Part shown: positions 1 through 64,000 of the stretch, piece after piece
Position numbering within the stretch: position 1 is the first letter of the stretch
Layout of the letters: every line of letters starts with the position of its first letter
NCBI GenBank assembly: GCA_963816365.1
Contig: CAWFKG010000005.1
Coordinates: forward strand, 457,850 to 521,849
Length of the DNA stretch: 64,000 nucleotides
Direction of reading: 5' to 3'
Source: an uncultured Bacteroidales bacterium
Lineage (GTDB): Bacteria; Bacteroidota; Bacteroidia; Bacteroidales; VadinHA17
Notes under the pieces: model-generated
The model's database searches: none
Told to the model about the DNA's origin: nothing
The model's input: the letters and a program-made list of their open reading frames with translations, nothing else
Made by a program: the position numbers and the translations under genes

Positions 1-643
1 CACCCATCTCTGAAGCCAGGTTTGCAATAGTCATCCTGTCGGAAATAGTGAGGGATTTAACTCCCTCTCCATGATACTCGATCGACATATAGTTTGCACC
101 ATCGGACCCTATAATTCCGATGATCCATAATGCGAGATCCTTGGCGTAAACATTTTGCTTCAATTTGCCTTTCAGTGAAATCCTAAAGGATTCCGGGACC
201 CTGAACCATGTTTCACCTCTCTTCCATATGCCTGCTGATTCAGTCCTGTCAATGCCTGCAGCCATAGCATTAAAAGCTCCGGCTGTGGATGTATGACTGT
301 CACTCCCGACAATCAGCATTCCGGGTCTTGCATGATATGACATTATCTGGTGGCAGATCCCTTTGCCTGCATCATAGAACTTTTTTATCCCATATTTTGC
401 TGCTATATCCCTGATTTCCTGGTACTGTGTTGCCATTTTTGCATCAGCTGGCGGTGCATTATGATCGAGTACTACCACCATTTGCTCAGGATCAGCAAGA
501 GTACTCCCTCCCATTTTCTGAAACGTCTTATAAATACTCGATGTATTGTCATGAGTAAGAATAATATCAGGACGGGCGAAAACTATAGCACCTGCAGGGG
601 CTTTGAAGATCTTTTCGGCAAATGTCTGAGGATTCATGATCAT
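1..643 (-). CDS. aconitase-family dehydratase large subunit (LeuC/HacA-like), 5' part only; gene continues past the left edge
   Basis: Not in the ORF track because it is open at the window edge. My minus-strand translation from ATG 643 (or 637) reads M(IM)NPQTFAEKIF..ARPDIILTHDNTS..VVVLDHNAPP..GKGICHQ..LIVGSDSHTSTAGAFNAMA..MTIANLASEMG. This is the typical N-terminus of an isopropylmalate/homoaconitate isomerase large subunit. The plus-strand ORF 350..658 is antisense to it. Confidence 0.8.
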   Translation of the reverse strand, partial: MIMNPQTFAEKIFKAPAGAIVFARPDIILTHDNTSSIYKTFQKMGGSTLADPEQMVVVLDHNAPPADAKMATQYQEIRDIAAKYGIKKFYDAGKGICHQIMSYHARPGMLIVGSDSHTSTAGAFNAMAAGIDRTESAGIWKRGETWFRVPESFRISLKGKLKQNVYAKDLALWIIGIIGSDGANYMSIEYHGEGVKSLTISDRMTIANLASEMG

Positions 644-670
644 ACTGTTAAATGGTAATTTCCAAAATAC

Positions 671-710
671 CTAAAGGCACAAAGGTACAACGGTATAACG
701 GCTTAACGGC
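671..710. repeat. five tandem degenerate octamers in the gap between the two aconitase-family genes
   Basis: Read directly from the sequence: CTAAAGGC ACAAAGGT ACAACGGT ATAACGGC TTAACGGC. The 8-nt unit changes by 1-2 positions per copy. Confidence 0.8.
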
Positions 711-725
711 AAAAATATTTAAGTA

Positions 726-2543
726 TTATTTACCGAGCAAGCCACCCCTCCGGTAAACCTCAAGCTGAACTTCCGAAAAAGGTTCTGCCAGGATAGATTT
801 TTTATTTCTCAGGTTCTCAATGCGGCCTGTCCTGAAATCGACTCTGACGGAGTCACCATTTATTAAATCGAGTCTGTTCACTTCTTTGCATATCATAACA
901 GGGAAAGCCGCATTTATAGCGTTTCTCTCGTAGATGGCACCAAATGATTCCGCAATTATTGCCTGAACACCGAGAGCGGCAAAACAATCTACCGCTTGTT
1001 GCCGTGAGCTTCCGCAGCCAAAATTTTTTCCTGAAACAATTATATCCCCGGGTCTCACCTTTTTTGAAAAGTCTTCGAATCCTTTCAGATTGTCAAACGT
1101 ATACTGACCCATCTCGCTGATACTTGTAATTGCCAGATATCTGTTGTGATAAATCATATCTGTATCGATATTATCCTTTGGAATGAGCCAGATCCGTCCT
1201 TCAATAGAAGTGACATTCTCGGACTGTTTGTTTTGAGGATGCTTCCTTATCAGCTTGTCTGCAGCTTTTTCCGGTTTTGTGAATAAGCAGGGTATCTCAG
1301 GTATATTATCCGGTGTCGTTAAACATCCTGCAACAGCCGATGCAGCAACAACTTCAGGGGATGCCAGATATACACTTCCCTTGCCTTGTTTGCCCGGAAA
1401 ATTTCTGTTCCCTGTGCTCACTGTGACTTCCCCCGTACCATTCTGTCCTACCTGACCTGCTGCGCAACCAGCGCAGCCTGCATTTGAAACCAGTGCACCG
1501 GCCTTTTTAAAGATATCGATCAGCCCCTCGTCAAGACAAGCCCTCCATATCTCATCAGTGGCAGGAACGATCTTCAGCACTACTCCAGGTGCCACCTTCC
1601 TGTTCCTGAGGATTTCTGCCGCCTTCTTCATGTCATTCATTCGTCCGTTAGTACAGCTTCCAATGAATGCCGAATCGATCTTTATTCCTGACACTTCTGA
1701 AACATTTACGGTATCATGGGGTTCTCCGGGACGTGAGACCATCGGCTTGAATCCGGCTACATCAATTGTAAAGGTTTTTTCATAAAGTGCGTCGTGATCT
1801 GCAAACAAAGGTTCAAACTGCCTTCCTCCCCTCTTTGAACAATAATCAATTATATCTTTAGTTGGCGGGAAAAGGATAATTATGGCACCCATCTCGGTTG
1901 CCATGGAGGATATTGTCATACGGTCATCCAGGTCGAGGTTGTCCACACAAGGGCCATATAGCTCGATTGAATATCCAAGAAGTGAGTTTGCACCGAAAAT
2001 ATTAAGCATATTCAGTACAATATCTTTTGCAGTTACATTTTCAGGAAGGGGTCCTTCAAAAATAATTTTTACCGATGCCGGTATTTTAAACCATACTTTA
2101 CCGTTATGCCAGGCTGAAGCAATATCCATATCACCCATTCCCTGTCCGAAAGCACCGATTGCTCCCAGAATATTGGCATGAGAATCGGTAGATACTGTTG
2201 TGGAACCCGGATAAGCCAATCCCTTATCGATAAGGATATGGGTTCCTATTCCTGCATCGATATCGTATACTTTAATGTCATTCTCCCGTGCGAAAAGCCT
2301 GCATAGCTGCTGATTTACTGCATATTTCTGATCCGATCCTGTGGGATTACAATCAAATGTGAAAAATGTTTTATCGGGATCCTTTACATCTAAACCGAAA
2401 TCGTTCAGGTGTCTTACAACGTTTGCGCCTCCAAAATCGCGTGCAACCCGCGCATCAATTTCAATATCCAGAATTTCTCCCGGGTGAACTGTTTTATTTT
2501 TTGAATGTGCAGCCAGTATTTTTTCCAGCAAAGTCATTGCCAT
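726..2543 (-). CDS. fused aconitase-family dehydratase (LeuC-like large subunit joined to LeuD-like small subunit)
   Basis: 605-aa ORF. The N-terminal ~420 aa carry large-subunit motifs (STDSHANI, IGSCTNGR, GCAGCAAG). The C-terminal ~170 aa carry the swivel/small-subunit motif GKNFGCGSSRQQA. Confidence 0.85.
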   Translation of the reverse strand: MAMTLLEKILAAHSKNKTVHPGEILDIEIDARVARDFGGANVVRHLNDFGLDVKDPDKTFFTFDCNPTGSDQKYAVNQQLCRLFARENDIKVYDIDAGIGTHILIDKGLAYPGSTTVSTDSHANILGAIGAFGQGMGDMDIASAWHNGKVWFKIPASVKIIFEGPLPENVTAKDIVLNMLNIFGANSLLGYSIELYGPCVDNLDLDDRMTISSMATEMGAIIILFPPTKDIIDYCSKRGGRQFEPLFADHDALYEKTFTIDVAGFKPMVSRPGEPHDTVNVSEVSGIKIDSAFIGSCTNGRMNDMKKAAEILRNRKVAPGVVLKIVPATDEIWRACLDEGLIDIFKKAGALVSNAGCAGCAAGQVGQNGTGEVTVSTGNRNFPGKQGKGSVYLASPEVVAASAVAGCLTTPDNIPEIPCLFTKPEKAADKLIRKHPQNKQSENVTSIEGRIWLIPKDNIDTDMIYHNRYLAITSISEMGQYTFDNLKGFEDFSKKVRPGDIIVSGKNFGCGSSRQQAVDCFAALGVQAIIAESFGAIYERNAINAAFPVMICKEVNRLDLINGDSVRVDFRTGRIENLRNKKSILAEPFSEVQLEVYRRGGLLGK

Positions 2544-2591
2544 TTTTAGAAATTTAGGTTATGTGAACTGATTACAGCAATTTCTGCAGCA

Positions 2592-3452
2592 CTATTTGAA
2601 TTGTGCCCTGAAATCACGCGGCGATATACCTTCTGTTTTCCGGAACTGCTTGTTGAAATTGGATATGCTTGCAAAGCCGCATTCCATTGCTATATCATGA
2701 ACAGGATACTCTGTTTCCCTCAGCAAATAACAAGCTTTGTTTGTCCTGACACGATTAAGATATTCAATAAAGCCTGCCCCGCAATGCTTCTTAAAATATC
2801 TGCTGAAAGCAAAAGGACTCATCTTTGCAATTTTAGCAATTTTCTCAAGTGGTATAGGCCTGAAGTAATTCTCTCTTATATATGTATAAACATCAGACAT
2901 TCTTTTATTGCCTCTTTCGTCATAAGCAAGTTTGTAATTTTCCGAACAAAGGTAAGCTCTTTTGTCAGAGGAACACAAAATTTTAATGATATTGAAAAAG
3001 TCTATCATTTTATCAATACCCTTGTTATTGATCATCTGTACAAGGAATTTTTCAGCATTCCTGGAATCTTCAACAGAAAAGACTATCCCTCTGTCGGCTT
3101 GCATAAGCAATTCTTTTAAAGAATGCAGTTCATGTTGCGATAGTAACGCCTCACCAATTGAATCAAGCTTAAAATTTACAATTATGCCATGATTTTCAGG
3201 AAGAGTATTGTTTTGCCTGTAGTAATTCCAGCAATGCGGTATATTGCCACCAATCAGCACCATGTCATATTGATCAAACAATTCTACACTATCACCCACA
3301 ATCCTTGTCCCGTTGCTCTTAATATTCAACACGAGTTCATATTCCGGATGAAAGTGCCATAATCCGTCCGTATCATTAATATAGGCAGCCCGGAAACCAC
3401 CGCCATCATCATATAATATTTTTTCGAGTTCGGCAACCATGGTAAAAACCAC
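2592..3452 (-). CDS. AraC-family transcriptional regulator (cupin-like N-terminus, C-terminal double HTH)
   Basis: C-terminus YIRENYFRPIPLEKIAKIAKMSPFAFSRYFKK...IAMECGFASISNFNKQFRKTEGISPRDFR is a classic AraC/XylS HTH. The probable ATG is at 3440 (MVAELEKI...). Confidence 0.85.
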   Translation of the reverse strand: MVFTMVAELEKILYDDGGGFRAAYINDTDGLWHFHPEYELVLNIKSNGTRIVGDSVELFDQYDMVLIGGNIPHCWNYYRQNNTLPENHGIIVNFKLDSIGEALLSQHELHSLKELLMQADRGIVFSVEDSRNAEKFLVQMINNKGIDKMIDFFNIIKILCSSDKRAYLCSENYKLAYDERGNKRMSDVYTYIRENYFRPIPLEKIAKIAKMSPFAFSRYFKKHCGAGFIEYLNRVRTNKACYLLRETEYPVHDIAMECGFASISNFNKQFRKTEGISPRDFRAQFK

Positions 3453-3590
3453 CAGTTTTGATCAGATACTATAAAATTAAACAATATTTTGGCAATAAGG
3501 AACTTCTGCGTCTGATAAATATTTTTGCAGATTAATTTGATTTAATCATTTTTTTGTATAAATTTGTTTTCAAGCTCATACTATTGGTAT

Positions 3591-3790
3591 TAAGAGGAGT
3601 TGAGCAAGGGTAGGGAGTGAAAATCAACAGGATTGTATTGCAGACATTGACTTTCACATCAGGAGCCTGAGGTATAGCGCCAGCTAACTATGGTTCCATC
3701 CTTTTATCAGACAGTAGACACGGGAATTATCTCATTAATAAAGCCCGCTCCTGATTTTCGCAACCTCCCTTCCTCCTCTTATTTTTTTTG
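3591..3790 (+). ncRNA. candidate structured RNA or leader (unknown family) closed by a long-range helix and followed by a T8 tract
   Basis: Sits in the araC/bioG divergent intergenic region. 3591-3599 TAAGAGGAG pairs with 3773-3781 CTCCTCTTA. 3606-3610 AAGGG pairs with 3767-3771. 3617-3626 GTGAAAATCA pairs with 3752-3761 TGATTTTCGC. 3662-3666 GGAGC pairs with 3747-3751. 3668-3674 pairs with 3728-3734. A T8 run follows at 3782-3789. Segment 3617-3627 can alternatively pair with 3646-3656 (TTGACTTTCAC). I recognise no known family motif (RNase P, SRP, tmRNA). Confidence 0.35.
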
Positions 3791-4038
3791 CCGTTTTATA
3801 AGATTCCACAGAGTAAATCCAAAAATCCTTTCAATTTCACTTTCCCTCAGACTCAATATCTGTAGCTTGTGATTTATGAATTCGAATGTTCTTCATTCTT
3901 AGTTTGTTAATACATCATTTGTTTAAATTAAGAATACTGAACAAACGAACATCGGATTACGAATTAGACTATCTTTGCTTTCTTTCAGCAAATGGGGTAA
4001 CTGAATATTTTTATAAATATCCCGTATTATATAGAACT

Positions 4039-4725
4039 ATGAAGACCTATATCAGACGGAGGGAAAAAAACAATCAACTTGTCGTAATGTATGGAGGCTG
4101 GGGAACGGACGAAAATGTCTTCACTCCACTATGCAATGATGAGTTTGATTTTATTCTTTTTTATAATTATTCAGCAGATGAAGCCCTTGTTCTTCCTGAG
4201 ATGAAGACATATGAGAAAATCACTCTGATAGGCTGGTCACTGGGTGTCTGGGCTGCCGAATATCTGTCACCGAGGACCGGAATTAAACCTGACCTTACAA
4301 TTGCTGTAAATGGGACTCCCGTTCCCGCTGATGATATGTTTGGAATTCCGCTGAACATTTTTGAGGGAACATTGAACAACATTACCGAAGAAAACATTGA
4401 TAAATTCTATTTCCGGATGTTCGGCGATAAAAAATCATATCAGACAAACATCAGCAGGGTTCCTCACCGGACTCTCAAATCTCTCCATGACGAGCTGAGA
4501 TGGCTGTATAATCGTATAATGGAACAAAAAGAGCCGGGCTTCAGATGGGACTATGCTGTTACAAGTGAAATTGACCGTGTTTTTCCTTCAAAGAATCTTG
4601 AAGGCTATTGGGAAAAAGAGAAAGAGACAAAGAATATCGTTCTGAAACTCCCTCACTATCTTTTCAGTGAATGGGACTCCCTCACCGATTTTATAAGCTT
4701 TGTTGAAAACTACCACTCCAAATAA
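4039..4725 (+). CDS. bioG: pimeloyl-ACP methyl ester esterase BioG (DUF452 alpha/beta hydrolase)
   Basis: VVMYGGWGTDENVF..DFILFYNY..ITLIGWSLGVWAAE..VNGTPVPADDMFGIP..FEGTL is collinear with the BioG/DUF452 family (nucleophile elbow GWSxGVW). I prefer ATG 4039 to the upstream extension of ORF 3886..4725. Confidence 0.8.
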   Translation: MKTYIRRREKNNQLVVMYGGWGTDENVFTPLCNDEFDFILFYNYSADEALVLPEMKTYEKITLIGWSLGVWAAEYLSPRTGIKPDLTIAVNGTPVPADDMFGIPLNIFEGTLNNITEENIDKFYFRMFGDKKSYQTNISRVPHRTLKSLHDELRWLYNRIMEQKEPGFRWDYAVTSEIDRVFPSKNLEGYWEKEKETKNIVLKLPHYLFSEWDSLTDFISFVENYHSK

Positions 4726-4730
4726 ACAAA

Positions 4731-5023
4731 GTAGAGGATGTCTCAAAAGTTGCTTTTTTATCCCTAAGCCTCCAGAGGTGGATGTGAAACTATCTCAACC
4801 CCTCAACCCCCCATATGGGGGACTATATAAATCCAGAATTAAGAACACAGAACAAATGAATAACGAATTATGAAATATGTGCTACTTCTTCATCCTGATT
4901 TCAAATGATCGTGATTCTGATTTCGTTAAGTCCCCCAATTGGGGGATTTAGGGGGTTGATAAAGTCACATCTGGGGGATTTAGGGGTAAATATTTGAGAG
5001 AGAACTTTTTCAACATCCTCTAC
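4731..5023. repeat. 293-bp imperfect inverted repeat filling the convergent bioG/yihY gap (MITE- or REP-like, possible bidirectional terminator)
   Basis: The left arm, ~4731-4826 (GTAGAGGATGTCTCAAAAGTT...CCCCCATATGGGGGACTAT), is the approximate reverse complement of the right arm, ~4928-5023 (AAGTCCCCCAATTGGGGGA...AACTTTTTCAACATCCTCTAC). Internal perfect palindromes are CCCCCATATGGGGG (4808-4821) and TCCCCCAATTGGGGGA (4931-4946). Confidence 0.75.
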
Positions 5024-6389
5024 ATCTAAAATCCTGTGTCCTAAAATCAGTTAAAGGTCCTTTATCAAAATGTTGGCATCGGACTTTTTTAATGAGTCTG
5101 TCGAATTTTTCAAGAATTGAAACTATTTTCTCATAGTCCTTATTTCTTATAACCATTATCTGTTCGATACCTTGCTTGTCGAGTTGTGAATATATATAAC
5201 TAATAGTCAATCTGTTTACGTCTGTAGCTGGTTGATATAAACGTTCTTTCTCCTCATTTTCATGAATAATTGAGACCAGATTTGCATTGCTCAGATCCTG
5301 AAGTATATCACGTACGAGCCTTACAGGGATTTTAAGGTTTACCGCTAAATATTCTGCGCTTATAGGTTTTTCTCCCAGAATAAAATTACGGATTATCATG
5401 TGCATAATCATTAGTATAAGAGCACGCTTCTGATAGTTGCTGATATTCAAAGCCTCAGACTCCATTTCATATCGTGAGATATTCTGATTCGCAAAGGAAA
5501 TTTCTGCTCCTAAAAGTACAACACTCCAGCTACTCTGTAGCCAGATTATAAATAAAGGAAGCAGAGAAAAACTGCCATAAATCTTATTTAATTTTAATAT
5601 CCCGAACTGCAGGTCGACATACAGCCAAAAAACAACCTGAAAAATTGTTCCGGCAATTATTCCGGAAATTAACGCAGGTACAAATTTGACCTTTGCATTT
5701 GGCATAACTATGAATAATATTGTCATAGTAATCCAACTAAGAAAATAAGGAGCAAATTTTATAAGGAAACTAATCACCGGTTTAAATATGTTAAGGATTG
5801 GAGCTGTAGCCATATAGCCGGGTAGTTCCGTACTGATGAAAAGTGTTATGCTGCTCGAAAGGAAAATAAAAATCGGCGCAATAAGCATTATTGTAAGATA
5901 ATCAGTAAACTTTCTGTACCAGGGTCTGGAAGATCTGATCTGCCAGATATGATTGAATGAACTTTCAATGTGATTAAGCAATGACATAACTGACCAGAAG
6001 AGTATTATTATTCCAATACCTGCTATGATACCTCCTTTTGCTTCATCGATTGCCTGCATTACCTGAGGTAATAACTTGTCCAGTATTTCATGATATGACT
6101 GAAACTTAGTGATTATAGATTGTTCCAAAACCTGTTCAAATCCGAATCCTTTTGCTATAGCAAATGCTATTGCAGCAATTGGAATGACAGAGAGAAGAGA
6201 ATAAAATGTCAATGCTGAGGCCCTTAACTGTACTTTATCATTTGAAAAGCCTTTTGCTGCCAGGATTAATATTCTCAATTGCTTGAATATGAATGTCTTG
6301 CCTCTTGACAACTCTAAAAGCGGAGTATGCCAGATTACGTCATTCAGTCTCTTTATCTGATTGAGCACCCACGTAACAGGATTTTCCAT
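5010..6389 (-). CDS. YihY/BrkB-family inner-membrane protein with a C-terminal winged-helix-like extension
   Basis: LRASALTFYSLLSVIPIAAIAFAI plus multiple TM segments are typical of YihY. A ~110-aa soluble tail follows (ISAEYLAVNLKIPVRLVRDILQDL). The last codons (..CRGC*) lie inside the right arm of the 4731..5023 inverted repeat. Confidence 0.75.
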   Translation of the reverse strand: MENPVTWVLNQIKRLNDVIWHTPLLELSRGKTFIFKQLRILILAAKGFSNDKVQLRASALTFYSLLSVIPIAAIAFAIAKGFGFEQVLEQSIITKFQSYHEILDKLLPQVMQAIDEAKGGIIAGIGIIILFWSVMSLLNHIESSFNHIWQIRSSRPWYRKFTDYLTIMLIAPIFIFLSSSITLFISTELPGYMATAPILNIFKPVISFLIKFAPYFLSWITMTILFIVMPNAKVKFVPALISGIIAGTIFQVVFWLYVDLQFGILKLNKIYGSFSLLPLFIIWLQSSWSVVLLGAEISFANQNISRYEMESEALNISNYQKRALILMIMHMIIRNFILGEKPISAEYLAVNLKIPVRLVRDILQDLSNANLVSIIHENEEKERLYQPATDVNRLTISYIYSQLDKQGIEQIMVIRNKDYEKIVSILEKFDRLIKKVRCQHFDKGPLTDFRTQDFRCRGC

Positions 6390-6525
6390 GATGTTATATT
6401 TGCATTAATATCAGTAAGTTATTTGAATAAAATACTCACAGGTTCAAATATACGAAATACCTGTTGGTGTAAAATCTGATAGAGTCAAAATAATTGTTAT
6501 TTTCACTTTTAAATAAGTTGGCAAA

Positions 6526-7221
6526 ATGAAGGTTGAGATACTTGAATTTGTTAAAGGAGCCCGAAATGCAAAAGGTGTTGCAGTAATTATTGATGTATTC
6601 AGGGCATTCTCAGTCGCCTGCTATGCCGTCGATGCCGGAGCTGCACGGATCATAGCCACAGCTGAGGTTTCTAAGGCATTTCAGCTGAAGAACAGGTACA
6701 GTAACTCCGTTCTTGTTGGTGAAAGAGATGAAAAAAAAATTGATGGCTTTGATTTTGGCAACAGTCCTACAGAAATTATTAAAGCCGACCTGTCAGGTAA
6801 AACTGTAATACATACGACAACAGCCGGTACGCAGGGACTGATAAATGCCACTAAGTCTGATACGGTTCTGACAGGCAGTTTTGTAAATGCCGGAGCGATA
6901 GTGAAATATATAAAATCTATTGATCCCCGGGAAGTATCACTTGTGGCAATGGGATACAGAGCAAACGTTTCTGCTGAGGAGGACCTGATTTGTGCTGAAA
7001 TGATTGCTGCAAACCTTAAAAATGAAAGCTTTATTCCGGGAAATAGAATACCTGATCTTCAGAATAGTTCAGGATCACGATTTTTCGACCCTGTTAACAT
7101 CGAATTCTCACCTCCTACCGATTTTTTTCTCTGTACAATGGTAAACAAGTTCGGTTTTGTCTTAAAAGCTACCAGAAGATTTGATGATAATGTGGATCTA
7201 ATGAGAATTGATGTGGAATAA
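6526..7221 (+). CDS. 2-phosphosulfolactate phosphatase family protein (ComB-like)
   Basis: VAVIIDVFRAFSVACYAVDAGA...LVGERDEKKIDGFDFGNSPTEI matches the ComB family (PF04029) signature. Confidence 0.75.
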   Translation: MKVEILEFVKGARNAKGVAVIIDVFRAFSVACYAVDAGAARIIATAEVSKAFQLKNRYSNSVLVGERDEKKIDGFDFGNSPTEIIKADLSGKTVIHTTTAGTQGLINATKSDTVLTGSFVNAGAIVKYIKSIDPREVSLVAMGYRANVSAEEDLICAEMIAANLKNESFIPGNRIPDLQNSSGSRFFDPVNIEFSPPTDFFLCTMVNKFGFVLKATRRFDDNVDLMRIDVE

Positions 7222-7341
7222 GGTCATAATCAACGAAAAATTTACGTGCATTTATGGACTCAATCAGTACGAAGAGGCGTTGTCAAAATTTACAGTATGG
7301 TTCTTCGCATTGCAAAATGCGTTCTTCGGTTTAAAAAGAAC

Positions 7342-8277
7342 CTAAAAAACGGGAATGACTTTTTTTCGGTTGTGTATCTCCCGGTAAGTACAAAACATGC
7401 TCATTTTATAGAAACCAAACAATAAAAGAGAAATATTGCTCGAATCGAGCCTGATCTCCATCCTTTCACGGTATCTGATGAATATGGCAGCAAGTATCCG
7501 CGTTGATCCGAAATACTTAAGTTTATTATAATATCTGAGAATAGTGACTGTTTCTGAGAACGATCTTTTATCAGTCACTTTATCATAAAGCTTACTAAGA
7601 TTCTCAATTCCAAGTTTGGTCTTGATAAGAAATTCCCTGTTAGATTCGAGTCCTTCGTGCATCAGACCATTATCAATATGAAGTACATTGATTCCGGCTT
7701 TTTTTAACTGGTAGCCCAGAAGCGTATCTTCATGACCATACTGTTTCAATTCTTCGTTAAAACGGATCTTTGAGAAGACTGATTTTTCAATCATAACATT
7801 AAATGTTGAAAAACCTGCATGCGGGTGCTTATTTCTTTCAGCCGCACTTTTCTGCTCCCTCCACTTCCCATATTTCCACCTGAGCAATTTGTCGGGATCA
7901 CCGGGCGGGCTATCGTGATACAAAGTTCCTCCGCATATTACCCGTGACGTTTTCATATATGGCAGCCACTTCAGGATATATGCTTCAGCCGTTCCCGGCA
8001 GCATAACATCAGCATCAATAAAAATCAGGAAATCGCCTCGTGCCTCAAGAGCCAGCTTGTTTCTGATCGCAGCCCGTCCAATATTTTTCTCAGATGAAAT
8101 TACTTTTACATTTTCAGTTTCAAGAGAACGGTATTTTTCGTGATATTCAGCCGAAGAACCATCATCACCAATGACAATTTCAAAAAACTCAGGGACCTTT
8201 CCCATAGCATCTTTCATGCTATGAACAAGTGCAATAATATCATAATCGAATACCGGAATCAGCAATGAAATCTTCAT
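7342..8277 (-). CDS. family 2 glycosyltransferase
   Basis: ISLLIPVFDYD...IVIGDDGSS...FIDADVM has the GT-A fold DxD layout. Confidence 0.75.
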   Translation of the reverse strand: MKISLLIPVFDYDIIALVHSMKDAMGKVPEFFEIVIGDDGSSAEYHEKYRSLETENVKVISSEKNIGRAAIRNKLALEARGDFLIFIDADVMLPGTAEAYILKWLPYMKTSRVICGGTLYHDSPPGDPDKLLRWKYGKWREQKSAAERNKHPHAGFSTFNVMIEKSVFSKIRFNEELKQYGHEDTLLGYQLKKAGINVLHIDNGLMHEGLESNREFLIKTKLGIENLSKLYDKVTDKRSFSETVTILRYYNKLKYFGSTRILAAIFIRYRERMEIRLDSSNISLLLFGFYKMSMFCTYREIHNRKKVIPVF

Positions 8278-8339
8278 GTCGGTTGATGGTTATGATTTCA
8301 AAAGTACAACATATTTTCTTAATAATTCTCTTACAAACT

Positions 8340-8369
8340 TTGGCAAAGAAATTGCATTGTATAATTTTG
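8340..8369 (+). promoter_or_regulatory. putative Bacteroidota-type promoter (-33 TTG, -7 TAnnTTTG) for the 8398 gene
   Basis: TTG at 8340-8342 and TAATTTTG at 8362-8369 are 19 nt apart, ~29 nt upstream of the ATG. This is a motif match only. Confidence 0.35.
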
Positions 8370-8397
8370 CACTGGTTTTTAAAAATCATGAAGATAA

Positions 8398-9813
8398 ATG
8401 AGAAAGGTAATTTTATATATTTTACTTTCGTTAACTACGACACTTTTATCAGGTCAGTTAAAGAGTGGGTATGAGATTGGAATATCCATACCTGACCTTG
8501 CTGACTCCACTGTTTACCTGGCATACCATCTGGGCGACAAACAGTATATACAGGATACAATCAAACTCAACAAATCAGGTCATGGAGTTGTTGCAGGCAG
8601 GGAGGCCCTTCCGCAGGGTATTTATATGATCGTCTTACCGGGCCGCAAATATTTTGAACTTTTAATGTCCTCAGATCAGCAATTTTCAGTGAGTTGTACT
8701 TTCAGTGATTATTTCAATACCCTTAAATTTACCGGGTCGGACGAAAATTCTGCTTTTGTCGATTACCAGAAAAACTGGGTTTCCATGCAGCAACGTGCTA
8801 TGGCAATATCTAAAAGGATTCAAAATAACAGGCAAAACAACGATTCTTTGAAAATTCTTGGTTCACTTCAAAAGCTTCAGGAAGACAGGATGAAATTATA
8901 TCTGAAAAGTGTCATCAAGGCAAATGAAGGGAAATTTCTGGCAACATTGGTAAAGGCAATGCTGCCGGTAGATATCCCTGATTTTTCTGTAGTCGGATTC
9001 GCAAATCCCGACTCGGTAAAATGGATCAGGAATTATACTTATAACAAGGATCACTTCTTTGATAACATTGACCTTACTGATGAGAGGCTTCTGCGCACAC
9101 CTATTTTATACACAAGGCTCAATGCCTTTTTCACCAGTGTTCTAATTCAGATACCTGATACCATAAACAAGGAAATCGACAGACTTCTTAAAAAATGCAG
9201 CTCAAACCATAAAGTATTTCAGTTTGTCTCAGTTTTTCTGTTTAACCATTTCAGAGAGAGTGAGATCATGGGTCAGGATGCAGTGATGGTCAAGCTTGCA
9301 GATGACATTTATCTCTCCGGTAAAGCAGACTGGGTAAGTAAGGAGTTTAAAGATGATCTCCGGAAACAGATAGATCTTATAAGACCAAATCTTATCGGTA
9401 AAAAAGCCGAAAACATCGTGATGGATTCATTCAATGGAATTTTCGTCTCTCTATATGATGTTGAAAAAGATTTTACTATTCTCTACTTCTGGGAGCCCGA
9501 TTGCGGGCACTGCAAGGAGGCTACTCCCAAACTAAAAGCCTTCTACGATAAACCAAAGGATTACAGCCTCGAAGTATTTGCTGTCTGTACAACGTCAGAC
9601 AAGTCAAAATGGACTAAGTATATAGAGGATAATAAACTCACATGGATCAATGGATGGGACCCGAAGAGAGGTTCACATTATGATTATTATTATAATGTTC
9701 AATCTACGCCTACCGTATACATTTTGGATAAAAACAAGAAAATAATTGCCAAGAAGCTGGCTGTTGAAGAGATTGGTCCGTTCATTGATAATTACAGAAA
9801 GTTTTTTAAGTAG
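8398..9813 (+). CDS. secreted thioredoxin-fold (TlpA/AhpC-like) protein with a long N-terminal domain (DUF5106-like)
   Basis: Signal peptide MRKVILYILLSLTTTLLSG. The C-terminal thioredoxin fold has ILYFWEPDCGHCKEATPKL (a CxxC motif). Confidence 0.7.
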   Translation: MRKVILYILLSLTTTLLSGQLKSGYEIGISIPDLADSTVYLAYHLGDKQYIQDTIKLNKSGHGVVAGREALPQGIYMIVLPGRKYFELLMSSDQQFSVSCTFSDYFNTLKFTGSDENSAFVDYQKNWVSMQQRAMAISKRIQNNRQNNDSLKILGSLQKLQEDRMKLYLKSVIKANEGKFLATLVKAMLPVDIPDFSVVGFANPDSVKWIRNYTYNKDHFFDNIDLTDERLLRTPILYTRLNAFFTSVLIQIPDTINKEIDRLLKKCSSNHKVFQFVSVFLFNHFRESEIMGQDAVMVKLADDIYLSGKADWVSKEFKDDLRKQIDLIRPNLIGKKAENIVMDSFNGIFVSLYDVEKDFTILYFWEPDCGHCKEATPKLKAFYDKPKDYSLEVFAVCTTSDKSKWTKYIEDNKLTWINGWDPKRGSHYDYYYNVQSTPTVYILDKNKKIIAKKLAVEEIGPFIDNYRKFFK

Positions 9814-9817
9814 CCCT

Positions 9818-10828
9818 TCATACCTTTCTGTTCAGGTACGAAATCAATTCATATATGGAGCTGAACTCCTCATTATCGTTTCTTGTCAGGAGCTGCCAAC
9901 CGGCTTTGCTGTCTGATGGGATTATAATGTAAGGAAACGATTTTTCTTTTGAAAGAGTAAATCCTGCCCTGTTGATTGCCTTTTCTGTCCAATGCCTCGT
10001 GTTGCCCTCTCCTTCTATATATATACTGTCCAGCGGATCGCTTCTGAATGAAAAAGTTCCGTCCTGAGAATTGAACAGCACGGTTGATGAATTAAAAAGA
10101 TGGTCAAAAGATCCGGCAATCATCAAATCTTCAGGCGCACCTTCGATTAGCCCGTTATCGAGTATAAGCCATATTTTATCTGCCTGACTAATTGCTGTCT
10201 GAAGATCATGAGTCGAGAAGATCACCGTTTTACCATTATTGCCTGATAGCTTACGCAGAAGGTGGAAAATATCATATTTGGCGGCTACATCGAGGAACGC
10301 CGTGGGCTCATCCATTATCATGGTACCGGTATCCTGGGCTAAGATCCTGGCAATCATTGTCTTTTGGCGTTCGCCGTCGGACAGCTCAGAAACAAACTTA
10401 TCCCTTAAGCTTTGTATTGAGGTCATTTCAAGTGCATTTGCTATAGCCTCCTGGTCTTTCAGCTCAATTTTTCCTAACCAGTTAGTATGAGGGAACCTGC
10501 CGAGAGCAACCAGATCATAGACTCGCATATTACTGACTTTAACGATCTCTGTGGAAATATACCCAACTTTCTGAGCCAGTTCAATTCTGGAGAAATCCTT
10601 AATATTATCACCCTCATAATATATCGCCCCTCCGAGAGGTTGCTGTAATCCTGTGAGTGTTCTCAGTAGTGTGCTCTTTCCTATTCCGTTGCGTCCGATG
10701 ACTGCGATCATCTCCCCACTGAATGCCCGTGCTGAAAGGGGTGGAAGGAGAATATTTTTATTTTTCCCCGAAACGTACCCAATCTCAAGTGAATCGATTG
10801 ATAATATTTCCTTTCTGGTTATTTTCAT
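9818..10828 (-). CDS. btuD: ABC transporter ATP-binding protein (BtuD/FecE type) with a ~100-aa C-terminal extension
   Basis: Walker A GRNGIGKST, signature LSDGERQ, Walker B IMDEPTAFLD. ATG 10828 overlaps the permease stop as ATGA. The ORF track extends the ORF to 10870. The B12 assignment rests on the operon riboswitch. Confidence 0.75.
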   Translation of the reverse strand: MKITRKEILSIDSLEIGYVSGKNKNILLPPLSARAFSGEMIAVIGRNGIGKSTLLRTLTGLQQPLGGAIYYEGDNIKDFSRIELAQKVGYISTEIVKVSNMRVYDLVALGRFPHTNWLGKIELKDQEAIANALEMTSIQSLRDKFVSELSDGERQKTMIARILAQDTGTMIMDEPTAFLDVAAKYDIFHLLRKLSGNNGKTVIFSTHDLQTAISQADKIWLILDNGLIEGAPEDLMIAGSFDHLFNSSTVLFNSQDGTFSFRSDPLDSIYIEGEGNTRHWTEKAINRAGFTLSKEKSFPYIIIPSDSKAGWQLLTRNDNEEFSSIYELISYLNRKV

Positions 10829-11889
10829 CAGAACTGTCCTGAATATTTCCGGTTGCGCAAGATTACCCATATGACCACAGGAATTCCAATAAGTGAGGTG
10901 ACGGCATTTACGGGCAGAACACTCTCCGATCCGGGTAGCTGAGATATAATATCACTAAGCAACATAACTGCCCCACCCATCAGAATTGTGCCCGGAATTA
11001 AAACTTTGTGATCGGAAGTTTTAAATATTATCCTTACAATATGAGGTACTGCTATCCCTATAAAACCAATGGGTCCGCAAAATGCAGTGACGCTTCCCGC
11101 AAGGATGCTGGTACATATAAATACGATCCCCCTGGCAAATCTGACATTGAGCCCGATACTTCCCGCATAGTTTTCCCCCAGCAACAGTGCATTTAATATT
11201 TTAGATGAGAATATGCTCATAATAACTCCTGCTGAGACACTGATAAGAAGAACATTAAGCTGATTTTCCGAAAGATTTCCCAGGCTTCCCATGGTCCATA
11301 TCACGTAGGCTTTCAGCATAGTTTCGTTGCTGAAGTATTGCATAATTGTAACAATAGCAGAAATCCCGCTCGAGAGCATAATCCCAAGGATAAGGATGGT
11401 CATAATATCTTTTACCCTTGATGATATTATCATTATTAAAAGCATTACTGCGCCAGCTCCCGCCCAGGAGGCTGTAACAAGGATCCAGTTTCCTAAGCCG
11501 TTAAGACTGTCAGGACTGATACTGGCAGAAAAGCCCAGGATAACAAAAGCTACCCCAAGGCTTGCTCCCGAACTGATTCCAAGTACATAAGGTCCCGCCA
11601 TAGGGTTCCTGAAAACAGTCTGCATCTGCAGCCCGCTCAGTGATAAGGCAACTCCTACCGTCAGAGCTGTTATTGCCTTAGGTAACCTGAATTTCAGGAT
11701 AATAGTCTCAAAATTGCTGTTCGTATGGGTGAAAATAGCTTTAAGTACTTCGGATGGTCTTATGCTTACTGAACCTAAGAATATATCAAGAACCAGAAGA
11801 ATGATAACCAGCAGAAACAAACCCGGGAAAATGAGCCTGATATTTTTTTGTGATGTAACCCCGGCAGTTAAATCTTTTTGTACTCTCAA
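10828..11889 (-). CDS. btuC: FecCD-family ABC permease (BtuC-like)
   Basis: Polytopic membrane protein. GPIGFIGIAVPHIVR and GGAVMLLSDIISQ are typical of FecCD/BtuC permeases. Confidence 0.8.
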   Translation of the reverse strand: MRVQKDLTAGVTSQKNIRLIFPGLFLLVIILLVLDIFLGSVSIRPSEVLKAIFTHTNSNFETIILKFRLPKAITALTVGVALSLSGLQMQTVFRNPMAGPYVLGISSGASLGVAFVILGFSASISPDSLNGLGNWILVTASWAGAGAVMLLIMIISSRVKDIMTILILGIMLSSGISAIVTIMQYFSNETMLKAYVIWTMGSLGNLSENQLNVLLISVSAGVIMSIFSSKILNALLLGENYAGSIGLNVRFARGIVFICTSILAGSVTAFCGPIGFIGIAVPHIVRIIFKTSDHKVLIPGTILMGGAVMLLSDIISQLPGSESVLPVNAVTSLIGIPVVIWVILRNRKYSGQF

Positions 11890-11899
11890 GTGATCTGTT

Positions 11900-13045
11900 T
11901 TAATAAATTTTCCTGTAATAGGTCAGTTCATGATCACTGAACAATTCAGGATGAAAAATAGTAGCTAAATCTTTTAGGAGGAGATGAGGGTAGAGACTTC
12001 CGCTTTCCCAAAAATCATTTCCTCCTTTGAATGTTATGCGTTTATTATTATTAAACAGGCTGTCATTTTTGAAACAGGGGAGATCACTGAGCCGTTGATC
12101 TACATAGGAGATCTCATTCCTTGAATTGACGCTCCCGATATTCAGCCAGACATCTGCTTTCATTGCACGTAAATAGACATTTTCAAGTCCATATGGCATT
12201 GATACAGATGATTCAGTGTCCTTCCAGAGATAATCTCCTCCAGCATCCTCAATAAGTTTACTTATGAATGAATTACCTGGTGAAATATACCAGGTGTCTT
12301 TAAAAGGCAATCCAAGCATAACCTTTGGCCTGGTTATTATGCTGTTGTTCACAAACGATTTTAGTTTATCATATTCTGCAACTTCAGAGTTAAAAATGCT
12401 GTCGGCTGAATTTTCCCTGCAAAACAGAGCCCCAAATAATTTGATCCATTCAGCTCTGCCAAGCGGATCAGTTTCAAGGTAATCAGCATTAATGATAACC
12501 TTAGTACCCAGCTCTTTTAATTTCCCAACATAACCTGCTGATTCACTTCCTATTCCATATATCATTATCAGATCAGGTTTGATTTTGAGGATCAGCTCTT
12601 TATTGAGATTCGCCTCATAACCGACATCCATTATTAAGCCTTTATCAACTCTTGAATTCAGAGCAGGTGAATAGATGAAATCTGTACCTGAAACACCCGC
12701 AATAGTATTCTCCTCATGCAGGGCAGATATCATAGCAAGATGGGTAGTCGACATACAGACTATTTTTTTCAGTGGAACAAAAATAATATTTGAAGAATCT
12801 GTGCCTTCCGGTAATTCTTCCCCTCTTTTCAGAAGATAATAGACCTGGCTCACATTTATTGCTCCCTGCCATGGATTAATTATTTTTATTTCGGTCCATC
12901 CTGGTTTTTTTTCAAGCGAGAATCGTTGTGCACTCACAATTTCATTTCCAGCTCCCGGTTGTGTACCGGAAATCTTTCTTTCACTGTTCCTGCAGGCAGA
13001 AATTGTTAATAATATAATGATCAATATCGATTTCAGAACATTCAA
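11900..13045 (-). CDS. btuF: periplasmic-binding-protein lipoprotein (BtuF/FecB-like)
   Basis: Lipobox LLTISAC. Class III PBP layout (KKIVCMSTTHLAMI...PDLIMIYG). Confidence 0.7.
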   Translation of the reverse strand: MNVLKSILIIILLTISACRNSERKISGTQPGAGNEIVSAQRFSLEKKPGWTEIKIINPWQGAINVSQVYYLLKRGEELPEGTDSSNIIFVPLKKIVCMSTTHLAMISALHEENTIAGVSGTDFIYSPALNSRVDKGLIMDVGYEANLNKELILKIKPDLIMIYGIGSESAGYVGKLKELGTKVIINADYLETDPLGRAEWIKLFGALFCRENSADSIFNSEVAEYDKLKSFVNNSIITRPKVMLGLPFKDTWYISPGNSFISKLIEDAGGDYLWKDTESSVSMPYGLENVYLRAMKADVWLNIGSVNSRNEISYVDQRLSDLPCFKNDSLFNNNKRITFKGGNDFWESGSLYPHLLLKDLATIFHPELFSDHELTYYRKIY

Positions 13046-13076
13046 TATTTTCTGTACCAGGATGAAGTTATTTAAA

Positions 13077-14130
13077 TCAATTAGCGGAGGTATTGATTCT
13101 CAGTTTAAAGTACAATGATCCGGGAATAATACCAACTTGCTGATTAGAGGTAACATTTCCGGTCTGATCATAGAATATCAGATAACCAGGATGAACATAA
13201 TCAACTGCATCAGTAACAAGAATTTCGTTATTTAACGGATTAATTCCCAGCTGGTAAAAATTCTGTCCCGGTTGAGGCAGAATAAAGGGAGCAGCCGGCA
13301 GTTCAGTGGAGTTTATAGATAGCCGCCTGACGCCATTATCAAGATAATAAAGATTCTCACCGATCCCATCAGCCCTAAGGCATGTGGGTGAAGCCTCCTT
13401 TGTTGGAAAAGTCAATGTTTTTTCAACAAGGTTTGTGCTTGTATTAATTTGGACCAGTTCAGCATAGTTTTGTCTCATCCAGCCTCCATTACAAAGGACC
13501 CAAAGCCTTCCAAATCTGTCAAAAGCCATACTTTCCGGTTCCTTACCGACTACAATTGAGTCAACTATTTCATCGTCCGAAGTATTAATTACCATAACTT
13601 TATCTCCCCCTGACCAGTTCAAAATAAATGCTTTATTTCCGACAACAGCTATCCCTTCTGATGTTCTCCTCAGGTTAATATAACCTGCAATAGAATTGGT
13701 AGTGAGGTTTATAATTGTAATTGAGTCAGAATAAAGGCTTGAGACATACGCTTTATAATCATTCACAAAGCAAATATTACGCGGGGAATTCAGTCCGGTT
13801 ATCGTTCCCCTTGATTCAAGTGTTGCCTGGTCTGCAATTTCAATTTTTCCTGAATTATTGACAATAATATAAGCTTTGTCTCCTTTTATAGCCATTGCAT
13901 TTGGTACATCTCCCAATGGCCTGCCGTTGGCTTTATAGAAAATGTCATTATAGATCTTTGAAGAATCGTATGAATAAAAAGAGATCGAACCATTTCCGGC
14001 CAGGTAGTTGCCTTCGTTAACAACAAAAACACCTCCTCCAAGAGAATAATGGATTGTCGGTGGCGATGGTACTTTGCTGCATGAGGAAACTATCAGAAGG
14101 AGAAATAACAATTTTAATTAAATTTTTCAT
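13077..14130 (-). CDS. DUF5074/YncE-like surface beta-propeller lipoprotein
   Basis: GGVFVVNEGNYLAGNGSISFY and repeated propeller blades. The lipoprotein signal ..LLLIVSSCS needs either the TTG start at 14111 (ORF track) or ATG 14130 (MKNLIKI..) with one extra base removed. Confidence 0.65.
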
Positions 14131-14137
14131 TTTAAAT

Positions 14138-16063
14138 CTATTTAATTATTTGTACTAGAATCTTTAAGGAGTATGACCGCCCTGGAAGCGGATAGTATGC
14201 AATAGACTGATAATCAACATTAAATATATTATCGATATTAATATTTAAATCTATAAAAGAGGCTTTCACAGGCACTTTTATGCCAGTTGTAAAGTTATTT
14301 ATTAAGTATCCCGGAAGATAATTTGAATTGTCTGCCATAATATATCGTACTCCTGTAAAGCTGGCAAGCCATGATGCATAGATTTTCCCATAGCCAAACC
14401 GGAACGAGGCGTTAGCCTGATTTTCAGGTATATACATTAGCTGTTCCCGACCCGAACCTGCGCTCGTTGCCCTGGTAAATGTGTAAAATGCTTTGAGAGT
14501 TGCATTCATATGATTAAGAATATATTCCAAAGATAAAGTAGATTCCGCTCCAGCCGAGAGTGCAGCAGTGATATTATCAGGAGTCCAGTAGGAGTATTCG
14601 CCCTGATGCCATAATATCATATCTTTTATATTATAACGGAAAACCGATAAATCATATTTTAAATGCAGCGGATCAGAAATTCTCTGGTCCATTTCAAAAG
14701 ATGCTTCGTAAATAAAAGCATATTCATTTTTAAGGTCAGGATTGCCGCCCGGCAACCAGAACAGATCATTCATAGAGGGAATCCTGGAGTTCCTTGAAAT
14801 ATTTGCTTTAAGATAATATTCCCTGCCGTTTATTAATCTGAATTGCATTCCTGCTGTAAAATCAGGAAAAAGTAATGTACTCCTATCCAGGATCTCACGT
14901 AGCAGGATCGTTGTACCAAACCTTTCGGTTTTTCTTTCAACTGATACAGTAAGAGAAGCAGTATTCCTGGTTTTCCTGCTGTTATAGTTATTTGATTTAA
15001 TAAGACAGGACTGTTCATCCAATGCAATATTTAATTTTGAGTTTTCTGAAAGCGGTTTTCCAAGGCTGGCTTTGAAGGTCAGAATTTCCGAAAGGTTCCT
15101 CGAGTCAATCGATGCCTGTGGATTAAGATAATTCAGGTTTGAAAGCATCCATGCACCCGTGACCGAATAATCTGTACTTCCTCTATTTGAGACATAATTC
15201 AGCATGGTCCTGACTGATTCGTCAAACTGTTTTTCACCTGAATTGGGAGCAGTCAGAAGTGATGCAGGCAGATTTCTGGCCGAATTCTCATACCATACTC
15301 TTGCAGATGTAACACTATTATGGCTTTGAATATATACCTCCTGCACAAAACCATTCTGCTGTAACTGGTTATTAGTGCGGGTCTGCCAAACAGGCTCAGT
15401 TCCTTCAACAGAGTTAAGATACCTGAAGTTATTTTCCGCGTTTTGAAAATATCCTTTTGTAATTGTCTGGAATCTATAATTACCGGTTTTTACCTTCATT
15501 AATCCCGAGTATTGGCCAAAACTTCCAGCCGAAGAATTTACAGAAATCAGGGTTTCATTTTTCCAGACAGGTTTAGTTTCCAGGTTAATTGTACCTCCTA
15601 TTCCTCCGTTATTTAAAGCCATTGATGCACCGCCGAAGCAGATCTGGATATCATCGATCAGCCCAACCGGTATAAGAGCAAAATCTGACTGCCCCAGCAT
15701 AGGACTATTTATATTAATACCATTCCAGTCTAACAGAGTATGATTTGCTGCTGTACCTCTGAAGGAAGGAGTTGCGGTCCCTCCCATTCCATAGCTTTTA
15801 ATGAAAATGCCCGTATTTTCAGATAACATGTCAGACAGGTTCCTATTATTATAATTCACAAGCCGGGAAGAGTCGAATGTTGTTATTTTGTAACCGGAGG
15901 GATCAGGATTTAGCCTTTTTCCACTGATGACCACCTCTTTTATTTTAACTGTATCATTTTCAATTGAAAGTTGACTATAAAGAGGAAATGAAATTAAGGA
16001 AACCATGATTAACAGTGCAATTTGCAACCGATGGTCTTTAAAGATAATTAATTTCCCAGCCAC
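14138..16063 (-). CDS. btuB: TonB-dependent outer-membrane receptor, cobalamin-riboswitch controlled (BtuB-like)
   Basis: Plug plus 22-strand barrel pattern (VVISGKR..., FRGTAANHTLLDWNGININSPMLGQSDF, C-terminal ...GRSYSLKILVQIIK). It lies directly downstream of the B12 riboswitch. Confidence 0.8.
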   Translation of the reverse strand: MAGKLIIFKDHRLQIALLIMVSLISFPLYSQLSIENDTVKIKEVVISGKRLNPDPSGYKITTFDSSRLVNYNNRNLSDMLSENTGIFIKSYGMGGTATPSFRGTAANHTLLDWNGININSPMLGQSDFALIPVGLIDDIQICFGGASMALNNGGIGGTINLETKPVWKNETLISVNSSAGSFGQYSGLMKVKTGNYRFQTITKGYFQNAENNFRYLNSVEGTEPVWQTRTNNQLQQNGFVQEVYIQSHNSVTSARVWYENSARNLPASLLTAPNSGEKQFDESVRTMLNYVSNRGSTDYSVTGAWMLSNLNYLNPQASIDSRNLSEILTFKASLGKPLSENSKLNIALDEQSCLIKSNNYNSRKTRNTASLTVSVERKTERFGTTILLREILDRSTLLFPDFTAGMQFRLINGREYYLKANISRNSRIPSMNDLFWLPGGNPDLKNEYAFIYEASFEMDQRISDPLHLKYDLSVFRYNIKDMILWHQGEYSYWTPDNITAALSAGAESTLSLEYILNHMNATLKAFYTFTRATSAGSGREQLMYIPENQANASFRFGYGKIYASWLASFTGVRYIMADNSNYLPGYLINNFTTGIKVPVKASFIDLNINIDNIFNVDYQSIAYYPLPGRSYSLKILVQIIK

Positions 16064-16197
16064 TTTTCAAGATGCTTTAGGTCTGTTTCAAAATCAACCC
16101 GGTAGTCCGATATCCGCCGCTGATCAGGAATTTTAAGTGGGGAATCAATGAATGATCCGGCGCTTTTCTTCCCGAAAGCTTTGAATATTAGATTTAT

Positions 16198-16356
16198 CTG
16201 GCAGGTCTTCTGACTTATCCCGGATTTATGAAGCCTTCCCATCCGCCGGCTGGCGGACAGTGGCAGGTAGTTCACAAAACCATCATCCCGCATAAGGCGG
16301 GATCGGGCATCACAGCAGCGGGTACTGTTGCGGATTCAAACCGCATTCCCTTTTCA
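16198..16356 (-). promoter_or_regulatory. cobalamin (B12) riboswitch
   Basis: The minus-strand RNA reads ..AAAAGGGAATGCGGTTTGAATCCGCAACAGTACCCGCTGCTGTGA...CTGCCACTGTCCGCC...GGGAAGGC...AAGTCAGAAGACCTGCCAG. It has the conserved GGGAA/GGT.AATCC core, GCCACTG, and the B12 box (GTCAGAAGACCTGCC, 16198-16214). Confidence 0.88.
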
Positions 16357-16462
16357 TTACAATGATTTTATTTCATTGTAACACCAAAACGGAACAAATA
16401 TAAACGATTTTTTTTATACAGCCACAAATTGAGAATGATCAGATATCAACAGTTGTTAACAA

Positions 16463-16498
16463 TAATGTAGGGCATGGTCGCGACAATGCCCTACATTA
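16463..16498 (-). terminator. 13-bp GTAG-type hairpin at the 3' end of the transglutaminase/thioredoxin-like gene
   Basis: TAATGTAGGGCAT (16463-16475) is the perfect reverse complement of ATGCCCTACATTA (16486-16498). The gene's stop codon (ATA ATG TAG on the minus strand) lies in the hairpin arm. Confidence 0.6.
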
Positions 16499-19157
16499 TA
16501 TATTTTAATATCTCTTCACCAATTCCTATTCTGTATCCAGTAGATAAGAATACAATATTTCCATACTTATCAGCGACAACCACCACCGGCAGATTTATCT
16601 CAGTTGACAAGTTGAATTTAAGACTGTATTTTAAGACTGTCAGCTTATCATCCCTTCCAAAGAACGTATTAAGCGGCATGCCTTTCATACTTACCTTGTC
16701 AAAGTCCGGAGCCTCTGACAAGAAAAGAAATCTTCCTCCCCACCTGTCAAATTCCGGTTTCAGATCAGGAAGATCATTAAAAATATGTTTGGTTGGCTCT
16801 TTTTCCGGATCGATCCATAAAATTACCATTCCCCTGTCAGGTGAACATGCCTGTGAAGTTTTACTGGCAGGATAAAGAGAGTTTATTGTGTTCGAGGTCA
16901 ATTTTGCCCAGGATCTTTTTCCCAGAGACCTCCTTCCTGATTTTTACATCAACTGTTTTATGCTCATTTTCGCGGAGGTCAAAAAATGAAATATTGGATA
17001 ATATCTTGCTGTCACTTAGCCTGTTACCAGTGACCAGCATGTAATGACCCGGAGAGAGTTGAAGTTCATCCTTAAAATCGGAAATTTTCCGGTTATAATC
17101 GTACTCCAGTGTGTTATAGCGCCCGTCATCAAATCTTGCAATGGTGAAGTGAATATAATATTCAGGCACAGGTCTGGTATCGCTTGATTGGAGTTTAATA
17201 AAACCCTTTTTCAGATCGGGCTGTTTCTGATCTGAAAAATATACATCTGTCCATTTATTATTTATGAAATACTGAGGAACATTACTACCTGGTTCAAGAC
17301 GGGAAGGTATTCCAAGACTACGGCATATTGCAACAAAACAAATTGCCCTTGAAGCTTTGTCTGAAACTCTGAGAGTATTGACTCCTACGGGCGTAAGCGG
17401 AGTCTGATAATAGTTATCATCATCATCAATTCTGATACTATCATTCAGGTACCGGATTATAATTGAAGGATCATATGGCGCCGTCTGAACCAGAATGAGA
17501 AGGCAGTATAGTACGGAAGTACCTTCTCCATGGCACCAGGAGTTCGTTTGCAACCCTTGGATTAATTACGTTCTCGAGAAAGAACTTGTTTTCGAAGTCA
17601 GTATGAAAATCAACATTCATGATTTGATCTGAAAGAACTTTTTCCCGGGTATCACGAAGATCTTTATCAGGAAGGATCTCAAGCAATGATATTGCATACG
17701 GAAGAAGGGAATCTGGTGTTGCTGTGAGGAAGGAGCTGATCTCTTTATAGTTGCCCATGCTTCTTGCAACTATACTACCGACTCTGGCGGTATCAATCTT
17801 AAGTTTCAGGGCAAGAGCCTCTGCTCCGGAGGAATTCATCCAGGAATTGATATATTTCTGACGCACAATATTTTCCTGGTTAATTCTTGCTGAATTCTGA
17901 TCAATAAGTACCTGAGAAGGACCCGGAAGAGGAGAACGAACAACAGGAACATTAAGATCAAGGTCAATACTCCCTTGTTCTGGCTCTTTTGGACTAATTT
18001 TCAGTAATAAAGTATCAGTCTCAGCTACTGATATCTTCTTAAAATCATATTCATCGCCTTTATGAGCCCATATCAGTAAATCCCCTAAACCTGTTTCAAA
18101 CTGGCTGATTCCAAATTCATTTGTCGGAACAACTGCGAGAGGATAAAACTCAGCATAGTTATATAGCTGATACTCAACCAAGGCATCTTTTATGGGTGCA
18201 TTGTTCCAATCTGTGACCTTCACAAAAATTTTCTTTGTAATGGCATACTTTCCTAGATTGTTAACATCAGTATAATCATTAAACCTGTTAATTGTATTCT
18301 CATTGCCTGTGAATTGTCCAAATGATTTTGTATGGACCAGCATCGCTCTGCGTGCAGGTTCGGTGAACCAGCCACGATCGAGGACAGGTTCAGGTTCACA
18401 GGCGCCCATATAGTGCCATTCACCGTTTGACCATATTTCAACCCAGGCATGGTTATCATCCGTATGTGCCCAGCGTGGAGTATATACCTGCCTGGCGGGA
18501 ATTCCAACCGTTCGAAGGGCAGCGACCGTAAATGTCGATTCTTCACCGCATCTTCCCCGTGCTGAAAGAATTGTACTCATGGGTGCGGAAGTCCTTATAT
18601 CAGCAGCCTGATAGCTGACCTTTTCATGGCACCAATGGTTTATTTCAAGGGCAGCTTCCTCTAAATCTTTTCCCTTAATCCTGTTCATGAGCTCCGTCAT
18701 AATAGACAATTCTGAATGAGTCGAGGTTCTCATTATTTACCCTGATGGGAGGACATAGTGCAGAAAAATCTCTTCAGGTATCTCTTTACCCCAGGCTGAT
18801 TCCTTTCGTGCGCAGTAAGGATTTATCTGCATTAGCCAGAAAAAAGTCTCCATTATAATCAGCCAGATCACTCAATGGCATGAATGCATAAAGAAATTTA
18901 AGAGCTTCTGCCTGTTCAACTGAGATTTTTTGTCTGAAAACTGTGAATAAAGCTGAATCTCTTTTTACACTGAGAAGCTTTCTCTGGCTGAAAGCTTTTT
19001 CAGTGATGGCCCGGTATTCATTGTTTGTAATCAGATGGCTGCGACTACAGGACACAAAAAGCATTATTACTAAAAACAGGGAGGAGAAAGGTCTTGCTAA
19101 AAAAAGTGTAGAGACAGGTCTCAGACCTGTCTCTACTATTTTAAAGGATATTTTCAT
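16491..19157 (-). CDS. transglutaminase-like (PNGase-like) lipoprotein with a C-terminal thioredoxin-fold domain; frame-disrupted at least 3 times
   Basis: Four consecutive overlapping fragments. 18786..19157 has the signal and ..LKFLYAFMPLSDLADY. 17471..18733 has the transglutaminase core GRCGEESTFTVAALRTVGIPARQVYTPRWAHTDDNHAWVEIW. The other two are 16861..17553 and 16491..16901 (WIDPEKEPTKH thioredoxin-like fold without CxxC). There is no intergenic space between fragments. Confidence 0.65.
19099..19136 (-). terminator. perfect 13-bp GTAG-type hairpin plus T7 tract, 35 nt downstream of the LacI stop and inside the first 17 codons of the next ORF
   Basis: GTAGAGACAGGTC tca GACCTGTCTCTAC (19108-19136). 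On the minus strand it is followed by ACTTTTTTTAG. Confidence 0.65.
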
Positions 19158-19170
19158 GTCAGCAACAGTT

Positions 19171-20208
19171 CTAAATTGTGCCGCAGGAACTTCTTACAAT
19201 AAGTTCGGGTGATATATTTACCTGCCGTTTAAATTTTCCTTTGCCAGAATTTTTCACTTCGGACCATATCATATTTGCAACCTTGGTGGAGATTCCTGAA
19301 AGCGGCTTCCGAAGACAGGTAACCGGTGAAAACATCAGATCAAATCCTGTGCCTTCTTCCATCGAAATTACGGCTATATCCTGAGGTACTCTCAGTTTCT
19401 TTTTCCTGAATAATGTCATAATCGGATAAACCAGGCTTGCATTCATTATCAGCATAACATCGGCCCGGTAAGGAGGACGAAGATACTGTTCGAATTTTGA
19501 TGAATCAATGTCATCTCCGGCCAACCTTTTATCGAGTTCAATTACAACAGGTTTTTCGATTCCCGGTTTCTGTCCAATTATATCAATAATATCCTGAATG
19601 GCACCCGACTCAGAGCGGCATGATCTATGGTCAGCAACTATGATTATGTTCTTGTATCCAAGTTTATCAAGATGGTTAACAACAAGATGCGCTCCGGCAG
19701 CTGTATCTGTGCTGACAGTATTCAGACGCAAAGTTCTGGAGGGCTTTTCGAGAAGCACAAATGGATAATCAGTTGTTCTTAGAGCTCTGATTGTAGCTTC
19801 ATCAGCCGCATCTCCTAGAAGTATAAGCCCGCTGTAGAATTTCTTAAATGCTCCTACAAGACGGTCGTATCTCTGATCATCCGGATCTTTAGTAACAATT
19901 GAGAATCCCACGCCGATACTTGAAAATGCTTTCTGAAGATAAGGGGTTATCTGAATAACGAACGGATCATTGATTGAGGGTACTATCATTCCCAGCACCC
20001 CGGGCTTCTCTTCAACCGGAGAATATTTCATTCTTCTCCTTAATTGATTCAAAATACCCCATCTGTCGCGCAAGCATCAAGAACTTTTTCCTGGGTATCC
20101 TTTCGTGATACCCTGCTGATCAGCTTTATTGTTAAGGACAAGTGATACTAAAGTACCTGATACCCCAAGCCGTGCAGCTAAATCTTTGTTTTTAAATTTT
20201 TTTCCCAT
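19171..20208 (-). CDS. LacI-family transcriptional regulator; frame-disrupted near the HTH/hinge
   Basis: 19171..20073 encodes the periplasmic-binding-like effector domain (GMIVPSINDPF...). The HTH MGKKFKNKDLAARLGVSGTLVSLVLNNK starts at ATG 20208 in another frame. The segment DTQEKVLDACATDGVF sits in a third frame. Confidence 0.7.
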
Positions 20209-20372
20209 TTCCCCATTAATTGAGAGAATTAAATTTAGTACTTTTTTTGAATCAGAGAAATAATTTAATGAATTTTAACTTTTAAAGACAATTATATCGT
20301 TCTTCAGAGGAGAAATTGTCCCAGCTGACTTAGTACTTGCTTCCTCTGCAATAGGGTATGTAACAGGATAAA

Positions 20373-20401
20373 GTAGAGACGCCCAAATTGGGTGTCTCTA
20401 C
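20373..20401 (-). terminator. GTAG-type hairpin 20 nt downstream of the yidC stop
   Basis: GTAGAGACGCCCA aat TGGGTGTCTCTAC, 13 bp with one G-T pair. The T tract is weak (CTACTTTATCC on the minus strand). Confidence 0.5.
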
Positions 20402-20420
20402 GTACAATAGATTGAATATA

Positions 20421-22390
20421 CTATCTTTTAGGAGGATTGATACCTCTTTGTTTTGCAGCTGCTTCAAGCCGCTGCTGCCATTTTGACTTTTTAAGCGGTT
20501 TCTTTTTATTCTGCCTCCAGTGTCGCAAGGACAGCGTCAGCATTTATAAATCTTTTTGAGATCATATTCTGTGCATAAGTAAGCATATTAGCGAGGAAAT
20601 AATAATATGTAAGACCTGATGAGAAATTATTAAGGATGAGCATGAACATTACAGGCATCATATACATCATCAGCTTCATGCCCGGCTGATCGGAACCCGG
20701 TGAGGAACCGGTCATCTTCATTGTCAGTCAGTGTAGAGGCTGTCATAAGAAGTGTGAACAGGCTGACATGATTTCCATACATAGGTATCGTAAACGGAAG
20801 CTTCAGAATAGAATCATACGTTGAAAGGTCAGTGGCCCAGAGGAAATGTTCCTGCCTTAATTCAATTGACACAGGGAAAAACCTGAACATGGCAAAGAGA
20901 ATAGGCATCTGCAGCAGCATTGGCAGACAGCCTCCCATCGGATTCACCCCTGCCCTTTTATACAGATCCATGGTGGCCTGTTGTTTTTTCATCGCATCTT
21001 CCTTCTTCGGAAATTTCTTTCCAAGCTCCTCGACCATCGGTTTCAGGACCTGCATTTTTGCCTGCGACTGATACGATTTAAAAGTCAGCGGAAACAGAAC
21101 AACCTTTATAATGATAGTCAGAATAAGAATAATTAAACCATAATTGCTTATAAAACGGTTTAGCCAGTTAAAAATCGGAATAATTGCAAACCTGTTAATC
21201 CACCCTATAATATTTTTGCCAAGGAAAACAAGTTTATCGAGCTCAAGACCTTCTTTTTTAAGAATTGTAAAGCTGTTTGGCCCATAGTACAACTTCATGG
21301 AAATAGAATTTGCAGAAGCAGGATTATAAGGTACTCCCAATTCAGATGTGTAATATCTTGTATACTTAGGAGACGCTAATGTCCGCGTTGATGACAGGGA
21401 GCCATTTAGAAAGTAATCATTAGAAACAATGACTGACGAAAAGAACTGATCCTGAAATGCAACCCAGCTCAGTTTGGTCGTTACATCAACTTTTTCTAAT
21501 TCTTTACTCTGGCTTCGCTTTAAGTATATAACATCGTCCTGATAGTATTTATACGTAATGGTGGAATAATTCTCTTCATTTTGCCTTCCCTTTTCCTGTT
21601 GCGGCATATACATTTTCCAGTCCAGGGTAATGCTGTTCTGATTTGAAGCAATAATGTCCTCCATAGATTTGAAGGTAACATTAAAGTCAACCATGTATTT
21701 ATCAGGTGCAAGGGTGTATTTGTATTCAATATATTTATCCTCACCAGCTAGCAATCGAAGAACAACGCTTTGAGGCTGGGAACTAACGACATAAGATTTT
21801 TGCTCCGATACTGGTTTGAAATAGAGGTTGTTAGTCTGAACAGCTTTGTTATCACTGGTAAAAAAATTAAATCCAAAAACTGTTGAGTCACCTGAAAATA
21901 AAATAAGAGGCTTAGAGTCAAATGTCTTATAATCTTTTATTCTGGCGGAATAGACTCTTCCCCCCTTAAGGGAAATTCTTAGTTCAATTTTATTGTTTTC
22001 AAGAGTAATAAAGTCATTTTCACCAGTCGCAGAAGCTGCAAATGCTCCATACTGGCTTATATCTGTCTTTGTTTCCGCCTGCTTGGATATTGGATTCGCT
22101 ATGGCAGCCGGCTGCAAACCTAAAGAATCAGATTTCTGCTTCTCTGGTGTATTTCCAAGCTTGCCATTGATCTCATTTATTTTTGCCAGTACATCCGGCT
22201 GATTTGGTTTGAATCTGAGTGCATTTATATATTCTGTTCGTGCAGTTTCAAGATCACCTTTGGCATAATCAGATTCAGCAACCACAACAGCCTTTTCATA
22301 GGCTTTATTCATCTTATTGCTATTATATATGCTGAACCCTATAAAGATCAGAAAAATCAGTATAAGGCCTGTTATTGTATTTCTATCCAT
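20421..22390 (-). CDS. yidC: membrane protein insertase YidC (long Bacteroidota type); frame-disrupted at least 2 times
   Basis: 20630..22390 has ..WINRFAIIPIFNWL...ILTIIIKVVLFPLTFKSYQSQAKMQVLKP...GGCLPMLLQMPILFAMFRFF. 20506..20721 has MKLMMYMMPVMFMLILNNFSSGLTYYYFLANM. The basic tail ..NKKKPLKKSKWQQRLEAAAKQRGINPPKR* ends at 20421 in a third frame. Confidence 0.85.
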
Positions 22391-22477
22391 TCTTCAGGGT
22401 GAGTTATTAATATTGATTTAAAAATTAATATTGATTTAGTAAATATTTCTCCGGATGTTGATATCTCTGTAGCGTTA

Positions 22478-24094
<1,617 letters not shown>

Positions 24095-24124
24095 TTATTT
24101 GTTTACTAAAAGATTTCATTATCA

Positions 24125-26120
24125 TTAATCATCAAGGCCTGACTGGTCTATCATCTTGACTTTTTCTTCAAGTGTTTTAATAAGTTTTTTTGCATTGTCT
24201 ATTTTCTCTTCAACTTCTTTGATCATGGTATCTGCATTTGTCGATTTTGCAAAGAAGCCAATATTATTCTCCCACAAAACTATATCGCCCTCAAGCTGTT
24301 TGATCTTAGTAAAGAATTTATCTCTTTCATTCCGCACTTTCCTTGATGCTTTCGGATTTGCTTTAAGGTTATCGAGCTTGGTTTTATATTTAAGTATGCT
24401 TTTATCCTCATCGCCGATTTTCAGCTTATCAAACTCTTTATTGATAGCGGTCCTGTATTTATTTGTTATCTCATCTTTAAGATTAAAAGGGACAAAACCA
24501 ATCTCGGTCCATTTCCTCTGCAGCTCTTTCAGTCGTTCGAATGCAGCCTGAACATCAGTTCCGGGATCAAATTTTTCAAGTTCCTCAATAATAGCAAGTT
24601 TTGCCTTTAAATTATCTTCATATGAAGTATCAAGAGCAGCAAAAAATTCAGTTTTCCTGTTGAAAAAATGATCACAGGCTTTGCGGAATCTTTTCCAGCA
24701 TCTTTCTGATTGTTTTCTTGGTACAGGACCTATTTCTTTCCATTCTTTCTGAAGTTTAATAAGAGCATCGGAGGTTGCTTTCCAGTCTGTGCTTTCCTGA
24801 AGAGCTTCTGCCTGAATACATAATTCTGTCTTCAGTTGAAGGTTATTCAGCTGGATCTCTTTGTTATCAGCATAGAATCCTCTTTTCTTCTCAAAGAAGG
24901 CATCGCATGCTTCCCTGAATCTCTGATATACTTTATTATTCTGTTTCTTTGGAGCAAATCCTATTGTCCGCCACATTTTCTGAAGCTCAACAACCTTATC
25001 GGCTCTCTCATCAAATTCCTTGAAGTTTTTAATTTCAAGCATGTTGATAGCATCCACTTCTTCACACAGACGCTATTTTAGCATCAAGGTTTTTCTTTTG
25101 ATCGTCTTTCTGCTTTTCAAAGTACTCGTGATGTCTCTTGTTGATCTGAGAAGTTGCTTCTTTAAACCTTTCCCAGATTTCATTTTTTGATTCCTGAGGA
25201 ACCGGTCCTATTTCACGCCATTGATTATGAAAGTCCTGCAACGATCTGAATGCATTAACAGGATTAGGCTCGAGTAAAAGTTCTTCAGCCTTTTCACACA
25301 AAAGAACCTTTGCTTCAAGGTTCTTTTTCAGATCAAGGTCCCTTAATTCCTTGTTGATCTTAATATAATCGTAGAATATTTCTACATAATGATGATAATT
25401 CTCCCAGAGGTCTTTGAGGGAGGTCTGGGGAACAACTCCGATTGAATGCCATTCATTCTGGAGAGATCTGAAATCATGAAAAGTCTTATTTATTGACTCC
25501 TCCCTGTTTACCAGATCTTTGATTTTATCAATTATATCGTATTTCTTCTTAAGGTTCTCATATTTTTCAGCTTCCTGAATCTTATTATAGTCAGTCTTCT
25601 TCTCTTTGTATTTTTCAAGCAGATGTTTTACACGCGCATCATCAGGATCAACCCATTGCCTGTAGTCTTCGATCTTACCCCCTTCAGCCAGAAATTTTGC
25701 TTTTCTTTCCTCTGATTCACTTTTTAATTTCTTATAAAACAGGATCTTAATCCGTTCAACATCTTCCCTGATCTCAACAGCAGGCCGGTTTTCAATAATC
25801 AGACCCAGAGTTTCAACCAGTTCATGTTTGGAGTATCCTGAATAATCAACCTGAGGAAGTTCAATATCCTCAAATGAATGAGTATCCTCATGAGCCGGTT
25901 CTGCTTTATCAGTGGCTGGTTTAGAATCTTCAACAGGCTTATGTACCTCATTTTCAGTGACTATCTCTGGTTGCTCTTCTTTCTTTTCAGCTTCTCCCAA
26001 AGAGTCAGGTTCTTGCGCGTTTTCCGCTTGAGTGGCATCCTCAGTTCCAGGGGCTTTTTCATTTACCCCGGATTGTTCTTCACGAACAGAGTCATCCGGA
26101 TTTTTCTTGGTCATAATCAA
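24125..26120 (-). CDS. DUF349 repeat protein; one frame disruption
   Basis: Fragments 25062..26120 and 24125..25057 both carry the repeating W..IG.VP....E.WERF..A.D.FF unit. The junction ..LDAKIA|LCEEVDAINMLEI is restored by deleting one T near 25068. Confidence 0.75.
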
Positions 26121-26372
26121 TCCTTTTATTGTTCAGCTCATTATCAGTAATTTTCACCACGGCAATCCATGGGAATTTCAGACTACGAAAGTATTGAAAT
26201 ATTTAATAAAACTCAAAGTTTTGATATAATAAATGTGAGAATCAGATATTAAGACCTTCTGATCATGATGCAGGGAAAGCAATATATTTTATCGATCGGA
26301 AGATTAATTCTATATTTGACAGATAATTCAGAATCTCATAATTCCGGGTACAATAACTTAAATAATTGATAT

Positions 26373-26552
26373 ATGCATAACTATGAAATTCTAATTTTTG
26401 TTGCGGCTATGGCTGTTCTGGCTATCAGGCTATATCAGAAATATGTAAAGAAAACTAAAGGCAATCAGGGATTTGATTCAAGGTCAGCAACTGGTACTTC
26501 GTTCCCATCCACTGCAAAAGATGATGATTATGAACCTTATTCAAAAAAATAA
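26373..26552 (+). CDS. possible 59-aa single-pass membrane protein (below the ORF-track cutoff)
   Basis: My translation: MHNYEILIFVAAMAVLAIRLYQKYVKKTKGNQGFDSRSATGTSFPSTAKDDDYEPYSKK*. It has one N-terminal TM helix and a polar tail. No homology was recognised. Confidence 0.3.
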   Translation: MHNYEILIFVAAMAVLAIRLYQKYVKKTKGNQGFDSRSATGTSFPSTAKDDDYEPYSKK

Positions 26553-26559
26553 ACAGGAT

Positions 26560-27855
26560 TCATCTCCTGTTTTTTGAAAGCATGTACCGGAATGGATTGA
26601 CTAACTTTTGAAGAAGCCTTATATTCTCAGTGATAATTTCTGCTGTACCCTGCATATTCTGAGTAAACTCAAGATTTGTTCCATATAATGTTGTGAGTCC
26701 CTCTGGAAGCTCAATTTCAATAACATATGCATCACCTGAGGGAACAAGCGATTTGGATTTTACAATACCTCTCACCATTCCATATTCAAGATAAGGGTAT
26801 CCGCTGAGTTTGATATTAACCAGCATGCCGGTTTTTACTTTACCCGATCTTTCCATCTTCAGATTTATCCTGCCAAGATAATTTCCGGCTTCCAGAGGAA
26901 CAATACTGACTACCGGTTCATCTTTTACAACTGACTGGTTTGCACTCCAGAACTTGGTAAATGAAACAATTCCTTCAATCGGAGAAATAAGAAGATAAGT
27001 GTTTTCCCATGAGTTTATCTGAGCATTCAGATTCAAAAATGATTCACGCAAAACAGAAACATATTTGTCCTTCTCCTCCACCTGGGTAATCCGGTAATCC
27101 TGAAGAAGCTGGCGTTTTTCAGCCAGTTCAATTGATTTTGCAGAGTGATCGAGTCGTGCCTGCTGCAGTTCAATATTTACCATCAACAACGCCTGGTGTG
27201 ATTTTTCAAGATCACTTTCTGGTATCACCTTGCCGGCATAAAGCGAGGAATCTCTGTTATATTTTTTGGTTTCAATCCGCTGATTTTCAGTATACCACTT
27301 TTCCTTAACGCTCAGCTTATTGATAAATTCCTGAATTCCTTTTATCTCATCGGTCAGTGAAGCTATTTTGTTTCCATAAAAATCATTGATTTGATAATTA
27401 TTCAGGTCAGACAGGTTCTTCAGAAAAGTTCCATAAAAACCCTGAAGTTCACCAAGCTCAGAAAACATTGGAAGCGATCTGTAAGACAACAGTTCAGGAT
27501 TCCTAATAGTGTCAATTGTCTGTTTCAGCAATTCGATCTCATTCATTGAAGCAGTTGTTTCCATTACAGCAACCAACTGACCGGCATGTACTTTTTCTCT
27601 TTCTTTTACATATAGTGATTTTATATGACCTGTTATTTTAGTCACAAGTGTTACAGGTGGATTTGTAGTAGTAATTTCAACAGGAGCAGGGATAGTATCG
27701 GGATATTTAATTAGCCAGGCAAAGAGAATAAAAAGGACAAATATCAGAAGCATTATTGTAGTGCCCCATCGAAGGATTCTTCTGGGTGGTCTTCCCATAA
27801 TTTCTTTTACAGGATCAGAATATAATATTTCAGGTCTCTGGTTCTTCATTTGCAA
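26560..27855 (-). CDS. HlyD-family secretion adaptor (bacteriocin/peptide export accessory)
   Basis: N-terminal TM (TTIMLLIFVLFILFAWLI), a lipoyl-like segment (GHIKSLYVKEREKVHAGQLVAVME), a long coiled coil and a C-terminal beta-barrel. The stop lies 2 nt from the upstream ABC gene. Confidence 0.85.
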   Translation of the reverse strand: MQMKNQRPEILYSDPVKEIMGRPPRRILRWGTTIMLLIFVLFILFAWLIKYPDTIPAPVEITTTNPPVTLVTKITGHIKSLYVKEREKVHAGQLVAVMETTASMNEIELLKQTIDTIRNPELLSYRSLPMFSELGELQGFYGTFLKNLSDLNNYQINDFYGNKIASLTDEIKGIQEFINKLSVKEKWYTENQRIETKKYNRDSSLYAGKVIPESDLEKSHQALLMVNIELQQARLDHSAKSIELAEKRQLLQDYRITQVEEKDKYVSVLRESFLNLNAQINSWENTYLLISPIEGIVSFTKFWSANQSVVKDEPVVSIVPLEAGNYLGRINLKMERSGKVKTGMLVNIKLSGYPYLEYGMVRGIVKSKSLVPSGDAYVIEIELPEGLTTLYGTNLEFTQNMQGTAEIITENIRLLQKLVNPFRYMLSKNRR

Positions 27856-27857
27856 TC

Positions 27858-30044
27858 TTAACTGCCTAGTTCAAGTTGATTTTTAACAAGATTATAATAG
27901 GCACCCTTTTTCCCGATAAGCGAATCATGAGTGCCGGTTTCAATTATCCTGCCGCTGTCAAGAACAACTATTTTATCAGCGTCTCTCACTGTGCTAAGCC
28001 TGTGTGCCACCACAATCACTGTTTTGCCTTCAAAAAATTCAGCCAGATTTTCAACAATTACTTTTTCATTATTGGCATCGAGTGAATTAGTAGCTTCATC
28101 AAAAATGATTATATCGGGATTTTTATAGATCACCCTGGCAATGAGCAACCTTTGCTTCTGACCTTCACTCAGGCCATGGCCATTTGCTCCTATTTTGGTA
28201 TTATATCCGAGCGGAAGTGACTCAATAAATCCTTTTATGTTTGCAATATCGACTGCCTTTATAAGTCGTTCTTCATCAATTTCTTCACTTCCGGGTGCAA
28301 TATTTGCAGCAATAGTGTCGGGGAATAAAAAGCCATCCTGCATTACAGCGCCCACTTTTTCCCGCCATATTTTAAGACTGATATTTGACAAGCGCAGGTC
28401 ACCTATAAGTATTTCACCTGAAACAGGATGATAAAACCCAAGAAGCATCTTCAACAGTGTTGTTTTGCCGCTTCCGCTGGTTCCGACAATTGCTGTTATT
28501 TTGTTTTCCTCAATGAACAGGTCGATATCTTTTAGTGCAAATGGCGAACGCGGACCCTCATACTGGTACGAAAGACCATTAAAATAGATATCCTTTTTTT
28601 CGGGAAGTTTCCGTACTTTAACTTCCGGATCAGGTTCCTCCTCTTCAAGATTATGAACTTCGGCAAGCCGGTCAAGACTCATTTTTGCATCCTGTGACAT
28701 ACGAAAAAAGCCAATTATCTGACTTACCGGCACATTAAGCTGACCTATAATAAACTGGACCGCAAGCATCATACCCAATGTCATATCACCCTTGAGAACT
28801 GCTGTAGCAGCAACAATTGTAATCAGTACATTGGTCACTTCATTTATAAAGGTTGCTCCGGCAGACTGATATTGAATGATGCTCAATCCCTTTACCTTCA
28901 ATCCAAACAAAATAGCCTGAAGCTTTTCCCAATCCCATCGCATGCTTAATTCACTCTGCGTCAGTTTGATCTCCTGCATTCCGTTAACAATATTTATTAA
29001 TTTGTTACCTGAAACTGACATTTGTTTGAAACGCTGATGATCAAGTCTTGCTCTTGATTTCATAAAAAGTGATACCCATAATATATATAATACCGACCCG
29101 GTAAGAAACAATGCAAGAATTTTAATATTGAACACTGCGAGCACAATGCCAAAAACTACCAGGTTGAAAAATGAAAACAGTATATTAAGACTGGCTGAAG
29201 TAAGAAACTCTTCAATCCTGTTATTATCTTCAATACGCTGAAGGATATCCCCGGTGAGCTTTGTATCAAAAAATGCAACCGGCAGCGACATAAGTTTCTG
29301 AAGGAATCCCGAAATGATAGCCACATTAACCCTTGATCCGATATGAAGCAACAACCAGCCTCTTATGAATTCAACCGACATTCTGCCGAAAACCAGGGCC
29401 AGCTGGGCAAAAAGGATCAGGTAAATAAAACCTATATCATTATTATTCAAACCAATATCGATAATCGCCTGGGTAAGGAATGGTATTAAAAGCTGTATGC
29501 AACTTCCCAGTAACAGGCCTAACACAAGCTGATAAAAATATTTCCTGTAAAGACGGAAATATTTAAACAGAAATTTAAATCCGTTTGCCTTTTCCTTTTC
29601 ATTCTCATTCTCAAAAAGCGATGGTGTTGGTTCAATTATTAATACAAGTCCTGATGGTTTTCCATCGACAACCGTAGATGTCCAGTTTTTGACAAATTCA
29701 TCACGGCTGAATTTTACCAGACCCACTGCCGGATCGGCAGCCCATATTTTATCATTTTGAATTTTATAAACTACGATGAAATGTTTCTGCCTCCAGTGTA
29801 CGATACATGGCAGAGGAACATTCTCAGTCATTATTTCAAAAGGAATTTTCACTCCTATTGTTCTGAATCCCAATGAATCCGCAGCTTCAGAAAGTCCAAG
29901 AAAAGAGACTCCTTCACGGGTTATATAACATTTTTTACGGAGAGATTCAAGTGAAAAATTCATTTTGTAAAATCCTGCCACCATTTTAAGGCAGGCAGGT
30001 CCGCAATCCATTGCATCAGGTTGTTTTACAAAAGGGAAAGACAT
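27858..30044 (-). CDS. peptidase-C39-domain ABC exporter (PCAT; double-glycine leader-cleaving transporter)
   Basis: N-terminal C39 domain with QPDAMDCGPACLKMV (catalytic Cys) and HWRQKHFIVVY (His). Six TM segments. NBD with GTSGSGKTTL, LSEGQKQRLLIAR and IIIFDEATNSLD. Confidence 0.9.
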   Translation of the reverse strand: MSFPFVKQPDAMDCGPACLKMVAGFYKMNFSLESLRKKCYITREGVSFLGLSEAADSLGFRTIGVKIPFEIMTENVPLPCIVHWRQKHFIVVYKIQNDKIWAADPAVGLVKFSRDEFVKNWTSTVVDGKPSGLVLIIEPTPSLFENENEKEKANGFKFLFKYFRLYRKYFYQLVLGLLLGSCIQLLIPFLTQAIIDIGLNNNDIGFIYLILFAQLALVFGRMSVEFIRGWLLLHIGSRVNVAIISGFLQKLMSLPVAFFDTKLTGDILQRIEDNNRIEEFLTSASLNILFSFFNLVVFGIVLAVFNIKILALFLTGSVLYILWVSLFMKSRARLDHQRFKQMSVSGNKLINIVNGMQEIKLTQSELSMRWDWEKLQAILFGLKVKGLSIIQYQSAGATFINEVTNVLITIVAATAVLKGDMTLGMMLAVQFIIGQLNVPVSQIIGFFRMSQDAKMSLDRLAEVHNLEEEEPDPEVKVRKLPEKKDIYFNGLSYQYEGPRSPFALKDIDLFIEENKITAIVGTSGSGKTTLLKMLLGFYHPVSGEILIGDLRLSNISLKIWREKVGAVMQDGFLFPDTIAANIAPGSEEIDEERLIKAVDIANIKGFIESLPLGYNTKIGANGHGLSEGQKQRLLIARVIYKNPDIIIFDEATNSLDANNEKVIVENLAEFFEGKTVIVVAHRLSTVRDADKIVVLDSGRIIETGTHDSLIGKKGAYYNLVKNQLELGS

Positions 30045-30162
30045 CTGAGGTTTCCGGAAATTTATTTATCGACAGAGTAAAGATATTTATATTTTGGTCA
30101 GGATAATCCTCATCTGGCATATAAAATAGGAACCTGATACACCATAAGAAGAGTTTTGGATT

Positions 30163-30774
30163 TTGGAAATACTATATTTGCCTATTGATACCACAAACCA
30201 CAACGGGTTGTTTAAAAGAATTTCTGATATTAATATAATAGATGGTGTTCGCAATCAGGATGATAAGATTCTGAATTGGCTTTATGACAACTATTTTCAA
30301 TCTGTTAAAAATCATGTTCTAAGTAATAGCGGTTCCGAGGAAGATGTTTCAGATGTATTTCAGGATTCCATAATCGTACTTTATAATCAGATAACCGACG
30401 ATAATCTGAATCTCACAACCGATCTGAAAGGGTATTTTTTCGGAATAGCCCGCAATGTCTGGAGCTCACAGCTCAGAAAAAAGCAAAGAACCGTGGAACT
30501 TGATATTGATCCTCCTGATGAGGAAGAACAGGAGGAACAGTCTGATCCGGCTTTGGAGCGTATAATCAGCAGGGCATTTCAGAAACTAAAACCCGATCAG
30601 CAAATGGTACTGAATTTATTTTCAGATGGTCAGACCTATGAAGAGATTGCAATAAAAATGAATCTGAAAAATGAGGTTTATGCCCGAAGGAAAAAATATC
30701 TGTGCAAGGAAGCTCTCCTGGAGCTGGTAAAAGAAGATCCTGAATATCAGGAATATATTCGTCTCCAGAAATAA
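30163..30774 (+). CDS. sigma-70 family factor with regions 2 and 4 only (ECF-like)
   Basis: Region 2-like: DVSDVFQDSIIVLY...YFFGIARNVW. An acidic linker follows. Region 4 HTH: LKPDQQMVLNLFSDGQTYEEIAIKMNL. There is no N-terminal ATG; the candidate starts are TTG 30163 or TTG 30208. Confidence 0.7.
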   Translation: MEILYLPIDTTNHNGLFKRISDINIIDGVRNQDDKILNWLYDNYFQSVKNHVLSNSGSEEDVSDVFQDSIIVLYNQITDDNLNLTTDLKGYFFGIARNVWSSQLRKKQRTVELDIDPPDEEEQEEQSDPALERIISRAFQKLKPDQQMVLNLFSDGQTYEEIAIKMNLKNEVYARRKKYLCKEALLELVKEDPEYQEYIRLQK

Positions 30775-33700
30775 AATCCGGCATACAATAAGAGAATAGT
30801 AAAATATTGAGTATGGTAATTACCTTCAGTTTATTTGAATGATACAGGGGAGCATTGTTACCGTAAACTACCAGAGCTGACCAGAAGTACGGATGAGACC
30901 TCAACTGATCGGAATTCTTTAAAAATTCCATTCTGGCTTTCTTTAAAGAAACACTCTTTGAATATCCTTTTTTAAGATTATTATAGAACATCTCAACAAT
31001 CTCTGTCCCTGATTTATCTTCAATCTCCCACATCGACATGACAACAGACTGACTTCCCGAATAAATAAAGCCACGGGCAAGACTTAAAATGCCTTCACCT
31101 GAATATAGCAATCCGGTACCCGTATTGCACGAACTCAGAACTACCATTTTTGCTTTAAGCGGGATGCCATAAATCTCGATATGTTTTGAGATAACCATCT
31201 TCCGGAGAATCATCATCCTGGCTGAAAATCAGTGTTGAATGCATAGGCTCCTTGTCATTGAGAAGAGTATGCATTGCCAGATGTATTATATCATATTTCC
31301 CTGATTCCTTCTTAAAAACTGATTCTTTTGCTTCACTGTTCTCATATAGAATTCCATTAGTCAGATCAGTTACGTACTTTGCCTCCTGCCGTGCAAACGG
31401 CAGATCATTCAGCTTTCCTAATCCTCCCTGTCTTGACATTATAGCTGACTGGATATCAATTGGTTTGGGATAATCGGGAGCAAATGCTATCAGCTTGTTA
31501 GTCTGTGCTGTTATCTTTCTTTTCTGATTCCGCGGTAAATGTTGCTGAATAGGTATACGAAATATCAAAAATGTTCATAAGATAATTAAGATCCCTGTAC
31601 ATAAGGCCTTTCTGTGAACCTTAGAAGCAGGAATAGTTTCAAATGGAATATATGAAAGAATATTATCTGGTGATATACATATCTTATCAGAAATCAGATA
31701 AGGTCTTACAGGCTCAATCAGGGATTTATACAATCTATCACCGACCTCCTGAAATTCTTTAAAATTCAGAGAGGAATTATCAGTTGGTGAGGGCATCGCC
31801 AATAAGTCTCTGAATTTTCGTACATCTTTAAAAAATAATGAATCAACCGGAAGTACAATTAACTGCTGGTTTTTTCTGTTTGCAACAAAAGTATATAGCA
31901 GGTTATCAGACAATATATAATTCACATAATTCACATTATTGCCAAGGATCTTTGGAATATCCTTAAGCTCAGCCACATGAGTATTATATTTGATCGAATA
32001 ATAGACCGGATATTCTTTTTCAAATACCAGAATCAATGAATCTCTGGATCGTATAGCGTCCAGAAGGTTTTCTTTCAGCTTATTGATCAAAACAGGGTTA
32101 GTTGTCTCCATAGCAGCCTCTTCATACAATCGTGCATTAAACAGACTTATATCCCCTTGCAGCTTCTTCTCATAATCACCTATTCCGGATGGAATATTAA
32201 GTTGTGTAGCCTGTAATTCCCTGGTTGAGGTCAGCAATCCTGCAACCTTGCTTTTTTCCGAATACTCGAATGCTTTTTCCAGATAAACACGATCAGTGTG
32301 TCTTATTGAAAAGCAGGTTGAAATCGCGTATTGCATTAAGATAGGAATCCCGGTACCGGTCACCCAGAATCAGTCTGCTGTCATCCTCACTTATATTTAT
32401 CCTGACTTTTTCAAGGAGCGAAACTATTAATTCAGAGGTATTTGCAGCAGCTAACAGGGATTTCTGGTCTTTCGATTTTTTATAGATATCCCACAATATC
32501 CTGTATTTTGTATTTAGTATCCTTAAAGATAGTCTGTCGGGTTTTATTTTATCTATTGAGGGATTAATATAGTTTTCCGCGATCTTTGCCGGCTGGTCAG
32601 GTATAAGCAGAGACTGAATTGTTTCAAGTGCGTTTAACAGTTCACCGTCATCATCCTGCGACAGGGAATATCCAATAAGAACACGGGTCTTAAGAGAGAT
32701 ATCCTGGTCATTATTCTGAAGGTATTCAATGCACTTTTTTAAACAGGCGAGCGACTTTTTATTATCAATTTTGTAATCACGAAGGTAGCTGGCATAATTG
32801 AGAAGAACCTCTATATAGCTGCGATTAGATAATCCATATCTGATTTTTGCCCGCGTCAGAGCATCTTTGAGTAACTCCTCACCCTGTTGTGCTTTACCAT
32901 TGTCGGCCAAAAAAATTGAGTAACTATTAATTATATTGTATGCCATTGGTGAATTATTGGCAATTGCGATAGCAATTACCTTTTTATAATATTCCTCTGA
33001 TTCAGCCGTCAATCCAAGAGCGCCGTATGTTATTGCTAAACTATTTATAAGGTTTATTGAGTTGTCACTGGTACTTAAGTTAAATTGCTTATAAACTGAT
33101 TCTGCTTTATCCAGATATATCTTAGCCTTAGAGAAATCTGCAAGCCTGGTATAACACCCACCGAGGTTTCCATAAAGACCTGCTATTATCTCGGGTGAAA
33201 CTTTTCCGGGTTTGACGTCTACGATAGCCAACCCATTGTTAGAATAAATCAATGTATTTTCATACTCCTGCAATTCCAGGAATGCCGCACTGAGACTAAG
33301 GTAAATTCCTGCAAGAACAGGACTGGATTCTCCATTTATTTTTTTCTCAATCTCGAGTGATTTGAATGAATACTCTTTATGCTTTTTAAAATCGCCAAGA
33401 CTAAAGTATGCTGACCCCAGATTATAAAGGGCTTTGGCATAACGTTCGTCGTATTCGCCGTCTTTCCCTTTAATTGCTAAACAAAGATCGAGGTACCTGA
33501 TTGATTCATTATAATCCTTTTTTATAAGATTATAGATCCCTATGATATAATATGATTCTGATAATAATGTATCTGCAATATTATTGGCCTTGATTTTCAG
33601 AATTAATTTTTCAACTATAGGACCGCTATTTGCCGTATCTCCATTTTTGAGCAGATGCATAAGCGCTTCATTGATCTTTTCAATCTCCTTTTCCGATTTC

Positions 33701-33855
33701 TCAATTGTACCTGATTCTATATAACTAAATGAATCATGGTCCATAGATGGAACGCAAATAATTCCCTCGCCGGCAACCTGGGAGTACCGGATAATCGTGG
33801 AAGAAAGAAGCAAACAAATCAGACCAAATCGGGAAATTTGCTTTTTAAAATTCAT
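30566..33855 (-). CDS. signal-anchored TPR-repeat CHAT-domain (caspase-fold) protease; frame-disrupted at least 4 times
   Basis: Fragment 32293..33918 is best started at ATG 33855 (MNFKKQISRFGLICLLLSS) and contains many TPRs. Fragment 31575..32363 follows. An unlisted frame segment near 31480-31600 reads KGLMYRDLNYLMNIFDISYTYSATF. Fragment 31155..31568 has the His box IIHLAMHT. Fragment 30566..31216 has the Cys box VVLSSCNTG, then HPYFWSALVVYG and a terminal TM. The junction KTY|EIYGIPLK is restored by deleting one C. Confidence 0.75.
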
Positions 33856-34088
33856 GAAATGACTGCATAATTTAGAGATTCCCCATTTATGTATTCCGGC
33901 CAAAGATAATAAAACCAAATCAAAATCATTATTTTGTTAAAAAATCAAGGTCTGTAATTATCTGATTATGTGTATATAAAAAAATATTTCAAAAATAATT
34001 GATTTTTTCGTGTCACAAATCGATATCATCCGACATGTATGAGTGTAGAAATTTAAATTAAGAATTACCCTGACTAATAAAAAAAGCT

Positions 34089-34223
34089 ATGAAAACCCTG
34101 AATTCAAAATTAATGAGTGACATTTTTGCAGAATTTGAACTTTCCAATGAAGAGATGATTTGTGTTCGTGGCGGAGAAGGTGATCCGATAATAAAACCGG
34201 TTCAGCCTCCGATAATAATCTGA
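34089..34223 (+). CDS. 44-aa double-glycine-leader peptide precursor (predicted PCAT substrate)
   Basis: My translation (below the ORF-track cutoff): MKTLNSKLMSDIFAEFELSNEEMICVRGG|EGDPIIKPVQPPIII*. The leader L(-12)S N E E(-8)M(-7) I C V(-4)R G G fits the LSxxELxxIxGG consensus. A dedicated terminator follows. Confidence 0.7.
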   Translation: MKTLNSKLMSDIFAEFELSNEEMICVRGGEGDPIIKPVQPPIII

Positions 34224-34234
34224 AAGCTTTTATC

Positions 34235-34260
34235 TCTGTTTTAGAGAAAACAGATTTTTT
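34235..34260 (+). terminator. intrinsic terminator of the GG-peptide gene
   Basis: TCTGTTTT (34235-34242), loop AGAG, AAAACAGA (34247-34254), then T6 (34255-34260). Confidence 0.7.
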
Positions 34261-34438
34261 GTTGTCTTATACTGTAAGTTATTTATTGTAAGATTCATCT
34301 TATAATATAATAAGTAATCAGAATTGCTTCTCCGAAGCGTTGTTTATAGAGCTATGCTACTGATATTGTGCAGGTTATATGATTGCACTGAAGTGGTGAA
34401 TAATTAGGATTAATTTGTAACGATATAATATATTATCT

Positions 34439-35189
34439 ATGAAAACAATTGATTTTTCATATTTCATCGAGAGGTATAATGCCGGAGAGATGAGTGATAC
34501 TGAAATACAATGGTTCCGAAAGGAGCTTCAGGGAAATGATAAGCTCCGGGATGAGGTCAATCTCAGGAAGCGAACTGATGAGATTCTGAAACGGCAGAAT
34601 GTTATGGCATTACGCAGTAAGCTCTCAGCAATTGAAAATCAGAGAAAAGAGGTAAGTGAACCTGTAAAAAACTCAAAGAAGACGGCCTTAATAAGATATG
34701 CAGCCATTATATCGGGCATCATTCTTATTGGAAGTATCACATTGTACTCAGGGAAAAATCTGAACAGTGAGAAGATCATGAAACGCTATTATAAAGTGTA
34801 TGAGCCACCTACCAGCCAAAGGTCGGCTCTTGCCGGAACTGATGCCGAGTTCACTCTGGCACTGGAGTTCTATAATACGCATGATTATCAGAATGCAGCC
34901 ATTCTCTTCAGCCAGGATGCTTGAAAAGAAGCCAAATGATATGCAGACAGCTCTATTAAAAGGAGTATCAAATTTCGAAGAGAAGAAATATCCCGAAGCC
35001 AAACAGTCATTCGGAAAAGTAATTGATGACAAGAACAACCTTTATATTGATCAGGCTCAGTGGTATCTGGCCCTATGTTACCTCAACACCAATGAAACGG
35101 ACAAAGCAAAACAGCTCTTCAGAATAATTGGAAACGAGGGCGGCATATATAAAAAGGATGCTAAAAAGATAATAAGAGGACTAAAGTAA
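34439..35189 (+). CDS. single-pass membrane protein with an anti-sigma-like N-terminus and extracytoplasmic TPRs; one frame disruption
   Basis: 34439..34924 has FIERYNAGEMSDTEIQWFRKELQGNDKLRDEV and the TM IRYAAIISGIILIGSITLY. 34800..35189 has TPRs (KYPEAKQSFGKVI.., AQWYLALCYLNTNETDKAKQLF). The junction LFSQ|MLEKKPND is restored by deleting one G near 34917. Confidence 0.6.
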
Positions 35190-35268
35190 ATAGCTGAAGG
35201 AAATCTATTATTTAAAATTAATAACGTGTCAGTAACTCACGGGAATAGCCAGGATAATAGTCAACAAT

Positions 35269-36027
35269 ATGGATTCATCGAATAAAATGATAAGTTGTCC
35301 AACAGTTTTAACAGGGATCTCTCATGAAATGAGAACGCATATGAATGCAATCGTTGCATTCTCGTTTCTCATGAAAGATAATTGTTGCAACAATTCAGAC
35401 CGCGATGAATTCAGCAGCCAGATTTTAATTGCATGTGAACAGTTAATTGGTTTGTTTGATAGCTTTCTTGATTCAGCCATAATTGATACGGGTAATTCAA
35501 AGGCTGATTCAAAAATTTGCAGGCTCGATACTTTTCTTGATGACCTTCTTTCAGAATTCAGGGAAGAACTAAAAAAAGAAGGTCATAAGGAAATTGAGCT
35601 TGTCACCGAGATCCAATTCTCAAATTCTGCAGAGGTTAATATTGATAAGAACAAGATTTACAGGGTAATTCGAAGTCTGTTCCAGAATTCAATAAAAAAC
35701 ACTAAGTCAGGGTATATCAAAATTGGATACTTTCTCAGGGACGATAAAGTAAACTTCTATGTTCTCGATTCCGGCCAGGGCTATTTCAAATGTAAGGAAT
35801 TCATTCAGACAGAGGATTTAAATGAATCGCTGATACTTCACAATGATACCTATACAGCTATCAATATTACCCTTGCCAAGAAATTAATTGAGATGCTTGG
35901 AGGAACTATTTTCGTTGAATGTAACGGGCTTACAGGAACAGGAGTCTATTTCTCTGTTCCGGCAAAGTTAGTAGTCAGCTCTGACATTAATATTAATAAA
36001 TATTTAAATACCATGATCGCGATCTGA
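35269..36027 (+). CDS. soluble histidine kinase core (HisKA plus HATPase_c) with no input domain
   Basis: H box GISHEMRTHMNAIVAF. N box FQNSIKNTKSG. G boxes LDSGQG and GLTGTGVYFSVP. No TM segment and no receiver domain. Confidence 0.75.
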   Translation: MDSSNKMISCPTVLTGISHEMRTHMNAIVAFSFLMKDNCCNNSDRDEFSSQILIACEQLIGLFDSFLDSAIIDTGNSKADSKICRLDTFLDDLLSEFREELKKEGHKEIELVTEIQFSNSAEVNIDKNKIYRVIRSLFQNSIKNTKSGYIKIGYFLRDDKVNFYVLDSGQGYFKCKEFIQTEDLNESLILHNDTYTAINITLAKKLIEMLGGTIFVECNGLTGTGVYFSVPAKLVVSSDININKYLNTMIAI

Positions 36028-36077
36028 TATAAGCTAATGTCATTTTTTTTAATGTCTGAATTCAATCAGCAAAAGAG

Positions 36078-36112
36078 CAAATGGCTGTTTTACCAATAGA
36101 CAGCCATTTTTT
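36078..36112. terminator. bidirectional hairpin terminator between the kinase gene and the ompA-like gene
   Basis: AAATGGCTGT (36078-36087) pairs with ACAGCCATTT (36099-36108). It is flanked by an A run upstream and a T run downstream. Confidence 0.7.
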
Positions 36113-38052
36113 TATTTTGTTAATTCAACAATCTTTGCTTCAGTCCGTCTGTTCAGTTTTCTGCCTTCGGAGGTGATATTATCTCCAAGAGGTGAAGTAT
36201 TTCCATAGCCTTTGTATTTTAGTCTGTCAGAAGAAATTCCCTTCTTTATAAGATAGTTGACGACTGACAAAGCCCTTTTTTCAGACAAGGTCTGATTATA
36301 TTCAACCGATCCGGTCGAATCGGTATAACCTCCGATTTCCATAACCAGATTCTTATTATCCGACAGAAGATTTGCCAGGTTATCTAACTCTGTCATTGAT
36401 TCCTGCTTTAACTGCCATGAGTCAATTTCATAGAACACATTTGACAGTTGCATCTTCTCTCCTACTTTTGCAGGATTCAGCACGATCCTTTTTATATATG
36501 GTTGAGAAGCACTGTGCTTTCCCGCAAACATAAAGTTTTCAGAATAAAAAAGATAACCTGGTTTACTGACATTTATGCCATAATTATAGCCTGAAGGCAG
36601 GCATACCAGAAAATTACCGGTTTCATCTGTGGCATTTTTAAAGATAATCTTGCCAGTTGACAGATTAATAAGCTCATAATCTGCCTTTAATAATTTGCCG
36701 GTTTCCTTATCGTATACCTTTGCCTTTCATATAAGAGACAGGATTCGGTCTTGCAGATTCATACAAATCAAAAGAAAATATATCTTTTCCGTTAGACTTA
36801 TCCCTGACAGATGAATAATAGGCTTTTTGTCCACCTGATTCTATTATCAGACCCATTTCATCATTCCAGGTATTAATAGGATAACCAAGATTCTTAGGCT
36901 CAGTCCATGTACTGTCATCTTTCAGCCTGGTCACATATAGATCAAACCCTCCCATTCCTACCCTTCCGTCGGATGCAAAATAGAGCGTTTTCCCATCGAA
37001 GTGAATGAAAGGTGACATTTCATCTCCTTCGGTATTAATCAAACCTCCCATGTTCACAGGTTCTATCCATTGATTCTTCGCATTCAATCTTGTATACCAG
37101 ATGATCTTTGCCGCCAAATCCTCCGGGTCTGCTGCTCGAAAAGAAAAGTGTTCTGCCATCTGCGCTTACTGAGGGTGTCGACTCCCAGTGTTTGGTATTT
37201 ACCGGAGCTCCCAGATTTGATGGTTCAGACCATTTGCCATTGCTGAAAGCTGAAAAATAAAGATCACAGTTTCCTAATCCGCCCGGCCGGTTACAGGCAG
37301 TAAAGTACATGTAACTTCCGTCGGAGGAAAGAGTTTGGGCTCCTTCATTCTGATCAGTATTCAACGGAGCTCCTGCATTGTATGCGTTCTGCCAGACCTT
37401 GTTCTCAAAATGACTGACATAAAAATCCTCCTGGACAATTCCTTTGAACCCCGGATTATTAGTTATATTTGGCTGCCGTGTAAACATAAGTGTCATTCCA
37501 TCAGCGGTTATGGAAGGCCAGTATTCGTCATCACTTGTATTTATCCCGGGACCTACACTTACCGGACTGAAGGGCACCGGTTTCTTCATTTCCTTGATTG
37601 CAAATTCACAGTTTTTAATGCTTTTTACATGCTACTGCTTTGTTCTTGGCTGACATCCCTTGCTGTGCCTCATATACCTTGAAATGAATCAGCGCATCAG
37701 CGTAACTTCCCGACATCATTTCAGCATTTGCCAGATTGAAAAAAACAGGCTTGAAAAAAAGAGAATCAAGCTTTACAGCTGATCTATAGTTAACGGCAGC
37801 TTCACTATACCGGTTTTGCTTTTCCAGCAGTTCTCCCAGCATAATATATGCTTCATAGAAAGTCTTATCAATAGAGATTGCTGACCTGAAATCATTTTCA
37901 GCTTTTATGAAATCGAGGTAATCATAAGAGGACACTCCTTCTTTATAAATTTTAAGAGCTCTATTTGAGTTTGTATGCAAGCTCTGGGCAATTCCTGACA
38001 AGGGAAAAAAACAGCAGATCGTTGAAATTAATATAGTTTGAAAGTACTTCAT
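36112..38052 (-). CDS. TPR / PD40 (TolB-like) / OmpA-C-domain outer-membrane-associated protein; frame-disrupted 3 times
   Basis: Fragment 37615..38052 has the signal peptide and TPRs. Fragments 37035..37589 and 36707..37159 have PD40 repeats (DEYWPSITADG, SADGRTLFFSS, FDGKTLYFASD). The frame of 36112..36531 extends upstream to ~36720 (KVYDKETGKLLKADYELINLSTGKII..) and ends in OmpA_C (GYTDSTGSVEYNQTLSEKRALSV). Confidence 0.75.
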
Positions 38053-38059
38053 TATTGAA

Positions 38060-38689
38060 TCATGGAATATGCATGTATTTGTGAACCTGAAGTGAAATTT
38101 TCCAAACCGGGTTTTTCTTAATATAGCTAACTATCTCAGGTATAATATAATCAAATCTGCTCCACTCAGGTTGAAGATATAATCTGCATTTATTGTTAAC
38201 CATTCCACGATATTTTTCTGCCCATTCAAAATCGCTTTTATCCTGTACAATAACTTTAAGCTCATCAGCAACCTTACAGATCTTAGAGTCAGGCGGCATG
38301 TTTTTTTTCGGTGAAAGACATATCCAGTCCCAGGTCCCGCTCAACGGATAACCTCCGGAAGTCTCTATAAAAGTACTGATATTTTTGTTTTTTAAACAGC
38401 TGCAAAGCAAATCAAGTTTCCACATCAGCGGTTCCCCTCCTGTTACGACGACAGAATCTGCACCTGAGTCAATAACATGGTCTATGATTGTTTTTGTATT
38501 AACCATAGGGTGCATATCAGGATTCCAGGCAAAACGTGAATCACACCAGCTGCATCCGATATCGCATCCTCCCAGTCTTATAAAATATGCTGCTTTGCCG
38601 GTATGAAATCCTTCCCCCTGCAAAGAAAAAAACTCTTCCACAACCGGCAGTAATATTCCATCTGATATTATCCTGGACTTTGATTTCAC
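38060..38689 (-). CDS. queE: 7-carboxy-7-deazaguanine synthase (radical SAM)
   Basis: VVEEFFSLQGEGFHTGKAAYFIRLGGCDIGCSWCDS is the QueE CxxxCxxC cluster context; ~209 aa. Confidence 0.85.
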   Translation of the reverse strand: MKSKSRIISDGILLPVVEEFFSLQGEGFHTGKAAYFIRLGGCDIGCSWCDSRFAWNPDMHPMVNTKTIIDHVIDSGADSVVVTGGEPLMWKLDLLCSCLKNKNISTFIETSGGYPLSGTWDWICLSPKKNMPPDSKICKVADELKVIVQDKSDFEWAEKYRGMVNNKCRLYLQPEWSRFDYIIPEIVSYIKKNPVWKISLQVHKYMHIP

Positions 38690-38707
38690 GTTGTTAATAC
38701 TTCAAGT

Positions 38708-40501
38708 CTAATTCTTTGTACCGAAAAGTAAGCCATATTCAGAAGAGCGTGCTGTTTTTACCCATTTTTCAGGAATAACTTTCCAGTTATTCAGAGGAAC
38801 AGGGTTTATAGATTTCTTAGCTTCGATCGATTTCAGGATGAAATACCGTAAATCGCGATCAGTAGATGAAATTAGCCGCTTTCTTAGTTCATCTTTTGGT
38901 ATACCTGCGCCTTCCGTAAAATGGCCTCCTCCACCGTTACCACGATAAGAGTTAACTGCAACTTTATATGTTTTATTATGTTCAAAAGGTCTTCCATCAG
39001 TAAATCCTTTTATTGTAATTCTTGATCCTTCCGGTTTGCTGACATCGACAGTATAATCTATACCAGCTGCCGAATCAAAATTGTACGATTGGTTTTTAAA
39101 CCAGGCTTTGCCATTTGTAATTGTTGGTTTTCCATCTTTTCCGGTACGTAGATTAAGCAACATATCTGCTGGTCCTCTCATCGTATTATACCATCCCGAA
39201 TATGAATACTCAAGATATTTCTTTACCTCGTCACCTGTCAGCGACATGGTATAAAGCATGTTTTCAAACCTGTAAAGCTTGAACATATCTCCGACTGTGA
39301 CAGGTCCTTTATTGATCTGAACATCAAATGACAACGGTGCGGCAAATGAAATATCCGCACCTGTTATTTCCAGCTGGATCGTATGGATCATGTCTACAAA
39401 TGCAGAAGGACCGAAATAAGCATCCCTTGACGATATTGTCGTGGATATAGTCCCAATTTCCCTGTTCACATACTCATTGATCGTATTAAATTGAGGTGTG
39501 AACATGGCAATAAATCCCGAATCTGGCTTGTAATCAGCTACATTGAGTATCTTACCGCTCATTTGCAGATGTTTCTTTCCACTAAGTGTCCTGTGCGAAA
39601 AGATGATATCAGCTTCCGCCAGCTTTTCTGATCTGCTGCCTCCATTTAATATCAAAACAGTGTCTCCTGCTGAATTAACAAATTTTTCATTAGCCACCTT
39701 ATGATCATGACCGTTAAAAATAATGTCAAATCCGGGAACATTATAAGCGACAGCGGCAGAGCCATTTTCATTCAGATTATCAGTAGCTTCTGTCTTACTC
39801 TCATTTCTGTTCCACCCCGAATGAAATAATCCGATTACAAGGTCTGGTTTTTCATTCAGTAGAACAGGCATCCATTTTCGTGCAGTTTCGACCATATCCC
39901 GGAATTCAATACCCTTGTAAAGTTCCTGTGGTAACCAGTTCGGGATTGCAGGCGTCACAAGTCCTAACACAGCAATTTTAATACCATCTTTCACAATAAT
40001 CTGGTAAGGCTTAAAATACGGTTTGCCTGTTTTTATATCTACTGCATTGGCAGCAAGCAAGGGGAAGTTATATTCCTTAACCAGCCTGTCATAAACCGAG
40101 TGACCTGTTTCCACATCATGATTGCCTGCAGTAACCGCATCGTATCCCATATAATTCATCACATCAGCTACAAAATGAATCGAAGCAGTATCAATAAAAT
40201 TATAATAGTATACTTCCGGTTGTCCCTGCAGATTGTCTCCGTCATCGAGAAGAACCGTTATCCCTTTTTTCTTTCTTGCCTGCCTTATATAATTATATGA
40301 TGACGCCATGGAAAAATCAATCTTCTTTTTTTCAATGAAATCGTATGGAAGTATTACTCCGTGAACATCGGTGGTTTCTATGATCCGGATATTCTTTTTA
40401 CCGGTTCCCGAGCATGAGACCAGGAGTAATATGGCAAGTAATTTAGCTGTCAGGAATAAAATTGGTCCTCTCTTCATTTTTAGAATAATTTGAATGCCCA
40501 A
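38708..40501 (-). CDS. bifunctional metallophosphatase / 5'-nucleotidase lipoprotein (UshA-like)
   Basis: Lipobox LLLVSCSG. Metallophosphatase motifs TTDVHG, DDGDNLQG, GNHD, GHDH. C-terminal 5'-nucleotidase domain. The probable ATG is at 40477. Confidence 0.8.
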   Translation of the reverse strand: MGIQIILKMKRGPILFLTAKLLAILLLVSCSGTGKKNIRIIETTDVHGVILPYDFIEKKKIDFSMASSYNYIRQARKKKGITVLLDDGDNLQGQPEVYYYNFIDTASIHFVADVMNYMGYDAVTAGNHDVETGHSVYDRLVKEYNFPLLAANAVDIKTGKPYFKPYQIIVKDGIKIAVLGLVTPAIPNWLPQELYKGIEFRDMVETARKWMPVLLNEKPDLVIGLFHSGWNRNESKTEATDNLNENGSAAVAYNVPGFDIIFNGHDHKVANEKFVNSAGDTVLILNGGSRSEKLAEADIIFSHRTLSGKKHLQMSGKILNVADYKPDSGFIAMFTPQFNTINEYVNREIGTISTTISSRDAYFGPSAFVDMIHTIQLEITGADISFAAPLSFDVQINKGPVTVGDMFKLYRFENMLYTMSLTGDEVKKYLEYSYSGWYNTMRGPADMLLNLRTGKDGKPTITNGKAWFKNQSYNFDSAAGIDYTVDVSKPEGSRITIKGFTDGRPFEHNKTYKVAVNSYRGNGGGGHFTEGAGIPKDELRKRLISSTDRDLRYFILKSIEAKKSINPVPLNNWKVIPEKWVKTARSSEYGLLFGTKN

Positions 40502-40593
40502 ACTTATGAAAGATTAATCATTTCTAATTATTATGATGCATGTTATTGATCATTTAGGGACTATAAGCATATATTTGCCTATAAAATCTACAT

Positions 40594-41770
40594 ATGGTAA
40601 TTACAGGACTGGAATCTATTTTAAACAATTTTCCTGCCAAACTCAGAGGAAAAAGGATAGGGATCTTATGTCATGCTCCAAGTATCACAAGGGATTTCAG
40701 ACATATCTCCGAGGTATTCTTCCGGAGGAAGGACTGCAAATTAGCCGCACTTTTCGGACCCCAGCACGGATTTCATGGACAGACTCAGGACAATATGATC
40801 GAATGGCAGAGTCAGCAACATCCGGTATTTGACATTCCTCTTTTCAGTTTATATGGGATGAATCGTAAACCTGCACCCGAAATGCTTAATTGTATAGACG
40901 TTTTATTAATTGATCTTCAGGATGTTGGAGCCAGGCTATACACTTATATCTGGACTGTCAAGCTATGTATGGAAGCATGTACTGAAGCAGGGATCCCGGT
41001 ATGGTTACTTGACAGGCCCAATCCTATTTCGCGCATTGCATGTGATGGTCCGGTTCTGAAAAAAGAATATTTCACATTTGTTGGTGGTGCATCAATACCG
41101 TTATGTCATCGCATGACAATAGGAGAAATGGCTTTGTGGCTCAGGGACAAGTACTTCCCTGGCTGCGACCTGAATGTGGTTACTATGCAAAACTGGCATA
41201 GATCTTCATTATTCAGTGAAACAGGCCTGCCCTGGGTTTTGCCATCACCGAATATTCCAACCCTTCAGATCAGCCATGGTCTATCCCGGAACTGTGCTCA
41301 TTGAGGCATTAAATCTTTCCGAAGGAAGAGGCACGACAATACCGTTTGAACTTTTTGGTGCTCCCTTCATTAACTCTGATAAACTAAAAAGGAATCTTGA
41401 TTCCAGGAAGATAGACGGATGTGTCTTCAGGCAACATGACTTCATACCTACATTCCATAAATTTACCGGTGAACTTTGTTATGGAATGCAAATACACGTT
41501 ACCGATGCGAGTGTTTTCAGGCCAGTCGGAACAGTCATCGAAATTTTTGATGCTATTATTGAGACAACTGATTATGAGGCTCTTAAATTCAAGGCTCCAC
41601 CATATGAATATGAATACAATCTGATGCCATTTGATATTTTATCGGGTGATTCGGGAATGAGGGAAACTTTAATTTCCCGGAAAAATATCAGGGCCGAAAA
41701 GGAAAGATGGGCTCACGAATCAGATGCATTCAAGAAAGAATTTCAAAATATAGCAGTCTACCCTGAGTAG
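40594..41770 (+). CDS. DUF1343 family protein (NamZ-like exo-muramidase family); one frame disruption
   Basis: 40594..41304 has GLESILNNFPAKLRGKRIGILCH...ALFGPQHGFHGQTQD. 41174..41770 overlaps it in another frame and has GTVLIEALNLSEGRGTT.PFELFGAPF. Confidence 0.75.
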
Positions 41771-41791
41771 GTCAAAAGACTATCGGATTAC

Positions 41792-42211
41792 TCACTTTTT
41801 TTTCGGAAGATTCTTTACCAGCTTATCAATCAGGTTTTGCGAAAGAATTGGCTTAATAACATAATCATTAAATCCGGAACTGAGAATTTTCTCCTTATCA
41901 CCCATAAGTCCATATGCTGTCTGAGCAATTACAACAATGTCTTTTCGTGCTTCCCTGATCTTATTTAAAGCTGTATATCCATCCATTACCGGAAGCTGAA
42001 TGTCCATTAACACAATGTCAATTTCGCCATCATTCAGGGCCATATTCACAGCTTCCTGTCCGTTACCTGCATTCAGGATAATAACTCCTGCTTTTTCCAG
42101 AATTTTATTGAGATATAATCTGCTTGACAAGTCATCCTCTACAATTAAAATTTTTTTTCCTTTCAAGAACTCATTTTCCATATTTATCTTTTTATTCAAA
42201 AAGTCCGTCAT
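41792..42211 (-). CDS. stand-alone CheY-like response-regulator receiver
   Basis: KKILIVEDDLSSR...IVLMDIQLPVMDGYTA...AQTAY...DYVIKPI. The likely ATG is at 42181 (MENEFLKG..). Confidence 0.85.
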   Translation of the reverse strand: MTDFLNKKINMENEFLKGKKILIVEDDLSSRLYLNKILEKAGVIILNAGNGQEAVNMALNDGEIDIVLMDIQLPVMDGYTALNKIREARKDIVVIAQTAYGLMGDKEKILSSGFNDYVIKPILSQNLIDKLVKNLPKKK

Positions 42212-42576
42212 CCCTGAGCAATAGTAATATTGCGGAATGTGGAACTACTATATATTTCTCTTTGTTAAATTCTATTTCAATGGCACTGTTCTGAAGATAC
42301 ACGGCCTGATCTCCCTCTTTAGGCTGAAGAGGAACATATTTTGGTTCATCAGATCTGTTTTTCCATGGTTCATCATTATCACTAACCGAAGGTATAGGAT
42401 AACCAGGACCTACCTTGACAACATAACCGATCTGAACCTTTTCATTTTCATTTACGCCGGGAGGCAAGCAGTAAGCCGCTTTTTGTCTTCGATTGCGGAA
42501 CTTTTGGTTTAATAAGAATTCTGTCGCCAATGACAATCAGCTTACTCAGATCCTTTTCATCTAATAAAACGCTCAT
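42192..42576 (-). CDS. GroES/Cpn10-family small protein; one frame disruption
   Basis: ATG 42576 gives MSVLLDEKDLSKLIVIGDRILIKPKVPQSKTKSGLLL. After removing one extra base it continues as PPGVNENEKVQIGYVVKVGPGYP...KEGDQAVYLQNSAIEIEF (ORF 42192..42536). Confidence 0.6.
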
Positions 42577-42748
42577 ATCTCAGTACAATTCTTAACAAAA
42601 GTATCATTTTTTTCTTCTTTTTCCCGCTGATCCTGCAGATTTTCGCAGATGGAATAAAATTGATCGGGAAGGGTTAAGAAATATTCGGAGCGTGAATTAG
42701 TTTATACATAGATTTACAGAAACCACTTAAAAGTATTAATTTTCTGCG

Positions 42749-43361
42749 ATGGATTCTGATACATATAGAACAATTAAGTCTGCGGCTGAAGGTCTATATA
42801 AAGAAAAAGGGAGCCGGTTTGTTTCTATTGCTATTCCCATTACGGACCAGAAAGAAATAAAGCCGATAATCGATAGCTATAAAAAAGGAACATCATGAAG
42901 CAAGGCATCATTGTTATGCCTACATGCTAGGACATGAAAGAAGCATCTGGCGGGTAAATGATGACGGAGAACCTTCAGGTACAGCGGGAAGGCCAATTCT
43001 GGGCCAGATTAATTCATTCGGTTTAACAAATATCATAATTATTGTAAGCAGATATTTTGGAGGAACATTACTGGGTGTAAGCGGATTAATTAATGCGTAC
43101 AGATCTGCTGCGTCATCTGCAATTCAGAATGCTGAAATAACAGAGAGGACACTGCAGGAGTATTATGAAATAACTTATCCATATGTTGCCATGAATGATG
43201 TCATGAAGATACTAAAGGAAGAAAATATTGGACAATCTGATCAATCATTCGATCTTGAATGCCGCATCTTAATAAATTTCAGGGTATCAGATAAGGAAAA
43301 AGTTCTAGGACGTCTTTCGCGGATTGATGGTTTGAAATTCAAATATATTGAAACCCATTGA
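42749..43361 (+). CDS. yigZ: YigZ/IMPACT-family protein; one frame disruption
   Basis: ATG 42749 gives MDSDTYRTIKSAAEGLYKEKGSRFVSIAIPI...YKK. It then shifts at the A6GG run into ORF 42924..43361 (HCYAYMLGHERSIWRVNDDGEPSGTAGRPIL). Confidence 0.75.
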
Positions 43362-43367
43362 GGAATC

Positions 43368-43429
43368 CGGAAGCCTGAAGTCAGAAGTCGGATGTAAGAG
43401 TTTGAACTTCCGGCTTAGGACTTTTTTTA
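43368..43429 (+). repeat. heptamer-drift repeat inside a hairpin downstream of yigZ (possible terminator)
   Basis: GAAGCCT GAAGTCA GAAGTCG GATGTAA (43371-43398). CCGGAAG (43368-43374) pairs with CTTCCGG (43408-43414). A T7 run lies at 43423-43429. Confidence 0.55.
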
Positions 43430-43527
43430 CACTGTTTTAAATTAATTATCAACATTAAATGGAGTTAAGACATTTCTTGACTAAATTTGATACCAGACAA
43501 AACTTGAGCATTTAATGTGCTATATTA

Positions 43528-44436
43528 ATGAAAAACAGAAGCTTAGTATCAATAGACGATTTTTCAACAGAAGAGATCCTGAGGATTCTTGATCTGACTG
43601 AGGAATTCGAAAAACAACCCACTCAAAAATTACTGGAGGGAAAAGTTATTGCAACACTATTCTTTGAACCTTCGACCCGGACAAGATTAAGCTTTGAAAG
43701 TGCTATCAGCAGATTAGGGGGAAAGATTGTGGGATTTTCTGATTCTTCGAGTTCAAGTGTCTCTAAAGGAGAAACATTGAATGATACAATCAGGATGGTT
43801 AACAGCTACTGCGATCTTATTGTAATGAGGCATCCTATTGAGGGCAGTGCAAGGTTTGCAAGTGAGATTGCTTCTGTTCCGGTCATAAATGCAGGTGATG
43901 GAGCAAATCAGCATCCTACTCAGACTCTGCTTGATCTCTACTCGATCCGCAAAACACAGGGGACTCTTGATAATCTGAACATCTTTATGGTTGGCGATCT
44001 TAAATATGGAAGGACCGTTCATTCTCTTATGATGGCAATGTCGAGATGGAATACAACTTTCAATTTCATTTCGCCTGAAGAGCTTAAAATGCCTGATGAA
44101 TTTAAGCTGTACCTCGATAATCTTGGTCTTAAATACTATGAGCACAATGATTTTACCGAAATTATCTCCAAAGCTGATATTATCTATATGACCAGGGTAC
44201 AGAAAGAGAGATTTTCAGATCCCATTGAATATGAGAAAGTGAAAAATGTATATGTTCTCAGAAACTCAATGTTAAAGAACACAAAGCCTAATATGAGGAT
44301 ACTTCATCCGCTTCCAAGGGTCAATGAGATACATCAGGATGTAGACAGTAATCCTAAGGCTTATTATTTTGAACAGGCTCTGAACGGAGTTTATACGCGT
44401 CAGGCAATTGTATGTTCACTTTTAGGAATTAAATAA
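43528..44436 (+). CDS. pyrB: aspartate carbamoyltransferase catalytic subunit
   Basis: [29 protein letters not shown] and HPLPR motifs; 302 aa. Confidence 0.92.
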
Positions 44437-44450
44437 GGAAATCAGGAGCG

Positions 44451-44910
44451 ATGAAGGAACCAAAACAAATGAGTGTCAGTGCTATCCAGAACGGAACAGT
44501 AATTGACCATGTGCCGGCAAGTAATCTTTTTAAAGTAATCCAGATCCTTGGCCTCGACCGTATTGATAACCAGATAACTTTCGGGACAAACCTGGAAAGC
44601 AAAAAGCTTGGAAGAAAAGCAATCATAAAGATCTCGGGCGTTTTTTTCGAAGATGAAGATATAAACAGAATTGCCCTGGTCGCACCCGATGCCAAACTGA
44701 ATATCATCAAAGACTATGAGGTTGTTGAGAAAAAAGTTGTTGTGGTGCCTGACTAATATAGTAGGCATCGCAAAGTGTATGAATCCAAAATGCATTACAA
44801 ACTTCGAAGCAGTTACAACACGATTCAAGGTCGTTTCAAAAAAAAATGTATCGCTGAAATGCCATTACTGTGAAAAAATAACCAACCAGGAAAATATGCA
44901 GATAATATAA
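44451..44910 (+). CDS. pyrI: aspartate carbamoyltransferase regulatory subunit; one frame disruption
   Basis: 44451..44756 has [13 protein letters not shown]...IIKISG. 44716..44910 has the zinc domain KCMNPKCIT...LKCHYCE. The junction VVVPD|NIVGIAKC is restored by deleting one T near 44754. Confidence 0.88.
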
Positions 44911-44916
44911 ACAAGC

Positions 44917-45409
44917 CTACCTCAATCTGTCATACGATTTTACAAGCTGATCATCTTTCCTTATACCTCTTAGAGCCAAAATCGCCAGGATTAATAATAT
45001 AAAAGGTATTGCCATCTTTATACCGGGTATGAATTCACTGCTGTATTTCGATAAGATCAGGTATATATAGAAAATTGACCCAAGAATAAATGCAGACAGT
45101 AATCCGATCAAGACTTTTACCAGCATTAGCTGGACCATCCTTTTTTTGAATAAGGAAAATTGTTATCAGGGATACAACAGGAATAAGAATGATAAGTATG
45201 GAAAGCGGCAACAGCCTTTCAATCATAACGATACCCTGCCCGTTCGTATCCCTGAATATCCCGTTAAAGGTAACATTAATCACGAATCCAGTATTTTCAG
45301 TGAAAACTAATAAGCTTCCTTTAAATAATAACAGTGAGATTAAAACTATAAGTGACAGGTAAACTGACTGAATGCGCTGGATCATTTTATCAATTATTTG
45401 GCTTGCCAA
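44917..45409 (-). CDS. DUF4293-family membrane protein; one frame disruption
   Basis: 45035..45409 has IQRIQSVYLSLIVLISLLLF. 44917..45138 has ..RGIRKDDQLVKSYDRLR*. They join at the TTCAAAAAAAGG run. Confidence 0.65.
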
Positions 45410-45643
45410 ATTTACTTCCTTTTAATTAAAATCGGAATACCGGAATGCAAATGAGTCATTTTATGAATATTTAACATTATTTTAGAATTGGTGTCTGTAT
45501 TGAAAATTATAATTTACATACATTTGTGCGATCGTTTGATCCAATATTGAATTGTACCTGAATATTGCACACAAAATCAATATTTTATAGTAATAATTAG
45601 ATTTAATCCGGCAATAAAATAATTATCACAATATCGATAAAAG

Positions 45644-46738
45644 ATGAACAAAAAACTACGGCTGCTCATAACCTCTCTCCTGATAATATTGCTAATTGGA
45701 ATAGTACTTTATCCGAAATATAAACCCTTTCTGTCCAAAAAAATTAAAGGTGATGGTATTTCTGGAACTCCTTTGCGGCAAACGCAGCAAAAACTAAATG
45801 CAGTCGGATATGTAATTATCCCGACCCATTTGAGTGAATTGATCAACCAGTCTGGAACACTAAAACCTGATGAAGAGGTTGATCTCTCATTTGAGACTTC
45901 CGGAAAGATCGTGGAAATTAATTTTACTGAAGGGACCCGTGTAAAAAAAGGAGATCTTCTGGCAAAAATAAATGATCAGCCGCTTCAGGCTCAGCTCGAA
46001 AAATTGCAGGCACAATTAAAGATGGCAGAAGCTAAAGAGTTCAGACAGCGAAGCCTTCTTAATAAAGATGCAATAAGCCAGGAAAGTTACGATCAGGTCC
46101 AGACTGATGTACAGACCATAAAGGCGGATATAAACCTCATCAAAGCTAATATTTCGCAGACTGAACTTAGGGCGCCATTTGACGGAATGATAGGATTGAG
46201 ATATGTGAGTGAAGGAAGTTTTACAACGATGTCAACCAAAATCGCAAAACTCATTAAAATCAGTCCTATAAAGATAGAATTCTCTATATCTGAAAAATAT
46301 GCTTCCGAAATAAAGATCGGCTATCCGATAACCTTTAAGATCGTTGGTAATGATCAGGTTTTTAATGCTTTTGTTTATGCAATTGATCCAAAAATTGATA
46401 TAGATACAAGAACGGTCGTTCTCCGTGCCATGTATCAGAATAAAAATGAAGAACTCAGACCAGGAACATTCGCCGGTGTGACATTGGAGCTATCCAAGAG
46501 AGATAATGCAATAGCTATTCCGACTGAAGCTTTGATACCACAGATGGATGGGGAGACAGTTTTTATTTATAAAAAAGGGAAGGCTCAGACAATAAAAGTC
46601 AGTACAGGACTCAGGACAGAATCAAAGATCCAGATTACTGACGGACTTAAATTCGGAGATACATTGATTACTTCAGGGATAATGCAACTGAGACAAAACC
46701 TTCCAATAGTGCTTGACACAGTGATTCTTAACAAATAA
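45644..46738 (+). CDS. RND efflux periplasmic adaptor (MFP)
   Basis: N-terminal TM anchor (no lipobox Cys). Lipoyl motif (GKIVEINFTEGTRVKKGDLLAKIND), coiled-coil hairpin and beta-barrel (ELRAPFDGMIG). Confidence 0.85.
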   Translation: MNKKLRLLITSLLIILLIGIVLYPKYKPFLSKKIKGDGISGTPLRQTQQKLNAVGYVIIPTHLSELINQSGTLKPDEEVDLSFETSGKIVEINFTEGTRVKKGDLLAKINDQPLQAQLEKLQAQLKMAEAKEFRQRSLLNKDAISQESYDQVQTDVQTIKADINLIKANISQTELRAPFDGMIGLRYVSEGSFTTMSTKIAKLIKISPIKIEFSISEKYASEIKIGYPITFKIVGNDQVFNAFVYAIDPKIDIDTRTVVLRAMYQNKNEELRPGTFAGVTLELSKRDNAIAIPTEALIPQMDGETVFIYKKGKAQTIKVSTGLRTESKIQITDGLKFGDTLITSGIMQLRQNLPIVLDTVILNK

Positions 46739-46752
46739 CCGGTATTATTAAT

Positions 46753-49700
46753 ATGAGTTTATCATCAGTTAGTATTAACAGGCCCGTATTAGCAACCGTA
46801 TTTGCTATTGTTATTTTGCTCTTTGGTGGAGTCGGCCTCACCTTTTTGGGAATAAGAGAATTTCCGAGTGTCGATCCTCCAATTATTTCAGTCAGCACAT
46901 CGTACCCTGGAGCTAATTCGGATGTAATTGAAACGCAAATTACAGAACCCCTGGAACAATCTATTAATGGAATCCAGGGGATACGATCGCTTACCAGTGT
47001 CAGTCAGCAGGGTCAAAGTAACATAACTGTTGAATTTGAGCTGTCGGTGGATATGGAAACCGCTGCCAATGATACCAGGGATAAGGTTTCACAAGCTCTG
47101 AGAATGCTGCCACGCGATTGCGATCCTCCTGTAGTTGCAAAAGCAGATGCGGATGCTAACCCTATTCTACAAATTACGGTTGAAAGCAAAAAAAGATCTC
47201 TCCTGGAACTGTCAGAAATAGCGGAACTCACCTTAAAGGAACAGCTGCAGACCATTTCGGGAGTAAGCGCCGTTGGCATCTGGGGACAAAAACGTTACGC
47301 AATGAGGCTATTTCTTGATCCCGTAAAACTTGCCGGATACCAGATCACTCCTCTGGATGTCAGAAGTGCTGTACTCAGAGAGAATGTGGAACTTCCATCG
47401 GGTAGCATTGAAGGAAATACGACTCAGTTAACGATCAGAACCCTTGGACTAATGTCAACTCCTAAAGAGTTCAACGATCTGATAATTAAACAAACCGGAG
47501 ACCAGATTGTACGCTTTAAAGATATAGGCAGAGCCGAACTTGGACCCGAAGATATTCGAGGTATTCTCAAAATGGATGGGGTCCCAATGGTAAGTGATGT
47601 TATCATACCTCAGCCTGGATCCAATCAGATTGATATAGTTGATGAAGTTTACAAGCGCCTTGAATATATTAAAAAAGACCTTCCTGAAGACGTTATAGTC
47701 AGGGTACCATTTGATAATACCCTGTTTATAAGGAATTCCATTAAGGAAGTAAAAAACACCATTTATATAGCATTCGCACTGGTAGTTATTATTATTTACT
47801 TCTTTTTAAGAAGCTGGCGTGCGACTCTTATACCTATTCTGGTCATTCCCGTATCGCTTATAGGTGCATTCTTTATAATGTATTTAGCAGGCTATTCAAT
47901 CAATGTCCTGACCCTCCTTGCAATAGTTCTTGCAATCGGGATTGTAGTGGATGATGCCATAGTTGTAATGGAGAACATATATGTAAAAGTAGAAAACGGG
48001 GTATCGCCTATTGAGGCTGGACTTAAAGGGTCGAAAGAAATCTACTTCGCGATTATCGCTACTACCATCACTCTTATTGCAGTCTTTTTCCCGATAGTTT
48101 TTCTCCAGGGAATAACCGGAAGACTATTTCGCGAGTTTGCCATTGTAATGGCTGGTGCTGTAGGTATATCAGCTTTCCTTGCATTATCGCTTACACCTAT
48201 GGTATCAACAAAGATGTTGCGCCATGAGACTAAACACAGCTGGTTTTACAGGAAAACAGATAAGTTCTTTACCAGGCTGAATGACGGGTATAAGAGAATG
48301 CTTGAATCTTTCCTTATTCACAGGAAAGTAACTTTCGTAATTCTGTTTGTGGCATTAGGTCTTATTTACTTTCTCTGGAAGAATATACCTGCTGAAATGG
48401 CACCACTGGAAGATCGGTCTCAAATCTCGGTTAACACGATTGCACAGGAAGGTTCAACTTATGAGTTTAACCTTGATTATATTGACGATATATCTAAAAC
48501 AATAACCGACCTGGTACCTGAACGCGATGGCATTATGTCAATGGTGAGAGGAGGTGGCGGATTTGTGAGAGTGACTCTGGTAAATCCCAAGGACAGAGAT
48601 CGTACACAACAACAAATTGCAGATCAAATGGGTTTTGTTTTGAGGTCAAAGACCAAAGCACGATCAATGGTTATGCAACAATCTACTTTTGGAGGAAGAC
48701 GTGCCGGTTTGCCTATTCAATATGTACTTCAGGCCACTTCAATTGACAAACTAAGGGAAGTACTTCCGGCTTATATGGCTAAAGTAATGGATGATCCGAT
48801 GTTTCAGATGGCTGATGTAAATCTGAAATTCACCAAGCCTGAACTCAGGATACATATCGACAGGGAAAAAGCAAGCGCCCTTGGAGTGTCAACACAGAAT
48901 ATTGGTCAGACATTGCAGCTTGCTCTGAGCGGACAAAGGTTTGGATATTTCTTTATGAATGGCAAACAATATCAGATACTCGGCGATCTGGCAAGAAACG
49001 ACCGTAATAAACCGTTGGATCTTAAATCATTATATGTAAGGAATGATCATGGAAGTATGATCCAGTTTGATAATCTGGTAACTCTTACTGAAGAGACTGC
49101 TCCTCCTCAGCTGAACAGGTATAACAGATTTGTATCAGCAACTATCTCTGCCGGTCTGGCAAAAGGAAAAACAATCAGCCAGGGACTCGATGAGATGGAT
49201 AAAATATCAAAACAGGTTCTCGATGAAACTTTCAGAACTGCTCTTGCCGGAGACTCAAAAGATTTTAAGGAAAGCTCATCAAGTCTTATGTTCGCATTTA
49301 TGCTGGCTATCATCCTGATCTTCCTTGTTCTTGCGGCCCAGTTCGAGAGTTTTAAAGATCCATTTATTGTTATGATGACCGTACCGCTTGCTCTTACCGG
49401 TGCCCTGCTGTTCATGTGGTACTTTAATGTCACTATGAATATATTCAGCCAGATCGGTATTATCATGCTGATCGGCCTGGTGACGAAAAACGGGATTTTG
49501 ATAGTAGAATTCGCTAACCAGAGAAAGCTGACCGGCATGTGTAAAATGGATGCAATTAAATATGCTGCAGCTTCACGGTTCAGGCCTATTCTGATGACCA
49601 GCCTGGCTACAATCCTTGGGATTATGCCACTGGCACTTGGATTGGGCGAAGGTGCACAGAGCCGTGTTTCAATGGGTATTGCAGTTGTCGGAGGAATGGT

Positions 49701-49797
49701 ATTTTCAACATTCCTTACTCTTTTTGTTGTTCCGGCGATCTATACATTTATATCAAGCGAAACAAAAAAAACTGAAAATGAGGCTCCTTTATCGTAG
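46753..49797 (+). CDS. RND efflux permease (AcrB/HAE1 family)
   Basis: 1014 aa with 12-TM architecture. SINRPVLATVFAIVILLFG, VVDDAIVVMENI and GLVTKNGILIVEFAN motifs. Confidence 0.92.
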   Translation: MSLSSVSINRPVLATVFAIVILLFGGVGLTFLGIREFPSVDPPIISVSTSYPGANSDVIETQITEPLEQSINGIQGIRSLTSVSQQGQSNITVEFELSVDMETAANDTRDKVSQALRMLPRDCDPPVVAKADADANPILQITVESKKRSLLELSEIAELTLKEQLQTISGVSAVGIWGQKRYAMRLFLDPVKLAGYQITPLDVRSAVLRENVELPSGSIEGNTTQLTIRTLGLMSTPKEFNDLIIKQTGDQIVRFKDIGRAELGPEDIRGILKMDGVPMVSDVIIPQPGSNQIDIVDEVYKRLEYIKKDLPEDVIVRVPFDNTLFIRNSIKEVKNTIYIAFALVVIIIYFFLRSWRATLIPILVIPVSLIGAFFIMYLAGYSINVLTLLAIVLAIGIVVDDAIVVMENIYVKVENGVSPIEAGLKGSKEIYFAIIATTITLIAVFFPIVFLQGITGRLFREFAIVMAGAVGISAFLALSLTPMVSTKMLRHETKHSWFYRKTDKFFTRLNDGYKRMLESFLIHRKVTFVILFVALGLIYFLWKNIPAEMAPLEDRSQISVNTIAQEGSTYEFNLDYIDDISKTITDLVPERDGIMSMVRGGGGFVRVTLVNPKDRDRTQQQIADQMGFVLRSKTKARSMVMQQSTFGGRRAGLPIQYVLQATSIDKLREVLPAYMAKVMDDPMFQMADVNLKFTKPELRIHIDREKASALGVSTQNIGQTLQLALSGQRFGYFFMNGKQYQILGDLARNDRNKPLDLKSLYVRNDHGSMIQFDNLVTLTEETAPPQLNRYNRFVSATISAGLAKGKTISQGLDEMDKISKQVLDETFRTALAGDSKDFKESSSSLMFAFMLAIILIFLVLAAQFESFKDPFIVMMTVPLALTGALLFMWYFNVTMNIFSQIGIIMLIGLVTKNGILIVEFANQRKLTGMCKMDAIKYAAASRFRPILMTSLATILGIMPLALGLGEGAQSRVSMGIAVVGGMVFSTFLTLFVVPAIYTFISSETKKTENEAPLS

Positions 49798-51101
49798 TTT
49801 GCTTATTCTCTCATCAATGTCATTTATACCTGCACATGGACAAAATGTGTATGGACTTAAAGATTGTATCTCAATAGGTTTGGAAAGAAATTTTTCAATT
49901 CTTATAGCAAAAAACGATGAGTCAATCTCAAAAAATAATTATTCCCTGGGTAACGCAGGATTTTTGCCTACAGTAAATCTCATTGGAACACAAACAGGGA
50001 CTTTGGATAATACCACACAGAAGAATAGCGATGGTTCCCAGACAAATTCAAACGGTGTATTCAATACGGTTACAGTGGGTTCCGCAGTACTTGGGATGAA
50101 TATTTTTAGCGGATTCAAAGCAGTGACCACATATAAAAAACTGGGAGAGCTTAATCAGGTCGGACAATTGAATACACAGCTTACTGTTGAAAATTTTATT
50201 TCTGATATTGTCTCAGGATATTACAATTACATCCTTCAGGTACAGTTGATGAATAATCTTCAATATGCCTTAGTTCTCTCAAGAGAAAGGTTAAGGATTG
50301 ATGAAGATCGTTATCTGCTTGGCTCAGGCTCAAAGCTCGAAGTTTTACAGTCGCGGGTATATGTTAACTCCGATAGCTCAAATCTTTCAAGACAAAATGA
50401 AGTTGTCAGATCAGCTCAGATAAGGATTAATCAGATGATGGCTCTGGAAAATCTCGGCAATGAATTCTCCACAAGGGACACTTCTATTGATGTAAATCCC
50501 AATCTCCTTTACGAGAAGCTGCTTGAGGCAACCCTTGTAAGTAATACTAATCTTCTCATAGCTGCCAGGAACAAAACGATCTCCGAATATGATTATAAGC
50601 TAATCGTCTCACGGTCTTACCCTTATCTCAATTTTTCGGGAGGCTACAGTTACAATCTCAATACATTTACTCAAAGTTCCATCAAAAATCAGACAATTAA
50701 CGGAGTCAATTACGGCCTCACACTTGGAGTTAACCTGTTTGATGGGAATAATCAGCGAAGGAGCATTCATAACTCCGCTATTGACAGGAACAGTAAAGAT
50801 CTGGCATATCGTGAAGTTGAACAGGGCAATAAGAGCTGATTTGCTTACCATTTACAGCGCATATAATAACAACCTCCGGCTTATTACCCTCGAAGATCAG
50901 AACTATCAGACTGCTAAAGAAAATCTCGATATAGCACTGGAGAGATACAAACTTGGAAGTCTCTCGGGTATTGATCTGCGCGAGGTCCAGAAAAGTCTTC
51001 TTGACGCAAGGGAGAGATTGATATCAGCACATTATCAGACTAAACTTGCTGAAGTGTCGCTGCAGCTGATTTCCGGTAAAATAATGGAATACTATAAATA
51101 A
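49778..51101 (+). CDS. TolC-family outer-membrane efflux protein; one frame disruption
   Basis: ATG 49778 gives MRLLYRSLLILSSMSFIPAHGQ and overlaps the permease 3' end. The second half is ORF 50724..51101 (..LERYKLGSLSGIDLREVQKSLLDARERL). Confidence 0.8.
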
Positions 51102-51190
51102 CGGTGTACGGTTTACGGCATGCGGCATGCGGCTTTTAGTTGTATAATCCCTCTGTGAAACTCTGTGCTCCTCTGTGTCCCTCTGTGTAA
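51101..51190. repeat. two adjacent drifting tandem repeats (5 x 7-mer, 4 x 10-mer) downstream of tolC
   Basis: ACGGTGT ACGGTTT ACGGCAT GCGGCAT GCGGCTT (51101-51135). CTCTGTGAAA CTCTGTGCTC CTCTGTGTCC CTCTGTGTAA (51151-51190). Confidence 0.85.
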
Positions 51191-51265
51191 GTTCTTATAT
51201 ACTTTCATTGATACTGGCATTTTTTTATATTCAGATTATATTAAATTTGAGCCTAAAATTTAAAA

Positions 51266-52129
51266 ATGCAAAAGAAAACTGAACTTATAACAAATAAAGA
51301 CGGATCCATCTTTCATCTTAATCTGCTCCCGGGTGACATTTCCAATAAAATAATTATTGTTGGTGATCCTGGTCGTGTTGAAATGCTGGGATCATTGATG
51401 CAGGATATCAGGGTTAAAAAAGAAAACAGGGAGTTCCATACCATTACCGGATCATTTGAAAATACTGAGATTACCATTATATCATCCGGGATTGGAACAG
51501 ACAATATCGATATTCTGGTCAATGAGCTTGATGCCCTTGCAAATATCGATTTAAGTACCGGAATCATTAAGGAAGAGCCTGTCTCACTGACATTTATCAG
51601 ATTGGGTACTTCAGGTGGTTTGAGAACAGATGTACCGGCAGGTTCATGCGTTCTTACCGAGACAGCTATAGGTTTTGACGGACTTTTGCATTTTTATGAA
51701 GGATATGACTGGATCCTTGATACCGGATTATGTGATACGCTTGTTGAATATCTTGAATGGCCCGACACTCTCTCCTACCCTTATGCAGTAAATGCAGACA
51801 AAGAACTTATCGAATTGTTTCAAAATGAGAATTTCATAAAAGGGATCACTATATCGGCTCCAGGATTCTATGCTCCGCAGGGCCGGAGGCTAAGGCTTGA
51901 AACGTTTGACAATGAAATAAACAATAAGCTGGCGGAGTTTTCGTACAGGGGCAGAACAATAAGCAATTATGAAATGGAGAGCTCTGCAATATATGGCTTA
52001 TCAGCACTGCTTGGGCACAAAGCTCTTACAATCTGCCTGGTTATCGGTAATCGGGTGACCGGAGAATTTGTGCAGGATTACAAGCCATTGATGAGAGAGT
52101 TGGCGTTAAAAGTATTTGAGGTAATCTGA
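51266..52129 (+). CDS. nucleoside phosphorylase (PNP/UDP family, uridine-phosphorylase-like)
   Basis: IIVGDPGRVE...ITIISSGIGTDNIDI...RLGTSGGL...YEMESSAIY. Confidence 0.8.
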   Translation: MQKKTELITNKDGSIFHLNLLPGDISNKIIIVGDPGRVEMLGSLMQDIRVKKENREFHTITGSFENTEITIISSGIGTDNIDILVNELDALANIDLSTGIIKEEPVSLTFIRLGTSGGLRTDVPAGSCVLTETAIGFDGLLHFYEGYDWILDTGLCDTLVEYLEWPDTLSYPYAVNADKELIELFQNENFIKGITISAPGFYAPQGRRLRLETFDNEINNKLAEFSYRGRTISNYEMESSAIYGLSALLGHKALTICLVIGNRVTGEFVQDYKPLMRELALKVFEVI

Positions 52130-52194
52130 ACCTGGCATATCTTAATTTCTGAATTTTAATATATTTGTATAACCAACCTGTCAATCTTCTAAAA

Positions 52195-53217
52195 ATGCCT
52201 GAAATCGATAGTAAAAAAAATAACAGAGATGATGAAATAGATCTTCTTGATCTCTTCAGAAGAATGGGAAGAACTTTAAACCGTTGGATCAAAGGTCTTG
52301 GCAGAGCTTTTCTGATATCTCTGGTTTTTATATTGAAGCGGTGGTTACCATTAGGACTAAGCCTTGGTGCCGGTATTGGTGTTTCATATTTGCTTAAGAG
52401 CACAGCTGTTTCCGTTTACACCTCTGATATAGTATTAAAGAATAATATGGCTGTAATTGAGAAACTTAAAATGCGGGATAATACAGGCACTACAGCTGAT
52501 CTGATCTCTAAAATTAATGTACTTCATTCATATTGCTCAGGGATCAATTATGCCGCATTAGCCCAGTCATTGTCTATGAACACTGAATCAGTCCGAAACA
52601 TTTTTGATATAAGCGCTTATTGGATTATAGATCAGGGGAAGGATGGCATTCCTGATTATGTTGATTATAAGAATGCTCAGAACGCATATGATACTGTAAA
52701 TATAAGGATGCCTGACCGTGTTGACATAAGGGTGGTGGCTCATCTCCCCAAAGATCTGAAATTAGTACGCGATGGTTTAATAAAGTATATTGATGATGAC
52801 TCATTATATCAGCAAAGGAACAGGTTACGTCTGAAGCAGAATCAGGATTTACTTACACGGCTTAACTTTGATATCATCCAGCTTGACAGTTTACAGAAGG
52901 TTAAGTATTTTGAAGAAACAAGGGATATAAAACCTGCTGCCAGCGGACAGATAGTATTTATGCAGGAACAGAAGACCCAATTGATTTATCCCGATATTTA
53001 TTATCTGTATACAAAGAAACAGGTGATAGAAACTGAAGGGGATCTTTATAAAGGAATTGTGACAGTTCTAAGTGACTTTTCCTTGCCTGCCAGAAGGGAT
53101 AACGGAGTTTCTTATTATGCAAAAATTCTGGTTCCTTGCTTCTTCTTTCTGACTTTGTTAGTTATGATTATTATGGCAAACATGAAAAGACTAAAAGAGT
53201 TATTTAAAAAATACTAA
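52195..53217 (+). CDS. Wzz-like polysaccharide chain-length determinant (N- and C-terminal TM, coiled-coil middle)
   Basis: EIDLLDLFRRMGRTLNRW followed by a TM; a central region with coiled-coil character; a C-terminal TM (LVPCFFFLTLLVMIIMA). The ORF track starts at TTG 52165. Confidence 0.55.
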   Translation: MPEIDSKKNNRDDEIDLLDLFRRMGRTLNRWIKGLGRAFLISLVFILKRWLPLGLSLGAGIGVSYLLKSTAVSVYTSDIVLKNNMAVIEKLKMRDNTGTTADLISKINVLHSYCSGINYAALAQSLSMNTESVRNIFDISAYWIIDQGKDGIPDYVDYKNAQNAYDTVNIRMPDRVDIRVVAHLPKDLKLVRDGLIKYIDDDSLYQQRNRLRLKQNQDLLTRLNFDIIQLDSLQKVKYFEETRDIKPAASGQIVFMQEQKTQLIYPDIYYLYTKKQVIETEGDLYKGIVTVLSDFSLPARRDNGVSYYAKILVPCFFFLTLLVMIIMANMKRLKELFKKY

Positions 53218-53218
53218 A

Positions 53219-53247
53219 TAAAAAGGGAGTTTTCGACTCCCTTTTTT
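53219..53247. terminator. hairpin terminator after the Wzz-like gene
   Basis: AAAAAGGGAGT tttcg ACTCCCTTTTTT. Confidence 0.75.
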
Positions 53248-53489
53248 GTTTAATGACATCCGGCAATATTATTACTAAACACATTTTAAGTAAAGTCACA
53301 AGCTGATACTTAGTTGCACTTCGTTTGGGCTAGCCTCAAAATGCAGATACCTGTGTTTTTAAGAAAACAACTTTATCCCAGAGCAAAAAAAATTTCTTGA
53401 GATAGTCATAAGATTTAAAACTACTAATTTTGTATTCCAGTAATATAAGAAGACGAAGAGGTACCAAATAAACTTAATATTATCGATTT

Positions 53490-55451
53490 ATGAAAAATAT
53501 TCTGCGTTGGGAACTGTCTTTTAAATTTGTTTTCAGTTACCCCCAAAAAATATTCGTGGTTTTTTTGTCAATAATCACTCTCAGTTTATTTCCTTTATTG
53601 ACTGTCTCCGCCCAAAATCTAGGCAATGGATTTTATGACCATGGTGTAGTCTCACCATTCAGCACTCAGCGAGGAGTTATTGCAACGGTGGATGGGAAAG
53701 GACGCGATGTAGTACTGGTATGGTTGTTTGATCATCGCGGCAGTTATGGTCTGCTGATGATTGATGCTGAGACTGGAAAAACTGACGAATTCACACTTCC
53801 GTTTTCAGCAGATTATGCAGTATTTTCATCTCTTCTTTCCAGCAAAAACAAATTATATACTCTTTTCAATAAGACTTTCGTGGAATTCGATCCTGTAAAA
53901 CGTGCCATCACCTTTCGTAAAGAGATCAATCACGATATGGCAATGGGAATGACTGAGGACGACAATGGCATAATATGGGCTGCCACGTATCCAAACAGCG
54001 GTTTAGTTTCCTACAATCCTGAAACCCGTGATCTCAAAAACCATGGATTCCTCTATAGACAGAACTGGAACCAGTACCAGCGGTATGTTGCTGCAGATAA
54101 ATCCGGATGGATTTATTTCGGCATTGGAAATTCATTGAGCCAGATAATCGCTTTTAATCCCGCTTCGAACAAAGCAAAACCAATGTTAAAGGCACCGGAA
54201 CGTAAAAAGGGTCAGGCATATGTATACAGGGATCTTGACGGCAAGGTTTATGGCCAGTCGCTGAAACAAACTGGTGAGACATGGTACGAACTTTATAAAG
54301 GCAAAGAGCATAAGATAGATAAAAACGACCATCCAAATCCTAAACCAATTATAACAGGAGATCAGACCTTAAATTATAAAGACTTCCCTGATGGTAAGAA
54401 AATCAAAAATATCGATCTTGAAGGGCGTAACCTTGTCATTATTGATCCTAAAACGAAAACTGAAAAAACTGTAACTTTTGACTATACCGGCGATGGTGCG
54501 AAAATTATGAATGTGGCTGCTTCTCCTGACAGTGCAATTACAGGAGGAACAACATTCCCAATGCGTTTTTTCAGCTATAATCCAAAAACAGGAAAAATCA
54601 CAAATAATGAAGCTTTTGGTCAATATGATGCTGTGGCCAGTCAGGGAAACAACTTTTATATTGGTGTATATCCACAGGGCGCACTCCTTGAATGGGATCC
54701 CTCAAAACCCTGGATTAACACAAAGAAAGGTATGGACACTAATCCACAGCTACTGGCAACTTCAGATATTCAGCTTCACAGGCCCCTGCGAATACTTGCT
54801 ATCCCTGATGGTAAAACTATTGTTATGAGCGGTTCACCCGCTTATGGATATACAGGTGGAGGATTACTCTTTTGGGACAGGGACAAAAAAACTGCTACTG
54901 TTCTGTCTGACAGTGCTGTTATCCTTGACCAGTCAACATCAAGTCTCGTGACATTACCAGGAAATAAAATTTTAGGCGGAACTACTACATCCCCCGGGAC
55001 AGGAGGAGAAGCAAAAGCAACCACAGCAGAGTTGTATATTATGGATTTATCGACAAAAAAAATAGACTGGCATGGAGCAATAATGCCTGGCGTCCATAGT
55101 TACAGCGATTTGTGCCTTACACCAGAAGGATTAGTTTATGGAATCGCTGAACTTAAAATATTCTTCGTCTTTGACCCTGTTAAGCAAATAGTAATACATC
55201 AGCAGGATCTGCAAGCAAGCTTCAGCACTTCAATCAATAATCAAACAACACGTGTATTTGTACTTGACAACAAGCACCAGGTATATATTCTCGCTATCAA
55301 TGATATATTCAGGGTTGAGCCAAAGTCCTTCAAAATTAACCTGATATCAAAAACGCCAGTACCAATCATCGAAGGAGGAGATTTTCTGTATGGCTGTATA
55401 TATTTTGTCAGTGGATCACATCTTTACAGTTATTCTTTATTAAAGAAATAA
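53490..55451 (+). CDS. secreted beta-propeller-like protein of unknown function
   Basis: 653 aa. Signal/TM segment FVVFLSIITLSLFPLLTVSAQ. Repetitive beta-strand-rich blades (..DDNGIIWAATYPNSGLVSYNP.., ..DKSGWIYFGIG..). I recognise no catalytic motif. Confidence 0.5.
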   Translation: MKNILRWELSFKFVFSYPQKIFVVFLSIITLSLFPLLTVSAQNLGNGFYDHGVVSPFSTQRGVIATVDGKGRDVVLVWLFDHRGSYGLLMIDAETGKTDEFTLPFSADYAVFSSLLSSKNKLYTLFNKTFVEFDPVKRAITFRKEINHDMAMGMTEDDNGIIWAATYPNSGLVSYNPETRDLKNHGFLYRQNWNQYQRYVAADKSGWIYFGIGNSLSQIIAFNPASNKAKPMLKAPERKKGQAYVYRDLDGKVYGQSLKQTGETWYELYKGKEHKIDKNDHPNPKPIITGDQTLNYKDFPDGKKIKNIDLEGRNLVIIDPKTKTEKTVTFDYTGDGAKIMNVAASPDSAITGGTTFPMRFFSYNPKTGKITNNEAFGQYDAVASQGNNFYIGVYPQGALLEWDPSKPWINTKKGMDTNPQLLATSDIQLHRPLRILAIPDGKTIVMSGSPAYGYTGGGLLFWDRDKKTATVLSDSAVILDQSTSSLVTLPGNKILGGTTTSPGTGGEAKATTAELYIMDLSTKKIDWHGAIMPGVHSYSDLCLTPEGLVYGIAELKIFFVFDPVKQIVIHQQDLQASFSTSINNQTTRVFVLDNKHQVYILAINDIFRVEPKSFKINLISKTPVPIIEGGDFLYGCIYFVSGSHLYSYSLLKK

Positions 55452-55616
55452 TTTACAAAAACGGCTTAGCACAGGTGAAATCTAAGAACTTTCATCAAAT
55501 TCATCCTTTTTTGGAGTTTATAAAGAAATCAGGTTTAGCCATTTTTGTCAATAGTCGGATATTAATAACAGATAGTCAGTAACTCAAGGAGATATTCAAA
55601 AATTTTAAAATAAAAA

Positions 55617-55645
55617 AGAGAGTTTGCGGCTCCCTTTTTTCGATT
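55617..55645. terminator. hairpin terminator between the propeller gene and the polysaccharide operon; near-copy of 53219..53247
   Basis: AAAAAAGAGAG tttgcgg CTCCCTTTTTT (one mismatch in the stem). Confidence 0.5.
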
Positions 55646-55748
55646 TTAATCAAAATTTTTTACGATTAACTTTTCACAGATCATATCTGAAATTAATCCA
55701 GATGAATTTAAGTTTCTAAGTAAGCTCGGAGAATATTTATGTTACTGA

Positions 55749-56336
55749 TCATCTGAATAACCTGAAAAGTGTCAAAAAAATTATCTTTAAATATTGCCTG
55801 ATACTTCTATCCCTGAGATACTGAATATTTAATTTCAGTTTTTCAGGCATAATAATTTTAATATAATATTCATCAGGATTTTCAATCCCGGATAATAATT
55901 CATTTTCGTTCCTGAACTCAATTGAAGCATAATCCGTTATCCCCGGTTTAACCATCAGCACGCTTTTTTGTTCCTCAGTATAAAGTTCAACATATTTGCG
56001 AACCTCAGGCCGTGGCCCGACAATGCTCATATCACCTTTTATAACATTTATTAATTGCGGAAGCTCATCTAACTTAATTCTCCGGAGATAATAGCCTACA
56101 TTTGTAATACGCGGATCTCTGCTCCCAATAGTAATAAGACTTCCATCTCCGGAGTAATTATGCATAGTCCGGAATTTATATAACCGGAAAGGCTTAAAAT
56201 TCTTCCCTATTCTTTCCTGAATAAAAAATACAGGTCCGGCAGAGTCAATCTTAATTATTACTGCGATTATTAAAAAGACAGGAGACAAGATGACAGCGGC
56301 AGTAATTGAAAAAATAATGTCCAAAAGCCTAACCAT
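55749..56336 (-). CDS. small polyprenyl-phosphate sugar-1-phosphate transferase (PglC/WbaP-C-terminal type)
   Basis: One N-terminal re-entrant helix, then [25 protein letters not shown]...[21 protein letters not shown]. Confidence 0.85.
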
Positions 56337-57546
56337 CTGTTTTTACCTGATTATACGATTCAACAACGCTGTTTATAATAAGATCTACATCAGTCTCTTT
56401 AAGCTGAGGATAGATTGGAAGTGAAATTTCGCATTTGTAGTTATTATAAGAAAGCGGGTAATCTTCCTTACGATACCCCATTTCTTTAAAAAAAGACAGC
56501 ATCGGAAGAGGAATGAAATGAACATTAACTGCTACATCTCTCTTCGAAATTAATTCAATAATCCTGTCTCTTTCTTTTTCCGTAATACCTTTAATTCTTA
56601 GTGGATAGATATGATATGACGATTCAGTGCTCCCTTTTGCCAGAGTTGGTAAAATTGCCCAGGGCTTCTTCTTAAAAGCATCATTAAAACGATTTGCGAT
56701 AAGTTTCCTTAATGGCAATAGAAAATCTTTATATTTCAGGATCTGCACCAAACCAATTGTCGCGCATATATCGGGCATATTCATTTTAAACCCGTCGAGT
56801 ATTATATCATATTTCCAGTCGCCTGCCTTATTTTTACTGAATGCATCCTTTGTCTGACCATTTAAAGACATCAGCTTCATCGTATTAAACACTTCATTAC
56901 TCTTAAAACTGTCAGGAAGCGTGATACAAATGGCACCTCCTTCTGCTGTTGTAACATTTTTCACGGCATGAAGCGAGAAGACCGAGATATCAGCCAGTGA
57001 ACCCGATGGTCTGCCATCATACATCGCCCCAATAGAATGGGCAGCATCACTTAGAACCAGAATCCTTCCAAGGTTCTTCTGAACAGGATTTGCAGGTCTG
57101 AAGCGGTCGACAATCTCAGAAGATCTGACTATTTTAAAAATACTGTCATAATCGCATGGATAGCCAGCAAAATCAACAGGAATTATTGCTTTAGTGGATT
57201 CAGTAATAAGTTCACTCAGGCCTTCAATTTTCAGATTAAAATCCTTGTCAACGTCCGCCATTATAACTTTAGCTCCCAAATGATAAGCAGCAAGCGCAGT
57301 GGCGCAATATGTATATGCCGGAACAATCACTTCATCACCTGCGCCTATTCCAAACCATTTTAATGCTATCATCAGGCCGGAGGTTGCGGAGTTAACACAA
57401 AGGACATCCTGTACGTTGCAGAACTTTCCCAGCTCGTACTGAAGTTCATTTGTCTTCTTTCCTGTCGTAATCCAGCCCGATCTCAGCGTTTCACTAACAG
57501 CTTCGATAATATCTTCATCAATGTATGGAGGAGAAAATGGTATCAT
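56329..57546 (-). CDS. DegT/DnrJ/EryC1/StrS-family sugar aminotransferase (PglE-like)
   Basis: SATSGLMIAL..GDEVIVPAYTYCAT...FSLHAVKNVTTAEGG (PLP lysine). Confidence 0.85.
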   Translation of the reverse strand: MIPFSPPYIDEDIIEAVSETLRSGWITTGKKTNELQYELGKFCNVQDVLCVNSATSGLMIALKWFGIGAGDEVIVPAYTYCATALAAYHLGAKVIMADVDKDFNLKIEGLSELITESTKAIIPVDFAGYPCDYDSIFKIVRSSEIVDRFRPANPVQKNLGRILVLSDAAHSIGAMYDGRPSGSLADISVFSLHAVKNVTTAEGGAICITLPDSFKSNEVFNTMKLMSLNGQTKDAFSKNKAGDWKYDIILDGFKMNMPDICATIGLVQILKYKDFLLPLRKLIANRFNDAFKKKPWAILPTLAKGSTESSYHIYPLRIKGITEKERDRIIELISKRDVAVNVHFIPLPMLSFFKEMGYRKEDYPLSYNNYKCEISLPIYPQLKETDVDLIINSVVESYNQVKTDG

Positions 57547-57576
57547 AATTCTATAAATTTAAAAGGTCGTTTGCTA

Positions 57577-58854
57577 TTATTCTTCAACAGGTCTTAAAAA
57601 CAAACAAAAAAAGAAAGCATAAAAAATAACACCGGCTGCTCTTTCCAGAACAGATTCAAAGAGACAATTGAAAGCAACTATGTAGAGAAAGAAAAAGAGA
57701 AGCGCATCCTTTTTCCTGGAAGCAATAATCAAAGGAAAAACAAATATGGAAATAAGTACACAAAACCCAATCAGTCCCAGTCCGATAAAAGTCTCCAGGA
57801 ATTGGTTGTGTGCATTAAGCTTAACTTTTTGAGGATCATCAGAACTCACGTAATCAAGTGAATTTACAGTATCACCGGGCCCGACGCCAAATAAAAAATG
57901 ACTCTTTATCTGATTGACGGATTTTTCCCAGACTTTTATCCGTGTGTTAGAAGTTGATTTTAACCCTGCATAATCGTATGAGGAAAAATCCCTGCCTATA
58001 ATCGAGAATCGTGAAGAAGAGAATAATAAGAAAATTGAAATTATTGTAACCAGTATTATAGGAATAAAAATGATTTTTCTTGATGATTTAAGAAGCTTGT
58101 AGCCTACAAAGAAAATAACGGCTATGGCAATACAAAGAATTCCGGCTCTGGATCCAAGCAGAAAGATTGCGATGACAAATAATGAAATTAAGGATATTGT
58201 CAAAACAATCCAGGTATTGCTTAAGTGTTTGTGCAGGAAATATATTAAGATCCCTATTGAAAAAAGTAAGTACATAGAAAAATATGAGGGATGTAAGAAC
58301 ACTGAAAATGAGGAATATGAGAAGTAACTCCAATTGTTTTTAAGTAATTCTAAAAATGGATAATTTCTTGTCCCATCCCAGATTGAAGTATTAAAGTTGA
58401 ATCCATTTGCATTAACAGTAATGGAGTTAGCTGTAGCAACAACAATACATATCAGCAGCGCTGTAAAACTGCCGGCTACAAAAGCTTTCAATACTCCATC
58501 TGACTGTTTATCACTTAAAACATTCCTGCCTATAAAAAAAAGCGGAAGAAGCAAAAATGTTGCTTTCACCTCCAAATGTTTCAATCCATCATTCAGATTA
58601 GTGGTGTATAGTAAAGCAATTACATATAATATATAATACAGAGCCAGCAGAAGAAGCAATCTGTTGGATCTGATTATGGCCCATGTAAACCGTGATTTGA
58701 AGTTGCCCAGAAGAACCCACGTAACAAATAATAGGATAATAATATAGCTCAGATACACCGCCCTGATAGCCAATGGCATCGAAAATGCCAATAGAAGAAT
58801 AAAGAAATAGTTTATTCTTTCAATATATCCTCGTGTTTGCCTATTAAATATCAT
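57577..58854 (-). CDS. O-antigen polymerase/ligase-family polytopic membrane protein (Wzy-like)
   Basis: At least 10 TM segments. A periplasmic loop with ..NAHNQFLETFIGLGLIGF is typical of the Wzy_C family. Confidence 0.7.
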   Translation of the reverse strand: MIFNRQTRGYIERINYFFILLLAFSMPLAIRAVYLSYIIILLFVTWVLLGNFKSRFTWAIIRSNRLLLLLALYYILYVIALLYTTNLNDGLKHLEVKATFLLLPLFFIGRNVLSDKQSDGVLKAFVAGSFTALLICIVVATANSITVNANGFNFNTSIWDGTRNYPFLELLKNNWSYFSYSSFSVFLHPSYFSMYLLFSIGILIYFLHKHLSNTWIVLTISLISLFVIAIFLLGSRAGILCIAIAVIFFVGYKLLKSSRKIIFIPIILVTIISIFLLFSSSRFSIIGRDFSSYDYAGLKSTSNTRIKVWEKSVNQIKSHFLFGVGPGDTVNSLDYVSSDDPQKVKLNAHNQFLETFIGLGLIGFCVLISIFVFPLIIASRKKDALLFFFLYIVAFNCLFESVLERAAGVIFYAFFFCLFLRPVEE

Positions 58855-60088
58855 GATTAAATCTATCTTCCAATACCTTAATAAATTTCTTTGACAGCGA
58901 TTCGTAAGTATTATTACGAAGAATATACTCCCTTCCTTTTAAACCCATTCCGTCCCTTGTCACTTTATCATAATTTGCAAGTTTCAAGATAGCTGCAGCA
59001 ATAGATTCAGGGTCTTCCGACCTGGCTGAGAATCCGCATTCAGCTTCCTTAACCAGATTGTTTCCCGATTCAATTGACTGTATGACAGGTCTTGCTGCCA
59101 TCATATAGTCAATTAGTTTATTGGGGCTGATGCCAAACCTGAAAAGCTTCTGCCTCTTTAATCCGATATAAACGATATCAAATTCTGAAAGAAGTGCAGG
59201 AATAAAGTCTTTGGATATCGGATTCAGAAAGAAAATATTAGTTAGGTTATATTCTCTGGCTTTCTTAATAAGCATTTGTTTTTCAGGCCCGTTCCCGACA
59301 ATCAAAAATGATATTTTCTCATTAACAAGCAGTTTTGCAGATTCGACAAAGCTGTCCAACGCATTTGCTATCCCGATTGAACCTGTATAGCCTACTATTG
59401 TCCTGTTCTCCGATTTTAACTTTTGAATCAGTATTTTATATTCATCAGGAATAGACACATTGCTGTTCCAGCTGCTGATGTCTATACCATTTGGAATATA
59501 ATTAAACTTATGAGGTTTTAATCCATGGATCTCCATATGGCTAAATGCCAGTGGAAGCATGGATACAACTTTATCAGAGTTTCTGTAGGCAAAGTTTTCA
59601 GCATATTGAATTAAAAGAATAAAAGGATGAAACCTGGAATAATTTCCAAGCTCCATTGGCGACAATGGCCATAAATCATGAACTTCAAATACAAGTTTAG
59701 CTTTGGATTTCTTTGATATTCTGAAAGCCGGAAAAATGTCAAGCGGATAAGTCGATGATGCAATAACTGCCTCTGGACTGGAATTTTTTAATATTTTTTT
59801 TGAAAATACAAATAGCCTGGTTACGAAAACTAACATATTCCATATCCGTCCTGCTCCATTTCGGCTGTAGGAAGGCGTTTTTAACCATATGTATTTTATT
59901 CCGTCAATAACCTCTTCGTTATAACTTTCAGTAATTATGGGTTGGGTAGTTCGAACATGAGAATAAGAAGCTGCAACAATTGTTATATTATGGCCCATTT
60001 TCAGCCAGTATTTCGCAAGGTAATAAGGTCGGTATTCCATTCCCAGCTTTGGAGAACCAGCGTAGTGATTTATCAGAAGAATATTCAT
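58844..60088 (-). CDS. family 4 glycosyltransferase (WbuB-like)
   Basis: MNILLINHYAGSPKLGMEYRPYYLAKYW (WbuB-type N-terminus). GT-B C-terminal half (GYTGSIGIANAL). Confidence 0.8.
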   Translation of the reverse strand: MNILLINHYAGSPKLGMEYRPYYLAKYWLKMGHNITIVAASYSHVRTTQPIITESYNEEVIDGIKYIWLKTPSYSRNGAGRIWNMLVFVTRLFVFSKKILKNSSPEAVIASSTYPLDIFPAFRISKKSKAKLVFEVHDLWPLSPMELGNYSRFHPFILLIQYAENFAYRNSDKVVSMLPLAFSHMEIHGLKPHKFNYIPNGIDISSWNSNVSIPDEYKILIQKLKSENRTIVGYTGSIGIANALDSFVESAKLLVNEKISFLIVGNGPEKQMLIKKAREYNLTNIFFLNPISKDFIPALLSEFDIVYIGLKRQKLFRFGISPNKLIDYMMAARPVIQSIESGNNLVKEAECGFSARSEDPESIAAAILKLANYDKVTRDGMGLKGREYILRNNTYESLSKKFIKVLEDRFNHDI

Positions 60089-61207
60089 CTAAGAAATTTT
60101 AGCATCACTTTCCGTTGAACTTAATAGTGCAGATATTTTTTTAAGCCTGACTGGATCTTTGAATATTTTTTCAGGTAAAAATAAAACCTTATCCAGCATA
60201 TCCAAAGTGTGCGGGAACCGTTCAGTTTCTGTCAATCCAAATTTCGAAGAATTATAGAGAGTATTTTCCCACAATATAAAACTATCCACACCAGATTTAG
60301 AAAGAATATTTTTTATCTTATTCCTTCCAGCAGAATCTGAGAAAAATAATGGGAAATATAATAGGCGTGTTGCGTCATTAAAATTTACCTTAAGCCGCAT
60401 TTTTTCGGGAATTTTTAAATACTCTTTCGTAAAATCATTATTCTTCCAGGATAGTTTATTTCCTATGATATATTTTGCAATGAAGCAGATTTTATAAACG
60501 CTGATATCTGATTTGTAATTAAATTTTGTTTGATACCTGTTTTTCTCGAGATTACTTATCAGCAGGCTATATATCAATGGATTAAAACCATAATTTCTAA
60601 TTAATATTCTTAAATAGCTCAGTATACACTTAAGCGTGCTTCTGGCATGCAGTTGATTATATAAATTTTTAACCTGCAGGCTCTCAGACTCATTGTTGAA
60701 TATCAGAGCCCCACCCGAACCGGCTGCAATGGGCTTGTGAAGATTAAAGCTGTAAACTGAAATATTGGAATATGGGTTTGCAACGTAATCCATGAAAGAC
60801 AGGTGGGCACAATCTTCGATAATAATAAGGTTTGGATATTTGAGTCTTATTTCGGATAAGTATTCAAAACGAAGCCCAAAATAATGAATAAGTATGATTG
60901 CGTCAAGATTTGATAAATCATCAAGCCTAAAAGTATATCCTTCCCTGTTAAGGGAAATATCTAAAAAAACGATATTATTGCCAGAGCCTGCAACACTTTC
61001 GTAAACTGAAAGACATGAATAAACAGGAACCCCTATATTAAGTTTTTTGCCTCCGTTGATACACTTCAGGTAATGAACTATTGCTTCAGTTGCTGAATCA
61101 AAAAACAAAACATCATCAGAATTAGCCTTTAAAAAATGATTATACCCTCTTGAAATGGAGATCAGATCTTTCAGGGTAATATCAACAGTGTATCTGGGTA
61201 TTATCAT
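60089..61207 (-). CDS. divergent DegT-like PLP-dependent enzyme
   Basis: SATEAIVHYL..., IIIEDCAHL, SFNLHKPIAAGSGGAL are collinear with DegT-family motifs but diverged. Confidence 0.55.
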   Translation of the reverse strand: MIIPRYTVDITLKDLISISRGYNHFLKANSDDVLFFDSATEAIVHYLKCINGGKKLNIGVPVYSCLSVYESVAGSGNNIVFLDISLNREGYTFRLDDLSNLDAIILIHYFGLRFEYLSEIRLKYPNLIIIEDCAHLSFMDYVANPYSNISVYSFNLHKPIAAGSGGALIFNNESESLQVKNLYNQLHARSTLKCILSYLRILIRNYGFNPLIYSLLISNLEKNRYQTKFNYKSDISVYKICFIAKYIIGNKLSWKNNDFTKEYLKIPEKMRLKVNFNDATRLLYFPLFFSDSAGRNKIKNILSKSGVDSFILWENTLYNSSKFGLTETERFPHTLDMLDKVLFLPEKIFKDPVRLKKISALLSSTESDAKIS

Positions 61208-61214
61208 AACCTAA

Positions 61215-62108
61215 TCAGCTATTGTTCTTGTAATATTTCTTATAAAGCTCACCGGCCTCAGCCAGATAGAAATATACTGAGAATCTCTTTTTATTTATCC
61301 TTTTGATCTTATTCAGGAATCGGAAAATTGAATACAAGGTTTTATTAAACAAAAAATTATATGAAGGAGAAATTACTGCCAGCCTGGCAGCAGGCCTGGG
61401 GGTAAATAACATTCCTTTTTTAAATTTGTCAAGACCTGGCTTCTCCTCAAAAGAAGCCAAACCATATGTTATTTCAATCTGGTTCTCCCTGGATAGGACT
61501 TCATTTATAAAAGAAAACAGAATTGCGTTCATTGGATTTAAAGAAGAAAATGATTCATCACGAAATGGATGTTGAATAATGTATTTATTATTCAATTTAA
61601 TAAAAATTATATAGCCAATCAGTTCATCATTTGAATATGCACCCTTGATAAATATATCTTTTTTATTGAAGAAATTGGCGATGTATTTTCCCCATTTCTC
61701 ACTATCGGTAAGAAAGGATGTTTTCCTTTTCTGTCTATTAAGTGTTTTCTTGTTAATTTCCAGTCCTTTTGTAGCAATTGATTTAAAATCAGCATCTTTT
61801 ATAACACAAGAATTAATCCCTTTCCTTATTTGATTACGAATCTTTGAATCAAACATCTCAATTTCATATCTGTCACTTAACAATACATATTCAAATGTAT
61901 TGCTAACCTTCAATTCACTTCTAAATAGCAGAAATTTACAGTTCTCATTAAACGCCAGATCCATGTCCGATTTTGTTGGGTTAAATGCATCGAGTGTCGG
62001 AAATGAATGTGCATACCTGCTTTCGCTGATTAACCAGTTAACAGAAGGGGTTTCTATTATTTTGAATCCTAAATCTATATGGAGACTAATATACTCGGAT
62101 GTGGTCAT
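61215..62108 (-). CDS. GNAT-fold FemAB/Acetyltransf_6-like acyl- or aminoacyl-transferase (tentative)
   Basis: FDSKIRNQIRKGINS... and ELIGYIIFIKLNNKYIIQH resemble the PF13480/FemAB-like family. Its start codon overlaps the upstream GT stop (TAATG). Confidence 0.4.
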   Translation of the reverse strand: MTTSEYISLHIDLGFKIIETPSVNWLISESRYAHSFPTLDAFNPTKSDMDLAFNENCKFLLFRSELKVSNTFEYVLLSDRYEIEMFDSKIRNQIRKGINSCVIKDADFKSIATKGLEINKKTLNRQKRKTSFLTDSEKWGKYIANFFNKKDIFIKGAYSNDELIGYIIFIKLNNKYIIQHPFRDESFSSLNPMNAILFSFINEVLSRENQIEITYGLASFEEKPGLDKFKKGMLFTPRPAARLAVISPSYNFLFNKTLYSIFRFLNKIKRINKKRFSVYFYLAEAGELYKKYYKNNS

Positions 62109-63275
62109 TAGAACGATTTTTTGCCAAGGAGCTCATTGTAAAGTGATATCAGTTTAATTTCCTCAGCTTCCCAGTTATATTTTTCTTCAATAACTTTATA
62201 ACCCGTTTCCCCCCATTTCAGCTGCCTTGTCTGCATTTGAAAAAATATGCTGAATGCCTTTAGCTATCTCTTCCCTGTTTTCAGGATCAACGCAAATTCC
62301 GCACTGATTTCCCTCAACAATCTTTCGCCACAAAGGAAAATTAGAACATATCACGGGAATACCTGCCGACATATATTCAAATATTTTATTTGGCTGTGAG
62401 AAAACATGGTTTTTTTCAGGCAGGAATACGGCTATTCCTGCAAATGAATCGATAAGCGCTTCTTTGAGATCAATTCGTGAAAGAATCCCTTTATATTCGA
62501 CATTTTCCCAACCATTTAAAGCTTTTAACTCATTTTCATATGAAGGAGGATAAATTTCACCGGCAAGAATAAGTTTGAATTGAATAGTTGGGTCAATAAA
62601 CGGCAATGACTGAATTAATTCAGATATGCCCCTTTTCCTTGTGATACCTCCGGCATATATAATCCTGAATTTTTTTACTTTATGGGAATTATTTACTGGT
62701 GAGAATTCGGATTTAAAAGGATAATTATTAATTACAATCGTGTTCTTTAATCCGGAATCAATAAATCTCTTCTCAATAGATGGTGTTGCACAGACAACAG
62801 AGTCAAAAACGCGGCAGCAAAAAGTTTCAAAAGATGAAACCAATGCCGAGATCACTCGTCTGAAAATAACAGGCAGGTATTCTTTATCCATGATCGAATC
62901 ACGATAATTTTCATGTACATCATATATCACTTTCTTGCCAAAAATCTTAAGTGTCAACCCGGCAAAAAGCAGATCAGGATCATGGAAATGATAAATCGCA
63001 CAATTTTTAGGGAGAAATAAAAAGAAGAAAAGAGATTTAAACAATCTTTTTATTCTTCTTTCCTCGTTGAAATTTTTGTTGTAGTGAACTTCCAGATTGG
63101 GATCATTATATTGTTCATGATTCTTCAGATGCCTTTTATCGACGTTTAAATTTCCATTGTTTGTAAAATAAACAACCTCCATCCCATTATTCAACAGACA
63201 TCTTATCTGCTTCTTAAAAATACGGATATCATTCTCAAGATGTGTTGAGGTAAATACACAAATTTTATCTTTCAC
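62108..63275 (-). CDS. family 1/4 glycosyltransferase; one frame disruption near the C-terminus
   Basis: ORF 62196..63275 has the GT-B fold (EYMSAGIPVICSN). After the G-run at ~62205 the other frame continues as ETGYKVIEEKYNWEAEEIKLISLYNELLGKKSF* and ends at 62108. Confidence 0.75.
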
Positions 63276-63386
63276 TATTGTCCAACATTAAAAAAGTACT
63301 AATATTCAGAGAGAGAGTATAAATGCATAATAATTGAGAAACATTTCCGCTTTAAGAGTCATTTTGATCAACACTCAAAGGGAAAA

Positions 63387-64000
63387 TTATTTAAAAGCTT
63401 TTCTTATGATTTTCCGGAATCCGAGACCAGTTTTAAAAAGCCATTCATTCGACGGATAGTCGAGATAAGTTTTTATTGGCCGGCCAATCAGTTCTTTAAG
63501 AGTCTCGACAGAGAGATCAAGTTTTTTTGCTATATAATCGTAATCATCTTCAAGCTCATATCCGCTGTAAACAGACAGGCTTACTTCTTTCAGAGCGTCT
63601 TCCCTGCTCATTTTCCCTGCAAGAATTAAACTCGAGAGATGAGCTCTGCGTTTATCGTAGCCAAATTTTTCAGGCAGGTAATAAGCCTGAAAAAATTTTG
63701 TAAACCTCGACTCATGATGCTTTCCGCCATAGTATTTCCATCCCAGGTCATTGCTTAATAGCCTGATAGCATTTTCTTTATCATAGTCAATATAATTCAG
63801 GAGCTTCACAACTTTCATTTTTTTTATGAAAGTAAAATAGATATACCGATCGAAAAAAGTAACATGAGGAAATGTTTTTAAGGGAACAGTGCCGAATTTT
63901 TTATGTACCCCTTTGATATGGCGGTAATCAAGAGCATTATAGCCCCATGCTTCAGGAAGAACAGATTCGGTTTCAAAATTGCTTCCGTTCAAAACATATT
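63387..64000 (-). CDS. N-acetyl sugar amidotransferase (WbuX/WbpG-like), 3' part; gene continues past the right edge
   Basis: LLNYIDYDKENAIRLLSNDLGWKYYGGKHHESRFTKFFQAYYLPEKFGYDKRRAHLSSLI matches the C-terminal half of LPS N-acetyl sugar amidotransferases. The frame is still open at 64000. Confidence 0.7.
   Translation of the reverse strand, partial: YVLNGSNFETESVLPEAWGYNALDYRHIKGVHKKFGTVPLKTFPHVTFFDRYIYFTFIKKMKVVKLLNYIDYDKENAIRLLSNDLGWKYYGGKHHESRFTKFFQAYYLPEKFGYDKRRAHLSSLILAGKMSREDALKEVSLSVYSGYELEDDYDYIAKKLDLSVETLKELIGRPIKTYLDYPSNEWLFKTGLGFRKIIRKAFK

Follow-up and report, generated by a model that had tools for sequence, protein, structure and literature searches.

This locus raises the question of whether a double-glycine (GG) leader peptide, its exporter, a sigma factor, an anti-sigma-like protein, a TPR-CHAT protease and a small kinase, which lie side by side in the window (the whole 64,000-nt stretch of Bacteroidales DNA analysed here), form one system, and what the peptide does in it. 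The gene positions and domains of the preliminary description were found as given, and the stop of the CHAT gene alone was corrected. The features are as follows.

26560-27855, minus strand: HlyD-family periplasmic adaptor of the peptide exporter (Pfam HlyD_3, 25 bits; TIGR01843, E=7e-27, under its cutoff)
27858-30044, minus strand: PCAT, a C39 peptidase-ABC exporter (Peptidase_C39, E=8e-37, 127 bits; ABC_membrane; ABC_tran)
30078-30097, plus strand: conserved block AGTAAAGATATTTATATTTTG 5′ of the sigma gene, candidate housekeeping-type promoter
30163-30774, plus strand: ECF-type sigma factor (Sigma70_r2 and r4_2; TIGR02937 sigma70-ECF, 56 bits against a cutoff of 43)
~30747-33855, frame-corrected, minus strand: TPR-CHAT caspase-fold protease (CHAT, E=1.4e-26; TPR_12)
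33957-33969, strand unassigned: near-palindrome ATTATCTGATTAT in the CHAT-peptide intergenic region, candidate operator
34008-34039, plus strand: ECF-type bipartite promoter-like element CGTGTCAC-N15-GACATG
34089-34223, plus strand: GG-leader peptide ORF of 44 codons (29-aa leader MKTLNSKLMSDIFAEFELSNEEMICVRGG, 34089-34175; 15-aa core EGDPIIKPVQPPIII, 34176-34220)
34235-34262, plus strand: terminator-like hairpin (8-bp stem, loop AGAG), then T6
34439-35189, plus strand: TM-TPR anti-sigma-like protein in two frame pieces (TPR_6/TPR_2)
35269-36027, plus strand: small cytoplasmic HisKA/HATPase protein (HisKA, 32 bits; HATPase_c, 27.5 bits)

Integrity and conservation of the cassette

The CHAT ORFs of the window are split into four frame pieces (30566-33918, minus strand) that carry the HLAMHT and VVLSSCNTG motifs. 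The apparent end of the gene at 30566 is due to single-base insertions at 30801 and 30812, and the corrected gene overlaps the 3′ end of the sigma gene by 28 bp, as it does in the intact orthologue L001. In all, six 1-bp indels were found in the CHAT gene and one in the TM-TPR gene (an insertion at 34914), none of them in a homopolymer. Since lesions of the same type also occur in pyrG (three), yidC (two) and tolB/ompA-like genes (three), as well as in a DUF349 gene (one), the frame disruptions of the CHAT and anti-sigma genes are sequence errors and the two are not pseudogenes, which removes an earlier caveat. All cassette genes are intact in relatives, with proteins of 1055 and 1012 aa for CHAT and 249 aa for TM-TPR, and 63-69% of the substitutions relative to locus L004 in the CHAT and anti-sigma genes fall at third codon positions.

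The cassette is kept in 80 species-level Bacteroidales MAGs, in every case in full synteny and with the housekeeping flanks yidC, pyrG, tolB/ompA-like and queE, which when taken alone proves little about linkage. The neighbourhoods of more distant sigma relatives (~33-46% identity), whose flanks are unrelated, show these genes together again: of the 20 loci flanked by at least 4 kb on either side, 16 had both TM-TPR and TPR-CHAT genes, and a GG-leader mini-ORF lay divergent from CHAT, 55-250 bp away, in 10 of the 24 distant loci for which the CHAT 5′ flank was available. Roughly half of the CHAT-containing relatives lack a GG ORF beside CHAT, and in most peptide-bearing relatives the available flank contains no PCAT. 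Every orthologous locus whose flank reaches far enough has HlyD. L086 is a rearranged locus in which sigma, CHAT, peptide, anti-sigma, kinase, PCAT and HlyD occur in a different order, with HlyD again adjoining PCAT; in L150 the GG peptide, sigma, anti-sigma and HlyD form one block, HlyD lying within the sigma/anti-sigma operon, and a C39-VKOR protein is encoded nearby. This recurrence of the same genes in non-syntenic, rearranged loci argues for functional linkage of the modules rather than mere adjacency. The cassette is thus real and widely conserved in Bacteroidota, and it is apparently new to the literature, as we found no published precedent.

The peptide, its exporter and its promoter

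Where an orthologous locus covers the interval, the peptide gene is nearly always present, and its codon-position entropy (0.57/0.60/1.13) indicates selection on the reading frame. The cores follow the consensus acidic-P-x-x-x-P-x-x-P-P-(I/V)-(K/R/I)-I, with the strongest conservation at the C-terminus; they contain 27% Pro, Cys occurs in 1 of 54, and the net charge is -1 or 0 in 44 of 54. PCAT identity ranges from 73 to 100% over the 80 species. Co-variation was assessed on 41 loci by partial Mantel tests, a method that readily gives false positives when the sequences are related. In these tests leader divergence followed the C39 domain of PCAT (partial r 0.36-0.42, p~0.002), whereas core divergence followed the periplasmic domain of the anti-sigma (partial r 0.21-0.23, p 0.002-0.005) and, more weakly, CHAT, protease domain included (partial r 0.11-0.15, p 0.03-0.07). 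Among the same 41 loci, core divergence did not track the anti-sigma cytoplasmic domain, sigma, PCAT or HlyD. The pattern is a double dissociation of modest effect size. Presence in orthologous loci, coding selection and leader-PCAT co-variation together uphold the view of the peptide as a conserved, translated PCAT substrate, and to judge from its sequence PCAT should remove the GG leader and export the remainder. The terminator reported after the ORF fared less well: the hairpin and its T6 tract exist, but at -7.7 kcal/mol the structure is not better than shuffled sequences, and under strict criteria only 16 of the 67 orthologous loci show a hairpin, with distances that range from 0 to 39 nt.

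The bipartite element lies ~50 nt 5′ of the peptide ATG. It is unique in the window (0 expected) and was found once per locus, at a constant position 5′ of the peptide, in 55 related loci; a relaxed pattern gave 67 matches against 0 in a reversed-sequence control. Its 8+15+6 geometry is that of GGGTTACC-N15-GAATA in distant subfamilies. There, GGGTTACCTTTT-N11-GAATA occurs in 30 copies in 712 kb against 3.5-6 expected, 11 of them just 5′ of sigma genes and 11 5′ of GG peptides. The window-clade sigma may, by analogy, use the candidate promoter at 34008-34039; the assignment rests on analogy because the motif was not found 5′ of sigma in this clade. A common sigma-dependent promoter 5′ of 34089, 34439 and 30044, as had been envisaged, was not seen. 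The motif stands 5′ of the peptide gene only, and the 79 aligned PCAT-sigma intergenic regions (118 bp in the window) contain no copy. Block AGTAAAGATATTTATATTTTG is at least 90% conserved across these 79 regions, and we take it to resemble the Bacteroidetes TAnnTTTG -7 element. Columns of the near-palindrome ATTATCTGATTAT, a palindrome by our own reading, are at least 90% conserved in 55 aligned upstream regions. The sigma factor carries the C-terminal signature YA(K/R)(K/R)(K/R)K(Y/F)xCK...DPEY of a distinct Bacteroidota family, and 1827 clusters (50% identity) match it at E<1e-10.

The membrane proteins and a possible signalling loop

The TM-TPR protein consists of ~90 cytoplasmic helical residues, a single TM helix, a juxtamembrane YYxxY...RS motif and periplasmic TPRs, and its Arg128 is invariant across a diverse family. 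It behaves as an anti-sigma partner, as initially proposed: its gene directly follows sigma in 29 of the 52 distant loci, and among PDB folds the AF2 model of its N-terminus (pLDDT 78) matches only the anti-sigma factors RslA and MucA, at a weak E of 1.5-6.8 (above 1). Weak zf-HC2 matches were found in 6 of 20 family members. Nearly all of 94 CHAT homologues begin with a hydrophobic signal and end in a TM segment followed by a basic tail, and the His/Cys dyad is invariant in 94/94; the TPR and CHAT domains are accordingly predicted to be periplasmic, behind a signal peptide and held by a C-terminal membrane anchor. The likeness to RRNPP regulators is poor because both TPR modules are placed in the periplasm and both lack a fused DNA-binding domain. 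The protein described as a kinase core without input domain does have HisKA/HATPase domains with H box, N box and G1, but its G2 box is unrecognisable; it is missing from five orthologous loci, comparable sensorless kinases occur in L085 (behind the sigma motif) and L086, and we regard it as an accessory member. The genes near the cassette include no outer-membrane partner, site-2 protease or response regulator.

Our best reading, to which we give slightly less than an even chance, is that a sigma-driven exported peptide feeds back on the CHAT/anti-sigma sensor as a cell-to-cell signal; what the analysis shows is gene content, topology, dyad conservation, module recurrence, the promoter motif and co-variation. 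The single-pass TM-TPR anti-sigma would sequester the ECF-type sigma at the inner membrane, while a second inner-membrane protein, TPR-CHAT, would present an active caspase-fold protease in the periplasm. Freed sigma would transcribe the GG-leader gene from its dedicated promoter, and PCAT/HlyD would cut the leader and export a ~15-residue Pro-rich peptide with a conserved free C-terminus, PP(I/V)(K/R/I)I. This peptide may bind to the TPRs of one or both membrane proteins, periplasmic anti-sigma domain and CHAT, and thereby license CHAT to clip the juxtamembrane region of the anti-sigma, the site of the invariant Arg; intramembrane proteolysis would then free more sigma. As to the earlier proposal that a TPR module senses the peptide, co-variation of the core with the anti-sigma periplasmic TPR suggests a link between the two, and the peptide may be sensed there.

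Rival roles of the peptide and known systems

It is possible, if rather unlikely, that sigma, anti-sigma and CHAT sense another periplasmic cue (envelope damage, competitors or phage) and that the GG peptide is a secreted effector without feedback on the sensor, whether antimicrobial, surface-active or an interspecies signal. Bacteriocin export is the classical role of PCAT/HlyD pairs, a C39-domain ABC exporter is employed by Bacteroidetes bacteriocin loci (PMC6671954), and DdvA/DdvS, a periplasmic TPR-CHAT system controlling an ECF sigma, has been proposed to respond to an external cue by activating a defence island (PMC11506125). Furthermore, the same sigma motif in related subfamilies precedes Cys-rich, bacteriocin-like GG peptides (with the C39-VKOR neighbour) and ~420-aa T9SS-secreted proteins, targets that fit a secreted output as well as an autoinducer. 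However, the bacteriocin alternative is weakened by the core, which unlike known class II bacteriocins is short, Pro-rich, weakly anionic and nearly Cys-free. No immunity gene was identified, PADLOC returned no defence matches, the peptide gene keeps a single copy at one fixed core-genome site in at least 80 species (a duplication and a loss were each seen once), and the core co-varies with the anti-sigma periplasmic TPR.

It appears improbable that periplasmic CHAT has the peptide, or its precursor, as a substrate or securin-like pseudo-substrate inhibitor, with CHAT either processing the peptide to its mature form or being dampened by it in negative feedback. In favour, the divergent neighbour of CHAT is always the peptide gene, the core co-varies weakly with CHAT including the protease domain, positions -9 and -2 of the core hold conserved basic residues, an acidic residue and Pro follow the GG, and securin restrains separase, a caspase-fold relative. 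Yet co-variation with the anti-sigma TPR exceeds that with CHAT, the diverse cores have no common cleavage motif, and the conserved TPR domain of the anti-sigma would be left unexplained.

We consider it very improbable that the mini-ORF is mainly a cis-regulatory leader, which would stall ribosomes at Pro-Pro or act by attenuation and tune read-through into the anti-sigma and kinase genes, with export secondary. In the window PP lies 3-4 codons ahead of the stop, which is 11 nt 5′ of the hairpin and T-tract, and arrest peptides with RAPP-like endings are known (PMC12992588). Against this, the presence and position of the hairpin are not conserved, the C-termini of distant cores are unrelated, and the canonical GG leader, the co-variation with PCAT and the peptide-less locus L019 favour a trans-acting exported product. 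The idea of coincidental neighbours, kept together only by synteny of the whole 20-kb region, agrees with the 80 syntenic loci and their housekeeping flanks but is hardly credible, because it is contradicted by the recurrence of the set in other flanks and orders, the common promoter motif and the co-variation.

If the favoured reading of a peptide feeding back on its own sensor is true, the cassette would be a self-contained envelope signalling unit with an autoinducing, quorum-type loop. The preliminary description knew of no characterised system with such wiring, which does not hold for the CHAT-anti-sigma-sigma leg: besides DdvA/DdvS, Craspase (Csx29-Csx30-RpoE) provides a precedent for CHAT acting through an anti-sigma on a sigma factor, and DegS-RseA-sigmaE is a peptide-activated cascade. 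The proposed loop resembles the latter, and would differ from it in that the activating peptide is dedicated and made by the system itself.

Gene content and sequence quality

An ORF listing combined with profile searches agreed with the gene map of the preliminary description and placed the members of the cassette as follows:

26560-27855, minus strand: HlyD-family adaptor
27858-30044, minus strand: C39-peptidase ABC exporter (PCAT)
30163-30774, plus strand: sigma factor of 203 aa, regions 2 and 4 only, passing the NCBIfam ECF superfamily model
~30747-33855 (frame-corrected), convergent on the sigma gene and overlapping its 3′ end by 28 bp: TPR-CHAT protein
34089-34223, plus strand, divergent from the CHAT gene: GG-leader mini-ORF of 44 codons, encoding MKTLNSKLMSDIFAEFELSNEEMICVRGG followed by EGDPIIKPVQPPIII
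34439-35189, downstream of the mini-ORF: single-pass TPR (anti-sigma-like) protein, here TM-TPR
35269-36027, after the TPR gene: HisKA/HATPase protein of 252 aa

The divergent PCAT and sigma genes are separated by 118 bp. The exporter carries the Pfam C39, ABC_membrane and ABC_tran domains in one chain with HlyD encoded next to it, as is characteristic of a PCAT, and scored 428 bits with TIGR01193, which is under the equivalog-level cutoff. The sigma factor contains Sigma70_r2 and r4_2 only and matched the ECF profile TIGR02937 (56.1 bits, cutoff 42.9). The HisKA/HATPase protein retains an H box (SHEMRTHMN), an N box and a G1 box (DSGQG), has no recognisable G2 box where its relatives have GSGLGLS, and scored 27.5 bits for HATPase_c against a cutoff of 26.4; no cognate response regulator is encoded adjacent to it. 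All 20 substitutions between this kinase gene and its counterpart in the orthologous locus L004 are at third codon positions, and sensorless kinases recur in the loci with 23-35% mutual identity. This small protein is an accessory member of the cassette; it may have weak kinase activity, act as a phosphatase or serve as a scaffold.

The CHAT gene is spread over four frames in the window and the TPR gene over two, and the preliminary description had cautioned that both could be pseudogenes. Against the orthologous region of L004, which is 94% identical, the breaks proved to be single-base indels, none of them in homopolymers, and the same lesions are present in pyrG (three times), yidC, a DUF349 gene and a tolB/ompA-like gene; the HlyD, PCAT, sigma and kinase genes have none. 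Relative to L004, 63-69% of the substitutions in the CHAT and anti-sigma-like genes are still at third positions, and all of the cassette genes are intact in relatives, with lengths of 1055 or 1012 aa for CHAT and 249 aa for the TPR protein. Since essential genes such as pyrG and yidC are also struck, the third-position bias is retained and the relatives are intact, these lesions point to assembly or consensus errors of the source record, and the pseudogene reading was ruled out. Single-base insertions split many genes across 20300-37700, for example in pyrG at 22886, 23207 and 23695, and at 25070, 36717, 37103 and 37630.

Two further features of the window concern the exporter. A 59-aa ORF with a single TM segment and no Pfam match (26373-26552, plus strand) lies tail-to-tail with the HlyD gene, and was found in 52 of the 61 orthologous loci flanked by DUF349 and HlyD, with 32-100% identity; it could encode an exporter accessory or an immunity-like protein, or be unrelated. 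An RND efflux operon (45644-51101) encodes a membrane-fusion protein, an AcrB-like pump and a frameshifted TolC-like outer-membrane factor, the last of which is the nearest possible outer-membrane partner of the PCAT, although nothing connects them.

Recurrence of the cassette and of its promoter-like motif

In metagenomes, over 1500 close relatives of the window sigma factor were found. Our genome scan, which took one genome per species, gave 80 loci with sigma identities of 62-96%, all of them in uncultured Bacteroidales MAGs. Across the syntenic loci the identities were 73-100% for PCAT, 57-99% for sigma, 49-100% for HlyD, 38-99% for CHAT and 38-100% for the anti-sigma-like protein, showing that each cassette member is maintained in the lineage; the kinase was absent from five of these loci. 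All 80 scanned loci were syntenic across the whole 20 kb, including the housekeeping flanks, so that synteny by itself is uninformative on linkage and distant relatives were needed.

The sigma family comprises 1827 clusters (50% identity) at E<1e-10 and is marked by the C-terminal motif YA(K/R)(K/R)(K/R)K(Y/F)xCK...DPEY. From it we drew a distant sample, with ~33-46% sigma identity, of six gene-annotated contigs and 80 metagenome-scan loci, which were annotated with profiles made from the window proteins; six of the metagenome loci belonged to the window's own syntenic clade and were excluded from the distant counts. In the six gene-annotated contigs, the cassette genes are flanked by sequence unrelated to that around the window cassette. 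The preliminary description had made its proposal depend on conserved co-localisation, and this was borne out: where at least 4 kb was available on each side, TM-TPR and TPR-CHAT genes were both present in 16 of the 20 distant loci, and the TM-TPR gene, counted alone, in 18. The TM-TPR gene was immediately 3′ of the sigma gene on the same strand, often overlapping it, in 29 of 52 distant loci, which is the classical order of a sigma/anti-sigma operon, and the cognate anti-sigma factor expected of an ECF sigma factor thus has a co-encoded candidate in the distant loci. A GG-leader mini-ORF lay 55-250 bp away from the CHAT gene, and divergent from it, in 10 of the 24 distant loci that include the CHAT 5′ flank; the cores of these distant peptides have 10-24 residues, contain no Cys and mostly include proline. 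One distant locus, L086, holds sigma, CHAT, peptide, anti-sigma, kinase, PCAT and HlyD genes in an order and context that differ from those of the window, and in another, L150, the GG peptide, sigma, anti-sigma and HlyD genes form one block, with a C39-VKOR protein encoded nearby. Because the sigma, TM-TPR and CHAT trio, the mini-ORF and the full set recur in distant loci, with unrelated flanks and in other orders, the reading that these modules are merely adjacent was ruled out. Taxa named for family members include Prolixibacteraceae and Draconibacterium. The metagenomic, Prolixibacteraceae-like loci L087 and L089 (9578-11100) combine sigma, anti-sigma, CHAT and peptide genes, and in them the anti-sigma protein is ~500 aa long and has several tandem N-terminal anti-sigma-like helical motifs, followed by a TM helix and a TPR domain.

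Phylogenetic footprinting revealed a bipartite element upstream of the peptide gene, CGTGTCAC-N15-GACATG, which lies ~50 nt 5′ of the ATG (34008-34039, plus strand) and is at least 90% conserved. This element occurs once in the 64-kb window and once per locus, at a constant position, in 55 related loci; a relaxed form of the pattern gave 67 matches compared to 0 in reversed sequence. In the distant subfamilies, GGGTTACC-N15-GAATA-like elements precede the peptide genes with a geometry equal to that of the window clade, and 30 copies of this motif were found in 712 kb against 3.5-6 expected, with 11 directly 5′ of sigma genes and 11 5′ of GG-peptide genes. A motif common to a sigma factor's own promoter and to neighbouring genes is a hallmark of ECF autoregulation, and since that is the pattern found here, sigma most likely controls the peptide gene directly. 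Within the window clade the sigma gene is preceded by a different conserved block (30078-30097), and a motif search found the peptide-promoter motif only 5′ of the peptide gene and none ahead of the genes for sigma, PCAT, anti-sigma or kinase. A shared promoter had been predicted upstream of 34089, 34439 and 30044; this prediction failed, because neither the PCAT gene nor the anti-sigma or kinase gene has a motif copy of its own. In the orthologous locus L019 (13820-13960), where the peptide and kinase genes have been lost and PCAT, HlyD, sigma and CHAT retained, a promoter-like motif lies directly 5′ of the anti-sigma gene, 130 bp away.

Further motif copies were observed in distant loci 5′ of a sensorless kinase gene (L085, 15294), 5′ of genes for ~420-aa T9SS-type secreted proteins (L097, minus strand, 5161; L134, minus strand, 16059), which have a signal peptide and resemble a T9SS-tailed protein of L085, and 5′ of genes for Cys-rich GG peptides (L118, minus strand, 544; L150, minus strand, 288). 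In L150 the Cys-rich peptide gene is accompanied by an HlyD gene, which belongs to the sigma/anti-sigma operon, and by a gene for a C39-VKOR fusion protein (1725-3011 and 4479-6104). In the window, the intergenic region between the CHAT and peptide genes also contains a highly conserved near-palindrome, ATTATCTGATTAT (pattern ATWATCWGATWAT; 33957-33969), ~40 nt 5′ of the promoter-like element, which may be an operator; the regulator that uses it could be the one with which the orphan kinase is paired.

The putative exported peptide and its candidate receptors

The peptide leader, ELSNEEMICVRGG, has the features of a double-glycine leader, with GG occupying -2/-1, hydrophobic side chains at -4, -7 and -12 and an acidic one at -8/-9, and these are kept in ~65 orthologues and in the distant loci. 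No NCBIfam model matched the peptide, even at E=10. The mini-ORF was found in essentially every syntenic locus that holds the interval, and its third codon positions are about twice as variable as the first and second. The core has a median of 15 residues and 27% Pro, with a single Cys in 54 cores and a net charge of -1 or 0 in 44 of the 54, and follows the C-terminal consensus P-x-x-x-P-x-x-P-P-(I/V)-(K/R/I)-I; a switch between K/R and I/V at core position -2 probably has too few origins to give a residue-level comparison of peptide and TPRs any statistical power. A bacteriocin had been entertained in the preliminary description. The median core of 15 aa does not fit a class II bacteriocin, which calls for a core of 25-60 aa with cationic or amphiphilic character and an immunity gene; no dedicated immunity gene was recognised at the locus, where the conserved 59-aa TM ORF (26373-26552) is present. 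Compared to L004, the peptide gene differs at 1 of 135 nt and the neighbouring genes at 2.6-7.3%, an unusually strong nucleotide conservation. The orthologous locus L050 has a tandem duplicate of the peptide gene (13834-14150), the cores of which, DEDPVVKPNIPPVIL and DEDPVVKIVIPPVIL, differ at two positions.

The TM-TPR protein has ~90 helical N-terminal residues, a TM helix at ~86-105, a juxtamembrane YYxxY...RS motif and about three TPRs; from this layout we infer a single-pass, N-in protein with an extracytoplasmic TPR sensor. An AF2 model of the N-terminus has four helices (pLDDT 78), and its PDB fold matches were all anti-sigma factors (8 of 8; RslA 3HUG and MucA 8Z6G), at non-significant E values of 1.5-6.8. 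Weak zf-HC2 matches were found in 6 of 20 family members, with no zinc ligands. The protein is thus likely to be an anti-sigma factor, mainly by virtue of the gene order. Arg128 of the 249-aa protein (window ~34820) is invariant across the diverse family in alignment A5, in the motif YYxxY...(hydrophobic)(hydrophobic)RS, and might be where an Arg-directed caspase-fold protease cuts.

The window CHAT protein matched PF12770 (E=1.4e-26), and its catalytic His and Cys, as expected of a caspase fold, are invariant in all 94 homologues; the protein is a putative catalytically competent protease. Nearly all of the 94 full-length homologues have a signal-peptide-like start, often with a lipobox-like Cys, and, at the C-terminus, a hydrophobic helix with a basic stretch after it (RKRKYS, for example). 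With such a start and anchor, the TPR and CHAT domains would lie in the periplasm and be held at the inner membrane, as in DdvA. Querying the PDB with the CHAT sequence, or with a profile of its CHAT domain, gave generic TPR matches or none, with no detectable similarity to solved CHAT structures, and PADLOC reported nothing relevant at the locus.

To relate the peptide to its possible partners, we compared pairwise divergence of the peptide parts with that of each protein or domain over 41 orthologous loci by partial Mantel tests, with housekeeping neighbours controlled. Leader divergence tracked the PCAT C39 domain (partial r 0.36-0.42, p ~0.002), as expected if the transporter processes the peptide, and this served as a positive control of the method. 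Divergence of the core (last 12 residues) tracked the anti-sigma periplasmic domain (0.21-0.23, p 0.002-0.005) and, more weakly, the CHAT TPR and protease regions (0.11-0.15, p 0.03-0.07); over the same 41 loci it did not track the anti-sigma cytoplasmic domain (-0.07), sigma, PCAT or HlyD. Chromosomal linkage does not explain this pattern, since the non-tracking cytoplasmic domain is encoded nearer to the peptide gene than the tracking domain. Because the partial Mantel test is liberal on related sequences, we grade the core co-variation as suggestive.

The best-supported picture is a feedback loop of sigma, anti-sigma, CHAT and exported peptide. The ECF sigma factor would be sequestered by the TM-TPR anti-sigma, beside which the periplasmic, membrane-anchored TPR-CHAT protease would be located. 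A sigma-dependent gene would give rise to the GG-leader peptide, which PCAT and HlyD would cleave and export, and the periplasmic TPRs would recognise the mature Pro-rich peptide with its conserved free C-terminus. Recognition would then lead to CHAT-dependent site-1 cleavage of the anti-sigma factor, closing a positive loop. The principal alternative is that the peptide serves solely as an output or effector, a reading supported by the varied secreted products whose genes follow this motif in related subfamilies; the co-variation of the core with the anti-sigma periplasmic domain, which is the sole evidence separating the two readings, is suggestive of feedback. The peptide might otherwise be a substrate or an inhibitor of CHAT. 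A mini-ORF that works in cis, as a leader, gains no support from its conservation, and neither does a conserved terminator or arrest-peptide attenuator. More tentatively, and with a substantial but less than even chance, the feedback loop might be the first peptide-pheromone quorum sensing of Bacteroidota and a signalling architecture of a new type, in which periplasmic TPRs would read a self-produced, PCAT-exported Pro-rich peptide, CHAT would destroy the anti-sigma and the ECF sigma would be activated, with variants in which this sensor is coupled to bacteriocin-like peptides or T9SS cargo.

Significance and comparison with known systems

Cell-to-cell signalling by peptides is textbook knowledge for Gram-positive bacteria. 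To our knowledge it is essentially undescribed in Bacteroidota, a dominant phylum of guts, soils and sediments, for which the cassette offers a concrete and testable candidate made up of a single promoter, a 15-residue peptide and a pair of periplasmic receptor domains. Our search of the full-text literature found no system described that combines CHAT with a GG peptide or PCAT with a sigma factor, the text of the ECF classification paper makes no mention of CHAT, matches to 'CHAT' in the bacteroidetocin paper proved to be the name of an author, and PADLOC and NCBIfam have no dedicated models for the cassette. Its parts are of known kinds, an ECF sigma under regulated proteolysis and PCAT export; the wiring and the breadth in Bacteroidota appear to be new. 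If the proposal is true, the newly recognised CHAT-sigma control would extend from rare defence islands to a family of 1827 clusters, many proteins annotated as 'CHAT domain protein', 'TPR protein' or 'sigma-70 family' would gain a function, and Bacteroidota synthetic biology would gain orthogonal sigma-promoter-peptide sets.

RRNPP regulators sense a re-imported peptide in the cytoplasm, by means of a TPR receptor that carries an HTH or phosphatase domain as a fusion. An analogy with them had been drawn in the preliminary description and did not hold, both TPR modules of the cassette being predicted to be periplasmic and neither protein having an HTH. In the type III-E Craspase, the TPR-CHAT protein Csx29 reportedly cleaves Csx30, which binds RpoE, and the cassette would likewise link a TPR-CHAT protease to ECF-type sigma control through cleavage of a sigma-binding partner. 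Craspase is, however, cytoplasmic, RNA-guided and activated by Cas7-11, whereas the cassette loci are without CRISPR genes: Cas7-11/gRAMP and a CRISPR array were absent from all loci, and the Csx29 model scored 17 bits against a cutoff of 300.

In the streptococcal ComC-ComAB-ComDE-ComX and Blp systems, a PCAT and an accessory protein export a GG pheromone that is sensed at the membrane, with autoinduction and an alternative sigma factor. The cassette resembles ComC/ComAB in this export half. Its sensor would be the anti-sigma/CHAT pair in place of the histidine kinase and response regulator of ComDE, and, unlike in Com, its kinase is without a sensor domain and has no adjacent response regulator; moreover, as the host is diderm, the peptide may act in the periplasm, unlike that of streptococcal Com. 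Within Bacteroidota, the bacteroidetocin loci encode a GG-leader class IIa-like bacteriocin, a C39-domain ABC exporter, a thiol oxidoreductase and a five-TM protein (PMC6671954). The cassette shares with them the GG-leader peptide and the C39-domain exporter, but has the sigma, anti-sigma and CHAT genes that they do not have, and its core is a linear Pro-rich peptide of 15 residues.

The closest structural precedent is DdvA/DdvS of Myxococcus xanthus, in which a transmembrane anti-sigma with a periplasmic TPR-CHAT is paired with an ECF sigma, and for which a CHAT cut near the membrane, followed by intramembrane proteolysis and sigma release, has been proposed (PMC11506125). DdvA-like proteins were reported only in Myxococcota and one Comamonas species, and their output is a CBASS/CRISPR island (PMC11506125). 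Both systems place an ECF sigma under a periplasmic TPR-CHAT caspase-fold module with a His-Cys dyad. DdvA is one polypeptide, whereas the cassette CHAT protein combines a signal peptide with a C-terminal anchor and contains no anti-sigma domain, so that anti-sigma and CHAT are two membrane proteins with TPRs of their own; also unlike DdvA/DdvS, the cassette has an exported GG-leader peptide as its output and is widespread in Bacteroidota.

In the DegS-RseA-RseP-sigmaE pathway of E. coli, free peptide C-termini activate a membrane-anchored periplasmic protease that makes the site-1 cut in the anti-sigma, and the ECF sigma is freed. By analogy, this pathway is the closest mechanistic counterpart of the cassette, through protease activation by peptide C-termini and a single-pass anti-sigma, although the steps in the cassette are proposed only. 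DegS is a PDZ serine protease and the cassette protease would be a caspase-fold enzyme with TPRs; and whereas DegS responds to misfolded porins, the presumed activator in the cassette is a dedicated, sigma-controlled and PCAT-exported peptide, which would make the loop autoinducing.

Follow-up and report, generated by a model that had tools for sequence, protein, structure and literature searches.

A conserved 44-codon GG-leader peptide gene in a regulatory cassette of uncultured Bacteroidales: a candidate ligand of an ECF sigma/TPR-CHAT pathway

Double-glycine (GG) leader peptides exported by Peptidase-C39 ABC transporters (PCATs) have so far been known in two roles, either as toxins or as pheromones of Gram-positive bacteria, which sense them by two-component systems. 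Here, a peptide gene of this type is described from the window, i.e., the whole 64-kb stretch of DNA that was analysed, which comes from an uncultured Bacteroidales bacterium. Among the Gram-positive GG pheromone systems are ComC/CSP-ComAB, BlpC-BlpAB, and PlnA. The present locus is like them in its short, apparently unmodified peptide, in the LSxxE(L/M)xx(I/V)xGG leader, in the nearby C39-ABC exporter, and in a dedicated inducible promoter, although the promoter is here a predicted one. However, the host is a Gram-negative member of the Bacteroidales, the leader is longer (29 aa), and the cassette has neither a membrane sensor kinase nor LytTR. The peptide's partners are instead an ECF sigma factor, a TPR protein with anti-sigma-like features, and a TPR-CHAT protease that is predicted to be periplasmic.

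An ECF sigma factor and a periplasmic TPR-CHAT also occur together in DdvS/DdvA of Myxococcus xanthus, where the anti-sigma factor itself bears the TPR-CHAT and the signal is unknown; DdvA is the only studied case of TPR-CHAT outside CRISPR (PMC11506125). The His-Cys dyad is common to both systems, and site-1-like proteolysis is proposed. In contrast to DdvA, the present TPR-CHAT is a separate protein, anchored at its C-terminus and not fused to an anti-sigma domain, and the role of anti-sigma factor would fall to a small TPR protein that lacks a zinc motif. An exporter and a peptide predicted to be exported are further products of the locus, and there is no CBASS or CRISPR regulon. No sequence relation to DdvA was detectable. 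PDB sequences matched by the TPR-CHAT were TPR proteins only, i.e., no DdvA, Csx29, or separase, and no solved CHAT structure was matched.

The Sigma-E/RseA/DegS pathway is a functional analogy only. In both cases, a periplasmic site-1 protease whose action removes an anti-sigma factor could be switched on by hydrophobic C-terminal peptide ends, i.e., YxF-COOH in E. coli and PP-Φ-x-Φ-COOH in the present family. Here the protease would be a CHAT protein and not a PDZ serine protease, and the proposed ligand is a dedicated ribosomal peptide and not misfolded porins. TPRs that read short unmodified peptides, often containing proline, are known from the RRNPP receptors (Rap, NprR, PlcR, and Rgg). 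The RRNPP proteins work in the cytoplasm of Firmicutes as transcription factors or phosphatases, whereas the present TPRs are predicted to be periplasmic and are tied to a protease and a sigma factor.

In Bacteroidales, the association of a GG leader, a PCAT, and a fusion protein was reported for bacteriocins and RiPPs (PMC10352776, PMC12219008). Bacteroidetocins and class II microcins share with the present peptide the GG signal, PCAT export with or without a membrane fusion protein, and a small unmodified product. Their signals are 15-18 aa and their cores are much longer, and they are patchy, toxic, and often accompanied by immunity genes, whereas the present core is acidic or neutral, Pro-rich, 12-18 aa long, and fixed in a regulatory cassette. 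The TIGR04149 GG-Bacteroidales peptides are alike in leader style and phylum, but the present locus has no rSAM or pseudo-rSAM maturase and its core is not Cys-rich.

The peptide gene has the following parts.

34089..34223, plus strand: GG-leader peptide precursor gene, 44 codons plus stop
34089-34175, plus strand: leader part, 29 aa, ending in VRGG
34176-34220, plus strand: core part, 15 aa, EGDPIIKPVQPPIII

The translation of 34089-34223 on the plus strand is MKTLNSKLMSDIFAEFELSNEEMICVRGGEGDPIIKPVQPPIII, followed by the stop codon, and it agrees exactly with the ORF of the original prediction. The GG-consensus leader claimed there fits at all key positions, i.e., L-12, S-11, E-8, M-7, and V-4 counted from the GG (G-2 G-1). 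Among small ORFs of the 64-kb window, this one alone carries E-[LIVMF]-x2-[LIVMFA]-x-G-[GAS] after its Met. The ORF had been described as unannotated, which was true of the gene track used at that time but not elsewhere, where close homologues are called 'hypothetical protein' (NCBI, ENA, and JGI).

Homologues were found in 36 clusters, almost all of 44 aa, in a set of 5.8 billion proteins, and about 110 clusters of 40-70 aa were found in a representative set of 1.84 billion. Two long proteins matched by the profile search (P0195 and P0255) were discarded as spurious, Gly/Asp-rich matches. In the family, the leader ends in LSNEEMIxVRGG and the core ends in [D/E/N]-P-x2-5-P-P-Φ-x-Φ-COOH. Residues L18, E22, M23, V26, G28, and G29 do not vary among 37 sequences, and the net charge of the core is -1 to 0. 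A frame not conserved in orthologous regions had been named as a refuting sign; this refutation failed, as more than 80 species keep the frame while its synonymous sites change freely. The pN/pS ratio is 0.43 for the whole peptide gene and 0.19 for leader codons 17-29, compared with 0.97-1.26 in the off-frames, and purifying selection extends to the C-terminus of the core. Because homologue families exist, length and motifs are kept, synonymous sites change freely, and the pN/pS of 0.43 stands against about 1 off-frame, the 44-codon ORF is a genuine gene.

Curated leader models of NCBIfam and Pfam, e.g., TIGR01847 for bacteriocin-type signals, did not match the peptide at E<=1. At E<=10, only weak matches to TIGR04149, TIGR04194, and TIGR03893 appeared, in 3-8 of 37 homologues. 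The match to TIGR04149 (rSAM-modified GG peptides of Bacteroidetes), with a best E of 0.032 and 8/37 members matched, is subthreshold and far below the level of family membership. Together with a radical SAM gene 4 kb away, this similarity could point to a RiPP precursor with a core modified by enzymes encoded elsewhere. Such a precursor is highly improbable. The radical SAM protein, the only one in the neighbourhood, is QueE-like, the cassette holds no maturase, and other tailoring enzymes are absent from both of the gene arrangements described below. The original prediction had noted a core free of Cys and of Ser/Thr clusters, and this extends to the family, where cores are never rich in Cys, Ser, or Thr and none of these residues is conserved.

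Genes for export lie on the other strand, with the PCAT gene about 4 kb from the peptide gene.

26560..27855, minus strand: HlyD-family membrane fusion protein
27858..30044, minus strand: Peptidase-C39 ABC transporter (PCAT), 728 aa, predicted leader peptidase and exporter

The identity of the transporter, already named in the original prediction, was borne out by the Pfam Peptidase_C39 match (7.6e-37). Catalytic Cys/His motifs are kept in 65/65 intact orthologues, and the PCAT gene is syntenic in the main clade. HlyD is absent from about 30 orthologous loci, designated 'type B'.

The regulatory genes around the peptide had escaped the first reading of the window, and they are the main point of interest of this report.

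30163..30774, plus strand: ECF sigma factor
30747..33855, minus strand: TPR-CHAT protease gene, in four frames in the window through 1-nt indels
34439..35189, plus strand: single-pass TPR membrane protein, 249 aa in relatives, with one frameshift near 34914 in the window
35269..36027, plus strand: sensor-less soluble histidine kinase core, HisKA and HATPase_c, 252 aa

The sigma factor scored 56.1 bits against TIGR02937 (cutoff 42.9) and contains Sigma70_r2 and r4_2; PDB sequences gave no match at 1e-3. Its true start is probably near 30205, because the listed TTG overlaps the sigma gene's own sigmaA-type -7 box (TATATTTG). This box was found at the sigma gene in 64/69 loci. The promoters of the sigma and exporter genes are ordinary Bacteroidetes (sigmaA-type) ones.

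In relatives, the TPR-CHAT is intact (1034-1055 aa). It has a signal-like N-terminal segment, a C-terminal TM helix, and a basic tail, with no cytoplasmic domain. From these features, the bulk of the protein is predicted to be periplasmic. The His/Cys dyad (IIHLAMH / LSSCNT) is kept in 56/60. Compared with a 94.5%-identical relative, scattered 1-nt indels affect the TPR-CHAT and TPR-protein genes in the stretch compared, and the DUF349 and PorE-like genes are likewise broken into several ORFs in the window. For these reasons, assembly error is preferred as the cause of the frameshifts, and pseudogenisation was rejected.

The TPR protein is predicted to consist of an 80-aa cytoplasmic N-terminal domain of four helices, a TM helix at residues 83-103, and three periplasmic TPRs. 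The AF2 model of the N-terminal domain (pLDDT 80.5) has four helices, and 11/13 Foldseek PDB matches fell on the cytoplasmic parts of RslA and MucA, two anti-sigma factors, as weak matches (E 0.88-10, best probability 0.85). Sequence searches of Pfam, NCBIfam, and PDB with this domain were empty or at chance level, and the full-length profile matched only generic TPRs in PDB. Topology and modelled fold make the protein a candidate anti-sigma factor. The histidine kinase lacks both a TM segment and a sensor domain. The cassette contains no response regulator and no adjacent polytopic sensor kinase of the ComCDE or Agr-like kind.

The cassette, i.e., PCAT with or without HlyD, ECF sigma factor, TPR-CHAT, peptide, single-pass TPR protein, and sensor-less histidine kinase, was found in more than 130 loci from more than 80 species of uncultured Bacteroidales. 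Gene order is identical in 80 loci of species-level genomes. When the search was begun from the TPR protein, the peptide was found in 52/54 metagenome loci. The housekeeping flanks of the main clade (DUF349, PorE-like, and QueE-like genes) are syntenic as well, so the conservation of gene order is partly simple descent. In two loci (L065 and L069), the left flank differs and the cassette is retained.

A second, independently rearranged order was found in a distant lineage (loci L164-L168), in a RecQ/IMPDH/LptD neighbourhood. There, the peptide gene is directly followed by the TPR-CHAT gene in the same direction, and this pair is convergent with a sigma gene that is directly followed by the TPR-protein gene. 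Identity to the main clade is 30% for the sigma factor and 26% for the TPR-CHAT (E 1e-69), and the TPR protein is related at an hhalign probability of 99.5%. The partners kept after rearrangement are the TPR-CHAT, the sigma factor, and the TPR protein. The exporter is not among them, and no PCAT was seen within 10 kb upstream.

Gene context bears on the possibility that the peptide is a small class II microcin or bacteroidetocin-like antimicrobial, exported by PCAT-HlyD(-TolC), with the ECF sigma module merely controlling its production. A GG leader, a PCAT, and a membrane fusion protein form the standard export set of Gram-negative microcins, and short Pro-rich peptides can be antimicrobial. 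This is nevertheless an unlikely explanation. The gene occupies one chromosomal site in the many species that carry it and is neither patchy nor strain-specific, no plasmid or phage copies were found, and no immunity gene was recognised at the locus. The very short core with its slightly acidic to neutral charge, the loci without HlyD, and the rearrangement that kept the regulators and not the exporter also stand against it.

Upstream of the peptide gene, one conserved element was recognized.

33983..34040, plus strand: conserved promoter-like element, with an A/T-rich upstream part (AAAAATAATTGATTTTTTCGT) and then GTCACAAA-N13-ACATGT at 34012-34038

The second part is read as a candidate ECF-type -35 (GT[C/A]AC) and -10 region. 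It occurs once in the window, where 0.01 occurrences are expected, and once per locus in 70/83 loci, with invariant spacing and always 43-81 nt upstream of the peptide ATG. The element was also found in 53/54 metagenome loci. The divergent clade with the second arrangement has GGGTAACA-N15/16-CCYATTAA at the same position, and a GTAAC variant is present both there and in L014. No other gene in the window or in the 20-kb loci has this element. By co-occurrence and by the ECF-like shape of the element, the cassette's sigma factor is the candidate that would recognise it. Alternatively, the element could be seen as an imperfect palindrome (TGTC...GACA). Its reading as a palindromic operator is weakened by L014 and the second clade, in which the left arm changes to GTAAC and the right arm shows no matching change.

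An ECF-like promoter confined to the peptide gene would also fit a peptide that is produced by the ECF response and does not signal to it, e.g., one that serves the CHAT protease as a periplasmic substrate, decoy, or inhibitor, or a stress peptide acting on the envelope. The adjacent, co-directional peptide and TPR-CHAT genes of the second arrangement fit such a role. Pro-rich peptides resist proteolysis and frequently serve as protease ligands. We consider an output role improbable. Every argument from gene context is common to it and to the peptide as a ligand.

Downstream of the peptide gene, the predicted transcript end was inspected.

34235..34260, plus strand: weak terminator-like hairpin, 8-bp stem TCTGTTTT/AAAACAGA, loop AGAG, then T6

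The hairpin begins at the 12th nt past the stop codon. The terminator of the original prediction thus stands as to hairpin and T6, but it is weaker than was implied: dG is -6.7 kcal/mol, z is -0.49 against shuffles, and a consensus terminator scan did not pick it up. A comparable hairpin with a T-rich tail is present in 45/83 orthologous loci. A sigmaA box between the peptide and TPR-protein genes is not conserved (12/83 loci).

At the 5' end of the transcript, a heptamer is repeated.

34067..34073, plus strand: ACCCTGA copy in the 5'UTR; the upstream copy lies at -29 to -39 in most loci
34095..34101, plus strand: second ACCCTGA copy, in codons 3-5 (ACC CTG AAT)

The synonymous sites in the second copy are frozen, i.e., Thr3 is ACC in 71/77 and Leu4 is CTG in 74/74, and pS is 0.17 in codons 1-5 compared with about 0.5 in the rest of the gene. 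An Rfam scan of 33800-34500 gave no match at E<=1. A riboswitch or attenuator in the 5'UTR was dropped from consideration, as no stable or conserved structure was found (-3 to -9 kcal/mol).

An unexpected finding was that the 5' end of the peptide gene is complementary to several sites within the kinase gene, in stretches of 9-17 nt. In the window, complementary sites are located at 35554-35563, 35661-35671, and 35705-35714. TCAGGG, the complement of the peptide 5' motif, is about 10-fold enriched on the kinase sense strand (4.14 per kb, compared with 0.3-0.6 per kb in neighbours). Perfect complementarity of the 65-nt 5' region to the kinase gene of the same locus extends at its longest over a median of 12 nt, compared with 8 in controls, and the kinase is the best duplex partner in 38/54 loci. 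Eight such stretches of at least 8 nt are present in the window, whereas 80 control segments had 1.6 on average and 5 at most.

Together with the frozen codons 3-4, this complementarity would suit a transcript that is mainly a regulatory RNA, i.e., a dual-function small mRNA or a cis-acting 5' region, pairing with the kinase mRNA, the peptide being of lesser weight, or inverted repeats for DNA inversion (phase variation). Both versions are quite unlikely. The peptide is under clear purifying selection, including the C-terminus of its core. Cognate 5' regions exceed distant non-cognate ones only modestly (12.0 vs 10.3 nt), and in a G-U versus A-C test for RNA-level pairing, the flanks showed no G-U excess. 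As for inversion, orientation is uniform in all of the more than 130 loci with readable gene order, and no recombinase is nearby. A combined proposal, in which a peptide-autoinduction circuit of a new type, the first in Bacteroidota, is accompanied by pairing of the peptide mRNA 5' end with the kinase mRNA (dual-function RNA), is tentative and rather doubtful.

The reading that we prefer, with a probability of about 0.5, is that the peptide is an unmodified, PCAT-exported ligand in an auto-amplifying ECF sigma/anti-sigma/TPR-CHAT pathway. The first step is well supported. The precursor would be translated, the C39 domain of the PCAT would cut the 29-aa leader after VRGG, and the 15-aa core would reach the periplasm, or the outside of the cell where an HlyD partner exists. 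In the second step, which we infer, the core would act as a regulatory ligand and not as a toxin. Its periplasmic reader may be the TPR domain of the TPR-CHAT, the single-pass TPR protein, or both, and the four-helix cytoplasmic domain of the TPR protein would hold the cassette's ECF sigma factor. In a third, likewise conjectural step, the ligand-bound CHAT protease would make a site-1-like cut and free the sigma factor, which would then transcribe the peptide gene from the GT(C/A)AC...ACATGT promoter. The TPR-protein and kinase genes would probably be reached by read-through, and the sigma and exporter genes would be made constitutively from their sigmaA promoters. The outcome would be an auto-amplifying circuit, either private to the periplasm or shared among cells.

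Those parts of the original prediction that computation could address all held up. It had preferred a pheromone-type peptide over a pore-forming bacteriocin, and the evidence agrees with that preference. In its favour are the single chromosomal site in many species, the company of the sigma factor, anti-sigma-like protein, and TPR-CHAT, the ECF-like promoter, and the lack of an immunity gene and of plasmid or phage copies; the signalling function itself is inferred. The peptide is probably a self-made signalling peptide of a kind so far undescribed in the phylum. A classical quorum signal between cells is uncertain, because a peptide of 1.6 kDa would not cross the outer membrane unaided and about 30 loci have no HlyD.

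All carriers are uncultured. The parts are small and the core can be synthesised, so the hypothesis is testable in a heterologous host. If the autoinduction reading is true, TPR-CHAT/ECF pathways would gain a defined, synthesisable ligand. Should the peptide prove to be the ligand, this would be the first description of peptide-based signalling in Bacteroidota and the first case of an ECF pathway under the control of a dedicated ribosomal peptide, and the cassette would be a tractable model for TPR-CHAT switching outside CRISPR systems.

The GG-leader peptide gene was located in a cassette, which was laid out with its right flank in the window as follows.

26560-27855 (-), HlyD
27858-30044 (-), peptidase-C39 ABC transporter (PCAT)
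30163-30774 (+), ECF sigma factor
~30747-33855 (-), TPR-CHAT protein
34089-34223 (+), GG-leader peptide, leader MKTLNSKLMSDIFAEFELSNEEMICVRGG, core EGDPIIKPVQPPIII, then stop
34439-35189 (+), TPR membrane protein
35269-36027 (+), HisKA/HATPase_c kinase, 252 aa
36112-38052 (-), PorE/CHU_0125-like OmpA/PD40/TPR protein, adjoining the kinase
38060-38689 (-), QueE-like radical SAM gene (queuosine pathway)

The presence of the GG-leader ORF was confirmed, and its translation was identical to the one in the original prediction. Counted from the GG, V-4, M-7, E-8, S-11, and L-12 fitted the LSxxELxxIxGG consensus as had been claimed, with conservative changes of L to M and I to V. No other small ORF of this type was found in the window. 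The predicted hairpin and T6 tract 3' of the stop codon were present, i.e., a stem-loop at 34235-34254 followed by T6, but the terminator-like hairpin is weak (dG -6.7 kcal/mol, z = -0.49 vs shuffles). A hairpin with a T-rich tail was found 3' of the peptide gene in 45/83 related loci. The peptide ORF was intact, unlike many genes of the window, which are split by single-base indels (at 30566-33918 and close to 34914, as well as in DUF349, 24125-26120, and the PorE-like gene, 36112-38052). TPR-CHAT and the TPR protein, broken here by single-base indels, are intact in a relative of 94.5% identity (L001), and the DUF349 and PorE-like genes likewise fall into several ORFs. Therefore, the frameshifts look like assembly or sequencing error, and pseudogenisation was set aside.

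By searching 5.8 billion proteins, 36 homolog clusters were recovered, and in nearly all of them the length was exactly 44 aa. With a profile, 110 clusters were obtained from 1.84 billion representatives, almost all 40-70 aa; two long matches were spurious. K2, L18, E22, M23, V26, G28, G29, and P40 were invariant in the alignment, the leader residues among them. Synonymous codons were used in their full range at the conserved leader positions of 84 distinct gene sequences, i.e., V-4 (GTA 41, GTT 27, GTC 11, GTG 5), R-3 (CGT 43, CGC 32), and the first Gly, G-2 (GGC 40, GGT 33, GGA 10). The whole gene had a pN/pS of 0.43, with leader codons 17-29 at 0.19 and the core at 0.62, vs 1.26 and 0.97 in the two off-frames. 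Because synonymous codon use is free and pN/pS is below the off-frame values, the gene is considered to be translated; codon pattern and pN/pS together read as the signature of a translated gene. The loss of frame conservation that would speak against coding was not seen.

Four core subtypes were distinguished, i.e., EGDPIIKPxxPP[IV]x[IL], NG...[DN]PT[RK]PP[IV]IIE[ILF], DPGNGD[YF]PxPPPTKI, and ...PPVTxDPEI. Cores of every subtype are 12-18 aa, with an acidic N-terminus and a C-terminus of PP-Φ-x-Φ (Φ, hydrophobic) or a close variant. The window peptide had no match in Pfam and NCBIfam, where no curated family covers the cores, and homolog leaders matched TIGR04149 weakly (best E 0.032). Related locus L015 carries a tandem pair of paralogous peptide genes at 10001-10317 (products of 46 and 41 aa, cores nearly identical), and the upstream promoter element precedes the first gene only.

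A conserved block of ~60 nt 5' of the peptide gene ended in GTCACAAA-N13-ACATGT (34012-34038), which was unique in the window (0.01 expected by chance). The element occurred exactly once per locus with invariant spacing in 70/83 loci, always 43-81 nt before the peptide ATG. At this position, the second clade (L164-L168), a divergent lineage, carried GGGTAACA-N15/16-CCYATTAA; in related locus L014, the left half was GTAAC. By these variants, the left half would be GT(A/C)AC, the box that characterises ECF -35 elements; the same variants weakened the reading of the element as a palindromic operator. In 64/69 loci, the sigma gene carried TATATTTG, the -7 box of housekeeping promoters in Bacteroidetes, and the exporter gene had a similar box. 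The sigma gene's box lay inside the mechanically listed TTG-start ORF (30163-30215). Because this ORF start contains the gene's own -7 box, the true start must be downstream of the listed TTG, probably the TTG near 30205. No conserved housekeeping box was found between the peptide and TPR-protein genes (12/83 loci), so transcription from the peptide promoter may continue into the genes for the TPR protein and the kinase.

The 5' end of the peptide gene was also related to the kinase gene. Codons 3-4 were frozen (Thr ACC 71/77, Leu CTG 74/74), and a further copy of the resulting ACCCTGA lay 29-39 nt 5' of the ATG. The complement, TCAGGG, occurred on the kinase sense strand at 4.14 per kb vs 0.3-0.6 per kb in neighboring genes, an enrichment of about 10-fold across species, at several sites in different reading frames. 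When the 65-nt 5' region was compared with the kinase gene of its own locus, the longest perfect complement was 12 nt in the median and 17 nt at most, vs a median of 8 in three kinds of control, and the kinase gene gave the best predicted duplex in 38/54 loci. The window showed eight complementary stretches of at least 8 nt, among them 34062-34072 with 35661-35671 and 34096-34105 with 35554-35563; 80 control segments averaged 1.6, and none had more than 5. Kinase sites complementary to 34062-34108, which spans 5'UTR and first codons with both ACCCTGA copies, were 35406-35414, 35490-35498, 35554-35563, 35661-35671, and 35705-35714. Cognate pairs exceeded distant non-cognate pairs only modestly (12.0 vs 10.3 nt), and no G-U pair excess was found in the flanks of the stretches. 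Judged from sequence, this complementarity links the peptide and kinase genes in a way that does not depend on gene order. One explanation would be RNA pairing, either in cis or in trans; inversion of the DNA at inverted repeats is a less likely one. A function at the RNA level is a rival reading of the locus to a translated signal.

The gene order of the window was also found in three long contigs and in 80/80 loci (GTDB contigs, one genome per species), all carried by uncultured Bacteroidales, Rikenellaceae-labelled or Marinilabiliaceae MAGs. Among 54 metagenome loci found via the TPR protein, with enough upstream sequence, the peptide ORF was present in 52 and its upstream element in 53. 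The PorE/CHU_0125-like and QueE-like genes kept synteny with the cassette in every locus, yet they look housekeeping. A peptide modified as a RiPP is another rival reading; the neighboring radical SAM enzyme was ruled out as maturase because it is QueE-like, which removes the sole candidate. The left flank was DUF349 in most loci; PxpABC genes took its place in L065 and caspase/fn3 genes in L069, and the cassette still began at HlyD. Between DUF349 and HlyD, a conserved gene at 26375-26551 (+) encodes a 58-aa single-TM protein (MHNYEILIFVAAMAVLAIRLYQ...). This gene has a TATATTTG box and a terminator hairpin of its own, was found in most related loci, had no family match, and may have a role in the cassette, e.g., immunity.

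HlyD was absent from about 30 type B loci, which suggests delivery of the peptide to the periplasm only. In these loci (L038, L041, L043, L044, L047, L049, L050, L053-L060, L062, L064, L067, L068, L071, L074-L076, L079-L082), the core was NG...PT[RK]PPVIIE[ILF] and the PCAT directly abutted the small membrane-protein gene.

In the second arrangement, two divergent family members, P0257 and P0266, had another neighborhood (LptD, rotamases, IMPDH, RecQ) and another gene order. The peptide gene was followed directly by a co-directional TPR-CHAT gene, and this pair was convergent with the ECF sigma gene and, immediately after it, the TPR membrane protein gene. Sigma followed by the TPR protein is the canonical sigma/anti-sigma layout. 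Compared with the window proteins, the sigma showed 30% identity (E 5e-21) and TPR-CHAT 26% over 928 aa (E 1e-69), and the TPR protein matched in its TM and TPR parts (hhalign probability 99.5%). The N-terminus of this TPR protein was longer (160 aa). No PCAT was found within the 10 kb available upstream. Because four components, i.e., peptide, TPR-CHAT, sigma, and TPR protein, stay together after reshuffling, their retention argues for a functional unit, not mere inherited synteny. A microcin-like toxin is disfavoured, since the peptide gene is fixed across species, no immunity gene was recognized and no mobile copy found, HlyD is lost in many loci, and sensing genes rather than export genes were retained after rearrangement.

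The C39 Cys and His motifs were kept in 65/65 intact PCATs, and the CHAT His/Cys dyad (IIHLAMH/LSSCNT) in 56/60. The bulk of TPR-CHAT is predicted to be periplasmic, because the protein begins with a signal-like segment and has a TM helix at its C-terminus with a basic tail. The TPR protein consists of an 80-aa N-terminal domain, a single TM helix (residues 83-103), and three periplasmic TPRs. The N-terminal domain had no relative at the sequence level. Its AlphaFold model showed four helices (pLDDT 80.5), and 11 of the 13 PDB chains found by structure search were cytoplasmic domains of the anti-sigma factors RslA and MucA, in statistically weak matches (best E 0.88, probability 0.85, TM 0.68). 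The model is suggestive of an anti-sigma-like domain. The kinase had no TM and no sensor domain, and no response regulator was found in the cassette.

GG peptides associated with PCATs in Bacteroidales are already known (PMC10352776; PMC12219008). In the literature search, neither this peptide family nor any coupling of a GG peptide to an ECF sigma/TPR-CHAT module was found described. The closest precedent for the mechanism proposed below is DdvA/DdvS, in which DdvA is a TPR-CHAT fused to an anti-sigma, with proposed signal-induced self-cleavage and an unknown signal (PMC11506125).

As far as computation allows, the interpretation as a pheromone-type GG peptide was supported. From the sequences, the GG-leader precursor is conserved and the PCAT is intact, TPR-CHAT and the TPR domains are predicted to lie in the periplasm, and the cassette encodes an ECF sigma; the peptide gene has its own putative promoter of a non-housekeeping type. 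The peptide could alternatively be an output or inhibitor. As a signal, it would be cut by the PCAT after G29, and the 15-mer would reach the periplasm or, in loci with HlyD, the outside of the cell. The conserved C-terminus of the peptide would be bound by a periplasmic TPR domain, and CHAT would then remove the periplasmic part of the anti-sigma-like TPR protein. Functionally, the activation of sigma-E/DegS by C-terminal peptides is analogous. The released sigma would then drive the peptide promoter, and this signalling mechanism is proposed as a hypothesis at roughly even odds.
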